42,940 bases of DNA from a virus: IMG/VR virus record IMGVR_UViG_3300045988_008255, one strand, 5' to 3'. Below the pieces are notes generated by a model that saw only the letters and a list, made by a program, of their open reading frames with translations, did not search any database and was not told the DNA's origin. Positions 1 to 42,940 of the stretch are shown piece by piece. Numbering within the stretch: position 1 is the first letter of the stretch; the number at the start of each line of letters is the position of its first letter. A program made the translations under genes and the position numbers.

Positions 1-81
1 CCACAGGCTATCAGGGCGCGGCCTCCGCCACAGGCGATCGGGGCGCGGCCTCCACCACAGGCTATCAGGGCGCGGCCTCCG
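1..81. repeat. 27-bp tandem repeat, three units (coding, in frame)
   Basis: ccacaggctatcagggcgcggcctcc(g/a) at 1-27, 28-54 (variant gcgatcgggg) and 55-81, with a degenerate fourth unit after 82. Confidence 0.9.
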
Positions 82-293
82 CCACAGGGAAAGCCGGTGT
101 GGCGCTCGCGGCTGGCCTCGAATGCAAAGCGATGGGCGCTCTTGGCTGCGCGATCTGCTGCGTAGAACGCGACGAATGGAACGGGAAGACGTATCCGATT
201 GTCGCGGTAAAAGCTGCAATCGTAGATGGCGAAAATATCAGAGCAGATACCTGGTACCAGCTGAAAAACGGTGAATTTGTGGAGGTGGAGTAA
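1..293 (+). CDS. 3' part of wrap-around gene: 9-aa-repeat phage protein (continues from 42503..42940)
   Basis: Frame is open from base 3 (TGYQGAAS ATGDRGAAS TTGYQGAAS ATGKAGVALAAG...NGEFVEVE) with stop at 291-293. Same frame and same 27-nt repeat as the open-ended ORF at the window end. Confidence 0.6.
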   Translation, partial: TGYQGAASATGDRGAASTTGYQGAASATGKAGVALAAGLECKAMGALGCAICCVERDEWNGKTYPIVAVKAAIVDGENIRADTWYQLKNGEFVEVE

Positions 294-1253
294 ATGCTCG
301 ATACAATCTCCACGGCGAAGATGAGCCGCGAAGAATGGCTGGAGGAACGCAGAAAGTCCATCGGCGGGAGTGACGCGGCGGCTGTTATCGGAATGAGCCG
401 CTTTGCAAGCCCGTACACGGTATGGATGGACAAGACCGGGCGGCTTCCGGAAAAGGAAGACACAGAGGCTATGCGGATTGGCAGAGATCTCGAGGAGTAT
501 GTTGCAAAGCGTTTTGAGGAAGCGTCCGGGAAAAAGGTGCGGCGCTGCAACTACATCATTCGGAATCCCGCGTATCCGTGGGCGCACGCAGACATTGACA
601 GGCGAATTTCCAGCGAAAATGCAGGGCTGGAGTGTAAGACAACATCGACGCTTGACATTCGACAGTTCAACGGCGTGGAGTTCCCGGAACGCTACTATGC
701 ACAGTGTGTGCATTATCTGGCCGTCACCGGCCTAGACCGTTGGTATTTGGCGGTGCTCGTCTTCGGGCGCGGATTTTTTACATACACGCTGGAACGCGAC
801 GAGGCGGAAATCTCCGCGCTGATGGAGGCGGAGCAGCTTTTCTGGCGGTGCGTCGAGGAGGATACGCCGCCGGTTCCGGACGGTTCGGAGGCGACGACGG
901 ACGCGATCAGCACGGTTTATGCCGACAGCAGCGGCGAACAGCTTGATTTGTTCGGACGCGAACAGCTGTTGTCTGAGTATATGCAGATCAAACGTCAGGC
1001 GGCGGCACTGGCGGAGCGCAGCCGCGAGATCGAAAACACGATCAAGCTCGATATGGGCACGGCAGAGCGGGCCGCCTGCAACGGCTACAACGTCTCTTGG
1101 AAGCAGCAAAACCGGCAGACGTTTCAGCCCAAAGCCTTTAAAGAGGCATACCCGGATATCGATTTGGCACCGTTTTATAAAACGGTGCAGGCCCGGCCAT
1201 TCAAAATTACAGAAATCACGAAGGAGGATGGCTTGCAAAGTGTTTCCACATGA
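294..1253 (+). CDS. YqaJ/lambda-Exo-like recombination exonuclease (PD-(D/E)XK)
   Basis: 319 aa. WLEERRKSIGGSDAAAVIG and GLECKTTS motifs are typical of YqaJ-type viral exonucleases. ATG lies directly after the upstream stop. Clustered with RecT and SSB. Confidence 0.85.
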   Translation: MLDTISTAKMSREEWLEERRKSIGGSDAAAVIGMSRFASPYTVWMDKTGRLPEKEDTEAMRIGRDLEEYVAKRFEEASGKKVRRCNYIIRNPAYPWAHADIDRRISSENAGLECKTTSTLDIRQFNGVEFPERYYAQCVHYLAVTGLDRWYLAVLVFGRGFFTYTLERDEAEISALMEAEQLFWRCVEEDTPPVPDGSEATTDAISTVYADSSGEQLDLFGREQLLSEYMQIKRQAAALAERSREIENTIKLDMGTAERAACNGYNVSWKQQNRQTFQPKAFKEAYPDIDLAPFYKTVQARPFKITEITKEDGLQSVST

Positions 1254-1749
1254 TTTAACAGGGCTGACATTCGGACGCCTGACTGTAATCGAGTGCGCAG
1301 GCAAGGACATCCACCGAGAAAGCCTTTGGCGATGCAAATGCTCTTGCGGAAAGGAAACGACCGTTATCCGAAGCAATCTTCGCAACGGGAACACGCTCTC
1401 ATGCGGATGTTATGGACGAGAACGAAGGTCTGATGCAAACAAAACGCACGGTGGATCTGGCTCCCGCCTCTACCGCATCTGGAAAGCGATGCACACAAGA
1501 TGCTATAACCCTCATTTTAAAATGCATCGATATTACGGAGGCCGTGGGATCAAGATATGTGATGATTGGCTTTACAGCTACACAAGCTTTCGCGAATGGG
1601 CGTTATCAAATGGGTACACGGAAAATTTAACGATTGATCGGGTTAATCCTGACGGTAATTATTGCCCAGAGAATTGCCGCTGGGCGACAATGGCAGAGCA
1701 AAACAGGAACAAACGATGCCCTAACGGGCAAAAATTGAAGGGAGAATAA
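1228..1749 (+). CDS. AP2-like/zinc-ribbon DNA-binding protein (homing-endonuclease-associated family)
   Basis: 173 aa from ATG 1228 behind AAGGAGG. GLTFGRLTV..WRCKCSCGKETTV..SCGC ribbon, then YRIWKAMHTRCYNP..YGGRGIKICDDW..LTIDRVNPDGNYCPENCRW. I recognise this pattern from phage AP2/HNH-associated ORFs. Confidence 0.6.
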   Translation: MACKVFPHDLTGLTFGRLTVIECAGKDIHRESLWRCKCSCGKETTVIRSNLRNGNTLSCGCYGRERRSDANKTHGGSGSRLYRIWKAMHTRCYNPHFKMHRYYGGRGIKICDDWLYSYTSFREWALSNGYTENLTIDRVNPDGNYCPENCRWATMAEQNRNKRCPNGQKLKGE

Positions 1750-1752
1750 CCT

Positions 1753-2613
1753 ATGGAAGGTATCATTCAGAAGCAGACGGCTATGCAAAAAGCTCCGCAG
1801 CAAAAGCAAATGTCTGTCACGGCTCTTGTAAACAGTATGCTTGACAAAGACGGTATGCGCAAGCGGTTTGACGAGCTTCTCGGCAAGCGAACACCGCAAT
1901 TCGTTTCATCTATCGTTTCTATGGTAAACGCAGACAAAAACTTGCAGCAGGCATTTTACGAATCCCCTATGACCGTGATCCAGGCATCCCTAAAAGCGGC
2001 GATGTTTGACCTTCCGATTGACCAAAGCCTTGGATACGCCTACATCGTCCCGTTCAAGAATTATAAAAAGGATCTCGGCGCAAAAAAGATGGAAGCTACG
2101 TTTATTCTTGGCTGGAAAGGTATGCACCAGCTGGCGTTGAGAACCGGCGCATACAAGACAATCAACGTCGTCGACGTTCGAGAGGGTGAGTTGAAGAGCT
2201 ACAACCGTCTGACGGAAGAGGTCAAAATTGACTTTATAGAAGATGAGGACGCGCGCGATGCTCTGCCGATTATCGGATATGTCGGCTATTATCGGCTTGT
2301 GAACGGTGCGGAAAAGACCGTGTACATGAGTACGAAATCCATTGCGGCACACGAAAAGAAATTCCGAAAGGGCGAGTTCCAAGGAAAAGGCTGGCGCGGC
2401 GACTGGGATGCAATGGCTAGAAAGACAGTCTATCGTATTCTGATTGGGAAATGGGGCGTCATGTCCATTGACTATCAGACGCGCGGAGAGGGAGAGCAAC
2501 TGGCAGACGCGATTGCTGCGGATATTCAGGAAGAAGGTCTGATTGACGGGACAGTCGTTGACGAGAGTACCGGTGAAGCAATCGAAACGTCGGAGGTAGA
2601 AAATGCTGAATAA
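1753..2613 (+). CDS. recT: RecT-family single-strand annealing recombinase
   Basis: 286 aa. FVSSIVSMVN..SLKAAMFDLPID.SLGYAYIVPF..GWKGM core is typical of RecT. SD AAGGGAGA upstream. Confidence 0.85.
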   Translation: MEGIIQKQTAMQKAPQQKQMSVTALVNSMLDKDGMRKRFDELLGKRTPQFVSSIVSMVNADKNLQQAFYESPMTVIQASLKAAMFDLPIDQSLGYAYIVPFKNYKKDLGAKKMEATFILGWKGMHQLALRTGAYKTINVVDVREGELKSYNRLTEEVKIDFIEDEDARDALPIIGYVGYYRLVNGAEKTVYMSTKSIAAHEKKFRKGEFQGKGWRGDWDAMARKTVYRILIGKWGVMSIDYQTRGEGEQLADAIAADIQEEGLIDGTVVDESTGEAIETSEVENAE

Positions 2614-3058
2614 AATCGTCCTGATGGGCCGCCTGACCCGTGACCCGGAGCTTCGGCAGACGCAAAGCGGAAATTCTGTTGTATCCTTCACGCTTGCCTG
2701 CGACCGCGATTTCGCGGCGCAGGGCGCGGAGAAGGAAACGGACTTCGTGGATATCGTCGCATGGCGCGGCACGGCTGAGTTCGTCAGCAAGTATTTCTCC
2801 AGGGGCCGCATGGCCGTGGTGTCTGGCCGTTTGCAGATCCGCAACTGGGAAGACAAGGACGGGAACAAGCGCAAAACGGCAGAGATCGTCGCAGAAAGCG
2901 TTTATTTCGGCGACAGCAAGCGGGACGGGCAGAATGCTTCTGCCGCTGCACCGGCATCTTCGGAGTTCAGGCCGCTGCCGAGCACAACGCCGGTTCCGTT
3001 CTCTGCGCCGGATATGCCGCAGATGGAGATCGGCGACGAAAACGAGCTTCCGTTCTGA
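2603..3058 (+). CDS. ssb: Single-stranded DNA-binding protein
   Basis: 151 aa. MLNKIVLMGRLTRDPELRQTQSGNSVVSFTLA OB-fold N-terminus and acidic C-terminal tip DENELPF. Confidence 0.9.
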   Translation: MLNKIVLMGRLTRDPELRQTQSGNSVVSFTLACDRDFAAQGAEKETDFVDIVAWRGTAEFVSKYFSRGRMAVVSGRLQIRNWEDKDGNKRKTAEIVAESVYFGDSKRDGQNASAAAPASSEFRPLPSTTPVPFSAPDMPQMEIGDENELPF

Positions 3059-3068
3059 GGGCCGACGG

Positions 3069-3785
3069 ATGGGAGATAAAAAGGAATACGTCAAGCTGTG
3101 GCTGAGTTACAGGAGCTATTTCGAGGCGTACAGTGCTGCTGAGGTGGGGCGCTTGGTGCTGGCTGCGATGGATTATCGCGAGTCGGGAGCAGAGCCAGAG
3201 TTCAGCGGGAGTGAACGTTTCATTTGGCCTGCGATTCGACGGGACATTGACGAATCCGTAGCGGCGCAAAAAGCCGTCTCCGCGTCCAGAAGTGAGGCAG
3301 GAAAGCAGGGCGGTCGTCCTGAATCCGAAAAAGCAAATGCTTTTGACGAAAGCAACGAAAAGCAAAAAAAGCAAATGCTTTCCGAGGAAAGCAAAAAAAG
3401 CTATGGACAAAGGAAAAGGACAAAGGAAAAGGACATGGACAGTATTCTTTCCCCCCTTCCCCCCACACTGCGCGAAGCAGTTGAAAAATGGGTGGCGTAC
3501 AAGGGAGAACGACGGGAGGAGTATAAGCCTGTTGGCCTGCAAAGCCTTGTCACACAGATCACGAAAGCCGCAGAGGAATATGACGAGGCTACAATGATCG
3601 ACGTGATAACCCGCTCTATGGCCGCAAATTACAAGGGGATCGTGTTTGACTGGCTGAAAGAGGCCAGCACACGCCCTGCGGCGCTTGGCCGCGCAGCAAA
3701 GCCCGGCTACGGCGTGCAGCAGCACCACGACGAACTTAATCCGATGGAACGCGCAGCCGTGGACAGGCTGCTGGAAGGAGGATAA
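3069..3785 (+). CDS. Replication-organizer-like protein (function tentative)
   Basis: 238 aa from ATG 3069. The longer track ORF from 2640 overlaps ssb in another frame. Two globular halves are joined by a K/E/S-rich linker that carries DNA iterons. Follows ssb. Confidence 0.4.
   Translation: MGDKKEYVKLWLSYRSYFEAYSAAEVGRLVLAAMDYRESGAEPEFSGSERFIWPAIRRDIDESVAAQKAVSASRSEAGKQGGRPESEKANAFDESNEKQKKQMLSEESKKSYGQRKRTKEKDMDSILSPLPPTLREAVEKWVAYKGERREEYKPVGLQSLVTQITKAAEEYDEATMIDVITRSMAANYKGIVFDWLKEASTRPAALGRAAKPGYGVQQHHDELNPMERAAVDRLLEGG
3301..3440. repeat. Iteron-like array (AAAGCAA x6, inverted repeat AAAAGCA-aa-TGCTTTT x2, 13-bp tandem GGACAAAGGAAAA x2): candidate origin
   Basis: Read directly. AAAGCAA-type units sit near 3330, 3348, 3357, 3368, 3387 and 3396. 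Tandem 13-mers at 3405-3417 and 3418-3430. Locally AT-rich, inside the linker of the 3069..3785 gene. Confidence 0.5.
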
Positions 3786-3788
3786 AGC

Positions 3789-3959
3789 ATGAGATTTGTT
3801 TGCGATTGCTGCAACGATCTGACCAACATCGAGGCAGACCGGATGGAGATCCAGGGCGACAAGCTGATGGTGTACAGCCGCGGGCGGCTGGTCTACGTTG
3901 CGGATCTGGGCCAGATCATGCTGGCGAAGCTGACGCCGGGGAGGGATGAGGCAAGATGA
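3789..3959 (+). CDS. Small CxCC protein, hypothetical
   Basis: 56 aa (MRFVCDCCNDLTNIE...), below the track cutoff. ATG lies 3 nt after the upstream stop, and its stop overlaps the next ATG (ATGA at 3956). Confidence 0.4.
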   Translation: MRFVCDCCNDLTNIEADRMEIQGDKLMVYSRGRLVYVADLGQIMLAKLTPGRDEAR

Positions 3960-5083
3960 AAGAGAATGTGCTGGAGCGAAATGCAAGGCTGGATACCGAA
4001 CGGAAGATTGCGGATTTTCGAGTAAAACAGCAGATGGATTATGCGTTCAAGGTGAAATACGCCAAAATCCGCGCATGGGAATTCTACGATCACCCAGACG
4101 TTGCAGGTAGCTGCTACGTAGCTGTCGGCGGGCTGGATTCCATTACGCTGCTCCTGTTCCTTCGCAGCATTGGTATTGATGTGCCTGCCATCTCGGTATC
4201 GTCGCTTGAGGATAAAAGCATTCAGCTGATTCACAAGCAACTCGGCGTGAAGCCGCTGAAACCGCTGAAAAGCAAAGTGGAAGTGCTGCGGGAGTACGGA
4301 TGGCCGGTGATCTCCAAGGAAGTTGCGGGGAAAATCTCGCTTTTGCAAAATCCAAGCGAGAAAAACGCAACGGTACGCCATGCGATCATCACTGGGGAAA
4401 CAGGGGCTTACGGCGGGTTCCGCACGGGGACGCGGATGAAGCTGGCGCAAAAATGGCTGGAGATCTTCGGCGGATACGAAAATGAGAATGAAGGCGTTAG
4501 CTACAAAACGCCGGATTTTCTCGTATCGGATAAGTGCTGCTATTACCTGAAAGAAAAGCCTTGCAGCGATTATGCCAAAGAAACCGGAAGCTTCCCGTAT
4601 ATGGGCCTGATGGCGTCCGAAGGAGGGCGCAGGCAGAAAGCGTTGATGATGAACGGGTGCAACTACATATCACCTGGAACGAAACGCAGCTGTCCATTCG
4701 CGATTTTTTCGCGGCAGGATCTTTTGCAGCTTGCGCTGGATTTGCAGGTTCCGGTGCCGGAAATCTACGGAGAAATCGTGCGCGACACAGACGGAACACT
4801 CAGGACGACAAAAGCACAGAGAACCGGGTGCTCCATGTGCGGATTCGGCGTGCACATGGAAAAACGCCCACACCGGTTCGACCGGCTGTGGGAGCGGAAT
4901 CCAAAGGAGTGGGAAATGTGGATGAATCACGTAATGCAGGATGATCGCGGGAACTGGTACGGCTGGGGCCGTGTGCTGGACTATATCGGCGTCGAGTGGC
5001 GGGATCCGGAAGCCGCGCTGTTAAATCCGGATGAACTGCCGGGACAAATGGTTCTTGAAGGAATGGAGGAAGACGCGCTATGA
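3956..5083 (+). CDS. PAPS-reductase-family PP-loop ATP pyrophosphatase
   Basis: 375 aa. PP-loop-like VAVGGLDSITLL, then CCYYLKEKP, MASEGGRRQ and a C-terminal RTGCSMCGFG cysteine cluster, as in phage/plasmid PAPS reductase-like proteins. Confidence 0.75.
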   Translation: MKENVLERNARLDTERKIADFRVKQQMDYAFKVKYAKIRAWEFYDHPDVAGSCYVAVGGLDSITLLLFLRSIGIDVPAISVSSLEDKSIQLIHKQLGVKPLKPLKSKVEVLREYGWPVISKEVAGKISLLQNPSEKNATVRHAIITGETGAYGGFRTGTRMKLAQKWLEIFGGYENENEGVSYKTPDFLVSDKCCYYLKEKPCSDYAKETGSFPYMGLMASEGGRRQKALMMNGCNYISPGTKRSCPFAIFSRQDLLQLALDLQVPVPEIYGEIVRDTDGTLRTTKAQRTGCSMCGFGVHMEKRPHRFDRLWERNPKEWEMWMNHVMQDDRGNWYGWGRVLDYIGVEWRDPEAALLNPDELPGQMVLEGMEEDAL

Positions 5084-5433
5084 CAGACAAGAAAATCGTG
5101 CAGGCGCTGCGGCGCTGCCAATTTGGGGCACCGTGCGCTCGCTGCCCGGCAGTGAGCTATAAAAACTGCATGGACGAGATGCATAAGTGCGCAGCCGACC
5201 TCATCGAGCGCCTGACCGCCGAGAATGCGGCGCTGCGGGAGAAACAGCGGTGGATTTCCGTGATAGAAAAAACGCCAGAGTATGATATGCCGCAGCTTGC
5301 GCTAAATGCTGACGGGGATGCACTCATTGCAAATTACGCATACGGCGAATGGTTTGATACATGGGGGCAAGACGTGGAGGTCACCCACTGGATGCCGCTG
5401 CCGGAAGCGCCGGAGGAAGGAGGAAAGGCATGA
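5080..5433 (+). CDS. DUF551-type phage protein
   Basis: 117 aa. C-terminus WISV..TPEYD...VTHWMPLPEAPE is the DUF551 signature. ATGA overlap with the upstream gene. Confidence 0.6.
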   Translation: MTDKKIVQALRRCQFGAPCARCPAVSYKNCMDEMHKCAADLIERLTAENAALREKQRWISVIEKTPEYDMPQLALNADGDALIANYAYGEWFDTWGQDVEVTHWMPLPEAPEEGGKA

Positions 5434-5918
5434 GTAAAGCTGTACTGATCAGCATTCGCCCGGAGTGGTGTGAGAAGATCATCAACGGGCGGAAGAACAT
5501 TGAGGTGCGTAAGACGCGCCCGAAGATGGATACGCCGTTTAAGTGCTACATTTACCGTTCGGTTCAGGGCGGCGTCATAGGCGAGTTTGTATGCGACGAC
5601 ATTTTTGAAAGGATCGTCAGAGTAGGAGCAATCTGTGAACCGCCGAAATATTGCATCTGCGATTGGAACATGGACTGCACACCACTTGATACGCTTCTTG
5701 CAGATGCCTGCCTGACAAAAGACGAGCTGGAGAAGTATCTGGACGGCGGCGTCGGCTACGGATGGCACATTTCCAACCTCAAAATTTACGATCACCCGCG
5801 CGATCTATGGGAGTTTGCCTGTCTGCAGCGGGAGACAGAATTCGGCCTTGCGCCCAGGCCAATCACGCGCCCGCCGCAGAGCTGGCGGTATGTGGAGGAA
5901 GAACTATGGAACGACTGA
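5430..5918 (+). CDS. ASCH (PUA-like) domain protein
   Basis: 162 aa from ATG 5430. AVLISIRPEWCEKIINGRKNIEVRKTRP is a typical ASCH N-terminus. Confidence 0.65.
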   Translation: MSKAVLISIRPEWCEKIINGRKNIEVRKTRPKMDTPFKCYIYRSVQGGVIGEFVCDDIFERIVRVGAICEPPKYCICDWNMDCTPLDTLLADACLTKDELEKYLDGGVGYGWHISNLKIYDHPRDLWEFACLQRETEFGLAPRPITRPPQSWRYVEEELWND

Positions 5919-6397
5919 CTGAATGGAATGACGAACAAATTCGTCATGCCTATTACCCGCGCTGCTTCGAAGAACCGTGCTACGGAAGCGGGTGCAAAAT
6001 CAATGATTGCCCGTTTGAAACAGCGGCGTGTGATCGACTTGCGTCCTACGAGGACAGCAGATGTGAGCCGGAGGAAGTTCTGCCAAAAGACAAGGCTGAC
6101 GAGATTGCGTTGAAGCTAATGCGCATTGCAGATTTGGAGAGCCTTTGCAATTATACCCGCCTCCGCGAGCTTGCCGAGGCCGACAAGGACGGGCGCGTGG
6201 TGGTGCTGCCGTGCAAGGGATATTCTAGCATTGATATTGCGCGGGACGGAGTTTCTTACAGACCGGATCACTGGAATATCTACTTGACGGCGTATGCGCA
6301 TGGACAGAATACGCCAAGCGGGCTGAAAGTGGGGCTTTTTGACATTGGAGAGGTCGAACGGGCGATGCAGGAAATGGAGGGCAAGAAGGATGGCTAA
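5906..6397 (+). CDS. Hypothetical early protein (Cys-rich N-terminus)
   Basis: 163 aa from ATG 5906. LTEWND..CYGSGCKINDCPFETAACDRLASYED pattern is common in small phage early ORFs. Overlaps the upstream stop. Confidence 0.5.
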   Translation: MERLTEWNDEQIRHAYYPRCFEEPCYGSGCKINDCPFETAACDRLASYEDSRCEPEEVLPKDKADEIALKLMRIADLESLCNYTRLRELAEADKDGRVVVLPCKGYSSIDIARDGVSYRPDHWNIYLTAYAHGQNTPSGLKVGLFDIGEVERAMQEMEGKKDG

Positions 6398-6614
6398 GCA
6401 CATAACAAGCGCACAACTGCAGGAAATAATGGACGCGGCGGAAAGAGGACTCGATGAATACAACGAGGTACTGCGGCGGATCGCCGGAATCGAGGCAAGA
6501 GAATATACCTCATACCAGTATTTTGGTGAACGCGGTGAATATGTAGGCGACGACAACGAGATGTTGCTTGAAGATATACTGGATAACGCAGGTGTGGAGG
6601 TGCGCGATGCCTGA
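6390..6614 (+). CDS. Hypothetical protein
   Basis: 74 aa from ATG 6390, overlapping the upstream stop. Acidic, helical composition. Confidence 0.45.
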   Translation: MAKHITSAQLQEIMDAAERGLDEYNEVLRRIAGIEAREYTSYQYFGERGEYVGDDNEMLLEDILDNAGVEVRDA

Positions 6615-6963
6615 AGAATTTATCAGCAGAACCGAGGCGCTGAAAGACTTTGAATCCTGCAACGCGGAAAATCCGAACTGGACGCCTCAGCGTGTGAAAA
6701 CGCTCCTGCTGCGTCAGCCCGCCGCCGACGTTGCGGAGGTGGTGCATGGAACGCCGGTGACGGAAGTGCGCAAGAAGACGATTGTGGGATACCATGAGGA
6801 GATCGGAGTTTTAGCGGAAGACCGCTCTACACTTTACCGCAGGAATATGGTGCATGTGGACATCCCGTATGACTACTGCCCGGTGTGCGGCGCAACGCTG
6901 TGCTCGCGGTGGCATAATTTCTGCGGGAAATGCGGGGCGGAGATGGATGGAGCTGCCGAATGA
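6607..6963 (+). CDS. Hypothetical protein with C-terminal zinc ribbon
   Basis: 118 aa from ATG 6607. CPVCGATLCSRWHNFCGKCG at the C-terminus. Confidence 0.5.
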   Translation: MPEEFISRTEALKDFESCNAENPNWTPQRVKTLLLRQPAADVAEVVHGTPVTEVRKKTIVGYHEEIGVLAEDRSTLYRRNMVHVDIPYDYCPVCGATLCSRWHNFCGKCGAEMDGAAE

Positions 6964-7007
6964 GCGGATTGCGATTTGCTCGTGGGAGCGTGAAAGGAGG
7001 AAAACTG

Positions 7008-7196
7008 ATGCAGGATTGCTGCCTGACTTGCAAGAATCTGGAATACAGAAAGAACTACGTTTATCCGTATCGGTGCTTGAAGCACAGGGCAGAACGGTTC
7101 TCCGAGGAAGAACTAGAACGGATGTACTTTTCCGGAGAGGAATGCAAAGACTTTGAACAAAGGAGGTGGCCTGATGGGCACAATTCTGGCGATTGA
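7008..7196 (+). CDS. Hypothetical small Cys-rich protein
   Basis: 62 aa from ATG 7008, 7 nt after GAAAGGAGG. MQDCCLTCKNLEY... Confidence 0.4.
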   Translation: MQDCCLTCKNLEYRKNYVYPYRCLKHRAERFSEEELERMYFSGEECKDFEQRRWPDGHNSGD

Positions 7197-7683
7197 TCCG
7201 GGAAACACTCAGAGCGGCTACGTCGTGGTAGAACACGACGGCGAAGAGATCCGCCGCGTGCTGAAAGTCGGGAAGAAATCGAACGAAGATATGTTTGGCG
7301 TGATTGTTACGCCATATGACTTTTATGATCATTTTGCAATTGAAATGGTTGCCGGTATGGGAATGCCGGTAGGTGCAGAAGTATTTGATACCTGCTTTTG
7401 GATTGGGCGTTTTTGGGAGTATGTAGACAGCCACGGAGAGCCGCGACCAATGCAGAAGATCTTCCGCCGCGAAGAGAAGCTTTACCTTTGCGGCAGAGCG
7501 TCGGCGAAGGATGTGAACATCAGACAAGCCCTCGTCGACCGCTATGCGCCCGGCCAGCCGAATTTCGGCAAGGGCACAAAGAAGAACCCCGGCTTCTTCT
7601 ACGGCTTCTCGGCGGATATGTGGGCGGCTATGGCCGTTGCGGTCACATATTTTGATAAGTACATCAAGGGGGTAAAGCTATGA
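7174..7683 (+). CDS. RuvC-like Holliday-junction resolvase (RNase H fold)
   Basis: 169 aa from ATG 7174 after AGGAGG. ILAIDPGNTQSGYVVV first acidic motif, then AIEMV and a later SADMWAAMAVA, consistent with RuvC-type catalytic acidic residues. Confidence 0.65.
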   Translation: MGTILAIDPGNTQSGYVVVEHDGEEIRRVLKVGKKSNEDMFGVIVTPYDFYDHFAIEMVAGMGMPVGAEVFDTCFWIGRFWEYVDSHGEPRPMQKIFRREEKLYLCGRASAKDVNIRQALVDRYAPGQPNFGKGTKKNPGFFYGFSADMWAAMAVAVTYFDKYIKGVKL

Positions 7684-8021
7684 GCAAGACGCAGCGCAAG
7701 CCGCCAAGGCCGCCGATGCAGCTGACGTGCGATGCCTGCGGGAAAACGTTTATGCGCGCACCATCGAAGTACAAGGCAAAATACAATTTTTGCAGCGAGG
7801 CGTGCGCCTGGGCGGCACATGGGGAAGCTGTGATGGGCCTGGCGGAGCGCGTGCAGATCCTGATTACACGATCAATCCCGGTATACCCGGAAATGCAGCC
7901 CGTTCGAGGGCGGATCTATCCCGCCGAGAAATACAAATACAGGACAAACCGGACGGGCTACGTCGTTGCGGTAAACGGTAAGCGCGTATGTGTGAGGGTG
8001 AACGAATGCATGGAAATCTAG
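7680..8021 (+). CDS. Hypothetical protein (zinc-finger-like CDACG..CSEAC)
   Basis: 113 aa. ATG overlaps the upstream stop. Confidence 0.5.
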   Translation: MSKTQRKPPRPPMQLTCDACGKTFMRAPSKYKAKYNFCSEACAWAAHGEAVMGLAERVQILITRSIPVYPEMQPVRGRIYPAEKYKYRTNRTGYVVAVNGKRVCVRVNECMEI

Positions 8022-8236
8022 GGCTTACACCGGTGCAGGCCCCGTGTAAGGGCTGCGCGGACAGGCATACCGGCTGCCACACGGACTGCACCCGATACAT
8101 AGCATTCCGCCGGGAGGCGGACAGATACAAGCAGGAGCAATCGAAGGATGCAGCGAGATATGCAACGACACGGGGCTGCATGCGGACGCTGCACGATGCG
8201 AACCGCGCAAAGCGTGAAGGGAGGCAACATTACTGA
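7988..8236 (+). CDS. Hypothetical Cys-rich protein
   Basis: 82 aa (alternative ATG at 8006). CKGCADRHTGCHTDCTRY motif. Confidence 0.45.
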   Translation: MCEGERMHGNLGLTPVQAPCKGCADRHTGCHTDCTRYIAFRREADRYKQEQSKDAARYATTRGCMRTLHDANRAKREGRQHY

Positions 8237-8496
8237 TGAGCGGGATCACAGAGCAGGAACATGCGGCGTGGCTGGAAAAGGCGTTGCAAGCGCTCTATAA
8301 ATCCAAGCCGCTTGCAATCGCGATTGTGGCAAAAACGGAAGCGGGCAATACGCTTACGGGCTACTACAATGCGAACGCACAGGACAAGGCCGTGTTTGCC
8401 CACCATATCCAGAGCGAGATCGTGCTGGACATTATCAAGGCAAATGCCGCAGAAATCAAGGCCATGATGGAGGGCGTAGACGATGGAACAGATTAA
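8236..8496 (+). CDS. Hypothetical protein
   Basis: 86 aa. ATG overlaps the upstream TGA. Confidence 0.45.
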   Translation: MSGITEQEHAAWLEKALQALYKSKPLAIAIVAKTEAGNTLTGYYNANAQDKAVFAHHIQSEIVLDIIKANAAEIKAMMEGVDDGTD

Positions 8497-8824
8497 AGGC
8501 GCAAAGTACGACGACGGGAAGCCTCGCCCGTCGCTCGTGCCGGTAGAGGCAATCGAGGCAATCATGAAAACCCGTGAACACGGGATGCGCAAATACGGAG
8601 CCGCCGAGGACTGGCGGAGCATTGACGCGGAGAGGTGGCACGAAGCCCTTTTACGGCACGTTCTGGCGATGTGGGAGAATCCTGTTGCCATCGATCCTGA
8701 ATCCGGCATACCGGCTCTGTGGCACGTTATAACTAACGCTGCATTCCTGTGCGCGGCGCTGAAAGAAGAGCTGAAAAGTGAGATGGAGTTTGCGGAGGTA
8801 ATGCGGGAGGAAGAAAATGAGTAA
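8483..8824 (+). CDS. MazG-like dATP/dGTP pyrophosphohydrolase-domain protein (DUF5664-type)
   Basis: 113 aa. KYDDGKPRPSLVP.EAIEAI..REHGMRKYG..DWR...RWHEALLRHV..W...DPESG.P.LWHV..NAAFL matches my memory of that family. Confidence 0.6.
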   Translation: MEQIKGAKYDDGKPRPSLVPVEAIEAIMKTREHGMRKYGAAEDWRSIDAERWHEALLRHVLAMWENPVAIDPESGIPALWHVITNAAFLCAALKEELKSEMEFAEVMREEENE

Positions 8825-9107
8825 TCCGCGCTACGGCTGGTGGGGATACGTCAAGTGGATGATTCGTGGCTACAAAAATGGAGCGCTGTTAACGAAGGCG
8901 GAGAGCGAAGCAGTGCGCGATGCAGTTACGGAGACAGGCCAGCTTGTCGACGGAGCTGAGCGCTTAAAGCTTGTAGACATGGTTCTCTGGAAGCGCACAC
9001 ACACCATTCAGGGGGCGGCAATGGCTATTTTCGTCTCCGACCGCACCGCGCAGGAGTGGCACAGGCAATTTATTCGCCTTGTGGGGCAAAAAAGGGGTCT
9101 TTTGTAA
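8817..9107 (+). CDS. Putative late-gene regulator, sigma-70 region-4-like HTH
   Basis: 96 aa. Last gene before the packaging module. C-terminal TIQGAAMAIFVSDRTAQEWHRQFIRLV looks like an r4-type HTH. Confidence 0.4.
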   Translation: MSNPRYGWWGYVKWMIRGYKNGALLTKAESEAVRDAVTETGQLVDGAERLKLVDMVLWKRTHTIQGAAMAIFVSDRTAQEWHRQFIRLVGQKRGLL

Positions 9108-9148
9108 AAAAGTCTGCGTCCCAGAGCCAAATTTAACATTTATCATAA

Positions 9149-9180
9149 GGGCGTAGAGATCAACTCTACGCCCCTTTTCA
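9149..9180 (+). terminator. Rho-independent terminator
   Basis: GGGCGTAGAG-atcaa-CTCTACGCCC, a perfect 10-bp stem followed by CTTTTCA. Confidence 0.7.
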
Positions 9181-9217
9181 TCGGCACCGCAGCGTTCTGC
9201 GGAAACATCCTCCTCCT

Positions 9218-9275
9218 GTTCTCGTGTTCTCCGGTGTGAATAAATATATTTATTCACACACGGAGACACGAGAAC
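9218..9275. repeat. 58-bp near-perfect palindrome (26-bp perfect AT-rich core 9234-9259)
   Basis: gttctcgtgttctccg GTGTGAATAAATATATTTATTCACAC acggagacacgagaac. The outer arms pair apart from one-nt bulges. Confidence 0.9.
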
Positions 9276-9302
9276 GAAAGAATGAGGCAGAAAGGAGCGG
9301 CT

Positions 9303-9539
9303 ATGGCGAGTTTGCGCGCCCTTGCACACAAGCTGCAAACAGCGCTCTTGTACAACGGAATCAAAATAAAAATCAATCAAATGCAGACCTATTCCGCGAA
9401 AAATGACAGGATGGTGACGAAATACATGGTTTACGAATATCGACCTGATGAAAAGCCGAAGAATGTCACTCTGCTGGAAACGTACCAGATTGCGGATGTG
9501 GTGAAACTGCTGGCCGGACTTTACAGTGATGGCGGATGA
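9303..9539 (+). CDS. Hypothetical protein
   Basis: 78 aa from ATG 9303 after AAAGGAG. Immediately precedes terS. Confidence 0.45.
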   Translation: MASLRALAHKLQTALLYNGIKIKINQMQTYSAKNDRMVTKYMVYEYRPDEKPKNVTLLETYQIADVVKLLAGLYSDGG

Positions 9540-9912
9540 AAAGCTTACGCTGAAGCAGAGACGATTCTGCGAAGAATATTTGAAATCCGGCAATGCCACA
9601 GAAGCGGCGAAAAAAGCGGGATATAGCCTGAAAACGGCCCCGTTCATCGGCGCTGAAAACCTAAAAAAACCTCAAATTTCTGCCTATATTGAGCGCAGGA
9701 TGGGCGAACAAGAAGCGGCGCTGGTCGCTGACGCAAACGAGGTGCTGCAGTTTTATTCTGCTGTTATGCGCGGAGAGGTAAAGGACCAATTTGGAATGGA
9801 CGCTTCGCTTTCCGACCGCCTGAAGGCTGCAGACAGTCTGGCGAAACGTCTTGCTGCGGCAGAACTTAAGCCAAACGCGGAAGATGCGGTGCGGGTGATT
9901 ATCGATGTCTGA
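9529..9912 (+). CDS. terS: Terminase small subunit
   Basis: About 127 aa. LTLKQRRFCEEYLKSGNATEAAKKAGYS HTH is typical of Terminase_2/P27-type small subunits. GTG at 9526 is an alternative start. Confidence 0.85.
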   Translation: MADEKLTLKQRRFCEEYLKSGNATEAAKKAGYSLKTAPFIGAENLKKPQISAYIERRMGEQEAALVADANEVLQFYSAVMRGEVKDQFGMDASLSDRLKAADSLAKRLAAAELKPNAEDAVRVIIDV

Positions 9913-11149
9913 TGTTCGGTTGTCAGAAAAAATCGGCCCTGCCTTTTATAGTGTGGCGCGTGACGTATTCCGGCACGGCCATACACACTACGACGAGAGC
10001 GGCGGGCGCGGCTCCCTGAAATCCTCGTTCGTGTCCATCATTGTCCCAACCCTGCTGATGCAGGAGGAAAACAAAAACTGTCATGCGTTGGTGCTTCGCA
10101 AGGTTGCAAATACGATACGCGATAGTGTTTATGCGCAGTATGTCTGGGCAATTGGAGAACTCGGCGCGGCGGAATATTGGGAAGCCAAAGTCTCCCCGAT
10201 GGAGCTGATTTATAAGCCAACCGGGCAGAAGATCATGTTCCGGGGCGCAGACGACCCGATGAAGATTAAATCCATCAAGGTCCCGTTTGGATATATTGCC
10301 GTGACGCACTTTGAAGAAAAAGACCAGTTCGCGGGGCGTGCGGAAATACGAACGATCTTACAGTCTACAATGCGCGGCGGCTCTAAGTTCTGGAACTTTG
10401 AAAGCTATAACCCGCCGATCAGCCGCGACAACTGGGCAAACAAGGACAGCTCGGAAGAACGAGCTGACCGGATGTGCCACAAGTCAACATATCTGCAAGC
10501 GCCACCTGAATGGTTGGGGCAGCAGTTCCTTGATGAAGCCGAACACCTGAAGGCCACAGACGAGCGGGCATATCAGCATGAGTATCTCGGTATTCCGGTC
10601 GGCACAGGCGGAAATGTGTTTGAGAATTTGGAACTGCGAGAGATTACCGACGAGGAAATCAGCCGCTTTGATAGGATTTATCAGGGCGTGGACTACGGCT
10701 GGTTCCCTGACCCGTTTGCATTTATCCGCGTGCATTACGACAAGACGCGGGAAACGATCTACCTGATAGACGAAATATATCAAAACAAGCTTTCCAACGA
10801 GCAGAGCGCGGGCATGATTAAGGCAAAAGGCTACACCGACGCTTATATCATCTGCGACAGCGCGGAGCCTAAAAGCGTTGCGGACTTCCGCTCGATGGGG
10901 CTACCCGCCAAAGCTGCCGTAAAAGGCCCTGACAGCGTGGCGTACGGCATGAAGTGGCTACAGCGCCGGAAGATTGTCGTTGACCGCAGGCGCACGCCGC
11001 ACGCTTACGACGAGTTTGTGAACTACGAGTACGACCGTGACAAAGACGGAAACTTTATCAGCGGCTACCCAGACGAAAAGAACCATTTGATAGACGCACT
11101 GCGCTATGCAGTTGAGCCAATTAGCCGCAGAATGGGAGTTATCGCATGA
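9905..11149 (+). CDS. terL: Terminase large subunit (PBSX/Terminase_3-like)
   Basis: 414 aa. Position and length fit; Walker-like GGRGSLKS; nuclease half with conserved D/E. Overlaps terS and portal. Confidence 0.85.
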   Translation: MSDVRLSEKIGPAFYSVARDVFRHGHTHYDESGGRGSLKSSFVSIIVPTLLMQEENKNCHALVLRKVANTIRDSVYAQYVWAIGELGAAEYWEAKVSPMELIYKPTGQKIMFRGADDPMKIKSIKVPFGYIAVTHFEEKDQFAGRAEIRTILQSTMRGGSKFWNFESYNPPISRDNWANKDSSEERADRMCHKSTYLQAPPEWLGQQFLDEAEHLKATDERAYQHEYLGIPVGTGGNVFENLELREITDEEISRFDRIYQGVDYGWFPDPFAFIRVHYDKTRETIYLIDEIYQNKLSNEQSAGMIKAKGYTDAYIICDSAEPKSVADFRSMGLPAKAAVKGPDSVAYGMKWLQRRKIVVDRRRTPHAYDEFVNYEYDRDKDGNFISGYPDEKNHLIDALRYAVEPISRRMGVIA

Positions 11150-12576
11150 GTAATGCAGTAATCCAAAAACTGAATGAATTAGGCTATTCCACTATCCCCG
11201 AAGAGTTTTACGGTAAGGTGACGGAGTGGAAAAGCTGGTATCAGGGCAACGTAAAAGGATTCCACAGCTACCGCGTGCGCAACGGCGAGAGCATGGTTAG
11301 TTGCAAGCGGTACTCTCTCGGCATGGGGAAGAAGCTGTGCGAGGATTGGGCCAATCTGCTGATGAACGAAAAAGTTCAGATTACTCTTGAGGGGCAGAAG
11401 GAGCAGGAGTTCATCGACCGCGTACTTACCGAGAACAATTTCACGGTCAAGGCAAATGAGATGCAGGAAATGAAGTCCGCGCTCGGCACGGTGGCATATA
11501 TCCCCCGCGTCATCGGGCAGGAGATCAACGAGGGTGGCGAGATCGTCCCCGGCAACGCATCCGGTATCATCCTGGACTATGTGACCATCGAAAACATTTA
11601 CCCGCTGGCATGGCAGAACGGATTTATCAGTGAGTGCGCGTTTTCCTCCGTGGTAACACGCAACGGCCGTGATTATCTATATCTCCAAATCCACCACAAA
11701 GACGGACGCGGCGACTACGTCATCGACAATCGCATTTACCGTTATGATAACAAAATGTTGTCTGACGAACAGTTACCCAACGTAAAAGGATTTGAGAACA
11801 TTCCGCCTGTTGTGCATACTGGCAGCGACAAGAGGCAGTTTGTTATTGACCGGCTCAACATTGCCAACAATTTCAACTATCTCCTGCCGACCGGCATTGC
11901 TGTGTACGCAAACGCCATTGACGTGCTGCAAGGCGTGGACATTGCATACGACAGCTATGTAAATGAGTTCCGGCTGGGCAAAAAGCGTATCATGGTCAAG
12001 CCCTCTGCGGCAAAGTATTTGGACGGTGAGCCGGTGTTCGACCCGTCCGATGTGGCGTTCTATGTGCTGCCGGAGGATGTCAACGACGGCGCTGTTATTA
12101 CACCCATCGACATGACCTTGAGGACAGCGGAGCATAACACGGGCATCCAAGACCAACTCAATATCCTGTCCAGCAAGTGCGGATTTGGTGAGACCTATTA
12201 TCGCTTTGACGGCGGCAGCGTTGCAACGGCTACGCAGGTCATCAGCGAGAACAGCACCATGTTTCGCACGATCAAAAAGCATGAGATCATCCTCGAAGAT
12301 GCACTGGTGGAGCTGTGCCGCATTCTTCTCCGCCTGGGTAACACCGCGATGGGTGCCGGGCTGAATGAAGACGTGGAAATCAGCATTGATTTCGACGATA
12401 GTATCATTGAGGACAAGCAAACCGACTTTTCCCGCGATATGCAGCTTCTCAGTGCGGGCATTTTGAACGATTGGGAGTTCCGCATGAAGTGGATGAATGA
12501 GGACGAGGCGACCGCAAAGGCGGCGCTGCCGAAGATGCAGGACATGACGACCGAAGGACAACAGGAGGTAGAGTAA
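11146..12576 (+). CDS. Portal protein (SPP1 gp6-like)
   Basis: 476 aa directly after terL. N-terminal ...YGKV.EWKSWYQG...FH.Y pattern as in A118/SPP1-type portals. Confidence 0.8.
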   Translation: MSNAVIQKLNELGYSTIPEEFYGKVTEWKSWYQGNVKGFHSYRVRNGESMVSCKRYSLGMGKKLCEDWANLLMNEKVQITLEGQKEQEFIDRVLTENNFTVKANEMQEMKSALGTVAYIPRVIGQEINEGGEIVPGNASGIILDYVTIENIYPLAWQNGFISECAFSSVVTRNGRDYLYLQIHHKDGRGDYVIDNRIYRYDNKMLSDEQLPNVKGFENIPPVVHTGSDKRQFVIDRLNIANNFNYLLPTGIAVYANAIDVLQGVDIAYDSYVNEFRLGKKRIMVKPSAAKYLDGEPVFDPSDVAFYVLPEDVNDGAVITPIDMTLRTAEHNTGIQDQLNILSSKCGFGETYYRFDGGSVATATQVISENSTMFRTIKKHEIILEDALVELCRILLRLGNTAMGAGLNEDVEISIDFDDSIIEDKQTDFSRDMQLLSAGILNDWEFRMKWMNEDEATAKAALPKMQDMTTEGQQEVE

Positions 12577-13115
12577 TGGGCGGTAGAGGCGGAGCCAGTG
12601 GCGGCATTGGAGCCGGAGAAACTGGGCGTGGGCGCGGTATAAGCCTTGCGCGGTTTTTGTCACAGCAGGATATTAACCGAGCAAACGCTGCGTCTGTCAC
12701 TGATATGGGCGATATTATCAGGCGCACATTCGAGCGCAACGCTGCTGAAATCAATGGGCTTGAGCTGTCGGACGCTGAAAAGAAAGACGCAGTACAGCAG
12801 ATGGCAACTCTCGCAACAACGGCGCTCAAAACGGCGGCAGGAGCAGTCAATCCTTATGCAAGCGGGCCTGCGCGCCTGACAACGGCGCAGAAAACAGGAA
12901 GCGCCGCAGACAGAGCTGCAAGAGCGCGCGGTGAAATGGATAGCTACATGCGGAAATTGCGTGACCAGTCCAGTAAAAACCGCAAAGCAGCAGAAAACAA
13001 GGCGTTTTCCAATGCCTTTGTAACGGCGCAAAAGTCCGGCGCGTTGGAAGTAACGGTAAACGGCAAGAAATACCGCAGGGCTAACAAGCGCAGCGGTACA
13101 TGGCGCCCGGTATGA
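12576..13115 (+). CDS. Gly/Ala/Lys-rich hypothetical protein (possible internal virion protein)
   Basis: 179 aa. MGGRGGASGGIGAGETGRGRG N-terminus, basic low-complexity remainder. TAATG overlap with portal. Confidence 0.5.
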   Translation: MGGRGGASGGIGAGETGRGRGISLARFLSQQDINRANAASVTDMGDIIRRTFERNAAEINGLELSDAEKKDAVQQMATLATTALKTAAGAVNPYASGPARLTTAQKTGSAADRAARARGEMDSYMRKLRDQSSKNRKAAENKAFSNAFVTAQKSGALEVTVNGKKYRRANKRSGTWRPV

Positions 13116-13738
13116 TTAACTTTGAAAATCTCGACAAGTTCACATTCCTCGGCGTGGGCAAGTACGATATTCCACAAATCGAGCCGGTCAAGGCATATCC
13201 CGCAGGCGAATTTATCCCCGTGAATTACCATTACACCGCGAAAGACACGAAAAGCAAGATCGTGCATTTCTTCGTGGACGATTATCAATTCATCCGGTAT
13301 TGGAACATGCCTGACAAATACGTTCCGAAACTGTCGCAGTTTGCGGCAGTGTGTGCGCCGGACTTTTCTACCTACACGGATATGCCGCTGGCGATGCAGG
13401 TATACAATCACTATCGTAAACACTGGCTTGCGGCATACTGGCAGCTCCACGGAATGACGGTTTATCCGACAATCTCATGGAGCGATGAGAATAGTTATGA
13501 CTGGTGCTTTGACGGTGAACCTGTCGGCGGTGTTGTGGCGGTTTCCTCGGTGGGAACGCAGGCAAACGCTGAAAGCAAGCGCCTGTTCCTGCGCGGCTAC
13601 GAAGAAATGATGAAACGGCTATCCCCGGAATGGGTGATCTTCTACGGCAGAGTGCCGGAAGAATGCGACTGGAACGTGATACGGGTAAAGCCGCATTACG
13701 ACGATATTGTGAAACGGAGAAGGGCGGTGAGCGGATGA
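13112..13738 (+). CDS. DUF4417 domain protein
   Basis: 208 aa from ATG 13112 (ATGA overlap; in-frame ATG also at 13100). HFFVDDYQF..W..P.KY...L.....V..PDFSTY.DMP...Q.YN.YR..W...YWQ..G..V.PT.SW resembles DUF4417. Confidence 0.6.
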   Translation: MINFENLDKFTFLGVGKYDIPQIEPVKAYPAGEFIPVNYHYTAKDTKSKIVHFFVDDYQFIRYWNMPDKYVPKLSQFAAVCAPDFSTYTDMPLAMQVYNHYRKHWLAAYWQLHGMTVYPTISWSDENSYDWCFDGEPVGGVVAVSSVGTQANAESKRLFLRGYEEMMKRLSPEWVIFYGRVPEECDWNVIRVKPHYDDIVKRRRAVSG

Positions 13739-14929
13739 AGTACCCTTTTTAGCCCAGAACTATTAGACGCCATCCCGGAAGAGCTTGCAGAGCTGTTCCG
13801 AGGATTGGAAGATACGCTCCTCGATGAAATATGCAGTAGGCTTGCTCTGAAAGACCAGCTGAACGAAGTGACTGTTCAGGCAATCAGAGCGCTTCGTTCG
13901 CATGGTATCGACACGAAGGAGATTGAAAAAGCAATCCGCAAGACCTCTGGAATTAGCGAGAAGAAGCTCAAGGAGCTTTTCGACGATGTTATTGCCAGAA
14001 ACCAGAAGTATTACACATCGGTTATCGACATGGCAGGGCTGACACAGCCTGATAGTCTGGTGAGCACTGCGACCATCGAAGCGATCAGCGTGCAGACGCT
14101 TGATGAATTCCATAACATCACACAGTCTATGGGATTTTTGGTGGACAAAGGCAGGACGATGCTTCCGCCCGCGCGTGCGTATCAGTGGGCGTTGGATTCT
14201 GCTGTCATGCAGATTCAGAGCGGGGCGATCAGCTACAATCAGGCGATTAAGTCTGCGGTGCAACAGCTTGCAGGCGGACTGAAAGTCGTGAACTACGGAA
14301 GCGGACACGTTGACAACATCGACGTTGCTGTTCGGAGAGCTGTCATGACCGGCGTGAATCAGATCTGCGACCAGTACACGAACCAAAGCGCAGAGTACCT
14401 TGATACGAGATACTTTGAAGTGTCTGCGCACTCTGGAGCGCGTGATAAGCCGGGAGCTTCGCCGTGGTCAAGCCACAAGGACTGGCAAGGGAAAGTCTAT
14501 TACCAGAGTGAAAGCGGCGAACCTGACCCGCTGGGGCTTTACGATGACCTTGTAAAGACGACTGGTTACGGATATGTTGACGGGCTGACAGGTGCAAACT
14601 GTAGGCATCACAAATACCCGTTTGTTCCGGGAGTTTCGGAGCGAACTTACACCGATAAACAGCTTGAGCATATCGACGATGGTCTTGGCTGCACGTTTGA
14701 CGGAAAGACTTACACAGCCTATGAAGCGACGCAGATGCAACGCCGAATAGAACGGCAAATCCGCGCGCAGAAGAAGCTTAGAAACGCATACAAAGAAGCT
14801 GGGCTTTCCGAAGACGCGACCGCAGCGGACATAAAGCTTCGGCGGCTGAACGCAGAATATAGCAGGTTCAGCAAGGCGGCGGGGCTGCCGGAACAGCGAG
14901 AAAGGACAAAGGTATATGGACTGGGATGA
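13735..14929 (+). CDS. Minor capsid / head-morphogenesis protein (Phage_min_cap2-like), with apparent +1 frameshift or T-run indel at 13746-13750
   Basis: ATG 13735 overlaps the upstream TGA, but the frame stops after MKYPF (TAG 13750). The +1 frame continues SPELLDAIPEELAELFRGLEDTLLDEI... for 390+ aa. The only in-frame start in the long ORF is TTG 13805. Confidence 0.6.
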
Positions 14930-15050
14930 AGTGAAAAAAGCCGCCGATGCCATTCTTAAACGCGGGAATGACGTTGAGATACGCCGAAAAGGCGATGGAT
15001 ACATCGTTTTAGAGGTCAAAAAGACAATAAAATACAACTCTCCCGCGTAA
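14916..15050 (+). CDS. Small hypothetical protein
   Basis: 44 aa (MDWDEVKKAADAILKRGNDVEIRRKGDGYIVLEVKK...). Overlaps the end of the upstream gene. Below the track cutoff. Confidence 0.4.
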   Translation: MDWDEVKKAADAILKRGNDVEIRRKGDGYIVLEVKKTIKYNSPA

Positions 15051-15073
15051 TTGGGCGCGAGAAAGGGCAATTG

Positions 15074-15114
15074 GAGCCAGCTGACTACGATTTGTAGTCG
15101 GTTGGCTCTTTTTA
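15074..15114 (+). terminator. Rho-independent terminator
   Basis: GAGCCAGCTGACTAC-gattt-GTAGTCGGTTGGCTC (15 bp including 2 G:U pairs) followed by TTTTTATTTAT. Confidence 0.75.
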
Positions 15115-15157
15115 TTTATCAACACTGTCCGACAGGACGTTAAACAAGGAGATTTTT

Positions 15158-15655
15158 ATGACAGAAGAAACCAACGTGCAGGGCACGGAAAACACTGCGC
15201 AAGAGCAGGAGAAAACGTTTACTCAGGCTGATGTTGACAAGATGATTCAGTCAAGGCTTGACAGAGAACGGAAGAAATACCCCAGCGAGGAAGAGATCAC
15301 CGCATACCGGACATGGAAAGACAGCCAGCAGACCGAGCAGGAGCGGCAGGCCGAGCGCGACAAGGAGTTTGCGGACAACAAGTCCGCTCTGACCGCAGCG
15401 CAGGCCGAAGTGCAGCAGCTCAAGCGCGAGAAGTATGTGCTTTCCAAGGGGCTGACCGGCGAGGAAGCGGAGTTTATCTCCTTCAAGGCCGAGAAGATGG
15501 TGGATGACAAGACCACTTTTGAGCAGGCCGTGGATAAGCTCACTGAGAACCGGCAGAAGGTCAAATTTGATTGGACTGCCCAAGCTGGCGGCAGTAGTGA
15601 GAAAAGCAACACCAATGCTGCGATGAATTCTTTGATTCGCGGCGCACTTAAATAA
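15158..15655 (+). CDS. Capsid scaffolding protein (DUF4355-like)
   Basis: 165 aa. TFTQADVDKMIQSRLDRERKK motif, coiled-coil charged composition. Directly upstream of MCP. Confidence 0.8.
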   Translation: MTEETNVQGTENTAQEQEKTFTQADVDKMIQSRLDRERKKYPSEEEITAYRTWKDSQQTEQERQAERDKEFADNKSALTAAQAEVQQLKREKYVLSKGLTGEEAEFISFKAEKMVDDKTTFEQAVDKLTENRQKVKFDWTAQAGGSSEKSNTNAAMNSLIRGALK

Positions 15656-15670
15656 AAGGAGAATTGACAC

Positions 15671-16888
15671 ATGGCAAATATCATTGACAGAAGTGCACTT
15701 TCCGGTCTGATTCCGGAACCCGTAACCCGTGAGATCATGCAGGGCGCTATCGCGGAATCCGCTGTCCTGCGTATGGGCCGCAGACTGGCGAATATGTCCA
15801 GCAAGACCCAGACCATCAACGTGCTGGATGCTCTGCCTTCCGCGTACTTCGTAAACGGCGAGGCTACCGACAGCGGCGCTGGCTCCGCATTCAAGCAGAC
15901 CACGAAAATGGCGTGGGACAAGAAGAAACTTTATGCTGAGGAAATCGCGGTCATCGTCCCCATCCCCGAAGCTGCTCTGGATGATGCAGACTACGACATC
16001 TGGGGCGAAGTCAAGCCCCGCCTGACCGAGGCTTTCGGCAAGGTCATTGACGCCGCTATCCTGTTTGGCACCAACAAGCCTACCACTTGGCGCGAGGGTG
16101 TTGTTCCTGCCGCAATCGCTGCGGGTAACGGCGTTCCAGTTGGCACGGACACCTTCGACGACATCATGGGCGAAGGCGGTTTGATCTCGAAGGTCGAGCT
16201 AGACGGCTTCAACCCAAACGGCGTTATGTCCGCGATCCAGATGCGCGGTAAGCTGCGCGGCCTCAAGGACACCACCGGCCAGCCCATCTTCAAGTCCGAT
16301 ATGCAGGGCGCTACCCGCTACGGTCTGGACGGCATGGACATGTACTTCCCGATGAACGGCGCGTTTGATCCGAATCAGGCGCAGATGATCGTCGGCGATT
16401 GGAGCCAGCTGGTGTACGCCATTCGGCAGGACATGACCTTCAAGATCTTCACCGAGGGCGTGATTCAGGATCCGACCACGAAGGCCATTACCTATAACCT
16501 GATGCAGAATGATATGGTTGCACTCCGCGCTGTCATGCGCCTGGGCTGGGAAATCGCGAACCCGGTCAACGCCTACAACGTGGACAAGGCCAATCCGTTC
16601 CCGTTCTCCGTCTACGGCAAGGCTGGAACGGTCTCCACTGTGACTGTCTCCCCGGCAACCGCGACCGTGGCGAAGGGTGCAAGCAAAGCATTTTCCGCCT
16701 CCGTTGCGGGTGAAGGCATTGTAAGTGGCGACGTCGAGTGGAGCCAGAGCGGCGCAAAGTCGTCTATCACGGAAGGCGGCGTGCTGAAGGTCGCGTCCAA
16801 TGAGACGTCCACGAGCATTACCGTCACTGCAAAGTCGAAGCAGGATAGCACTAAGACCGGCACGGCTACAGTCACGGTCGGTTCGTAA
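15671..16888 (+). CDS. Major capsid protein (HK97 fold) with C-terminal Big_2 Ig-like domain
   Basis: 405 aa. Position after the scaffold. Last ~85 aa VTVSPATATVAKGASKAFSASV...ITVTAKSKQDSTKTGTATVTV is a Big_2-type repeat. Confidence 0.85.
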   Translation: MANIIDRSALSGLIPEPVTREIMQGAIAESAVLRMGRRLANMSSKTQTINVLDALPSAYFVNGEATDSGAGSAFKQTTKMAWDKKKLYAEEIAVIVPIPEAALDDADYDIWGEVKPRLTEAFGKVIDAAILFGTNKPTTWREGVVPAAIAAGNGVPVGTDTFDDIMGEGGLISKVELDGFNPNGVMSAIQMRGKLRGLKDTTGQPIFKSDMQGATRYGLDGMDMYFPMNGAFDPNQAQMIVGDWSQLVYAIRQDMTFKIFTEGVIQDPTTKAITYNLMQNDMVALRAVMRLGWEIANPVNAYNVDKANPFPFSVYGKAGTVSTVTVSPATATVAKGASKAFSASVAGEGIVSGDVEWSQSGAKSSITEGGVLKVASNETSTSITVTAKSKQDSTKTGTATVTVGS

Positions 16889-16910
16889 AAAATGAAAGGA
16901 GCTGGTACGA

Positions 16911-17351
16911 ATGATTTATGCCGACTATGAATTTTACTCCGGCTGCTACTACGGCAGCATCAATGAGGAGGATTTCCAGCGTCTGGCCGTCCGCGCTAGC
17001 TCCTTCCTCGACTACTACACGCAAAACCGAGTAAAGGATTTTGCGGATCTCGAAGCTGTCAAAATGTGCTGCTGCGCTCTGGTCGATCAGTATATGCTGA
17101 TCGACACTGCACAGGAGCTTGCCAGAAAGAATGTGTCCGCCGGGCGTGCATCTGACGAAGGAGAATTGCAGAGCGAGACTGTAGGCGGCTATTCCCGGAC
17201 GTTTCGCAGCGGCGGCGATTCTTCCGTGGCTGCATTGAAGGCGGCTTCGGAGGCGAAGAATGCCCTTGCAAGCGTAGCGCGTGAATATCTAGCCCATACC
17301 GGGCTTCTCTACAGAGGCAGGTGTTTTGCATGTACGCCCCCCACACTGTAA
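16911..17351 (+). CDS. Head-tail connector (gp6/gp15-like adaptor), tentative
   Basis: 146 aa. First gene after MCP. N-terminal YADYEFY...EEDFQRL..AS..LDYYT pattern is seen in head-tail adaptors. Confidence 0.5.
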   Translation: MIYADYEFYSGCYYGSINEEDFQRLAVRASSFLDYYTQNRVKDFADLEAVKMCCCALVDQYMLIDTAQELARKNVSAGRASDEGELQSETVGGYSRTFRSGGDSSVAALKAASEAKNALASVAREYLAHTGLLYRGRCFACTPPTL

Positions 17352-17785
17352 CCATCTACAACGTCACGCAGGAGCAAGATCAGGGTTTCAATGACACGCA
17401 GAAGCGCTACATCACAGTGATTCGCGGTGTAATGCTCCAAGCGTCGAAAGCTGCCAACGTCCGCGCGAGCGGTCTTGAAGGCGCAGATGCGGTGAATCTG
17501 TACATTCCGTTCTCTGTGGTTGCTGTAGACGGCGTGACGGGCGCGGAGAAGCGCTACGTCGGGCCGCAGGAGTTCTGGCGTGCTGACGACAAAAGCGGAT
17601 TGTGGACGCTCTCCACGGACGGCAACGGCGGCACGACCTTCTTTGTAAAGGGTGAAGTAGTCGAGCCGGACAAGACGGAAGAACAGATCGAGATGCTTTA
17701 CGATGATGTGTACAAAGTGACAAAGGTGGACATGAAGGACTTCGGCAGTCCTTCTATGCAGCACTGGCAGGTCGGAGGCTCGTAA
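17330..17785 (+). CDS. Head closure / head-tail joining protein, tentative
   Basis: 151 aa from ATG 17330 (track start 17321 is GTG). Call based on synteny. Confidence 0.45.
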   Translation: MYAPHTVTIYNVTQEQDQGFNDTQKRYITVIRGVMLQASKAANVRASGLEGADAVNLYIPFSVVAVDGVTGAEKRYVGPQEFWRADDKSGLWTLSTDGNGGTTFFVKGEVVEPDKTEEQIEMLYDDVYKVTKVDMKDFGSPSMQHWQVGGS

Positions 17786-18195
17786 TGCTGCAATTCAGCG
17801 TAAAGGCAGACGGATTTGACGCGCTGCAGGAAAAGCTCGAGCAGGCCTGCACCAAAGCAGAGCATATTGTTGCAACGCAGGTGCGGAAGGACACAAGCCC
17901 ATATGTGCCGTTCCTGACTGGCTCCCTCGACCGCAGAACACAGGTCGAGGGAAACGCGATTATCTACCCCGGCCCATACGCGCGGTTCCTGTACTACGGA
18001 AAAGTCATGGTAGACCCGGAGACCGGCAGCACTTACGCGCCGAAAGGCGGAACGAAGGTTCTGACGGACAAAAACCTTGTGTTTACGACATCCGGACACG
18101 CGCAGGCGCAATCACACTGGTTCGAGGCTTCAAAGGCTGAGAATATTGACAAATGGATTCGAGTTGCAGATAAGGCGGTGAAAAATGGCTTCTGA
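17785..18195 (+). CDS. Neck / tail-completion protein (minor capsid protein family)
   Basis: 136 aa. TAATG overlap. PYARFLYYG motif is typical of this family. Confidence 0.55.
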   Translation: MLQFSVKADGFDALQEKLEQACTKAEHIVATQVRKDTSPYVPFLTGSLDRRTQVEGNAIIYPGPYARFLYYGKVMVDPETGSTYAPKGGTKVLTDKNLVFTTSGHAQAQSHWFEASKAENIDKWIRVADKAVKNGF

Positions 18196-18640
18196 AAAGC
18201 AGAAAAAGCTAGTATCCGTGGAGGAAGAGCAGGACATTGCCCGCAAAATGATGATCTGGGCAAACGCCTTTTCCGATGACGATATGCCAGCCGCAACGAT
18301 CAACTATGAATTTCTTGCTGCGGATTCCGCAAGCATGGCGCTGTCCACTATTCAGGGCGCGTACATCACGCAGAAATACATCCTCGGCGGGCATGAGGCG
18401 GAATATCAATTTAAGATCATCGCTCGCATTATCCCCGGCAACAGCAACGACAAGCGCCTGAAATGCGACGCCATGCTTAACCGCTTCGGGGATTGGGCCA
18501 TGCAGAACCTGCCGTCTCTGGGAGACGGTATGCGTGTCCGGCGCATGGAAGCGGTCAGCCGCGCGGCCCTGTTCGCCCGGTACGAGGACGGCACGGAGGA
18601 CCATCAAATTCTAATGAAACTAACATATGAGGTGATTTAA
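18185..18640 (+). CDS. Tail terminator-like protein, tentative
   Basis: 151 aa. Immediately upstream of the major tail protein. Confidence 0.45.
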   Translation: MASEKQKKLVSVEEEQDIARKMMIWANAFSDDDMPAATINYEFLAADSASMALSTIQGAYITQKYILGGHEAEYQFKIIARIIPGNSNDKRLKCDAMLNRFGDWAMQNLPSLGDGMRVRRMEAVSRAALFARYEDGTEDHQILMKLTYEVI

Positions 18641-18642
18641 CT

Positions 18643-19176
18643 ATGGCAGACATGACCTTTAATACCACTGCTGGCCAGACTATTGACCGCGAATTGCTGA
18701 TCGCATACCTGAATACCGGCGAGGCGTCTACGCCCGTCTGGTCTCCGTTCGGCAAGCGCGTCACGGATTCCAGCATGGAGTACGACTGGCAGGAGGATTC
18801 CAGTAAGGATATCCTCGGCACTACAAGAACCACCATGAAGAAGCCCATCATCACGCAGAGCTTTGACCCGTGCGAGCTGGACGCAGGCGACGCGGCGCTT
18901 GTCAAGCTGTGGAACCTGGCTGTCAAAGACCAGGACGCAGCAGCACTGGCGAATCAGGACGTGCTCATCGTTCATTTTTACGCAGGCACGGCCAAGACGG
19001 CAGTCTTTGCGGAGCGTTACGACGGCACAATGGTAAAGCCCGCAAGCCTCGGCGGTGAGGGTGGCGGCTTTGTCGGCATGCCGTTCGATGTGACGCTTGG
19101 CGGTACGAGAACCACCGGCACGGCAGCAGTCGGCGCAAACGGCACGGTAACATTCACGCCGGACGAAGCAGCGTAA
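18643..19176 (+). CDS. Major tail protein
   Basis: 177 aa. Position between neck genes and chaperones. Good SD. Confidence 0.7.
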   Translation: MADMTFNTTAGQTIDRELLIAYLNTGEASTPVWSPFGKRVTDSSMEYDWQEDSSKDILGTTRTTMKKPIITQSFDPCELDAGDAALVKLWNLAVKDQDAAALANQDVLIVHFYAGTAKTAVFAERYDGTMVKPASLGGEGGGFVGMPFDVTLGGTRTTGTAAVGANGTVTFTPDEAA

Positions 19177-19189
19177 GGAGGAAGGCTAG

Positions 19190-19609
19190 ATGGAAGATAT
19201 CAGATTTGACACCGGCATTGTTGAATTCAACCTGAACGATGCAATCAAGGTGTATTTCAACCCTACCGACAGCGCGTTTGTCGAGCGTATTTTTGATACG
19301 TTTGACGAACTGGACAAGAAGCAGGAAGCATACAAGGCTGAGATCGACAAGTGCTCAGACAAGAAAGAAATCTTCGAGATTGCGCGGCGCAGAGATGCGG
19401 AAATGCGAGAAATGGTCGATGGCCTTTTCGATAAGCCGGTATGCAGTGCGCTTTTCGGCGGCATGAATGTCTATGCGCTTGCGGGCGGCCTGCCGGTCTG
19501 GTGCAATCTGATGCTTTCCGTCATTGACCAGATCGACACCACGTTTGCGCGGGAACGCAAACTGACGAACCCAAGAATTACTAAATATACGGAGAGATGG
19601 AGAAAGTGA
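19190..19609 (+). CDS. Tail assembly chaperone
   Basis: 139 aa, acidic, between the major tail protein and the tape measure. SD AAGGAGGAAGG. Confidence 0.6.
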   Translation: MEDIRFDTGIVEFNLNDAIKVYFNPTDSAFVERIFDTFDELDKKQEAYKAEIDKCSDKKEIFEIARRRDAEMREMVDGLFDKPVCSALFGGMNVYALAGGLPVWCNLMLSVIDQIDTTFARERKLTNPRITKYTERWRK

Positions 19610-20169
19610 TCTATTCCTTGCCGACTTCGGTTAAGGTCAACGGAACAGAATACGAAATCCAGTCAGATTATAGGGCGGTGCTGGATATCCTCACCGCCCT
19701 TTCTGATAACGAGCTGGACGAGCGAGACAAATCAGAAGTTGCGCTTGATATCTTCTATCCCGCGTTCCCGGAAATGCCGTATAGCTGCTATCAAGAGGCG
19801 CTGAATCAGTGCTTCCGGTTTATCGACCGGTGGCAGGAGAAGAAGCCGAAGCAGAAAGAGCCGGTGCTAATGTCGTGGGAACAGGATTTCGACATGATCA
19901 TTGCCCCGGTAAACAGAATCGCGGGCTGTGAAATCCGGGCGCTGCCGTATCTGCACTGGTATTCGTTCTTATCATATTATCAGGAGATCGGCGATTGCCT
20001 ATTTGCACAAGTCGTGCGCATCCGCGATAAGCGGGCGCGAGGGAAAACGCTTGACAAGCAGGATCGGGAGTTTTACCGCAGGAACCGCGACATTATCGAC
20101 CTGAAAACGAATTACACGGAAGCGGAGAAAAACGTGCTTGCCGCGTGGGGCATCGGGAAAAAAGATTGA
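19597..20169 (+). CDS. Phage Gp15-family protein (A118 gp15-like, tail assembly)
   Basis: 190 aa. VKVNGTEYEI.SDYRAVLDIL.AL.D..L....K......IFY resembles the Phage_Gp15 family. Confidence 0.6.
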   Translation: MEKVIYSLPTSVKVNGTEYEIQSDYRAVLDILTALSDNELDERDKSEVALDIFYPAFPEMPYSCYQEALNQCFRFIDRWQEKKPKQKEPVLMSWEQDFDMIIAPVNRIAGCEIRALPYLHWYSFLSYYQEIGDCLFAQVVRIRDKRARGKTLDKQDREFYRRNRDIIDLKTNYTEAEKNVLAAWGIGKKD

Positions 20170-20203
20170 CCGCCCCAAAGCGGGACGGCCAATCACGAAA
20201 ACG

Positions 20204-21043
20204 TTATTTTTTATACTGGAAAATGATTTCTCTTCCCCAGAAAGACGGCGAGTATCGGATTTCAAGCTCCGACCAGTCAGGGGATACCTCATAGCCGACA
20301 ACGCCTTTCATTTTCTTTCCGGCTGCAACAGTTCCGTCAAGCTGCGGTTCGTTTACGCTAAGGATTGCACCGAGGCTTAACGTTGTTGCGTAGCTGTCAA
20401 AATAAGCGTCAAAGGAAAGCACTGTGCTGACGGCGATATCAGATGAAGAATTGTTCTCGATCTCGAATTCACAGATAACGAATTCTTTCCCGTCCGCTGG
20501 CGTTGAATAGTTTCCGCCGGAATTCTCCGTAACGTTTAAAAGCGTAGCGGAAACGTTGTTCAGCTCGACCGTTTCCCCAACAGAGAAAACGGTTTGCTGC
20601 TCCTGCACCGGCTGCGAAGCTGCTGACGGCTGCACGGTATCGACTTTCTTTGGCGTGTCGCTGCTCTTTCCAAAGATAGAGCTTAGGAGCAGGACAGCGC
20701 AGACAACGGCAGCAGTGACAACCAACGCAGTCAGGCAGCCGCTCGGTTTCTTACCGTGCTGCTTGGATTTCAGGCCGTTTACAACATCAATATAGTTAGA
20801 ACGGTCTATGCGTACAGTAAAAAATGCGTGGGCTTGGTTCTCTGCAATGACGAAAGAAACGGTTTTATCCAATCTTCCGTATCGGTAAAATGCAAGCTCA
20901 TGTTTGCCCGGATACGCGGATACACGGATTTCTTCCCCGTTTTTCAGCGTTCCGACTTCTCCACCGTCAAGGCAAACACCGACGGTGATGGAGCGGCCTA
21001 GATTTGCGTTGTCTCGGCTGATTTCGATGATACATTCATTCAT
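20204..21043 (-). CDS. Membrane-anchored DUF4352-like protein (moron, opposite strand)
   Basis: 279 aa. Cytoplasmic N-domain, TM LTALVVTAAVVCAVLLLSSIF, S/P/Q linker, then FSVGETVELNNVSATLLNV...EFVICEFEIENNSSSDI...GVVGYEV, typical of DUF4352. SD GGAGGA. GC is visibly lower than the flanks. Confidence 0.7.
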   Translation of the reverse strand: MNECIIEISRDNANLGRSITVGVCLDGGEVGTLKNGEEIRVSAYPGKHELAFYRYGRLDKTVSFVIAENQAHAFFTVRIDRSNYIDVVNGLKSKQHGKKPSGCLTALVVTAAVVCAVLLLSSIFGKSSDTPKKVDTVQPSAASQPVQEQQTVFSVGETVELNNVSATLLNVTENSGGNYSTPADGKEFVICEFEIENNSSSDIAVSTVLSFDAYFDSYATTLSLGAILSVNEPQLDGTVAAGKKMKGVVGYEVSPDWSELEIRYSPSFWGREIIFQYKK

Positions 21044-21065
21044 TTTTCATTCCTCCCTTATTTGG

Positions 21066-21094
21066 AAGATATCACAAAAAATAAGAAATTTCAA
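21066..21094 (-). promoter_or_regulatory. Putative sigma-A promoter for the DUF4352 gene
   Basis: Minus strand reads TTGAAA-17 nt-(TGa)TATCTT, with an extended -10 TG. About 20 nt upstream of the SD. Confidence 0.4.
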
Positions 21095-21117
21095 CCCGTT
21101 ATATTGGTGGTGATTAT

Positions 21118-23403
21118 ATGGCAGATGGGAAAATCGTAGTAAAAGCGGAAGTTGACGCAAAAAACGCGCAAAAAGAGCTTGATAGCCTCACAAAAAAAAT
21201 CGACAAGATGGAGGAAGAGCTGAACAAAAGCACCGGCGAGCAGAGCGGAATCAAGGCGCAGCTCGACGCTGCAAAGGAAGCCGCAAAGCAGACGGAGGCG
21301 GCGATTAAGTCGCTGAAAGACGAGGCAAGCAGGATCAAGGACGTGACTTCCGGTAATGTTTCTGCATCGCCTGACGATTACATTGCAGCGTATTCCCGAC
21401 AGGCCGAAGTTGCAGCGCAGCTTAAAGAGCAGGAAACGGCGCTCAGGCAGCAAGACAAGATTGTCGAAAGCCTTGACGGGAAATACGCGAGAATCACGGA
21501 CAAGGTAAACGAGCAGACCGCAGCGCTTGACGCGGCGAAAACGCGGGCTGGCGAGCTTACGGAGAAGATCACGAGTGCACACGGCGCGACGGAGCGCATG
21601 GCGTTAGCCTCCGAAAAGGCGTCTAAGAGCATGGACACGTTCGGGAAGCGCGTCAGCGGCCTGTTTAAGCGCATTCTTGTGTTCTCACTTATTTCAAAGG
21701 CACTGCAAAGCCTGCGGACATGGCTCGGAAAAACCATCATGCAGAACGAAGAAGCGCGGGCGGCGGTAGCGAGGCTGAAGGCATCGCTGCTGACATTGGC
21801 ACAGCCAATTTTGGAAGTGGTTATTCCCGTTTTTGTAAAGCTCGTGAATATCCTTGCACAAGTTGTCACGGCGATTGCAAAGTTCTTCGGTATGCTTTCC
21901 GGGAAAAGCTGGTCTGCGCAGAAATCCGCAGCGGCTGGCCTGAACGAAGAGCAGAAAGCCCTAGAGGGTGTCGGAGCAGCAGCAGAAGACGCTGGAAAGA
22001 GCATGGCCGGATTTGACGAAATCAACCAGCTTACCAGCAATAATGCGGGAGCTGGCGGCGGTGGCGGCAGTGGCACGTCTGCTTCCGATGCGATTTCACC
22101 TGACTTCTCAAGCCTTGATATGGCCGAGGACGAGCTAAACGATATCTTGGGCATCGTCGGCGCGATTGCTGCCGGACTTCTTGCGTGGAAGATTGCAAGC
22201 TTATTTACGGATAGCCTTAGTACAATCGGAGGGCTTGCACTCGCGGCAGCTGGGGGCTTCGCACTCGTTTATTTCTGGCTTGACGCATGGAACAACGGTA
22301 TCGATTTAGAGAACTTCCTGGGAATGCTCGGCGGCCTCGCAGCACTTGCAGGAGGGCTAGCTATTGCGTTTGGCCCCATTGCAGCGGGCATTGCCCTTGT
22401 GGCAGGTGGCCTTGCGATGCTGGTTGTCGGCATTAAAGATGTGATTGAAAACGGCTTTAATCTGGAAAACACGCTTACGATCATTGCTGGACTGTTCGCA
22501 GCCGGGCTTGGAATCAGCCTTCTTACTGGAAGTTGGATTCCGCTTCTGATTGCTGCTATTGTCGGTATCCTTGTGGCGTTGGTTTCCTTTACTGGCCACG
22601 GCGAAGAACTTATTAACGGCCTGAAAGATGTTGTCGAAGGCTTCGGGAAGTTCTTCAAGGGCGTGTTCACGGGCGATCTGAAACTTGCTGCGGAAGGTGC
22701 GAAGCAAATCTGGGCAGGACTCAAGCAAGCGTGGAACGCGATTGTAAACTCCATCAAGGACGCGTGGAATGCGTTTGTTGAATGGCTGCGCAGCAAAAAC
22801 CCGGCGCTTGCAAACATCTTTGAAACGATTGGAAAACTGTTCGGAGATCAGTACGAGTCGTGGAAGAAGATCCTTAGCGGGCTTATCACGTTCATTTCCG
22901 GCGTATTTACCGGCGATTGGAAAAAGGCGTGGAATGGCGTTCTTGATGTCTTGAAAGGTATCTGGAACCTGATTGTCGGAACAATTGAGGGGGCGATCAA
23001 CCTTATTATTGATGGCATCAACCTCTTAATTTCTGCACTGAATAAGATTCAGGTAAATATTCCGGACTGGGTTCCGCTCCTTGGCGGGAGAACATTTGGC
23101 GTAAACATTCCGCCCGTTACGCGGGTATCGTTGCCTCGCCTAGCCTCCGGCGCGGTTATCCCGCCGAACAGTGAATTTCTCGCGGTTCTGGGTGATCAGA
23201 AGAGCGGTACGAACATCGAAACGCCGCTTGCTACGATGGTGCAGGCATTCAAGCAGGCCATGGCTGAAACGGGCGGAATGGGAGGCCGGAACATTACAGT
23301 CGTGATGCAGGTCGATAAGCGCGAGTTTGCCCGCGCGGTATATACGGCGAACAACGATGAGACGCAGCGTGTCGGCGTTCGTCTGTCGGGGGTGAGAACA
23401 TGA
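21118..23403 (+). CDS. Tape measure protein
   Basis: 761 aa. Coiled-coil N-terminus, G/A/L-rich hydrophobic middle. Position after the chaperones. Confidence 0.9.
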   Translation: MADGKIVVKAEVDAKNAQKELDSLTKKIDKMEEELNKSTGEQSGIKAQLDAAKEAAKQTEAAIKSLKDEASRIKDVTSGNVSASPDDYIAAYSRQAEVAAQLKEQETALRQQDKIVESLDGKYARITDKVNEQTAALDAAKTRAGELTEKITSAHGATERMALASEKASKSMDTFGKRVSGLFKRILVFSLISKALQSLRTWLGKTIMQNEEARAAVARLKASLLTLAQPILEVVIPVFVKLVNILAQVVTAIAKFFGMLSGKSWSAQKSAAAGLNEEQKALEGVGAAAEDAGKSMAGFDEINQLTSNNAGAGGGGGSGTSASDAISPDFSSLDMAEDELNDILGIVGAIAAGLLAWKIASLFTDSLSTIGGLALAAAGGFALVYFWLDAWNNGIDLENFLGMLGGLAALAGGLAIAFGPIAAGIALVAGGLAMLVVGIKDVIENGFNLENTLTIIAGLFAAGLGISLLTGSWIPLLIAAIVGILVALVSFTGHGEELINGLKDVVEGFGKFFKGVFTGDLKLAAEGAKQIWAGLKQAWNAIVNSIKDAWNAFVEWLRSKNPALANIFETIGKLFGDQYESWKKILSGLITFISGVFTGDWKKAWNGVLDVLKGIWNLIVGTIEGAINLIIDGINLLISALNKIQVNIPDWVPLLGGRTFGVNIPPVTRVSLPRLASGAVIPPNSEFLAVLGDQKSGTNIETPLATMVQAFKQAMAETGGMGGRNITVVMQVDKREFARAVYTANNDETQRVGVRLSGVRT

Positions 23404-23792
23404 CAAGCGTACTGTCCCTAGATGGGAAAGCATACCCGAACCTGCATGTCGTGTCCTTAAAGCGTTCGTTCTCCGTCCTTGACGGAGACAACGCCGGGCG
23501 CGTCATGACCGGCGCGATGAAGCGCGATATCATCGGCACATATTACAACTATAGCATGGAAATCGATCCTGTTTCCTCCGACCTTGCGGAATATGACGAG
23601 TTTTACGAGGCGATTTCCGCACCAGTTGACAGCCACGTTCTGACCGTCCCGTATGCACAAACAACCGTGACATTTGATGCGTATGTGGCAAATGGAGAGG
23701 ACGAGCTTGTCTCCAAGAACGATGATCGGAGCAACTGGCAGAATCTTTCTGTTAATTTTGTGGCGATGAAGCCGAAGAGGACACCTGCATGA
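23400..23792 (+). CDS. Distal tail protein-like, tentative
   Basis: 130 aa. ATGA overlap with the TMP stop. Call from synteny only. Confidence 0.35.
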   Translation: MTSVLSLDGKAYPNLHVVSLKRSFSVLDGDNAGRVMTGAMKRDIIGTYYNYSMEIDPVSSDLAEYDEFYEAISAPVDSHVLTVPYAQTTVTFDAYVANGEDELVSKNDDRSNWQNLSVNFVAMKPKRTPA

Positions 23793-25252
23793 GCGTAAAG
23801 GTCGTATATGAAGACGTTTCGGTAGGCGCTGCCGATGCTGCACAGGCCGCGAGCGGCGGCGCACAGAGCTTTTCCGACATTCCCGCGCTCATGCACAGTT
23901 CTTCTCCCATGCTGATTTCTACGAACGAGTTAAATCAGTGGATCCTTGACGGGACGAGGAAGATCAGGACGAACGAAACGGTTGCATTCTGGTCAACGGC
24001 ACAGAGCAAGGCAGACTGCACATTTGACACGAACCCAACGCTTACGGTAACGCTTGACGGCACATATTCTTCTCCCGGTATCTTCTTCTTTTTCGGCGAG
24101 GACGCGGGCGAGTATTGCAGCGGCCTGACGCTGACATTTTACCGGGACGATACGCAAATTGCGACGGAGGCATTTACCCCAGACACGCAGAAATACTTCT
24201 GTGCAAAGGCCGTGACAGCGTACAACAAACTGGTTATCGAGATCACGAAGACCAGCTTGCCGTACCGGTTCGCAAAAATCCGGCAGATTTTCTTCGGTAT
24301 TGTCCGGGAGTTCGAGCGGGAAGACCTCCGCAGCGTCAGAGTAACAGAGGGGATCAGCGTGATTTCTGACGATGTGGAGATCAACACGCTTGACTTCACG
24401 CTCGACAACACGGAAAACATTGATTTTATCTTTCAGGAGAAGCAGCCGGTCAGCGCGTATGATTCGGATAGCCTGATTGGCGTGTTCTATATCAAAAGCT
24501 CGTCCCGTTCCAGCGCAAGCCTGTATGACGTGTCCTGCCATGACGCGCTCGGTGTTCTGGACGATGAACCTTTCTCTGCGGCTGTTTATAGCGCGAAATC
24601 GGCGAAAACGCTGATTACAGAGATTCTGGGCGGGCATTTTTCGCTTGACTACGATCCCGCGTTGGAAAGCGAGACTGTTACCGGATATATCCCGGACTGC
24701 ACAAAGCGCGAGGCATTGCAGCAGATCGTGTTCGCGCTGCGGGCGACGATCGACACAAGCGCCGTGCGTGGTATTCGCGTTAGACGGCTCACGCAGTCCA
24801 CACCGGCAGTTATTCCAGAAGACCGGATATATACCGGAAGCAGCGTAGAGACAGCGGCAATCGTGACGGAGATCCGCGTAACGGCGCACACCTATAGCAC
24901 ATCCGGCAGCGGGGAAAGCGTGGAGGTCGGCGGTAAAACGTACTACCACACAACGAGCGTTACAACGAAGACGAACCCGGAAGTTACCACGCAGACGAAG
25001 CCAAACATTGTTGAGGTCAAGGAAGCAACGCTTGTAAACAGTGAAAATATTGAGGCCGTGGCACAGCATGTGTACGACTATTACATGCGCAGGCAGACGC
25101 AGAGCGTGAAGATCGTCATGGACAGCGAAGCTCCGGGAGATTACGTCAAAACGCCTACTATGTGGAGTACAAATATAACAGGAACGATCAAAAGCATGAA
25201 CATCCGGCTTAGCGGCATTGCTGCAGCCGAATGTGAGATCGTAGGAACATAG
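23789..25252 (+). CDS. Tail-tip / baseplate hub protein (Tal-like), tentative
   Basis: 487 aa. Second gene after TMP. No enzymatic motif seen. Confidence 0.45.
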   Translation: MSVKVVYEDVSVGAADAAQAASGGAQSFSDIPALMHSSSPMLISTNELNQWILDGTRKIRTNETVAFWSTAQSKADCTFDTNPTLTVTLDGTYSSPGIFFFFGEDAGEYCSGLTLTFYRDDTQIATEAFTPDTQKYFCAKAVTAYNKLVIEITKTSLPYRFAKIRQIFFGIVREFEREDLRSVRVTEGISVISDDVEINTLDFTLDNTENIDFIFQEKQPVSAYDSDSLIGVFYIKSSSRSSASLYDVSCHDALGVLDDEPFSAAVYSAKSAKTLITEILGGHFSLDYDPALESETVTGYIPDCTKREALQQIVFALRATIDTSAVRGIRVRRLTQSTPAVIPEDRIYTGSSVETAAIVTEIRVTAHTYSTSGSGESVEVGGKTYYHTTSVTTKTNPEVTTQTKPNIVEVKEATLVNSENIEAVAQHVYDYYMRRQTQSVKIVMDSEAPGDYVKTPTMWSTNITGTIKSMNIRLSGIAAAECEIVGT

Positions 25253-25268
25253 AAACGGAGGTGCAGAC

Positions 25269-25565
25269 ATGGTACAAGGCGATGCTTATGCTATCGACAT
25301 TGGAATCACGAACAACGGGCAGCCGCTGAATATCGCGGATATTTCCGCTGTGGAAGTATCGCTGCTGTATTTGCAGAAGAATTATCCCGGCGAAGTGACA
25401 TATTCGGACGGCAAATTCCATTTTCCGCTGACGCAGCAGGAGACATTCAAGCTGCCGAAGCTGTGCAAGATGCAAGTCCGTGTAAAATTCAAGAGCGGTG
25501 ACGTGATTGGCTCGGAGATCAAGCAGATCGACGTTGCGCACGCGCTTTCAAAGGCGGTGTTGTGA
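25269..25565 (+). CDS. Hypothetical tail-associated protein
   Basis: 98 aa. Beta-rich composition. SD ACGGAGG. Confidence 0.45.
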   Translation: MVQGDAYAIDIGITNNGQPLNIADISAVEVSLLYLQKNYPGEVTYSDGKFHFPLTQQETFKLPKLCKMQVRVKFKSGDVIGSEIKQIDVAHALSKAVL

Positions 25566-26287
25566 TGGGCGGCATTGAATTTGAACTCAAGAACCGCGAT
25601 CCGGTTGACGTTTCCTTTAACGTTTCCGTGCGTGCTGGCGGCTCCGGCGGCGGCAACTACAACCTGCAGGCCAAATCCGTCACGCCGACGAAGGAGCAGC
25701 AGTCCGTCACACCAGATCAGGGCTATTACGGCCTGTCCGGCGTGACAGTCGGCGCGATTCCGGAAAACTATCAGGACGTCTCCGCCACGACCGCCGCGCT
25801 GGCGAATAAAGTCTTTATCGATGCGGACGGCGTAACGCAGGCTGGCACCATGCCGGACAACGGCGCGGTCGAAAAGGTTCTGGACGCTACGACCGGCAAT
25901 CAGGAATACACCGTCCCGGCGGGCAAGCACTCCGGCGCGGGCAAGGTATCTGTCGCGCTGGAAACCAAGTCCGCCACGCCCGCCGAGGCCGCACAGGACA
26001 TTACGCCCACCAAGGGCAAAGTCCTCGGCAAGGTCACGGTCGGCGCGATCCCAGACAAATACAAGGACGTTTCCGGCGTGACTGCCGGAGCTGCTGACGT
26101 GCTGGACGGAAAGTTTATCGTGCTGGCCGACGGCAGCAAGGTCGAGGGCACCATGGCCAACAACGGCGCGATTGCGAAGACCATCGACGGCCTCACGCAG
26201 ACCAGCGTAGACATTCCCGCAGGCTATACCTCCGGCGGCACGGTATCGCTGACGGACGACATCGAAAACGCTCTCGCCGCGATTTAA
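25565..26287 (+). CDS. Tail fibre/baseplate protein with two ~97-aa internal repeats
   Basis: About 240 aa. The unit K(S)xTPT...VTVGAIPxxYxDVS..TA.A.DVL.GK.F...DG....GTM.NNGA......IPAG(Y/K).SG.G.VS occurs twice. Confidence 0.6.
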   Translation: MGGIEFELKNRDPVDVSFNVSVRAGGSGGGNYNLQAKSVTPTKEQQSVTPDQGYYGLSGVTVGAIPENYQDVSATTAALANKVFIDADGVTQAGTMPDNGAVEKVLDATTGNQEYTVPAGKHSGAGKVSVALETKSATPAEAAQDITPTKGKVLGKVTVGAIPDKYKDVSGVTAGAADVLDGKFIVLADGSKVEGTMANNGAIAKTIDGLTQTSVDIPAGYTSGGTVSLTDDIENALAAI

Positions 26288-26300
26288 AGGAGGAACAGAC

Positions 26301-27524
26301 ATGAGCATACAGACAGAGATCGACCGCATTATCACGGCAGTCGGCGCGGCGTATGACGCAGTGGAGGCCAAAGGCGGCACAGCCCCTGCGGCACAGACCA
26401 TCGAAGGGCTTGCAGGCGCGATCAGCGGCATAAAATCCGCACCGACTACGCCGTATATGGAAGCGGAGTATGGTGTGGGGGAGGATACAGACGGCATCAC
26501 GAACCACTATATCAAGCGCGCAAAACTCTACAATCACACGGCAATCTATGCGTATGAGTTCGCAGGGCAGAACCAACTAAAAAACCTTGACTTTAGTGAT
26601 GCTTCAAATAATATCACGGCAATAGAAGCAATGGCGTTTAATCAGGCACAGGTGAATGGGCTGGTTCTGCCAAATACGATCAGCGTGTTAGGGAATGGAT
26701 GTTTTAATTCTGCATACATCACAACGCTAACAGTTCCGCCACTTGTGACAGTGCTTCCAAACAATGCGTTTTTTTTTATTCAACCACTCTACAATAATGA
26801 AACGGGGGAAGAACTTCCAATCAACATCATCCTGCCACAAAATCTCACAAAAATAGGAATCTTTTGCTTTGACAGTGCATCGATTAAGCAAATCGCTATA
26901 CCGGATACGGTAACAGAAATCGGGGACGGTGCTTTTAACTACTGTGAGCAACTGGCATCGATTGCACTGCCATCAGGTCTACAAAAAATCTCAAGCAGAA
27001 TGCTCGCCGATTGCAGGAGTCTGACATCCATTACAATTCCGGCATCCGTAACTGAAATCGCTAGTCAAGCTTTTGCAAGTTCCGGGCTTACATCCATCAC
27101 AATTCCATCAACGGTAACGACACTTGGCAGTAGTGCATTTAATAACTGTGCATCGTTGGCACATATAGATATACAGGCACATGTAATAGAGATTCCGGAG
27201 GGTTTCGCAGAAGAAAGCGGCAGAACGTCAGTGACGCTGCCGGATACAGTAGAAACGATCGGCAGAAGCGCGTTTATCTCGTCCCGCGCCAACCTCACGG
27301 AGATCACTATCCCCGCCTCCGTCACGTCGATCGGAGATTATGCGTTCGTGCAAAATGAAGCCATGATGACAGTCACATGTCTGGCCGCAACCCCGCCGAC
27401 ACTCGGAAGGAATGTGTTCACTCTCGCTACAGTATCTGTCATCAAAGTCCCGGCTGCATCGGTCGCGGCGTATAAAGCTGCCGACGGATGGAAGGATTAT
27501 GCGAGTTACATCGTTGCGATGTGA
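26301..27524 (+). CDS. BspA-type leucine-rich-repeat protein, probable receptor-binding protein
   Basis: 407 aa. Repeated IP.TVT.IG..AF..C..L.SI.IP units (LRR_5 type) after a fibre-like N-terminus MSIQTEIDRIITAV. Central part is AT-richer. Confidence 0.8.
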   Translation: MSIQTEIDRIITAVGAAYDAVEAKGGTAPAAQTIEGLAGAISGIKSAPTTPYMEAEYGVGEDTDGITNHYIKRAKLYNHTAIYAYEFAGQNQLKNLDFSDASNNITAIEAMAFNQAQVNGLVLPNTISVLGNGCFNSAYITTLTVPPLVTVLPNNAFFFIQPLYNNETGEELPINIILPQNLTKIGIFCFDSASIKQIAIPDTVTEIGDGAFNYCEQLASIALPSGLQKISSRMLADCRSLTSITIPASVTEIASQAFASSGLTSITIPSTVTTLGSSAFNNCASLAHIDIQAHVIEIPEGFAEESGRTSVTLPDTVETIGRSAFISSRANLTEITIPASVTSIGDYAFVQNEAMMTVTCLAATPPTLGRNVFTLATVSVIKVPAASVAAYKAADGWKDYASYIVAM

Positions 27525-27553
27525 ACGCTGAAAACCGGAAAAGGGAGAACACC

Positions 27554-28048
27554 ATGGACACCAAGACCATCATTGACACCCTCGTCACCGACCGGACGCA
27601 GGCGGACGTGGAGCGCGTCAAGGCGCTTGCCGCGAAGGGCTTTGCTGCCATGACCGCAGCCGAGCGGGCGGAATGGCTGGCCGGGATGAAGGGCGCGTAT
27701 AACGCAAGCGACATGAATCGCGTGGGAACCGCCATGAACTATCTGGCGGCGCGTCTTGCGCCGGTCTGCGGCATGAGTATCGCATGGTCCGCAAAAACAG
27801 ATTGGGCCGCAACGGACATTATAACGGCATCACAGACCGAGGCATACCGCAAGCAGGTGCAGTCCATCCGGGATGCACTGGCATACCCCGAAGGAACGCC
27901 GGACGCGCCCGGCCTCGACCGGCTGACCTACACCGGCGCAAACGACATCGAGCGCATTCTTGCGCTCTGCGAGGAACTGATTGACAACATCACAAAGGCG
28001 TTCCGCTACACCGGCGCTGCGGAATGCGCGACAGGAGGCTTGATATGA
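27554..28048 (+). CDS. Hypothetical tail-fibre-associated protein
   Basis: 164 aa from ATG 27554 after AAAGGGAGA. TDRTQADVERVKAL..KG...M...ER.EW..GMKGAYNASDMNRV pattern, seen next to fibre genes in gut Firmicutes phages. Confidence 0.45.
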   Translation: MDTKTIIDTLVTDRTQADVERVKALAAKGFAAMTAAERAEWLAGMKGAYNASDMNRVGTAMNYLAARLAPVCGMSIAWSAKTDWAATDIITASQTEAYRKQVQSIRDALAYPEGTPDAPGLDRLTYTGANDIERILALCEELIDNITKAFRYTGAAECATGGLI

Positions 28049-29628
28049 AAGATCGTCAACCTACAAAAGTCCTTTCCAACGGTGCTATTCGATATGGCAT
28101 CTACAATTCCGACGGTAGTCTTGATCACTACGAGTACATGAAACGTATGGACGAGCCAACAGTTGAGGGTACGCCTCTCAATAAGGCAAATCTTCTGTCC
28201 GATGCCACTGCCGCCAAGCTCTGGCCGAACGCAACCACGAGGCCGGAGGATCCGACAGTCAACGACGCGCTCGGCAAGCTTTCGGAGGGTACGGCCAAAG
28301 TCGGCGACATCGCTATCACGTCCCGCACAGACCTGTCCGACGCATGGCTGCCGTGCGACGGTAGGTACATTTCCGGCGAACAGTACCCGGAACTGTTCAA
28401 TATATTGAGATCCAGCAAGACCAATGCTGCGTGGGATGTTTCCACGTTGATGAACGCAAATCTCTACAATCCAAGCATTTCATATGCAAATGGGTATTGG
28501 TTTGTCACGAGCGCGAATAGCAATAGACCTGATTATCTGGACGGTAAAATCTACTATTCTTCAGACCTTGTTTCTTGGAATGATATTTCTATACCTAAAA
28601 ATCCATTGAAGGGAAAAAAATATACAGGCCTCACCATAATTAGCAGCAGTATAGAAAGGCAGACTACGGTTCAATACTTAAACGGGGAATATGTGCTTGT
28701 CTTTTATATGAGTTTTGTCACAGATCCCGGCGGAGCAAATAGTTCTCGTTTGTACGTTTGTGCGCACACTGATACGCTTAATCCTGTTAGCTGGAAATTC
28801 ACTGCACTATCTACTACGGCAGACTTTTTACCGGAGAGTTATCCCCCTCCCGTATGGCTGTTTTATGACGGATCAAAGTATATTGCATCGATCGAGTATC
28901 AGGACGCTAAGGACTACGAATGTCTATACCGCGCTGATCTCGTCGAAGAACCAGAAGAAATTACTTTAAACGGATGGGCAGTTCCAAAATACAGTGCTAA
29001 CAACTTGCCGAAAAAATATAATGCGGAAACGGGGTATTTTTATAGAATATATGATTACATCGAAAATTCTACGCGCAGGCAACAGCTTCAGCGAACGCAG
29101 TATCCTCTCGACCAAAGCTCGTGGACGACTGTTTTCAGCCATACGTCTTTCGACGTTTTGGAGTATGCCGTAGACGGAAATACCATTTCAATCATAACGG
29201 CCTCATCGGATAACAAATACGCCTATTTCAAATCCGAAAATAATGGCGCAACGTTTACGCAGGTTATTGCAAACTCTACGATATCTGGTTTAACAGCGTC
29301 AAGGTACGAATTTCCCGCTGGTATGATTCTTGCGGACGGCATATCCGTGTGTGTCGCTGCATCATCTGGCGCATACACCACCCAAAAATTAGTACTTGCG
29401 GATGATGACGCTTCTGGCTTCGTGTGTATAACAATGCCGCACGCGCTCAACCGGTTCCTCAACACATATCAGCCCGCGGCAGCGTGCGGGAGCTTGGCGG
29501 CGGTCGTAACTTCCGCCGCAGGAAATGGGTACGTAATGTATCATGATTTCGCGTATGGAGATAAGAAAATCCCAACAGTTACACCGGGGCTTCGCAGTCA
29601 TGCCTACATCAAGGCGCTGGAGGAATAG
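28045..29628 (+). CDS. Tail fibre / RBP: conserved N-terminus, tail-collar-like motif, Asp-box beta-propeller-like C-domain
   Basis: 527 aa from ATG 28045. GTPLNKANLL, then VGDIAITSRTDLSDAWLPCDGRYISGEQYPELF, then SENNGATF and SSDLVSW Asp-box-like motifs. The C-terminal 1.1 kb is clearly AT-richer. Confidence 0.65.
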   Translation: MKDRQPTKVLSNGAIRYGIYNSDGSLDHYEYMKRMDEPTVEGTPLNKANLLSDATAAKLWPNATTRPEDPTVNDALGKLSEGTAKVGDIAITSRTDLSDAWLPCDGRYISGEQYPELFNILRSSKTNAAWDVSTLMNANLYNPSISYANGYWFVTSANSNRPDYLDGKIYYSSDLVSWNDISIPKNPLKGKKYTGLTIISSSIERQTTVQYLNGEYVLVFYMSFVTDPGGANSSRLYVCAHTDTLNPVSWKFTALSTTADFLPESYPPPVWLFYDGSKYIASIEYQDAKDYECLYRADLVEEPEEITLNGWAVPKYSANNLPKKYNAETGYFYRIYDYIENSTRRQQLQRTQYPLDQSSWTTVFSHTSFDVLEYAVDGNTISIITASSDNKYAYFKSENNGATFTQVIANSTISGLTASRYEFPAGMILADGISVCVAASSGAYTTQKLVLADDDASGFVCITMPHALNRFLNTYQPAAACGSLAAVVTSAAGNGYVMYHDFAYGDKKIPTVTPGLRSHAYIKALEE

Positions 29629-29630
29629 CC

Positions 29631-30059
29631 ATGCGGGATAGAATCGGCACAAACGATCTCGCAAACGGCGCTATCCGGTACGGGGTATATGACGCGAGCG
29701 GTAACCGCCTGCGCTATGAATGGCTTCGCCCGGAGGACGAGCCGCTGGAAGCTGGAACGCCGCTCACGGCCGGGAACCTGCTGACGGCACAGAGCGCTGC
29801 AAAGATCTGGCGAGCGGGCGACGCACCGGCGAACCCGATGGTAAATGAGGCGCTTGCAAAGCTGGCAGAGCCGAACTATCACGTTGGTGATATCCTCACG
29901 ACTGTCCGCGTCCTCGCTGCCCCGTGGCACGCGTGTGATGGCTCAACCTTCGATCAGGCTGCATACCCGGCCCTCTACGCAGCCCTCGGCGGCACGACGC
30001 TGCCGACGATCAGCTATTCCAGCGATACCACCACCTATATCAAAATGGCGGACGATTAG
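29631..30059 (+). CDS. Short tail-fibre paralogue (N-terminal 120 aa homologous to 28045 gene)
   Basis: 142 aa. NGAIRYGVY..G..L.YE.......P.E.GTPL.A.NLL...AAK.W......P...VN.AL.KL.....VGDI....R.....W..CDG aligns with the preceding gene. Confidence 0.6.
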   Translation: MRDRIGTNDLANGAIRYGVYDASGNRLRYEWLRPEDEPLEAGTPLTAGNLLTAQSAAKIWRAGDAPANPMVNEALAKLAEPNYHVGDILTTVRVLAAPWHACDGSTFDQAAYPALYAALGGTTLPTISYSSDTTTYIKMADD

Positions 30060-30091
30060 CCCGGCAAAATAAAAGAGAAAGGTACGGAAAA

Positions 30092-30436
30092 ATGGACACC
30101 AAAACCATCATCGTCACCCTTGTCTGCGCCGTGCTCGGCTCGTCCGCGCTTACGGCGGTAGTGAACGCCGTCGTAAGCGCGATACAAAAAAAGCGCGGCA
30201 AGGCCACATCGCAGGATGAGCATCTCGGCGAGATTGACAAAAAGCTCGACAAGATGCAGACGCATCAGAACGAGCAGTATCTGGCAATCCTCCGCCTCAC
30301 GATCATGAGCGAGGAAATGCCAATGGCCGAGCGGCTGATCGCCGGAGAGAAGTATAAAAAAATGGGCGGGAACGGCGACGTGAAAAAATTCCTGCACCAG
30401 CTGGAGGCGCAATGCGGACACAGTAATGGAGTTTAG
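30092..30436 (+). CDS. N-terminally membrane-anchored coiled-coil protein (lysis-cassette associated)
   Basis: 114 aa. TM IIVTLVCAVLGSSALTAVVNAVVSAI followed by a charged helical tail. Confidence 0.4.
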   Translation: MDTKTIIVTLVCAVLGSSALTAVVNAVVSAIQKKRGKATSQDEHLGEIDKKLDKMQTHQNEQYLAILRLTIMSEEMPMAERLIAGEKYKKMGGNGDVKKFLHQLEAQCGHSNGV

Positions 30437-30683
30437 CAAGAAGTGGCTGATTTGCAGCGCGCTTGTCAGCCTCGCGCTTATCATCGCCTGCGCGGCAGGC
30501 GCAGACCTGATGGAGATCACGCTTGCGGTGCTGGCCGAAACAACGGCCTCCAGCGGCTTTTACCTCTGGAAGGCAAAGAACGAGAACCGCGCGAAGTACG
30601 CGCAGAAGTACATGGATAAATGGGCCGAGAAATACGGCCCGGAAGCGGCAGCACGCATCGCGGAGATCGTGCTGAAAGATTGA
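30426..30683 (+). CDS. Two-TM small membrane protein, holin candidate
   Basis: 85 aa. WLICSALVSLALIIACAA and ITLAVLAETTASSGFYLW hydrophobic segments, basic C-tail. Confidence 0.45.
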   Translation: MEFSKKWLICSALVSLALIIACAAGADLMEITLAVLAETTASSGFYLWKAKNENRAKYAQKYMDKWAEKYGPEAAARIAEIVLKD

Positions 30684-30696
30684 AAGGAGCATACAT

Positions 30697-31005
30697 ATGG
30701 ACTACACGCAAATTATCTCGGCAGTGATCGCGCTCATCAGCGCGCTCGTTTCGGCATTTTTGATCCCGTGGCTCAAAACCAAGATCGACGCGGACAAGCT
30801 GCAAACGCTCCGCACTTACGTTGAGATCGGCGTAAAGGCGGCGGAGCAGCTGTACACCGCGACGGACGGCGCGGCGAAAAAGGCGTATGTCGCGAACTTC
30901 CTCGCCGAGAAGGGCATTCAATTTGATGTGGAAACGATCGATAAGCTGATCGAGGCCGCCGTGCTGCAGCTGCATCACGAGCTGTACGGGAGTGAGAGGG
31001 CATGA
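30697..31005 (+). CDS. Holin, LL-H family-like
   Basis: 102 aa. Single N-terminal TM IISAVIALISALVSAFLIPWL, then YVEIGVKAAEQ...KKAYV..FL...GI....IDKLIEAAV, typical of Holin_LLH. Confidence 0.65.
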   Translation: MDYTQIISAVIALISALVSAFLIPWLKTKIDADKLQTLRTYVEIGVKAAEQLYTATDGAAKKAYVANFLAEKGIQFDVETIDKLIEAAVLQLHHELYGSERA

Positions 31006-31712
31006 GCATCAAAATTGGGCAGGCCAGCCTCGGCGAAACCGGAGGACGCAACCAGCAGCCCGGCAACCAGAATGGGCGGGAGCTGAATATCTCTAACTGG
31101 TACAATGGCCGCTGGCTCGGTGTCCTGCGCTATAAGAACCGTAAAAAGGCCGAGCGGGCCGCGCAGACGTGCGAGGCGGCCATTAAAAACCGGAATATCG
31201 GTTACGACATGAGCGACCGGAACACGGCGTATGAGGCCGCCAGAGCCGTCCAGTGGGACGTGAGCAAGATCACAAAGCCCGTGGAGACGGACTGCTCCGC
31301 GCTCATGATGCTCTGCGCCGTGGCCGCAGGCTGCGCGTCGGTCGAAGCACTCTACCGTCGGCAGGGCAACAGCTGCACGACATACTGCATGCTGCACGAT
31401 TGGCCAGCAACGGGAGATTTTGTGCTGCTGACCGGCAGCAAGTATCTGACGACGGACGCCAATCTCCTGCGCGGCGACGTACTGGTAAGCGAGGGCCATA
31501 CGGTCATGGCACTCGAAGATGGAAAAAATGCAGAGGAGGAAACCGAAATGGTAGAAAAAAGCAAGATCATCGTGGACGGCAAGGAAGTCGCCGTTGAACG
31601 CATCCTGAAAGACGGAACGAACTACGTCAAGGTGCGCGATCTGGCCGCAGCGCTGGATCTCGAAGTGAGCAACAAGGGCAATATCGCTGTGCTGAATCAC
31701 AAGGAAAAGTAA
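31002..31712 (+). CDS. Endolysin: cysteine-type peptidoglycan hydrolase (NlpC/P60 or Amidase_5-like) plus Cu-amine-oxidase-N-like wall-binding domain
   Basis: 236 aa. IGYDMSDRN, catalytic-looking DCSALMM and EGHTVMAL. C-terminal VDGKEVAVERILKDGTNYVKVRDLAAALDLEV stalk-domain motif. Confidence 0.7.
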   Translation: MSIKIGQASLGETGGRNQQPGNQNGRELNISNWYNGRWLGVLRYKNRKKAERAAQTCEAAIKNRNIGYDMSDRNTAYEAARAVQWDVSKITKPVETDCSALMMLCAVAAGCASVEALYRRQGNSCTTYCMLHDWPATGDFVLLTGSKYLTTDANLLRGDVLVSEGHTVMALEDGKNAEEETEMVEKSKIIVDGKEVAVERILKDGTNYVKVRDLAAALDLEVSNKGNIAVLNHKEK

Positions 31713-31725
31713 GGAGGCGGGGCCT

Positions 31726-31974
31726 ATGTCGCCGCAGGCGCGGGCCAAGCTGCCGCCGGAGCTGGGCCGCCTGACCCGCAAGGACATGGAGGCCGTGATC
31801 TATCAGGCCAATCTTGGCCGGGAGAATGAGAAGATCGCGCACCTTTACTTCGTGGACAAGCTCCCGCAAGTGGACGTTGCAACAGAATTGTATCTTGGCC
31901 GCGCCACGGTACAGCGACGCCTGCCGGAGATCATGGCGTGGATGAAGGCTGCGTCCGGCAGTCTTCCAAACTGA
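31726..31974 (+). CDS. Small sigma-70 region-4-like HTH regulator
   Basis: 82 aa. IAHLYFVDKLPQVDVATELYLGRATVQRRLPEIMAWM resembles an r4 HTH. SD AAGGAGG. Confidence 0.45.
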   Translation: MSPQARAKLPPELGRLTRKDMEAVIYQANLGRENEKIAHLYFVDKLPQVDVATELYLGRATVQRRLPEIMAWMKAASGSLPN

Positions 31975-32023
31975 GCGGAAATGATGCACAAGTGATACGC
32001 AGCTGAGGCACATCAAAACGCAA

Positions 32024-32070
32024 AAAAGCCCATACTGGACACATCAAAGGAGTGTTCGGTATGGGCTTTT
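32024..32070 (+). promoter_or_regulatory. 12-bp-stem hairpin with A-tract/T-tract flanks: terminator-like structure enclosing the SD and start codon of the next gene
   Basis: AAAAGCCCATAC (32024-32035) pairs perfectly with GTATGGGCTTTT (32059-32070). The loop holds AAAGGAG, ATG 32061 lies in the 3' arm, and TTCTTATTT follows. Confidence 0.55.
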
Positions 32071-32444
32071 CTTATTTCAATCCAAATCCCGCTGGGCAGA
32101 AGGTCGGGGACTGCACCGTCCGGGCTATCGCAAAGGCGACCGGGAAGAGCTGGGACGAGGTGTATATCGGCCTGTGCCTGCAGGGGCTCATTATGGGCGA
32201 TCTGCCGAGCGCGAACAGTGTATGGGGGGCGTATCTCCGGCAGCAGGGCTTTACCCGGAACGTAATCCCGAACACGTGCCCGGACTGCTATACCGTCGCG
32301 GATTTCTGCGCAGATCATCCGCGCAGCGTGTATGTGCTGGCGTTATCAAGCCACGTTGTGTGCGTGGAGGATGGGACGTATTTTGACACGTGGGATTCTG
32401 GGAGTGAAATTCCACTGTTTTATTGGGCAAAGGAGGAAGCATGA
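32061..32444 (+). CDS. Hypothetical protein with papain-like Cys/His/Asp pattern
   Basis: 127 aa from ATG 32061 (track start 32052 is GTG). VGDCTVRAIAKATG ... ALSSHVVCVEDGTYFDTWDSG. Confidence 0.5.
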   Translation: MGFSYFNPNPAGQKVGDCTVRAIAKATGKSWDEVYIGLCLQGLIMGDLPSANSVWGAYLRQQGFTRNVIPNTCPDCYTVADFCADHPRSVYVLALSSHVVCVEDGTYFDTWDSGSEIPLFYWAKEEA

Positions 32445-32914
32445 TGTTTGGACAACAGCCGTATGTGTATCAGCAGCCGATTTACAATCAGTCGCCCATG
32501 CCGCAGATGCAGGAGCCGCAGATGCAGATGCGTCCGCAGTATCAGCCCGCGCCGCAGATGCCGACTTATCAGCCGCAGCCACAGCAGCCGCAAAACCAGT
32601 CGATCATCTGGATCCCGAACGAACAGGCGGCAAACGACTTTATTGTCGCGCCCAACAACGCAGTAACGCTTTGGGATATGAACGCGCCGGTCGTGTATGT
32701 GAAAAAGGCCGATGCAAGCGGAAAGCCGAGCATGACAACGTATGATCTTGTGGAGCGCGCACAGACCGTTATAACGCCCACAGCGGCCCGAAGGGACATG
32801 AGCGAGGAATATGTGACCCGCAAGGAGTTCGACGAGCTTGTAGCCAAGCTGACGGCTCCCAGCGTAAGACCGACGCGCAAGACAAAGGAGGCAGACAATG
32901 AACCCACTGTTTAA
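32441..32914 (+). CDS. Hypothetical protein, Q/P/M-rich N-terminus plus small globular domain
   Basis: 157 aa from ATG 32441 after AGGAGG. The first ~52 aa are almost only Q, P, M and Y, followed by IIWIPNEQAANDFIVAPNNAVTLWDMNAPVVYVKKAD. Confidence 0.55.
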   Translation: MMFGQQPYVYQQPIYNQSPMPQMQEPQMQMRPQYQPAPQMPTYQPQPQQPQNQSIIWIPNEQAANDFIVAPNNAVTLWDMNAPVVYVKKADASGKPSMTTYDLVERAQTVITPTAARRDMSEEYVTRKEFDELVAKLTAPSVRPTRKTKEADNEPTV

Positions 32915-33113
32915 TGCTCTGGGCGGCGGGCAAATGCCCGGCCAGATCGGCCAGTTTCAGCAGCTGGTGCAGCAGTTCCGGCAATTCCAGAGCGCATTTA
33001 AGGGGAATCCGAAAGCAGAGGTTGAAAAGCTTGTGCAGTCGGGCCAGATATCGCAGCAGCAGTTAAATCAGCTGCAACAGGTGGCAAGCCAGTTTCAGCA
33101 GCTTCTTGGATAA
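32898..33113 (+). CDS. Hypothetical Q-rich helical protein
   Basis: 71 aa, about 30 percent Gln (QFQQLVQQFRQFQ...QQQLNQLQQVASQFQQLL). SD AAGGAGG. Confidence 0.55.
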   Translation: MNPLFNALGGGQMPGQIGQFQQLVQQFRQFQSAFKGNPKAEVEKLVQSGQISQQQLNQLQQVASQFQQLLG

Positions 33114-33175
33114 CTTAGATTTCAATTCGTGCGCACGATTGAGATAAATTTCAAAATCTACGAAAGGAGAAAACT

Positions 33176-33997
33176 ATGAGTTTGAATGGCGATGGTATTC
33201 CTATGAACATGCCTGTTGTTCCGGCTGGCACGAACAACGGTAATGGATGGGGAGGCTTTGGCGGCGATAACGGCTGGTGGATTATTCTGTTCTTCATTGT
33301 TCTGATGGGGTGGAATCGGAACGGTTGGGGCGGCAATAATGGCAGCGGCGCTGCGGACAACTATGTTCTTGCAAGTGACTTTGCTACGCTTCAGAGGCAG
33401 ATTGACAGCGCGGCGTCCACACTCGAGCGTAAGGGCGAAATTACCCAGCAGGGGCTTTGCGACGGATTTTACGCAATGAACACTACGTTGCTGAACGGTT
33501 TCGCCGGTGTCAATCAGAACATGAACACTGGCTTCCAGTCCGCCGAGCTTTCCCGTTGCAATCAGCAGGCGGCGCTCATGCAGCAGCTTAACGCGATGCA
33601 GATGCAGGCGGCGAACTGCTGCTGCGAAAACCGCGCTTCAATCGCCCAGGTGCGCTACGACATGGCGACGCAGGCATGCGACACCCGCAACACCGTGCAG
33701 AACACCACGCGCGACATCATCGACGCGATGAACTGCGGCTTCCGCAGCATCGACCAGCGTCTGACGGCGCAGGAGCTTGCGGCGAAGGACGCGAAGATCG
33801 CCGAGCAGAACCAGCAGCTCTTTGTTGCGCAGCTTGCGGCAAGCCAGAACGCTCAGACGCTCGATCTGCGTAACTATGTGAGCGGGCAGTTGGCATATTA
33901 CAACCCGCGCCCTGTTCCGGCATTCAGCGTTCCGGCCCCGTACCAGTACGCAGGATGCAACAGCGGTTACAACTACGGCTGCGGCAACTGCGCGTAA
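33176..33997 (+). CDS. Hypothetical G/N/W-rich, Q/N coiled-coil, Cys-rich protein with short hydrophobic segment
   Basis: 273 aa. GNGWGGFGGDNGWWIILFFIVLMGWNRNGWGGNNG, then a Q/N-rich helical region with 10 Cys including ANCCCENR and the C-terminal GCNSGYNYGCGNCA. SD AAAGGAGA. Confidence 0.6.
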   Translation: MSLNGDGIPMNMPVVPAGTNNGNGWGGFGGDNGWWIILFFIVLMGWNRNGWGGNNGSGAADNYVLASDFATLQRQIDSAASTLERKGEITQQGLCDGFYAMNTTLLNGFAGVNQNMNTGFQSAELSRCNQQAALMQQLNAMQMQAANCCCENRASIAQVRYDMATQACDTRNTVQNTTRDIIDAMNCGFRSIDQRLTAQELAAKDAKIAEQNQQLFVAQLAASQNAQTLDLRNYVSGQLAYYNPRPVPAFSVPAPYQYAGCNSGYNYGCGNCA

Positions 33998-34071
33998 CAA
34001 CTCCACATCGTAGAGCTTTTTCGTGGCCTCACGAAAATGGTCGGCCCCCATTGCCGATACTCGATAGCAAC

Positions 34072-34106
34072 GCGGCGGGGCAATCGTCCCGCCGCTGTAT
34101 TTTTTA
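34072..34106 (+). terminator. Rho-independent terminator
   Basis: GCGGCGGG-gcaatcgt-CCCGCCGC followed by TGTATTTTTTAT. Confidence 0.75.
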
Positions 34107-34122
34107 TGAAAGGAATGATTTT

Positions 34123-34347
34123 ATGGCAACATATAAGGAACTCAAGAAGAAATTCATCGATCACCTGATGGGCGTGGATCTGTACAAGATGAACATCACG
34201 GATCTCTATACATACGCCTGTATCCTGAAAACGGTGGACGAAATGGAGCAGCCGAGCTGCGCAGAGGCGATGAAGACGGCGATGGAGCCGATTTTGAACT
34301 ACTGCAAAGCAGGCAATTCGGGAAGCGGGGTGTTTGGGATTGGCTGA
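34123..34347 (+). CDS. Hypothetical small protein
   Basis: 74 aa from ATG 34123. Helical, 3 Cys, G/S-rich C-terminus. Confidence 0.45.
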   Translation: MATYKELKKKFIDHLMGVDLYKMNITDLYTYACILKTVDEMEQPSCAEAMKTAMEPILNYCKAGNSGSGVFGIG

Positions 34348-34762
34348 GTTTACAAATTCCAACGTCGTCGGCGTCGCCGCCGGGCAGAACGTCCCTCTGA
34401 TCTCCACGGCAGCTTGCGGAAAGCCGTGCATCGTACATCGCGAAGGAAGCGGGCTCGTTACGCTGCGCGGGCTTACGCAGCAATGCAAGGCGAAGTTCCG
34501 CGTATCCTTTGGCGCGAATATCGCCGTACCTACAGGCGGAACAGTAGGTGCCATTACCGCTGCGCTCGCAATCAACGGCGAACCTCTGAGCAGCGCCACA
34601 GCGACCGTAACCCCTGCGGCTGTTGAGAACTATTTCAACATCTTCGTTTCCACATTCGTGGAAGTCCCGCGTGGCTGCTGCCTGACTGTAGCGGCGAAGA
34701 ACACCAGCGCGCAGGCAGTAAGTTTCGCAAATAGCAATATGATCGTCGAGCGCGTATCGTGA
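34334..34762 (+). CDS. Hypothetical all-beta protein, BclA-C-terminal/C1q-like in pattern (tentative); TTG start
   Basis: 142 aa. There is no ATG in the ORF before its end, so TTG 34334 or 34340 must be the start. Alternating beta pattern ...AALAINGEPLSSATATV...NIFVSTFVEVPRGCCLTVAAKNTS... Confidence 0.45.
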   Translation: MGLAEFTNSNVVGVAAGQNVPLISTAACGKPCIVHREGSGLVTLRGLTQQCKAKFRVSFGANIAVPTGGTVGAITAALAINGEPLSSATATVTPAAVENYFNIFVSTFVEVPRGCCLTVAAKNTSAQAVSFANSNMIVERVS

Positions 34763-34776
34763 AAGGAGGATGCAAT

Positions 34777-35148
34777 ATGTACGATTTGAGAAACCTGCGT
34801 GAAATGCTCTGCAAAGAGCTGGACGAAATCGCCGACAAGCGCGAAATGTCTGCGGGCGATCTGGACGCGATCCAGAAGCTGACAAGCTCCATCAAGAATA
34901 CCTACAAGATCGAGACGGCTGAAGACGGCGGCTATTCCCGCGACGGCGAGTGGGAAGCGGATATGCGCGGCACATATGGACGCGGAAGTTCATACCGTGG
35001 GCGCCGCCGCGACGCAATGGGCCGCTACAGCCGCACAGACGCCCGCGAGCATATGCATGCGCAGCTGGAGGATATGATGCGCGACGCGGACGACGATAAA
35101 ACCCGTGACGCGATCCGCCGCTGCATGGAGCAGATCGAGCGGGCATAA
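34777..35148 (+). CDS. Hypothetical charged helical protein (GGYS / RYSR motifs)
   Basis: 123 aa from ATG 34777 after AAAGGAGGA. KLTSSIKNTYKIE...GGYSRDG...GRYSR...RRCMEQIE resembles a recurring Firmicutes hypothetical family. Confidence 0.55.
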   Translation: MYDLRNLREMLCKELDEIADKREMSAGDLDAIQKLTSSIKNTYKIETAEDGGYSRDGEWEADMRGTYGRGSSYRGRRRDAMGRYSRTDAREHMHAQLEDMMRDADDDKTRDAIRRCMEQIERA

Positions 35149-35160
35149 GGAGAGCGCAAT

Positions 35161-35508
35161 ATGTTGGATGCAGCCGAAATCCGGAAAGAGATTGCTCGCC
35201 TGGAATATGAGGAATCCGACTATAAGAATTACGCTAAGCTTGCGGATCTGTACGTGATCCGCAAGCAGATGCAGGAAGAGGAACGGGGCGACGGCGGTAG
35301 GTATGTGGGTTACTACTCCGGCGCTCCCGCCCCTGTGACCGCAGAACCGGCTACCGTGGGCGAGTACGGGGACAGTGAGTTTTTGCTTGCGGTAGCTGGG
35401 AAAGACCCGGCAAAGGCTTGGGCGGTCGTTGATGAACTTATGGACACATTATCGCTTGTGAACCGAAAAGTCTATGATTCTATGCTTCGGAAAATAAAGT
35501 CCATGTAG
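35161..35508 (+). CDS. Hypothetical protein
   Basis: 115 aa. SD AAGGAGAG. DSEFLLAVAGKDPAKAWAVVDELMDTL motif. Confidence 0.55.
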   Translation: MLDAAEIRKEIARLEYEESDYKNYAKLADLYVIRKQMQEEERGDGGRYVGYYSGAPAPVTAEPATVGEYGDSEFLLAVAGKDPAKAWAVVDELMDTLSLVNRKVYDSMLRKIKSM

Positions 35509-35546
35509 CAAAAAAATAGGGGAGTCCCCTCGCATTGCGCTGAATC

Positions 35547-35568
35547 TGTAGCATACAATGTAGCATAC
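35547..35568 (+). repeat. Direct repeats TGTAGCATAC x2: putative integrase arm-type sites (P arm)
   Basis: Copies at 35547-35556 and 35559-35568. The same 10-mer recurs at 35809-35818 on the other side of the core. Confidence 0.55.
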
Positions 35569-35648
35569 GGGAAATGATTTTATGTTACAGAGCGTGTCAT
35601 AACGTGATTTTTCGCTTTTTGAAAATACGCAGAAAATGGGGCGAAAAG

Positions 35649-35696
35649 CATAAAAAAGTACCGATTTTAGCTTTAAAACAGCTAAAATCGGTACTT
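35649..35696 (-). terminator. Rho-independent terminator immediately 3' of the tRNA-derived core (minus strand)
   Basis: Perfect 16-bp stem AAGTACCGATTTTAGC / GCTAAAATCGGTACTT (35656-35671 / 35681-35696) with a T-run on the minus strand. Confidence 0.75.
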
Positions 35697-35761
35697 TGGC
35701 GCGGAAGGAGAGATTTGAACTCTCGCGCGCTTTTTAGACGCCTACTCCCTTAGCAGGGGAG
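35697..35761 (-). other. attP core: 3' ~65 nt of a tRNA-Ser(GCU) gene (anticodon arm, long variable arm, T arm, acceptor 3' strand, CCA); no D arm or 5' acceptor strand
   Basis: Minus strand reads CTCCC-CTGCTAA-GGGAG ... GAGAG-TTCAAAT-CTCTC-CTTCCGC-G-CCA. The upstream sequence cannot form a D arm or acceptor stem. Confidence 0.7.
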
Positions 35762-35796
35762 AAAAAACCATTGAAAACACTGGGGAAATTGGCATT

Positions 35797-35818
35797 TGTA
35801 ACATATTTTGTAGCATAC
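35797..35818 (+). repeat. Arm-type repeat TGTAGCATAC plus degenerate TGTAACATAT (P' arm)
   Basis: 35809-35818 is an exact copy; 35797-35806 matches 8 of 10. Lies just before the integrase stop. Confidence 0.5.
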
Positions 35819-35823
35819 AGAAT

Positions 35824-36927
35824 TCACTCTGGCGATTCGTTTTGCAACTGATTTACGGCATCGACCATGCCTTTCATGTCCGGGTGTACATACCGTTGGG
35901 TAGTCGTTATCTTCGTGTGGCGCATGATTTCCTTGATCGTAAACGGGTCGATATTTTTCATCGCGAGGGCTGTAGCGGTTGTATGGCGGCATGAGTAAGG
36001 TGGTAGCTTTTGCACTCCGGCAAGCTCCAAACACTCATAATATCTCTTGTAAAAATTATCTTTGTTTATGCAGCAGATATTTCCGACGCGCGATTTGCTT
36101 TCTTCGCATAGTTCATGCAGCACCGGCGCAACGAAATCCGGGAAGACCATAGGCGTTTCCTTCCGCTTCTTTGTCTTTATGCCGCCTCGGACGATCTCAT
36201 TCTTTTCAAAGTCAATCATATCTTTCTTGAGCTTCAGAAGCTCACCGGGCATCATGCCGGTATAAATCATCGTTAAAATAAACCCAACGAAGTGGTCTTT
36301 TGCATACGCTTCCCATAGCTTTTTTACGTCGGCGTCGGTAAACGGTTCCGGCGATTTCTCTTCCAATTCCGGAAGCTTTATGTACTTTGCAAGATTCACG
36401 GTTGTCTGCTTTTCTGCGATTGCGAGGTTATAACAGTGGGAAAGGACGGTTTTCATATCTTTCCGTGTGTAATAGGTGCTGGCGTTGCGGTCGATAACAT
36501 CCTGTATCTGCGCGATGGTAAGCGCGTCTATCTCACGGTCGGCGATTTCTCTCATGCGCTCGAAAGCCTTTTCCGCCGCTCCCTGACGATCAGCCGATAA
36601 GGACAGATAATCCCCACGCAGATATGTTTTGTAGTATTCTCTGAGAGTGGGGATTCGCTGCTCTTCCTTCGGAGGGTTTGCTGCATATTGGAGCGCGGCA
36701 CGCTTTGACGTAAAGCCTCCCTTTGTCTTCATCTTTTGATGGAGTTTGCCGTTTTCGTCAAGGTACGTCTTTTCAGTCCACCGGGCAGTCCACGTTTTCC
36801 CACGCTGGTAGGCGCTTCCCTGCCCGTTCCCGCGTGTCCGGTTTCGCCGCGCTTCCTGTTTTTTTCCGCACCAGCAACAGTAGGGCGCGCCGTCTGGGAT
36901 TTCTTTTTTACACTTGATGCACTCCAT
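35824..36927 (-). CDS. int: Tyrosine integrase with N-terminal zinc ribbon
   Basis: 367 aa from ATG 36927 (SD GGAGG; track start 36939 is GTG). CIKCKK..CCWCG ribbon. Catalytic-region motifs SCRHTTATAL and MRHTKITTTQRYVH. Confidence 0.9.
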   Translation of the reverse strand: MECIKCKKEIPDGAPYCCWCGKKQEARRNRTRGNGQGSAYQRGKTWTARWTEKTYLDENGKLHQKMKTKGGFTSKRAALQYAANPPKEEQRIPTLREYYKTYLRGDYLSLSADRQGAAEKAFERMREIADREIDALTIAQIQDVIDRNASTYYTRKDMKTVLSHCYNLAIAEKQTTVNLAKYIKLPELEEKSPEPFTDADVKKLWEAYAKDHFVGFILTMIYTGMMPGELLKLKKDMIDFEKNEIVRGGIKTKKRKETPMVFPDFVAPVLHELCEESKSRVGNICCINKDNFYKRYYECLELAGVQKLPPYSCRHTTATALAMKNIDPFTIKEIMRHTKITTTQRYVHPDMKGMVDAVNQLQNESPE

Positions 36928-37483
36928 GCTTCCCTCCACGTTCTTTTCGGATCGCGTAGAAAGTAATTGCCGAAGCCAGCGCTGAACCTACGATCAGGGC
37001 AATGCAAACCCATGCAGCTACGGACAAATCTCCATCGCGAATGAGGCCTGCGCTCCGACTCTGCGCATCCGTCACAAGGCAGGCAATCAGGGAAAAGGAG
37101 AGCAGCATACAAAACAGGGCGAGGACGTAACACATTGTATGTGTAGACTTTATCTGTGCGCTTTGCGCGGCCGCTGTTGCCTCCAGCTTGGCGTTTTCAA
37201 GCTCGACATGATGGATCTGCTTGGTCAGCTTTTCCGGGCTTCCGACGCGATTTTCAAGGCCGAACAGCTCGTCGAGCGACAACCCGAGCGTTTTGCATAG
37301 CGCAGCCGAGTTGTAAAGCCGTGGATCCGCTTGTGTTCCAGCGTATAATCGGCTCACGGCAGAGAAGGAAACGCCGGACTCGTTCGACAGCTCCTCCAAC
37401 GTCATCCCGCTTGCATCTTTTGCCCTTCTGATCTTCCCCTGATACGCGCCGATAAACGGCGCGAGATCCTGTATTGCGGACAT
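36908..37483 (-). CDS. Membrane-anchored XRE-family HTH regulator (two C-terminal TM helices)
   Basis: 191 aa. MTLEELSNESGVSFSAVSRLYAG HTH, coiled-coil linker, TMs CYVLALFCMLLSFSLIACLV and AAWVCIALIVGSALASAITFYAI. Overlaps the int start by 20 nt. Confidence 0.75.
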   Translation of the reverse strand: MSAIQDLAPFIGAYQGKIRRAKDASGMTLEELSNESGVSFSAVSRLYAGTQADPRLYNSAALCKTLGLSLDELFGLENRVGSPEKLTKQIHHVELENAKLEATAAAQSAQIKSTHTMCYVLALFCMLLSFSLIACLVTDAQSRSAGLIRDGDLSVAAWVCIALIVGSALASAITFYAIRKERGGKHGVHQV

Positions 37484-37779
37484 GATTACGCCTCCATTCG
37501 TAAGTTTCAGTTTTATTTCTTACATTTTCCATATAAAAATGCAAAACATGTGACAAGAACGCAGGATTCGCCCTTTTCTTACAAACATTATCTGGTACAA
37601 TGAAAACGTAGCAGATAGTTCCTGAATCCTGCATCTGCTGAAATGGCCCCACCGTATGTTCCAGATACGATGGGGCCGGTCAAACCGAATATTATATCAA
37701 ATCATCAGTCCCATAACCTGTACACCATCTGGTTCCTGATTCCCAAAAATAACGCGGTCTGTTTGTTTATAATGCCATG

Positions 37780-37807
37780 TTGATTTTTAGAACAATCGTT
37801 CTATAAT
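37780..37807 (+). promoter_or_regulatory. Putative promoter TTGATT-16-TATAAT with embedded palindromic operator TAGAAC-aatc-GTTCTA
   Basis: -35 at 37780-37785 and perfect -10 at 37802-37807. Palindrome at 37788-37803. 20 nt upstream of the 37828 gene. Confidence 0.5.
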
Positions 37808-37827
37808 AAATGACAGGAGGAAAAAAT

Positions 37828-38010
37828 ATGGAGTGCATCAACATCCGGGTAAACAATGGGAGAGTCGACGTGACGGTCGACGGGGCAAAGCTGACGGATG
37901 TGCATAGCGTCAGCGTGGATTACATCAAGGGTATTCCGCTCCTGTTTGCCTGCGTCGCGGACGTAGGCCGGGAGCAGGACGAGCGGCGGGAACCGAGAAT
38001 CCTGCACTGA
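37828..38010 (+). CDS. Hypothetical small protein
   Basis: 60 aa from ATG 37828, 7 nt after AGGAGG. Confidence 0.45.
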   Translation: MECINIRVNNGRVDVTVDGAKLTDVHSVSVDYIKGIPLLFACVADVGREQDERREPRILH

Positions 38011-38012
38011 AT

Positions 38013-38858
38013 TTATTGTGCGTCCCTCGAGTTCGCTTCCTCCAGCACATTGCCGGTCTGGTCTACAAACTGCACACACACGCTGTCGACCGGAGTTCCG
38101 TTGAATGCGTTGTACATACCGCCGTACATATAAAATGCCAGTGTAAGGAGTGAGTCCTGAAGCCCAACCACATCAGTAGAAAGCGTTACAGTAAAGGACG
38201 TGTAATCGCTGGACGCTTCGGCGGAAATGACGTTTGGGTAGTCAGAGGAACCGGCCATGTCCGCAAGCTGGGCGTCAATGTTCTGCGCCAGCTCCTGCAT
38301 AAGCTCTTTGTGTCGCTCCGCTGTCATAACGTAGGTCGCGGAGCCGTCAGGATTCAGCTCTATAGACAGAAGCCCGTCTGTTTCCTTTACCTTTTCGTCC
38401 AATGCCTGCTGCGTCGCATCTTCGCCGATAAAGTCGGCTGGGATCGTGAGCTTGATCTTATTGCCCCATGTTTTTTCAGCCGTTATCGGTGTGGTTGCCG
38501 TTTCCCCGGTCTGTGCGTCGTCTTCCGTCTTTGCCGACTCCGATGCGGAGATTGTATCCGGCTCCTGCCTCTTGATCGGCTCGGCTGGCTTCTTCGCGGG
38601 CTTTGATGCGATAAGGACAACTGCCAGCACAACGGCAGCGAACGGAACAGAAAGAATCGCGATTTTTTGAACCGAAATCATCTTTTTGTTTCTTGCGCCG
38701 CATTCCGGACAGACGCGGGCGCTTGCATTGATTTGCGTTCCGCAGGAGCGGCAGATCATCTTTCGGTTGGGCGTGTCACAGTGCGGGCAGAACTTCTCCC
38801 GTTCCGGGAACTCTGCCCCGCATCTTGGGCACTGCACAATATATTCATTTTTAGTCAT
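38013..38858 (-). CDS. Double zinc-ribbon, single-TM protein with extracellular domain
   Basis: 281 aa from ATG 38858 (SD AAGGAG). CPRCG..CPHCD and CRSCG..CPECG ribbons, TM IAILSVPFAAVVLAVVLIA, then a ~190-aa extracytoplasmic domain. Confidence 0.65.
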   Translation of the reverse strand: MTKNEYIVQCPRCGAEFPEREKFCPHCDTPNRKMICRSCGTQINASARVCPECGARNKKMISVQKIAILSVPFAAVVLAVVLIASKPAKKPAEPIKRQEPDTISASESAKTEDDAQTGETATTPITAEKTWGNKIKLTIPADFIGEDATQQALDEKVKETDGLLSIELNPDGSATYVMTAERHKELMQELAQNIDAQLADMAGSSDYPNVISAEASSDYTSFTVTLSTDVVGLQDSLLTLAFYMYGGMYNAFNGTPVDSVCVQFVDQTGNVLEEANSRDAQ

Positions 38859-38983
38859 CAATGCGGCACTCCTTATATGGTTTGTAAACAATTACATATT
38901 ACCACTTAGAACCAGCAACCGCAATGTAGAAGCTGCACAAAAATAAACGTCGGATTTTGGAAGAATGGAGATAGGAGCGGACA

Positions 38984-39142
38984 ATGGTTGAAAATTTACG
39001 GGAAGTATGCTATAGTGACACCAAGAAAACAAACGTTCGTGAGAAATTAAAAGCTGCCGTTTTGTCCCTTACAGACGAACAGGCCGCGTATGTATTAAGG
39101 AGGCTGCAATGCTGTTTGCAAGAAAAGAAATCGAACGACTGA
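38984..39142 (+). CDS. Small hypothetical protein
   Basis: 52 aa from ATG 38984 after AGGAG (MVENLREVCYSDTKKTNVREKLKAAVLSLTDEQAAYVLRRLQ...). Below the track cutoff. Overlaps the next ORF. Confidence 0.3.
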   Translation: MVENLREVCYSDTKKTNVREKLKAAVLSLTDEQAAYVLRRLQCCLQEKKSND

Positions 39143-39414
39143 GAGAAGAAAATCGCGATCTGAGATCGCAGCTTTCACAAGAGAAGGAGAAAACGCGCCG
39201 GTCTGCATTTATAGAAACAGCGAATCTCCCGGAATGCAAAAGCCTGGCCTGCGTCGGATGCGAACATATTGTTGTGCAGGTTACTCCGCACGGTGGATAC
39301 TTTGTTGTAGGCTGCGGAAAAAATAACCCATGTGGGGATTACGTCAAATCCAATGCCCCTGAAGCGCAGAAACAGGCTATCCGACAAGTGCTGCAATCGC
39401 AATGGCAGTTGTGA
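39109..39414 (+). CDS. Hypothetical protein (coiled-coil N-terminus, Cys-rich C-half)
   Basis: 101 aa. ATG is 6 nt after AAGGAGG. Confidence 0.5.
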   Translation: MLFARKEIERLREENRDLRSQLSQEKEKTRRSAFIETANLPECKSLACVGCEHIVVQVTPHGGYFVVGCGKNNPCGDYVKSNAPEAQKQAIRQVLQSQWQL

Positions 39415-39700
39415 TCGCGTAAGGAAGCCAAAAGGCCCAAAAGTCTTTTCGTTTCTGCTCGATATAGTCCCTGCCGTATAATGTGATTCTGATTCGATCT
39501 TCGGAGTTAACCGTTCCGCCTGCTCCGTCTGGCGCCCCGCCAATTGAAAATTCCTCAATGAGTTTATCAAGCTTTAGATAGGTTACATATTTGTTCAGCC
39601 GATTCGTTTCCGTATGAGAAGTGAACGTGTTTACCTCATCTACACTCATTGAATCGGTTCGATACAGTTTTTTCAGAAGTTTATACGCGGTCTTTTCCAT
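39377..39700 (-). CDS. Hypothetical C-terminally membrane-anchored protein, co-transcribed with the cI-like repressor
   Basis: 107 aa. C-terminal TM FWAFWLPYAITTAIAIAALVG. Starts 7 nt after the repressor stop. Confidence 0.55.
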   Translation of the reverse strand: MEKTAYKLLKKLYRTDSMSVDEVNTFTSHTETNRLNKYVTYLKLDKLIEEFSIGGAPDGAGGTVNSEDRIRITLYGRDYIEQKRKDFWAFWLPYAITTAIAIAALVG

Positions 39701-39707
39701 AAATCCC

Positions 39708-40037
39708 TCACATCAGCTTTAGCGCTTCCGCGATAAGCCCCGCAAGCTTTTCGCATTGCTCATCCGACAAACCATCAATTAAATCGCGGAGCTTCTGCTT
39801 CGGCTCGCTCACCGCCCCATCCTTCGGGATGGGGTCTTTTTTTATGCCTTTGCCCATCAGTTCTTCTACTGTTACGCCGAAGTAGTCGGCGATTTTTTGC
39901 GCATTTACGTCAGAGGGTTTTGTCTTCCGCGCTTTCCAACAGCTTATTGTTGACTTGTCAATTCCGAGTTCTCGGCCAACGTATGCAGGGGTTTTGTTTA
40001 CAGAAGCGCAAAGCGCAACAAAGTTGTCATAAAACAC
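39708..40037 (-). CDS. XRE/cI-like repressor
   Basis: 109 aa. TPAYVGRELGIDKSTISCWKARKTKP HTH. GTG start at 40037 with GAGGTG 8 nt upstream and no in-frame ATG near it. Confidence 0.75.
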   Translation of the reverse strand: MFYDNFVALCASVNKTPAYVGRELGIDKSTISCWKARKTKPSDVNAQKIADYFGVTVEELMGKGIKKDPIPKDGAVSEPKQKLRDLIDGLSDEQCEKLAGLIAEALKLM

Positions 40038-40097
40038 AATAATACACCTCTGGAATTGTTAAATACGACGAAAGTTGAATTAGTTTGCAAATAGCGG

Positions 40098-40126
40098 TTG
40101 ACAGTTGAGAATGTTTGATGTATTAT
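40098..40126 (+). promoter_or_regulatory. Rightward near-consensus promoter TTGACA-17-TATTAT
   Basis: Read directly. -35 at 40098-40103, -10 at 40121-40126. The first SD-led rightward ORF is about 500 nt away (40635). Confidence 0.55.
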
Positions 40127-40211
40127 TGCCTTGTGGTTGAAAAAGTTTGCAACAGACAAGACCAAAGCAAATCAACGCTTGCGCCAATGCTAATGTGTTT
40201 CTCGCAAATTC

Positions 40212-40240
40212 ATAGTAGCACAAACAGTAAACAATTTCAA
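40212..40240 (-). promoter_or_regulatory. Leftward promoter TTGAAA-17-(TGc)TACTAT
   Basis: Minus strand. -35 at 40240-40235 and extended -10 at 40217-40212. Faces the rightward promoter. Confidence 0.45.
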
Positions 40241-40481
40241 CAATAAATTTCAAAAGTTGACTGCGGCGAAAAGAAAAGCCGCCCGTGGTTCGTTCACGAG
40301 CGGGTTTCCCCAGAGTTGTTTACCAGAACGCGCTGCACAGGATGGTCGTCTGCATTACTTTGTATCCGTCCGAATTGGTAGAGTTCTTTCCACCGGCTCG
40401 GCAATGCCATCCTGACACAAAACGAACTTACGCTTCTATGACGCGCCGCTCACTTTGGCAGTTCTGGCGCTGCCCCTTGCC

Positions 40482-40538
40482 CTAACGCATCACGCCGTTT
40501 CTTTGGTCTGGAACTGGCAAGTTCAAAAGTTTGGTCAT
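40482..40538 (-). CDS. SD-led 18-codon ORF (MTKLLNLPVPDQRNGVMR)
   Basis: AGGAGG (40552-40547) lies 8 nt before ATG 40538, with TAG at 40484-40482. About 30 nt downstream of the leftward promoter at 40578-40607. Confidence 0.25.
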   Translation of the reverse strand: MTKLLNLPVPDQRNGVMR

Positions 40539-40577
40539 GAAAACCACCTCCTGAATTTACCTAAAAGGGCTAATGGC

Positions 40578-40607
40578 AGTATAGCACGTCTGGGGCGTTG
40601 CAGTCAA
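40578..40607 (-). promoter_or_regulatory. Leftward near-consensus promoter TTGACT-18-(TGc)TATACT
   Basis: Minus strand. -35 at 40607-40602 and extended -10 at 40583-40578. Back-to-back with the cro-like gene. Confidence 0.55.
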
Positions 40608-40634
40608 CAATTTTAACAGAATGGAGGTGTGTAT

Positions 40635-40835
40635 ATGCCTGAAAAATGGACAGGCGTACTGATCGGGAAAATGCACAATGCGCGTGTTTCATACGACGAT
40701 CTTGCCGCAGAGCTTGGACTTACAAAAGGCTATCTGTCCATGATCTTGAACGGGAAAAGAAATCCGCCGGGTGCGAGGAAGCGCTTGGAAGACGCGGTTA
40801 AGGCCGTGATCGAACGAAGAAAGGAGGAAAAATGA
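40635..40835 (+). CDS. Cro-like small HTH protein
   Basis: 66 aa from ATG 40635 after GGAGG. VSYDDLAAELGLTKGYLSMILNGKRNP HTH. Confidence 0.65.
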   Translation: MPEKWTGVLIGKMHNARVSYDDLAAELGLTKGYLSMILNGKRNPPGARKRLEDAVKAVIERRKEEK

Positions 40836-41032
40836 CGCTGGACGATATCCGGGCAATGTCAAAGCCCACAATCCTCGCAAGCGAGGCGGCGCAGGTGCTC
40901 GGCTGTGACCCGCAATGGCTTCGCTTGATGGCGCGGGAACGGCCTGAAAAGCTGGGCTTCCCGGTCTGCTGCACAAGCAAGCACAGAGTAAAGATCCCGA
41001 GAGAGCCGTTTTTGCGGTTTCTCGGAGCATGA
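40832..41032 (+). CDS. Excisionase-family (MerR-like) HTH protein, tentative
   Basis: 66 aa. ILASEAAQVLGCDPQWLRLMARE...FPV......RVKIPREPFLRFL fits the excisionase-type HTH pattern. Confidence 0.5.
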   Translation: MTLDDIRAMSKPTILASEAAQVLGCDPQWLRLMARERPEKLGFPVCCTSKHRVKIPREPFLRFLGA

Positions 41033-41088
41033 GGAGGAACAAATGAAAGTTAGAACTGCCGGGAACAGGAACAGAAGGAGGATGCAGC

Positions 41089-41340
41089 ATGGCGGAAGTG
41101 AAGACCTACACCCTGACGCTGGATGCGCAGGAGCTGCATGATCTGATCGAGGCGGTGCTGGTCTGCGAGTGCCAGGCAGCGCAGATCATTAACGGACTCA
41201 AGCGAAAGGGACTGGATCTGGACGCGCAGAAGCTCGTGACACAAAACGCCCGTCTGGCGCGTCTCGTCAGGCGGATGCAGGAGACGAAGGAGGATAAGCG
41301 GAATGCGGAAACTGATTCTCAGCGGAGACGATTGGTTTGA
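41089..41340 (+). CDS. Hypothetical protein
   Basis: 83 aa. SD GAAGGAGGA. Confidence 0.5.
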   Translation: MAEVKTYTLTLDAQELHDLIEAVLVCECQAAQIINGLKRKGLDLDAQKLVTQNARLARLVRRMQETKEDKRNAETDSQRRRLV

Positions 41341-41551
41341 GCTGAAGCACACGCTGGAGCTACTTGTGATCGCGACCCACAATGAGGCCAATGAGTTTGA
41401 GGCAATGGCCGCACACCAGCCCGCGGAAATAGCGGAGCGGGCTGCAAACCTCGCAAAACGCCGCCGGGAAAGGATGGAGAACTATAAACGGCTTATGGCA
41501 CTGGTAGAATCGGCAGAACGGCTGCCGGATACGAAGGAGGACGCAGAATGA
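41303..41551 (+). CDS. Hypothetical protein
   Basis: 82 aa. SD GAAGGAGGA. Helical. Confidence 0.5.
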   Translation: MRKLILSGDDWFELKHTLELLVIATHNEANEFEAMAAHQPAEIAERAANLAKRRRERMENYKRLMALVESAERLPDTKEDAE

Positions 41552-41793
41552 GAACCAATCTTGCAGAACGGCTCGGGTATGAGCCGGAGGAAACGACCGA
41601 GGAGCGCCGGGAGCGGCTGCGTGAAGAATTGGAGGCCCGCAAGGCGGCGCGGCGGATCGTTAAGGGCCTGTGCCTTTGGACGAGCGGCGCGGCGATGATC
41701 CTGTCGGCGGTGGCCGGGATGGCGGAAATGACGTATGAATGCGTTCTGACCGGTCTGGTCGCACTGGCAGCGCTGCTGTACGGGCTGGCATGA
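41548..41793 (+). CDS. Hypothetical membrane protein
   Basis: 81 aa. Charged N-half, then two hydrophobic segments (LCLWTSGAAMILSAVAGMA and VLTGLVALAALLYGL). Confidence 0.5.
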   Translation: MRTNLAERLGYEPEETTEERRERLREELEARKAARRIVKGLCLWTSGAAMILSAVAGMAEMTYECVLTGLVALAALLYGLA

Positions 41794-41963
41794 CGGAAGC
41801 GGATCTGCTGAAGACTCCCTGCGAGATCTGCAGAGAGCGCGGGCTATGGCGCTCCGGCTGCACCACAGACGGCCGATTCTCCTGCGGCATCTATTGGGAA
41901 ATCCTGTTTGAGCAATGGGACGCGACCTGCAAGCTTATCCGAGAGCGCACGAAAAAGAAATGA
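41790..41963 (+). CDS. Hypothetical small Cys-containing protein
   Basis: 57 aa from ATG 41790 (ATGA overlap). Confidence 0.4.
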   Translation: MTEADLLKTPCEICRERGLWRSGCTTDGRFSCGIYWEILFEQWDATCKLIRERTKKK

Positions 41964-42038
41964 CCCCTGCCGCGCTGCAACGCGACAGAGGCCGAAAGGA
42001 AAATTACGTTGCCCTTATTATAGGGCAGAAAGGAACCT

Positions 42039-42380
42039 ATGTCAAGTTTAACGGATTCCCGCGTCCGGCATGGTGCGAAAGCCTGCGTAGACGCGGTACG
42101 GGCTGACTACCCGAAGTTCAACAAATGCCTGCTTTCTCAGTGCGAAGCGCCGGAGAAATACGGCGTGCAGCTTGTTCCGGAGGCAGCTGCGGCGATCAAG
42201 GCGCTGGACGCGCCCAAGAACCGCGCAGATCGCCGGAAGAAGACGAACCGGTATTACTTCCGCCTGACGGATGATCAGGCTAAGAAGCTGGACAGGCTTC
42301 TGAAAAAGCTGGGCTATTCTACGGTTCAGAGCTTCTGTGAAGCGCTGATCCGCCAGGAGGTGAGCCGGAATGGCGTATGA
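42039..42380 (+). CDS. Hypothetical protein with C-terminal ribbon-helix-helix-like segment
   Basis: 113 aa. YYFRLTDDQAKKLDRLLKKLGYSTVQSFCEALI resembles an RHH motif. Confidence 0.45.
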   Translation: MSSLTDSRVRHGAKACVDAVRADYPKFNKCLLSQCEAPEKYGVQLVPEAAAAIKALDAPKNRADRRKKTNRYYFRLTDDQAKKLDRLLKKLGYSTVQSFCEALIRQEVSRNGV

Positions 42381-42517
42381 CGGTGAAAACCTGTACTTGA
42401 GCATTCCAGAGCCGGAGTATGGGCCGGACGAGCCGGAGGACGAAGATCGTTATTTGTTCCCGCCGCTGTGGCTGGCGGGAAAGATGAAACAGGAGGATCA
42501 ACATGAGAGTTTATAAA
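42371..42517 (+). CDS. Small acidic hypothetical protein
   Basis: 48 aa (MAYDGENLYLSIPEPEYGPDEPEDEDRYLFPPLWLAGK...). Overlaps both neighbours. Below the track cutoff. Confidence 0.3.
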
Positions 42518-42940
42518 GGCACGGATAAGGATATGAAGTGCCGCGGGTTTCAATACAAGCTTGGTGAAGCCGCTGTTTTTGATGGAGAGCCGCATCTTTG
42601 CAGGGCTGGCCTGCACGCGTGCGAACAACCGATTGATGTGCTGAACCACTATGCACCGAACAAAAGCCGATATTTTGAGGCAGACGCCGAAGAAGTAACT
42701 GACGAGCGTGAATCGGATGATAGTAAAATCGTCGCGAAAAAAATGACGTTGAAAGCTGAGATCGGCGTTCCTGGCCTCGTGAAAGCGCAGATCGAATATG
42801 TCAAGAGACAAATCGGATTTGATGATGCGATCAAGCGCGCGAATGCAGAGAAAAAGAATCATGCCACAGGCTATCAGGGCGCGGCCTCCACCACAGGCTA
42901 TCAGGGCGCGGCCTCCACCACAGGCTATCAGGGCGCGGCC
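42503..42940 (+). CDS. 5' part of wrap-around gene: phage protein with Cys/His N-domain and (T/A)TG(Y/D)(Q/R)GAAS 9-aa repeats
   Basis: ATG 42503 after AGGAGGA. MRVYKGTDKDMKCRGFQYKLGE...LCRAGLHACEQPIDVL is a recurring phage domain (I recall it as a DUF, number uncertain). No stop before the window end; the frame matches 3..293. Confidence 0.65.
   Translation, partial: MRVYKGTDKDMKCRGFQYKLGEAAVFDGEPHLCRAGLHACEQPIDVLNHYAPNKSRYFEADAEEVTDERESDDSKIVAKKMTLKAEIGVPGLVKAQIEYVKRQIGFDDAIKRANAEKKNHATGYQGAASTTGYQGAASTTGYQGAA
42864..42940. repeat. 27-bp tandem repeat, 2.85 units (coding), identical to window start
   Basis: Units at 42864-42890, 42891-42917 and 42918-42940. The last 23 nt equal bases 1-23. 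Confidence 0.9.

Follow-up and report, generated by a model that had tools for sequence, protein, structure and literature searches.

A conserved, colinear gene module beside attP in siphophages of Oscillospiraceae and Lachnospiraceae, with a possible role in the lytic cycle

Between the lysis genes and the attP site of the IMG/VR virus record IMGVR_UViG_3300045988_008255 (42,940 nucleotides, here termed the window) lie eight co-directional genes, o1 to o8, seven of which stay together in a fixed order in a very large group of siphophages of Oscillospiraceae and Lachnospiraceae. The order o1-o2-o3-o4-o6-o7-o8 is found in about 40 independent phage and prophage loci, drawn from genome contigs and phage records, and because seven of the eight are colinear in so many independent loci, the genes are more than chance open reading frames. 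We give an even chance to the reading of the region as a whole as a conserved, vertically stable phage module with a role in the lytic cycle and without host-directed cargo. Somewhat more probable is the narrower proposal that the module serves the phage in lytic growth, transcribed last in the late and lysis operon, with a terminator element tuning o6-o8 against o1-o4.

Layout, neighbours and distribution

An open reading frame check of the window recovered the eight plus-strand genes of the original prediction, at the coordinates claimed or a few bases from them (Table 1), and the three units into which it had divided them, with gaps of 62 nt and 125 nt and a strong terminator-like hairpin in the second, proved to be a conserved layout. 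Across module loci o1, o2 and o3 overlap, and the gap pattern is kept: the median distance is 58 nt between o3 and o4, 123 nt between o4 and o6, and 14 nt at both o6-o7 and o7-o8. The module consists of three tightly packed blocks (o1-o2-o3, o4, and o6-o7-o8) set apart by conserved RNA hairpins.

Table 1. Features of the module and its surroundings in the window
Feature	Coordinates	Strand	Description
sig	31726..31974	+	82-aa helix-turn-helix protein resembling sigma-70 region 4
o1 upstream region	31982..32036	+	three 11-nt direct repeats, then -10-like box
o1	32061-32444	+	127 aa
o2	32441-32914	+	157 aa
o3	32898-33113	+	71 aa
o3-o4 spacer element	33127..33149	+	small GC palindrome/hairpin TCGTGCGCACGA
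o4	33176-33997	+	273 aa
three-hairpin RNA element	34018..34103	+	covariance model R1
o5	34123-34347	+	74 aa
o6	34334 or 34340-34762	+	140-142 aa
o7	34777-35148	+	123 aa
o8	35161-35508	+	115 aa
attP core	35697-35766	-	3' part of tRNA-Ser gene
integrase	35824-36939	-	across attP from module

The lysis genes upstream were identified by family search as a Phage_holin_6_1 holin and an ELLD endolysin. The sig gene starts 13 nt past the endolysin stop; it usually lies upstream of the module, is syntenic in 14 loci, and its junction with o1 is an insertion hot spot. Its family matches are all weak (KORA, E 0.012; the transcriptional regulator phrog_36, E 0.004), and its counterpart in Dulem virus 35 matches Sigma70_r4 at E 8e-4, short of the family cut-off. 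On the other side, the attP site had been correctly placed: integrated copies terminate at tRNA-Ser(GCT) with host cobW genes alongside, an identical attP core is present in Faecalibacterium phage Aster, and the integrase and repressor adjoin the module across attP.

Most loci have the module as their final block ahead of attP and the integrase, the classic lysogenic-conversion slot, and it had first been taken for lysogenic-conversion cargo. That claim is not supported by how the module behaves within phage genomes. Among nine distinct contexts with an identical endolysin it is unchanged in all nine, with a mosaic tail-fibre region, and it also relocates: in Dulem virus 39 it follows the replication genes, in loci L060 and L061 it lies directly 3' of a 3768-aa LPD23/LPD3 polyvalent protein, and Dulem virus 35 carries it with a minor capsid gene (MuF/gp7-like) on one side and the scaffold and major capsid genes on the other, together with an XhlA-like gene and a second gene for a membrane protein, the endolysin being elsewhere and adjoining the integrase. 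HNH homing endonuclease genes have been inserted within the module twice independently. Butyrivibrio phage Ceridwen carries the complete module and no integrase. The paper describing this isolated phage reports only lytic growth, on Butyrivibrio fibrisolvens; its virulent status is a prediction, and its genes include those for an XRE regulator and an antirepressor.

The original prediction did not recognise the genes as a described system, and our searches agree: none of the eight fits any family in Pfam, NCBIfam or PADLOC, PHROGs lists six of them, all as 'unknown function' and none in a structural category, and a literature search found no paper on the module. The neighbourhood survey that had been proposed as a check gave the colinear order of seven genes reported above; the eighth, o5, is an optional gene between the terminator and o6, with homologues confined to about 6 of some 45 loci (it is missing in MT835551 and Dulem virus 33) and no match in PHROG or Pfam.

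The proteins

The compositions originally listed for o2, o3, o4 and o7 were confirmed. The o1 protein (phrog_3754, E 1e-29; 1178 homologues found), in which a papain-like pattern had been noticed, is predicted by its AF2 model (pLDDT 94.4) to be a minimal papain-like protein; its Cys-His-Asp residues C18, H98 and D109, as well as C73 and C76, are invariant in the homologue alignment, and a CPDC motif is conserved. Matches to the fold in a structure search are weak (Josephin, USP and Tae4, all at E >= 0.2). Lone o1 homologues occur in Tsamsa-like Bacillus phages, Geobacillus phage GBK2 and Lak phages, and that of Tsamsa lies in an early region, close to an ocr-like anti-restriction gene. The o2 protein (phrog_21718, E 2e-29; no relative in PDB or Pfam) begins with about 50 aa rich in Q, P and Y and also has a small conserved domain (IWV.GE..A..Y.VAP...V.LWD...P..Y.K.ADASG.P in the alignment), a helical tail and an acidic end, and the overlap of its gene with both o1 and o3 suggests translational coupling. 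The o3 protein (phrog_22984, E 3e-21; 27 distinct homologues in module loci) is 28% Gln, with a conserved F.G(D/N)PK turn and a helix presumed from the original description.

The o4 protein (phrog_16490, E 2.5e-41) has more than 7889 homologues, the identical protein being present on 214 contigs; the o4 and o6 families run to thousands of clusters. Its G/N/W-rich N-terminus flanks a hydrophobic core of about 13 residues and is followed by a Q/N-rich region that is probably a coiled coil, and its C-terminus is a Pro-rich stretch with a Cys-rich tail. The ten Cys residues include a nearly invariant CCC and those of the GCNSGYNYGCGNC tail, with conserved positions at 95, 148-150, 168, 269 and 272. 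Among the eight proteins, o4 is the only one with a membrane or export signal. Its profile found no significant relative in PDB, the best matches (E about 0.15-0.3) including many influenza HA2 chains and a protein with an RNA methyltransferase domain.

This architecture, of hydrophobic Gly/Trp-rich segment, coiled coil and intermolecular Cys, would suit a lysis-linked membrane device in which o4, resembling a spanin or a class I fusion protein, disrupts or remodels the envelope once holin and endolysin have done their work, the other proteins helping. The position directly 3' of the holin and endolysin with no plus-strand terminator in between, the XhlA-like and second membrane-protein genes that travel with the module in Dulem virus 35, and the weak likeness (E about 0.3) of the o4 profile to the part of HA2 with the fusion peptide and coiled coil are consistent with such a device. 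However, that likeness falls short of significance and probably reflects composition, the module encodes no lipoprotein partner, the hosts, being monoderm Firmicutes, lack an outer membrane to fuse, and o1, o2, o3 and o6 would be left unexplained; we rate the device as improbable. It overlaps with the preferred explanation, and the two are not mutually exclusive.

The o6 protein probably starts at the TTG at 34340, giving 140 aa, and has no signal peptide. It matches phrog_20016 (E 2e-56) and has 6525 homologues at about 80% identity. At 50% identity there are 677 clusters, of which the best 150 are 72-196 aa long with a stalk in none. The original guess of a BclA-C/C1q-like domain is upheld by its AF2 model (pLDDT 81), for which Foldseek finds EDA-A1, F-BclA, BxpB, ExsF and BclA at E about 1e-6 to 1e-5; a distant family member matches Pfam BclA_C at E 7e-7, short of the cut-off, and standalone phage look-alikes occur in BFVD. 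On the strength of this model, o6 is predicted to be a TNF/C1q/BclA-C-like jelly roll, always as a standalone protein. The o7 protein (30 homologues found; phrog_28802, E 3e-8; Dulem 35 homologue, E 2e-56; no relative in PDB or Pfam) has charged ends and an R/G/Y/S-rich centre (GGYSRDG and GRYSR, holding the GGYS and RYSR first noted). The o8 protein, charged and originally described as helical, has a YS.AP.P-type centre and the conserved C-terminal motif MDELMDTL..VN.R.Y.SV(M/L)RK; it has no family match in Pfam, NCBIfam or PHROGs, and its 19 homologues each lie immediately 3' of o7.

Small charged proteins of low complexity are typical as internal phage proteins, and TNF/C1q-like domains are common as phage-fibre tips. 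Together with the placement between capsid genes in Dulem virus 35 and directly after the polyvalent protein in L060 and L061, these features bring virion-associated accessories into consideration, either a decoration or fibre (o6 as head, o4 as stalk) or internal proteins that leave the capsid along with the DNA. Yet the usual site is after the lysis genes and outside the structural genes, o6 consists of the domain alone and lacks an attachment region (a stalk fusion in 0 of the best 150 representatives), the o4 hydrophobic core is unlike any fibre protein, and no family has a PHROG structural category; we consider a place in the virion unlikely.

RNA hairpins, transcription signals and timing

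The o4-o6 spacer is a covarying three-hairpin RNA, newly seen here, that ends in an intrinsic terminator. The first hairpin (P1) is variable in sequence, P2 has the form UCGGC...GCCGA, and P3 is the GC-rich terminator (34072-34095), followed by a U-run (T-tract). In 33 sequences, 95.3% of cells pair, against 39-59% with slid partners, compensatory changes occur in 18 of the 23 pairs, and none of 500 shuffles matched the observed pairing values. Covariance model R1 scores 82.4 bits (E 1e-14) on the window and gives exactly one strong plus-strand match per module locus, always in the o4-o6 spacer, with no strong match outside these spacers in the 718 kb scanned; no Rfam family fits the element. 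The palindrome of the o3-o4 spacer is equally placed in most loci, and its sequence varies by locus with self-complementarity kept (CGTGGCCACG, CCGGCCGG, TGCGGCCGCA, AACGG..CCGTT).

Conserved -10-like boxes and repeats precede o1 and o4: CATACT lies about 24 nt ahead of the o1 ATG, after the direct repeats TGATGCACAAG, TGATACGCAGC and TGAGGCACATC, and GATAAAT about 26 nt ahead of the o4 ATG, after the TCGTGCGCACGA palindrome. The repeat pattern of o1, with a CCCATACTGGACAC block, recurs in loci L001, L012, L018, L021, L025, L026, L049, L060 and L061, and as read from the sequence the repeats are a candidate regulator-binding site with a putative promoter. The two boxes could be autonomous promoters active in lysogens; a consensus scan of 30000-35788 found no plus-strand sigma-70-like promoter. 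In the window no plus-strand terminator separates the lysis genes from the module, and the first such terminator-like site past the holins is the one behind o4.

Expression in the lysogen, as originally hypothesised, is difficult to reconcile with relatives in which TAG is recoded to Gln. Proteins with recoded stops cannot be produced before the code changes, and integrases avoid such stops (10.1101/2021.08.26.457843). In-frame TAG is present in o2, o3, o4, o6 and o7 of the recoded relatives, so that a lysogen using the standard code would be unable to read through them; the ImmA-like gene adjoining the module has none. On the other side, the TAG share of the module equals that of the early genes in phage L050 (0.15 vs 0.16) and is intermediate in L051 (0.30, with 0.54 in tail genes and 0.15 in early genes), the early genes of both phages likewise containing TAG. 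From position, recoding and one non-temperate carrier, we infer lytic-phase timing.

The same evidence bears on a prophage-expressed superinfection-exclusion or protective module, in which o4, anchored in the membrane, would act with its partners to keep other phages from adsorbing or from delivering their DNA. The adjoining integrase and repressor, the hydrophobic anchor in o4, and the lone Tsamsa o1 near an ocr-like gene, which fits phage-host or phage-phage conflict, speak for it. Nevertheless, PADLOC matched no defence system in the window (as the original reading, which saw no defence, ATPase or nuclease hallmark, had it), seven genes are many for an exclusion system, about 80% identity of o6 in thousands of phages is unusual for arms-race genes, and both the in-frame TAG codons and the occurrence of the module in Ceridwen tell against it; we hold it to be very unlikely.

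Proposed role and comparison with spore-layer proteins

In the lytic role that we prefer, the late and lysis operon would run on through the module as its final part, and the terminator element would set or regulate the amount of o6-o8 relative to o1-o4. How the proteins might work together can be sketched only tentatively, and we doubt that the sketch is right; the shortness of the o4 hydrophobic core and the lack of a signal peptide in o6 speak against it. The o4 protein would be anchored in or on the membrane via its short Trp-flanked hydrophobic core and would oligomerise via the Q/N-rich coiled coil, the CCC and the C-terminal Cys; an o6 trimer would dock onto it as a split 'stalk plus TNF-like head'; o1 would process or cross-link its Q-rich partners o2 and o3; and o7 and o8 would be accessory or regulatory, with o7 a candidate for binding the RNA of the terminator element. 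The module might serve a late step linked to the envelope or to lysis, or make an assembly that lysis sets free; a self-assembling structure, the general idea of the original prediction, may still be what it encodes.

A module so fixed, so widely shared and most likely acting in the lytic cycle is unlikely to be a spore- or surface-building gift to the host. The original prediction was of this kind: a lysogenic-conversion module that builds or remodels a layer of the lysogen, be it spore coat, exosporium or cell surface. Butyrivibrio is a non-spore-forming genus, and Ceridwen, seen only in lytic growth and without integrase, has the complete module; the named carriers include Gemmiger and Subdoligranulum, both described as non-spore-formers. 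Against it also stand the invariance of the module, with no patchiness, in close relatives, its position among head genes in Dulem virus 35, the in-frame TAG of recoded relatives, the membrane or export signal confined to o4, and the lack of a match to any coat or exosporium family in Pfam or NCBIfam for all eight proteins. In its favour are the adjoining attP and attR, the possible promoters 5' of o1 and o4, the SpoIIE_N+SpoIIE and SLH-domain proteins encoded on host contigs, the Cys-, Q- and Tyr/Arg-rich compositions, which are like those of coat proteins, and o6, whose AF2 model has a fold in common with the exosporium proteins BclA, BxpB and ExsF and whose distant relative has the sub-threshold BclA_C match. 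On balance we regard it as highly improbable.

Layout and conservation of the gene block

The stretch between the lysis genes and the attachment site carries a real, very widespread and uncharacterised phage module, together with a structured RNA that has not been reported. The module consists of seven plus-strand genes (o1-o2-o3-o4-o6-o7-o8), joined in the window by o5, an optional gene present in about six of the loci. Eight plus-strand open reading frames had been proposed in the original prediction; they are present essentially as described there, and the protein compositions that it listed match those found. Upstream lie three small membrane-protein genes (one of them encoding a Phage_holin_6_1 holin), an ELLD endolysin gene, and sig, a small gene whose product resembles sigma-70 region 4. 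The proposed placement next to attP is correct, because the 3' part of a tRNA-Ser gene is found there and integrated copies end at tRNA-Ser(GCT) and cobW: in metagenomic contigs encoding an identical o4, the module is the last phage block, followed by tRNA-Ser(GCT) and the host cobW genes. Directly beside the tRNA-Ser fragment is an 18-bp perfect inverted repeat, flagged by the terminator scan as a minus-strand terminator-like site. The same host neighbourhood (cobW) is seen on an Oscillospiraceae contig, where a truncated o4, followed by o6 and o7, stands by an ISL3 transposase fragment; this remnant looks like a decayed prophage.

Features of the module, its surroundings and the compared loci (positions refer to the window unless a locus is named)
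Feature	Position	Strand	Description
sig	31726-31974		82-aa helix-turn-helix gene, start 13 nt after endolysin
Repeats and block upstream of o1	31982-32036	+	three 11-nt direct repeats, then conserved block
o1	32061-32444	+	127 aa
CPDC motif of o1	32277-32288		residues 73-76
o2	32441-32914	+
o3	32898-33113	+
o3-o4 spacer palindrome	33127-33149	+	small, GC-rich
o4	33176-33997	+
o4-o6 spacer RNA element	34018-34103	+	three hairpins, ending in a predicted intrinsic terminator
o5	34123-34347	+	optional gene
o6	34334 or 34340-34762	+	140-142 aa
o7	34777-35148	+
o8	35161-35508	+
Inverted repeat	35655-35697	-	18 bp, perfect; terminator-like site
attP tRNA-Ser fragment	35697-35766		3' part of tRNA-Ser gene
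Integrase	35824-36939	-
FuFi-1 RNA match	40273-40489	-	Rfam RF02986
sig-o1 junction insertion	L001 4400-6080
sig-o1 junction insertion	L026 3750-5760
sig-o1 junction insertion	L049 4620-5690
HNH homing endonuclease gene	L002 6969-7520	-	between o3 and o4, Dulem virus 33
HNH homing endonuclease gene	L054 8518-9312	+	between o6 and o7, Butyrivibrio phage Ceridwen
Lone o1 homologue	L058 4971-5366		Tsamsa gp15
Lone o1 homologue	L057 4483-4872		GBK2_35
Lone o1 homologues			Lak phage records
Decayed module	L059 8933-10818		truncated o4, then o6, o7
Mosaic tail-fibre stretch	L063-L071 ~400-4050 (= window ~25.3-28.0 kb)		upstream of Collar-domain fibre gene

The comparison covered 42 loci, drawn from a collection of species-representative genomes, from several phage records in GenBank and from metagenomic contigs. 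Its gene order is kept almost everywhere (colinear in about 40 loci), and so is its spacing: o1, o2 and o3 overlap, the median gaps are 58 nt between o3 and o4 and 123 nt between o4 and o6, and o6-o7 and o7-o8 are each separated by a median of 14 nt. Among the loci compared, o4 and o6 form the most widely retained pair, and every context seen is a phage, a prophage or the remnant of one, with hosts in the Oscillospiraceae and Lachnospiraceae. Homologues scattered singly, an outcome that the original prediction had named as speaking against it, are not found for o2 to o8, because order and spacing are kept across loci; the same synteny rules out a collection of eight unrelated morons.

The role first proposed for these genes was that of a lysogenic-conversion cargo cassette, expressed in the lysogen and building a spore or surface layer. 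Its att-proximal position at the prophage end, which is the usual one for the module, is consistent with such a role, as is the SpoIIE-type protein encoded on host contigs of the window phage. Cargo slots are normally variable, which is the opposite of what is seen here: in nine distinct contexts with an identical endolysin the whole module is unchanged (9/9), while the tail-fibre region upstream is mosaic, with LRR_5, DUF6273, CBM_5_12 and Phage_tail_C cassettes that come and go. The patchy presence of a conversion cassette is thus not observed among close relatives, and position is the only defining feature of such a cassette that the module clearly displays. It is the sig-o1 junction, not the module, that behaves like a variable cargo slot, being an insertion hot spot that in some relatives holds 1-2 kb of unrelated genes on either strand, including genes for zinc-ribbon proteins.

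The module is also not tied to attP. A complete copy with a sig-like gene is found in Ceridwen, a phage of Butyrivibrio fibrisolvens, whose genus does not form spores; there it stands between the endolysin and an XRE/antirepressor region, in a genome with no integrase. The paper describing Ceridwen observed lytic growth only and judged the phage probably virulent (PMC7372960), which argues against a module serving the lysogen. In Dulem virus 35 the module is flanked by a MuF/gp7-like minor capsid gene on one side and by the scaffold and major capsid genes on the other, in the company of an XhlA-like gene and a sigma-r4-like helix-turn-helix gene, and the endolysin is found apart from it, beside the integrase; Dulem virus 39 carries it behind replication genes and an integrase; and in some 43-kb elements (L060 and L061, 1-8104) it comes directly after the gene for a 3768-aa LPD23/LPD3 'polyvalent protein', not after lysis genes. 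HNH homing endonuclease genes have been inserted inside the module twice, independently, in unrelated phages, which fits a sequence common to co-infecting phages and likewise counts against the cargo reading. An extra 264-aa gene of Ceridwen, considered as a further module member, was rejected, as it is an HNH endonuclease gene.

Transcription signals, a structured RNA and recoding

A scan restricted to the sigma-70 consensus found no plus-strand promoter in the window between 30000 and 35788, and the first plus-strand terminator-like site after the holin genes is the one behind o4; o1 to o4 could therefore come by read-through from the late/lysis operon. Both observations count against host-directed cargo; conserved non-coding motifs that could be separate promoters point the other way. 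Upstream of o1, three 11-nt direct repeats (TGATGCACAAG, TGATACGCAGC and TGAGGCACATC) are followed by a conserved CCCATACTGGACAC block, and TGACCC-type repeats stand at the corresponding place in other loci; together, repeats and block may form a regulator-binding site and promoter. The o3-o4 spacer contains a small GC-rich palindrome or hairpin, of which the sequence varies among loci and the self-complementarity is kept, followed by a -10-like GATAAAT or TATAAA. Conserved -10-like boxes and repeats are found upstream of both o1 and o4. An operator common to the regions upstream of o4 and o6 was considered and rejected, as the two hairpins vary independently within a locus.

The o4-o6 spacer encodes an RNA element of three hairpins, in which P1 is variable in sequence, P2 has the form UCGGC...GCCGA, and P3 is GC-rich with a U-run behind it; two linkers, AAUG(G/U)U and GAUACU, show conservation. 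A covariance model made from 25 copies gives exactly one strong plus-strand match in each module locus carrying the element, always in the o4-o6 spacer and including four loci left out of model building, with no others in 718 kb. Across 33 copies, 95.3% of cells pair (39-59% with slid partners) and 18 of 23 pairs show compensatory changes, values reached by 0 of 500 shuffles; this alignment was fitted to the model and so favours the structure, and an unfitted MAFFT alignment gives 92.3% pairing and 13 compensatory pairs. P3, with pairing in 98.5% of its cells and two-sided changes in 8 of its 10 pairs, has the pattern of a predicted intrinsic terminator maintained by compensatory changes. Searches of Rfam with the element yielded no family that passed the gathering threshold, and nothing noteworthy at E <= 5.

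In most copies the loop and 3' arm of P2 could instead pair with the 5' arm of P3, giving an alternative structure in which 87% of cells are paired (31-55% with slid partners); only 3 of its pairs covary, and the signal follows in part from the similarity of the P2 and P3 5' arms. The element is a plausible candidate for an attenuator. The conserved AUG before P2 was considered as the start of a leader peptide, a reading rejected because the frames are not conserved between loci. Ceridwen and the low-GC relatives lack the element; in them o4 and o6 nearly abut or have a different spacer between them. Elsewhere in the window, in its early or lysogeny-side region, there is a match to the FuFi-1 RNA (101.8 bits, E 4e-21).

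Four low-GC relatives (L048, L050, L051 and L052) read TAG as a glutamine codon, and their o2, o3, o4, o6 and o7 contain in-frame TAG codons where other homologues have Gln (for example, L051 7137-8423). TAG is densest in the tail genes of these phages and missing from the adjacent ImmA-like gene: among Gln codons in L051, its share is 0.54 in tail genes, 0.30 in the module, 0.15 in early genes and 0 in the ImmA-like gene, and the corresponding shares in L050 are 0.36, 0.15, 0.16 and 0. A study of recoding notes that proteins with recoded stops cannot be produced until the code changes and that integrases avoid such stops (10.1101/2021.08.26.457843). Codon usage thus argues that the module of recoded phages is not translated in a standard-code lysogen, a signal that is only moderate because the early genes of the same phages carry TAG too.

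A host-directed cargo that builds a spore layer of the lysogen is therefore unsupported, given a module that is stable in all nine contexts, present in the integrase-less Ceridwen and at positions away from att, and interrupted by in-frame TAG codons in recoded relatives; nor did any of the eight proteins match a coat or exosporium family (ExsY/CotY, BxpB, GerQ/Tgl or YjcZ) in Pfam or NCBIfam. The module is, in our judgement, probably the distal part of a late transcription unit used in lytic growth, in which read-through from the late/lysis operon would supply o1 to o4, and the terminator element would lower, or regulate, o6 to o8 relative to them.

The encoded proteins

No usable match to any of the eight proteins was found in Pfam, NCBIfam or PADLOC. 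The PADLOC models gave only chance-level matches (E 0.004 to 0.04, 10-14 bits), in agreement with the earlier statement that the genes bear no defence hallmark. Six of the eight proteins fall in PHROG families, all labelled 'unknown function'. For o2, o3, o7 and o8 no relatives are detectable beyond their own families; sequence and profile searches of the PDB with o2, o6 and o7 gave nothing significant, and Pfam scans of single o2 and o7 family members gave only scattered chance matches. The literature on PHROG identifiers, on BclA/TNF-like prophage proteins and on Faecalibacterium prophage cargo yielded no description of the module, so that the original prediction of an undescribed system holds for both families and literature. 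Of the profile and fold searches that it had proposed, those with Foldseek gave a fold class for o6, and none placed any open reading frame in a characterised family.

The all-beta protein o6 had been likened to BclA C-terminal and C1q-like domains, and at the level of predicted fold the guess was right. Its AlphaFold2 model (pLDDT 81) is a jelly roll of nine strands, with EDA-A1, the F-BclA tip domain, BxpB, ExsF, BclA and C1QL1/C1q-like proteins as the best PDB matches (Foldseek E 1e-6 to 1e-4, TM 0.6-0.76), which places o6, as modelled, in the TNF/C1q/BclA-C fold class. In a viral structure library its closest look-alikes are phage proteins that likewise stand alone, at about 135-145 aa, and some of these are named 'BclA protein'. 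The polypeptide is the domain alone, and its family, of 6525 clusters at 90% and 677 clusters at 50% identity, has lengths of 72-196 aa among the best 150 of the 677 representatives; no stalk fusion, collagen-like or other, is present in o6 or in those 150. Searches of Pfam with o6 gave no match to PF18573, C1q or TNF above the curated cut-off, and one distant family member has a full-length, sub-threshold match to BclA_C (29.6 bits; cut-off 38).

A papain-like Cys/His/Asp pattern had been noticed in o1, and the catalytic layout is found in its very confident model (pLDDT 94): Cys18 stands at the start of a helix (18-27), His98 before a strand (99-103), and Asp109 at the end of a strand (106-109), and all three residues are invariant in 44 homologues. 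The arrangement fits a minimal papain-like enzyme, as far as a model can predict one. Searches of Pfam and NCBIfam gave nothing at E 0.01 or lower, the PDB held no significant match by sequence or profile, and Foldseek found no close structure, only weak generic matches (Josephin, USP-type and Tae4; best E 0.21, TM 0.49), and o1 joins no characterised family. It also contains a conserved CPDC motif, just before a helix, that could be a redox or metal site; the stretch aligns weakly with the CPxC active-site stretch of glutaredoxin, a non-significant match (E ~1) that serves as a lead only. Unlike the other module genes, o1 has lone homologues in unrelated phages, namely Tsamsa-like Bacillus phages (large siphophages), Geobacillus phage GBK2 and Lak megaphages. 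The Tsamsa homologue is encoded in an early region, with genes for a kinase and an ocr-like anti-restriction protein nearby, and this papain-like protein may have an independent role, possibly in anti-defence.

The largest product, o4, has a short hydrophobic core (about 13 residues) with Trp and Gly on its flanks, then a Q/N-rich region, and a Pro-rich stretch at its C-terminus. Its cysteines are nearly invariant at positions 148-150 (CCC), 168, 269 and 272. Profile searches of the PDB with o4 found no significant relative; the top matches (E ~0.15-0.3) include many influenza HA2 chains, again a lead only.

Possible role and comparison with known systems

A mechanism can be proposed in which o4 is held at the membrane by its short hydrophobic core and oligomerises through its Q/N-rich helices and cysteines, while a putative o6 trimer binds to o4, so that the stalk-plus-TNF-head design known from TNF ligands, C1q and BclA would be split between two proteins. 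The trimers of ExsF and BxpB bind a peptide from their fibre partner much as o6 is proposed to bind o4. The papain-like o1 would cleave or cross-link the Gln-rich o2 and o3, and o7, whose centre is R/G/Y/S-rich, is a candidate RNA-binding protein that would act on the o4-o6 spacer element. As a whole, this combination of an o4 anchor, an o6 cap, processing by o1 and RNA binding by o7 is speculative, and we consider it rather unlikely to be right in every part. It would amount to an undescribed assembly, built late in infection by thousands of phages of human-gut Clostridia, in which an anchored, Cys-rich Q/N coiled coil (o4) is capped by a standalone TNF/C1q-like trimer (o6), matured by o1 by way of o2 and o3, and set in its stoichiometry by the RNA element; it would serve a step outside the textbook scheme of structure, packaging and lysis. 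Such an assembly, too, is a doubtful proposition. Its purpose might be a late step linked to the envelope or lysis, that of a virion-associated accessory, or that of a structure released at lysis, and superinfection exclusion is a rival role for the module.

The interest of the module lies mainly in its abundance in human-gut phages and in Ceridwen, a cultured system in which it can be tested. The o4 and o6 families each number thousands of 90%-identity clusters from gut metagenomes, which puts the module among the commoner uncharacterised gene blocks carried by phages whose hosts are of the Faecalibacterium, Gemmiger and Butyrivibrio type. If the lytic role is true, these phages need an undescribed step beyond virion building, holin and endolysin; if the genes are instead expressed in lysogens, they would alter the biology of abundant gut commensals. 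Seven genes and one RNA element, all seven genes being present in Ceridwen, are defined targets for experiment, and the case indicates that the slot next to attP does not always hold cargo.

With moron cassettes the module shares its position between lysis genes and attP, its small genes of non-phage-like composition, and an internal terminator; it differs in being invariant among close relatives, in occurring in an integrase-less phage and at other genome positions, and in being untranslatable in the standard code in recoded relatives. The o4-o6 element resembles intrinsic terminators and attenuators in its GC-rich hairpin with U-run, its two upstream hairpins and its possible alternative pairing, while known attenuators differ from it in that it has no conserved leader peptide, no Rfam family, and an alternative pairing that is weakly supported. 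By analogy, o4 recalls spanins (Rz/Rz1) and class I viral fusion proteins, through its hydrophobic segment at the N-terminus, its long helical region and its conserved cysteines, which would suit intermolecular links, and as with spanins its gene stands directly after the lysis genes. The hosts lack an outer membrane, Oscillospiraceae and Lachnospiraceae being monoderm, the module has no gene for an outer-membrane lipoprotein partner, and the similarity to HA2 is non-significant (E ~0.3); the analogy to a spanin or fusion-type device therefore fails on envelope type and on the missing partner.

Clan CA papain-like peptidases and minimal transglutaminases (such as Bacillus Tgl) share with o1, as modelled, the Cys at a helix start and the His and Asp on the following strands, and the neighbouring o2 and o3 are Gln-rich, as are transglutaminase substrates such as GerQ; at its length o1 is smaller than the known members, and it has no significant sequence or fold match to them. 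The predicted jelly-roll fold of o6 is that of the BclA C-terminal domain and of BxpB/ExsFA/ExsF, proteins of the Bacillus exosporium and F-ENA fibres (Foldseek E 1e-6 to 1e-5, TM 0.6-0.75), and o6 resembles BxpB and ExsF in consisting of a single standalone domain, about 140 aa long, without a signal peptide. It differs from BclA-type proteins in having no collagen-like stalk and no spore context and in falling below the Pfam threshold; unlike exosporium BclA, BxpB and ExsF, it is a product of phages, one of which infects a non-sporulating host, and its partner genes do not resemble those for ExsY/CotY, BclA or the F-Anchor protein. On these comparisons with known systems the module is filed as a member of no known kind, a verdict by exclusion with two of the seven proteins (o1 and o6) modelled. 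Among the accessories of Firmicute prophage lysis cassettes, whose roles are described as poorly understood in PMC6834076, XepA and YomS are pentameric, whereas the module comprises seven genes with different predicted folds, and comparison by sequence found no relation. What it shares with these accessories (PBSX XepA, SPbeta YomS, XhlA) is that extra genes are encoded with holin and endolysin, and in Dulem virus 35 an XhlA-like gene travels with the module itself.

What the first reader, a model, noticed from the sequence alone, without database searches (positions are those of the whole stretch)
40038..40634. 590-bp non-coding switch region with near-consensus promoters firing toward each other
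The cI-like and cro-like genes are separated by 590 bp with no convincing ORF. Three strong promoter matches are present. The rightward one is TTGACA-17-TATTAT at 40098-40126, only 60 nt from the repressor start but about 500 nt from the cro-like start. The leftward ones are TTGAAA-17-TGcTACTAT at 40240-40212 and TTGACT-18-TGcTATACT at 40607-40578, the latter right next to the cro-like gene. If active, rightward and leftward transcription converge rather than diverge. Transcripts would overlap by about 70 nt (the 40133-40205 pair) and about 440 nt (40133-40571). That implies transcriptional interference or antisense control, as in coliphage 186/P2 face-to-face promoters or the pCF10 prgQ/prgX locus, but over a much longer interval. 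The 40241-40577 segment has coding-like GC and a long-range inverted repeat (CAGGATGG 40339-40346 with CCATCCTG 40408-40415, plus GCATT/AATGC), so it may also encode a structured RNA.
Basis: partly seen in the sequence, partly recalled or inferred. Interest (0 to 1): 0.65.

Follow-up and report, generated by a model that had tools for sequence, protein, structure and literature searches.

The report
FuFi-1 RNA gene inside phage switch
The "empty" 590 bases between a gut phage's repressor gene and its cro-like gene hold a separately transcribed copy of FuFi-1, a known structured RNA of unknown function, and the head-on promoter layout around it recurs in unrelated relatives, which gives this orphan RNA a testable setting.

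Summary
But the gap is not empty. The minus strand 40489..40273 is a full-length FuFi-1 RNA (Rfam RF02986, 101.8 bits against a threshold of 59.6), ending in its own terminator.

The leftward promoter beside cro (40607-40578) drives this RNA, not the repressor. Between that promoter and the Rfam model lies a conserved hairpin (40562..40509). It encloses a strong ribosome-binding site and the start of an 18-codon ORF. The hairpin accompanies 21 FuFi-1 units and occurs nowhere else in the 260 kb searched.

The second leftward promoter (40240-40212) serves the repressor. The only credible rightward promoter (40098-40126) is bracketed by two 17-bp repeats. To reach cro it must cross both leftward units. 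The same geometry recurs in four unrelated sister switch regions, one of which lacks FuFi-1. Sister phages carry small protein genes in the same slot.

Across about 20 sequence groups, FuFi-1 lies beside the cI/cro genes, almost always antisense to the early genes. Promoter activity and transcriptional interference remain untested.

The parts
39708..40037 (-). cI-like repressor gene (109 aa, HTH_3)
   Evidence: HTH_3 E 1e-7; PHROG transcriptional regulator/repressor. The identical protein occurs on human-gut phage contigs.
40074..40090 (.). Operator-like 17-bp repeat, left copy (GTTGAATTAGTTTGCAA), just upstream of the -35 of the rightward promoter
   Evidence: There are two copies matching GTTGAAnnAGTTTGCAA, 62 bp apart. 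No other match with fewer than 2 mismatches exists in 42.9 kb.
40098..40126 (+). Rightward (lytic, P_R-like) promoter TTGACA-17-TATTAT, predicted start about 40133
   Evidence: 11/12. It is the only credible + strand promoter upstream of cro. Equivalent opposing promoters occur in L174, L189, L183, L047 and L008.
40136..40152 (.). Operator-like 17-bp repeat, right copy (GTTGAAAAAGTTTGCAA), just downstream of the -10
40212..40240 (-). Leftward promoter for the repressor (TTGAAA-17-TGcTACTAT), predicted start about 40205. It faces the rightward promoter, with about 72 bp between the two start sites.
   Evidence: 9/12 plus TG. A same-strand promoter directly after the FuFi-1 terminator also occurs in L174, L189 and L183, each at 11/12.
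40256..40267 (.). Inner copy of the cassette-flanking inverted repeat (TTGACTGCGGCG on +). Its partner is 40596-40607 (TTGACTGCAACG on -).
   Evidence: Read from the sequence. Perfect 17-nt and 17/19 versions flank the cassettes in L189 and L008. Mosaic breakpoints fall at these repeats.
40270..40571 (-). Predicted FuFi-1 transcription unit (about 300 nt), running from the promoter's predicted start to the end of the terminator U-tract
   Evidence: Inferred from the promoter, the terminator and the two covariance-model matches. Fold energy is -108.6 kcal/mol, z = -2.85.
40273..40489 (-). FuFi-1 RNA (Rfam RF02986), full model positions 1-175, including the intrinsic terminator (stem 40303-40279, then CUUUUCUUUU)
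   Evidence: 101.8 bits, gathering score 59.6, E 4e-21. My own model R1 also matches it. Covariation is shown.
40339..40415 (-). Enlarged P4 hairpin of FuFi-1 (about 60-nt insertion).
   Evidence: Alignment and fold. This is the most variable segment among 27 close relatives and is swapped for a different insert in L006/L007.
40482..40538 (-). 18-codon ORF MTKLLNLPVPDQRNGVMR*, preceded by AGGAGG. Its stop lies in the 5' strand of FuFi-1 stem P1.
   Evidence: An equivalent ORF with an ATG/TTG/GTG start (ACG in one) occurs in 23 of the 28 units tabulated, which fall into 17 distinct peptide types. Translation is unproven.
40509..40562 (-). Conserved 5' hairpin of the FuFi-1 unit, outside the Rfam model: GGUAA..AGGAG.UGGUU-loop(AUG)-GACCA..CUUUU..UUGCC. 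It sequesters the ribosome-binding site and the start codon.
   Evidence: Model R2 scores 71 bits here. It hits once upstream of each of 21 FuFi-1 units and nowhere else in 260 kb. Pairs are 93% formed against 31-58% in slid controls. Independent folds agree.
40578..40607 (-). Promoter of the FuFi-1 unit (TTGACT-18-TGcTATACT), back-to-back with the cro-like gene start
   Evidence: 10/12 plus TG. A promoter at the same relative position occurs in every FuFi-1 group that has upstream sequence.
40635..40835 (+). cro-like gene (66 aa, HTH_3), first gene of the rightward operon, about 500 nt from the only rightward promoter

Best explanation
The interval is the immunity switch of a temperate human-gut phage. 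An autonomous RNA gene sits in a cargo slot inside that switch.

On the repressor strand there are two units. Unit 1 runs: promoter 40607-40578; a 5' hairpin holding a ribosome-binding site and a start codon; the FuFi-1 RNA; then an intrinsic terminator. It should give a ~300-nt RNA (40571..40270). Unit 2 is promoter 40240-40212, which drives the repressor mRNA through a ~168-nt leader.

On the other strand, one strong promoter (40098-40126) lies next to the repressor gene and is bracketed by two 17-bp repeats, the likely repressor operators. It is the only available promoter for the cro-like gene 500 nt away.

Proposed working (inferred). In a lysogen the repressor shuts the rightward promoter, and both leftward units are expressed, so FuFi-1 RNA accumulates. 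After induction or infection, rightward polymerases run head-on first into the repressor promoter (about 72 bp between start sites, as in coliphage 186/P2). They then cross the whole FuFi-1 unit. The resulting cro mRNA has a leader fully complementary to FuFi-1 RNA.

I therefore read FuFi-1 here as a lysogeny-side RNA. Its transcription and transcript oppose early lytic expression. Its conserved fold implies a further, still unknown, partner.

Shown: the identity and anatomy of the RNA gene, the sequence-level promoter geometry, and its recurrence. Inferred: promoter activity, operator assignment, interference, and any function of the RNA.
For: Identity. There is a full-length FuFi-1 match well above the Rfam threshold. 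Across 23 units, the helices are 92% paired against 31-46% in slid controls, and 35 of 39 pairs show changes on both sides.

Own promoter and terminator. Both are found in the window. A promoter at the same relative position occurs in all groups with upstream sequence.

The 5' hairpin is specific to FuFi-1 units.

The unit is self-contained. L049-L051 share only 40610-40243, next to a different repressor and cro. L008-L011 and L025 keep both flanks but replace 40600-40284 with a phrog_5079 small-protein gene that has its own terminator. L047 has a 73-aa ORF in the slot.

Geometry. There is no other rightward promoter before cro. Opposing near-consensus promoter pairs occur at the same relative places in non-homologous regions. 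In L174 they score 12/12 against 11/12, in L189 9/12 against 11/12, and in L183 11/12 against 11/12. In L047 a 12/12 promoter next to cI lies about 510 nt from cro.

Operators. Two 17-bp repeats bracket the rightward promoter.

Context rule. The upstream neighbour lies on the opposite strand in 18 of 19 groups. The downstream neighbour is also opposite in 14 of about 20. A cI-like gene lies on the FuFi-1 strand within 2 kb in 11 groups.
Against: No expression data exist, and all promoters are consensus matches only.

In the window the promoter count is only about 1.4 sd above shuffles.

Close relatives are too similar to show selective conservation of the hexamers. One of 36 hexamer positions varies, against a background of 0.05-0.14 per position.

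The slot accepts unrelated cargo. So the head-on layout may be a property of the slot rather than of FuFi-1, and the RNA may act on something unrelated to the switch.

Phages of the other arrangement (for example L178) have classical back-to-back cI/cro promoters, with FuFi-1 downstream of cro. So the face-to-face repressor/lytic pair is not a general companion of FuFi-1.

The strong sequence conservation of FuFi-1 is more than an antisense role needs.

No complementary target sites were found elsewhere in the window; the best is 12 nt, E 0.6.

In the rightward direction, the FuFi-1 terminator hairpin is followed by only three U. No rightward terminator is called, so a roadblock role is weak here.
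Confidence: 0.6

Rival explanations
1. Pure accessory cargo. The FuFi-1 unit is a moron-like, lysogeny-expressed gene whose RNA acts in trans on a host or competing-phage target. It has no role in the cI/cro decision, and its antisense position is simply how lysogeny cargo is insulated from lytic transcription.
For: The unit has its own promoter and terminator.

Sister phages carry a phrog_5079 small basic protein gene or a 73-aa ORF with a hydrophobic, membrane-like tail in the same slot.

The unit is bracketed by inverted repeats, and mosaic breakpoints fall there.

The RNA is conserved across phages with unrelated regulators.

Tandem duplicate units exist in L124, L093 and L156.
Against: Ordinary morons are scattered around phage genomes. 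FuFi-1 is found next to cI/cro in about 20 sequence groups and antisense to early genes in 18 of 19. That argues for coupling to early transcription. This rival also names no target.
Confidence: 0.3
2. Conventional switch. The rightward promoter at 40098-40126 is inactive or serves something else, and cro is transcribed from an unrecognised promoter near 40571-40634. If so, nothing converges over the FuFi-1 gene.
For: The promoter scans only recognise sigma-70-type consensus. The interval 40608-40634 is the most variable part of the region outside the P4 insert among close relatives, at 0.44 variable sites per position. Phages such as L178 and L114 have a lytic promoter right beside cro.
Against: The relaxed scan finds nothing usable on the + strand after 40126. 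The 11/12 promoter is bracketed by two repeats, as a regulated promoter would be. The same 'lytic promoter beside cI, far from cro' layout recurs in L174, L189, L183, L047 and L008.
Confidence: 0.12
3. The product is the peptide. The 18-codon ORF (MTKLLNLPVP...) is translated and is the functional gene, and FuFi-1 is its structured 3' UTR or stabiliser.
For: A strong ribosome-binding site sits 7-9 nt before a start codon that varies only among ATG, TTG and GTG, with one ACG. It is never CTG in the other 22 of 23 units. The N-terminal pattern M-T/K-x-L/F-L-x-L-P-V/A-P is conserved, and Pro codon third positions vary.
Against: The same nucleotides form a conserved hairpin that explains the pattern. 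The ribosome-binding site pairs with CUUUU. The bases around the start codon pair. The 'Pro codons' pair with the 5' leader and co-vary with it.

Leu codon 5 is invariant TTG, and codon 9 always ends in T. That is a nucleotide-level constraint, not a coding one.

An extra T shifts the frame in L106 and L092 while GTTC is kept.

The C-terminus and length (11-26 aa) are not conserved.
Confidence: 0.1
4. Cis-acting leader. FuFi-1 is a riboswitch-like attenuator whose terminator controls read-through from the 40607 promoter into the repressor gene.
For: In the window, L174, L189 and L183, the unit lies directly upstream of a same-strand gene and ends in a terminator. That gene is the repressor in the window.
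Against: In 14 of about 20 groups the next gene downstream is on the opposite strand. The repressor has its own promoter after the terminator. The discoverers noted that the motif is only rarely in potential 5' UTRs (PMC5737381).
Confidence: 0.05
5. Decayed protein gene. The coding-like GC content reflects a pseudogene between cI and cro.
For: GC content is coding-like, and several 30-66-aa ORFs are present.
Against: There is a full-length covariance-model match with compensatory changes in every helix. The core is conserved among 27 distinct close relatives, while only the P4 insert varies. No ORF is shared.
Confidence: 0.02

Closest known systems
FuFi-1 RNA motif (Rfam RF02986; Weinberg et al. 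2017, PMC5737381)
   Same: There is a full-length match above the curated threshold. All helices are present, as are the conserved CAUAGAAG, UGCA and GGUAAACAA..UGGG segments and the 3' intrinsic terminator. The function is unknown, as in the original description, which reported that self-cleavage tests were negative.
   Different: This copy has a ~60-nt insertion in stem P4 and CUCUGGGG in place of AUUUGGG. The unit extends about 80 nt upstream of the Rfam model, into a conserved hairpin with a ribosome-binding site and start codon. I did not find that hairpin described.
Face-to-face lytic/lysogenic promoters of coliphage 186 and P2-like phages (PMC7498355 and Callen et al. 2004, cited there)
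   Same: The lysogenic promoter lies beyond the lytic promoter, so the two transcripts overlap. The start sites are about 72 bp apart here, against 40-60 bp in P2-like phages. Candidate repressor sites lie at the lytic promoter. A small HTH protein is the first lytic gene.
   Different: The host is a Gram-positive gut bacterium and the regulators are HTH_3 proteins; relatedness to 186 CI/Apl was not tested. A second lysogeny-strand unit (FuFi-1 or other cargo) is nested in a ~500-nt lytic leader. I know of no counterpart to that in 186/P2. Interference has not been measured.
Lambda OOP RNA and other phage cis-antisense RNAs (P22 sar). This comparison rests on my own knowledge.
   Same: These are short, terminator-ended RNAs transcribed in the repressor direction from inside the rightward early operon, and so are complementary to the early transcript.
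   Different: OOP and sar are small, simple hairpin RNAs whose sequence is dictated by their target. FuFi-1 is a ~160-250-nt multi-helix RNA conserved across phages with unrelated flanks, and it lies opposite non-coding leader or intergenic sequence.
This comparison rests on my own knowledge.
   Same: Convergent promoters produce long overlapping transcripts, and one product is a discrete regulatory RNA.
   Different: pCF10 is a plasmid conjugation system with peptide-pheromone control. No sequence or protein relationship to it was seen here.
Firmicute 5' stabilisers that use a ribosome-binding site near the 5' end (STAB-SD of cryIIIA, SP82 and ermC leaders). This comparison rests on my own knowledge.
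   Same: GAAAGGAG lies close to the 5' end of a non-coding transcript, preceded by a 5'-terminal hairpin.
   Different: Here the site is paired within a hairpin, and a start codon and short ORF follow it. A stabiliser role was not tested.

Membership tests
FuFi-1 RNA (RF02986) | Covariance-model score at or above the curated gathering score (59.6 bits) over the full model | tested here: met
   101.8 bits, model positions 1-175 of 175, E 4e-21, window 40489..40273 minus.
FuFi-1 RNA (RF02986) | Helices P1, P1a, P2, P3 and P4 supported by compensatory changes | tested here: met
   In 23 units aligned to model R1, 92.1% of cells are paired against 31-46% in slid controls. 35 of 39 pairs show changes on both sides. 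The alignment is fitted to the model, so it leans toward the structure.
FuFi-1 RNA (RF02986) | Conserved unpaired segments (CAUAGAAG, UGCA, GGUAAACAA...UGGG) | tested here: met
   CAUAGAAG, UGCA and GGUAAACAACUCUGGG are all present. The last departs from the AAAUUUGGG consensus at two positions.
FuFi-1 RNA (RF02986) | Rho-independent terminator at the 3' end | tested here: met
   Stem 40303-40279 (9 bp, 7 G-C) followed by CUUUUCUUUU.
FuFi-1 RNA (RF02986) | Occurrence in Firmicutes/Fusobacteria or their phages | tested here: inconclusive
   The host of the window is not identified. The phage occurs in human-gut metagenomes. Other FuFi-1 units were found in Clostridia assemblies: Faecousia, Acutalibacteraceae, Ruminococcoides, Lachnospiraceae and Eubacterium.
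186/P2-type face-to-face immunity switch | Lytic and lysogenic promoters convergent, with overlapping transcripts over tens of bp | tested here: met
   This holds at sequence level only. Predicted starts are about 40133 (+) and about 40205 (-). The same layout occurs in L174, L189 and L183.
186/P2-type face-to-face immunity switch | Lytic promoter measurably interferes with the lysogenic promoter | not testable with these tools
   This needs promoter-reporter constructs with one promoter inactivated.
186/P2-type face-to-face immunity switch | Repressor operators at the lytic promoter | tested here: inconclusive
   Two 17-bp direct repeats bracket the promoter. Binding was not tested.
186/P2-type face-to-face immunity switch | Regulators homologous to 186 CI/Apl or P2 C/Cox | not tested
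   Both regulators here match HTH_3. No comparison with 186/P2 proteins was run. I claim resemblance of layout, not membership.
Lambda-type back-to-back switch | Divergent promoters sharing one operator region between cI and cro | tested here: not met
   No rightward promoter lies near cro, and the rightward and repressor promoters face each other. By contrast, L178 shows the classical back-to-back pair.

The most novel reading that the evidence does not exclude
FuFi-1 is an immunity-type RNA of temperate Firmicute phages. It is made in lysogens from a unit that is almost always nested antisense in the early lytic operon next to cI/cro. It holds back early lytic expression, by head-on transcription, by pairing with the lytic leader, or through a conserved host partner. 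Its 5' hairpin, which masks a ribosome-binding site and start codon, couples its folding or stability to ribosome binding. That would give a function to a widespread orphan RNA and add an RNA layer to lysis-lysogeny control in gut phages.
Probability: 0.2. Interest if true: 0.8.

Novelty: new variant of a known kind. Interest (0 to 1): 0.55.

Why it matters
FuFi-1 was singled out in 2017 as an RNA whose conservation suggests a sophisticated function, yet nothing in the searchable literature assigns it one. This work adds three things:

- A consistent genomic rule. FuFi-1 lies next to the cI/cro genes of temperate phages, on the repressor strand, antisense to the early genes.
- A fuller picture of the unit: its own promoter, a conserved 5' hairpin holding a ribosome-binding site and start codon, and a terminator.
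- Natural comparison phages. These are sister phages with the same switch but a different cargo in the slot.

Together these make the RNA's role directly testable in a lysogen.

Separately, a 186-like head-on promoter layout recurs in several unrelated switch regions of human-gut phages, enlarged by a cargo slot. That matters to anyone modelling prophage stability and induction in the gut.

Tried and rejected
1. Similar annotated phage. A search of the annotated phage collection found only a 98-bp weak match in an unannotated record.

2. Supplementary text of the FuFi-1 paper. It is not held. A second literature search on the motif names found nothing beyond the 2017 paper.

3. Genome-wide pattern scan for TGCA-N9-10-GGTAAACAANNNTGGG. 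Most of the 101 hits were chance matches in unrelated phyla. Of the 17 loci I scanned with Rfam, 11 held FuFi-1.

4. RNAalifold on a plain MAFFT alignment. It recovered only two helices, so I built the model from five canonical copies with the Rfam structure instead.

5. P4 CI / P1 C4-like trans targets. No complementarity to FuFi-1 beyond chance was found elsewhere in the window; the best is 12 nt, E 0.6.

6. Pseudoknot idea. I considered pairing between the conserved GGUAAACAAAUUUGGG segment and the 5' ACCAAACUUUUG. The window lineage changes the first but not the second, so there is no covariation (read). Rejected.

7. Hexamer conservation among 27 close relatives. Background variation is too low to discriminate.

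8. Coding test of the short ORF. It is ambiguous, because the hairpin explains most of the pattern.
Full report
**What is in the sequence.** The window is a temperate phage. It has an integrase at 35824-36939 (-) and HTH_3 regulators at 36908-37483 (-) and 39708-40037 (-). A 66-aa HTH_3 cro-like gene at 40635-40835 (+) is followed by small rightward genes. The identical repressor sits on 20-46-kb contigs from human-gut metagenomes, where gene callers leave the same ~600 nt empty. That is 3 against 1.3 +/- 1.2 in shuffles.

**The gap holds an RNA gene.** An Rfam scan finds a full-length FuFi-1 RNA (RF02986) on the minus strand, 40489..40273. It scores 101.8 bits against a gathering score of 59.6, with E 4e-21. 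The match ends in the intrinsic terminator that the pattern scan also finds: stem 40303-40279, then CUUUUCUUUU.

[quoted passage not shown] It was rarely in 5' UTRs, negative for self-cleavage, and of unknown function (PMC5737381). No later paper in the searchable library mentions it.

I built a covariance model from five canonical copies and aligned 23 units from phage and bacterial contigs. In that alignment, 92% of cells pair against 31-46% when partners are slid, and 35 of 39 pairs show changes on both sides. The alignment is fitted to the model, which favours the structure, but the margin is large.

**The unit is longer than the Rfam model.** Upstream of the model, every group with enough sequence has three elements in order. 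First comes a sigma-70-type promoter. Then comes a short 5' hairpin. Then comes GAAAGGAG, 7-9 nt before an ATG/TTG/GTG codon that opens an 11-26-codon ORF of the pattern M-T-K-L-L-N-L-P-V-P. In the window this is AGGAGG, ATG at 40538, and MTKLLNLPVPDQRNGVMR*, with its stop inside the 5' strand of P1.

Folding each sequence on its own gives the same long hairpin in most groups. The leader GGCAA pairs with UUGCC. AGGAG pairs with CUUUU. UGGUC pairs with GACCA. The start codon sits in the loop.

A second model of this hairpin hits once upstream of each of 21 FuFi-1 units and nowhere else in 260 kb. In the window it covers 40562..40509 at 71 bits. Pairs are 93% formed against 31-58% in slid controls, but only 5 of 16 show changes on both sides, because the element is so conserved.

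So the ribosome-binding site and start codon are conserved and also masked. Whether the ORF is translated, or the site serves as a ribosome-dependent 5' stabiliser of the kind known in Firmicutes (my own knowledge), is open.

**The unit behaves as a cassette.** Fifty-three IMG/VR relatives of the repressor were fetched. Most carry the whole switch at about 98% identity, and three kinds of mosaic stand out:

- L008-L011 and L025 keep cro, both leftward promoters, the rightward promoter and the repressor. But 40600-40284 is replaced by a 43-aa basic Ser/Lys-rich ORF (phrog_5079) with its own terminator and no FuFi-1.
- L049-L051 share only 40610-40243, next to a different cro and repressor.
- L047 shares neither, and has a 73-aa ORF with a hydrophobic, membrane-like tail in the slot.

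The cassette is bracketed by inverted repeats that include its -35 hexamer. The repeat is a perfect 17 nt in L189, 17/19 in L008 and 10/12 in the window (40607-40596 and 40256-40267). I cannot explain these repeats.

**The head-on geometry is conserved.** A relaxed scan finds no usable rightward promoter between 40127 and cro. The 11/12 promoter at 40098-40126 is bracketed by two copies of GTTGAAnnAGTTTGCAA, at 40074-40090 and 40136-40152. Its predicted start (about 40133) faces the repressor promoter's start (about 40205), about 72 bp away. It would then cross the entire FuFi-1 unit to reach cro.

The regions between the FuFi-1 terminator and the next gene in L174, L189 and L183 do not align with the window beyond the cassette end. 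Yet each has the same three promoters in the same order:

| Locus | FuFi-1 promoter | Same-strand promoter after the terminator | Opposing promoter | Start sites apart |
|---|---|---|---|---|
| L174 | 10/12 | 11/12 | 12/12 | ~65-85 nt |
| L189 | 10/12 | 11/12 | 9/12 | ~65-85 nt |
| L183 | 10/12 | 11/12 | 11/12 | ~65-85 nt |

L047, which has no FuFi-1, has a 12/12 promoter next to cI firing about 510 nt toward cro across its cargo gene. L008 keeps the window's layout around its protein cargo.

The short pair matches the face-to-face layout of P2-like phages: 40-60 bp apart, repressor operators over the lytic promoter, and the lytic promoter interfering with the lysogenic one (PMC7498355).

**A wider rule for FuFi-1.** The 101 FuFi-1 matches collected from phage contigs and Clostridia assemblies fall into 28 sequence groups. 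In 18 of 19 groups with upstream sequence, the neighbouring gene is on the opposite strand and is usually a small HTH protein. In 14 of about 20, the downstream neighbour is also on the opposite strand. In 11, a cI-like gene lies on the FuFi-1 strand within 2 kb, including an HTH_3 plus Peptidase_S24 repressor in L178.

Two layouts occur:

- Window type: cro <- | FuFi-1 -> | cI ->.
- Commoner type: early genes <- | FuFi-1 -> | <- cro | cI ->. This type has classical back-to-back cI/cro promoters.

In both, the RNA gene is nested antisense near the 5' end of the early lytic operon.

**Interpretation.** The following are shown:

- the RNA's identity and anatomy;
- its cassette behaviour;
- the sequence-level geometry and its recurrence;
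- the context rule.

The following are inferred:

- the promoters fire;
- the 17-bp repeats are repressor operators;
- head-on transcription or pairing with the 500-nt cro leader damps lytic expression.

I rate the combined model at 0.6. The main rival, at 0.3, is that FuFi-1 is accessory cargo with an unrelated trans target and that the geometry belongs to the slot. A leader/attenuator role, a peptide-only role, an unseen cro promoter and a decayed gene are less likely, for the reasons given under rival explanations.

**Verdict.** This is a real feature. The RNA is a new member of a known family. The switch is a 186-like layout enlarged by a cargo slot that holds an RNA gene, which I rate as a new variant of a known kind. 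Interest is moderate: nothing here is proven to function, but an orphan RNA gains a precise, testable setting.

Noticed in passing
window 40509-40562 (minus); also L187 10898-10951, L114 2871-2924, L163 7959-8012 and others: A conserved hairpin holding GAAAGGAG and a start codon lies upstream of FuFi-1, outside the Rfam model. It is found with 21 units and nowhere else in 260 kb.
   Followed up: yes
window 40596-40607 and 40256-40267; L189 10075-10091 / 10417-10433; L008 3508-3526 / 3764-3782: Inverted repeats (TTGACTGCGGCG...) bracket the lysogeny-strand cassette whatever its cargo, and they coincide with mosaic breakpoints. Their meaning is unknown: cassette ends, recombination sites or looping operators.
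   Followed up: partly
L008 3592-3723; L187 about 11708-11848: A 43-46-aa basic Ser/Lys-rich protein (phrog_5079, unknown function) occupies the FuFi-1 slot in L008-L011 and L025. In L187 it sits on the FuFi-1 strand a few hundred nt downstream of FuFi-1.
   Followed up: partly
L047 3511-3732: A sister phage without FuFi-1 carries a 73-aa ORF with a hydrophobic, membrane-like tail in the same slot. It is crossed by a 12/12 promoter that fires from beside cI toward cro.
   Followed up: partly
L124 6979-7186 and 7369-7579; L093 5278-5488 and 5671-5878; L156 9028-9306: There are tandem or internally rearranged FuFi-1 units. In L124 and L093 each of the two copies has its own promoter and 5' hairpin.
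   Followed up: no
L187 about 10952-11054; also L163, L178, L246, L114, L070 and L059 upstream of the core: In the short canonical FuFi-1 copies, an extra conserved segment of about 100 nt (..GGCACUCGUAAAAAUGCC.ACC..UCCUU..) lies between the 5' hairpin and the Rfam core. The window lineage lacks it, and there the short ORF runs into P1.
   Followed up: no
window 40339-40415; L006/L007 about 3600-3720: The P4 insertion is the one hypervariable part of the RNA among close relatives. In L006, L007 and the L228 group it is replaced by a different, longer insert.
   Followed up: partly
L180 2790-2903; L170 2469-2583: These are truncated FuFi-1 copies. In L180 the promoter is fused directly to the 3' strand of P1, so the 5' hairpin, the P1 5' strand and P1a are lost.
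   Followed up: no
window 40225-40242 and 40601-40618: An 18-nt direct repeat (CAGTAAACAATTTCAACA / CAGTCAACAATTTTAACA, 89%) overlaps the -35 regions of both leftward promoters. It is a possible shared operator, for example for the cro-like protein.
   Followed up: no
window 40037-40046 and 40119-40128: A perfect 10-nt inverted repeat lies between the repressor start-codon region and the -10 of the rightward promoter. In the long repressor leader it could mask the start site, but a repeat of this size could also arise by chance.
   Followed up: no
L189 10387-10403 (minus); L183 8264-8280 (plus): In these relatives the FuFi-1 terminator hairpin also scores as a terminator when read in the lytic direction (tail AUGCUUUUCC). 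In the window the lytic-direction tail has only three U.
   Followed up: partly
L092 4358-4576 (minus): A HEARO RNA (RF02033, 134.5 bits) lies about 2 kb from a FuFi-1 unit on a Selenomonas contig. This is probably incidental.
   Followed up: no
window 36908-37483 (minus): A second, 191-aa HTH_3 repressor-like gene overlaps the integrase gene start, so the phage carries two candidate repressors.
   Followed up: no
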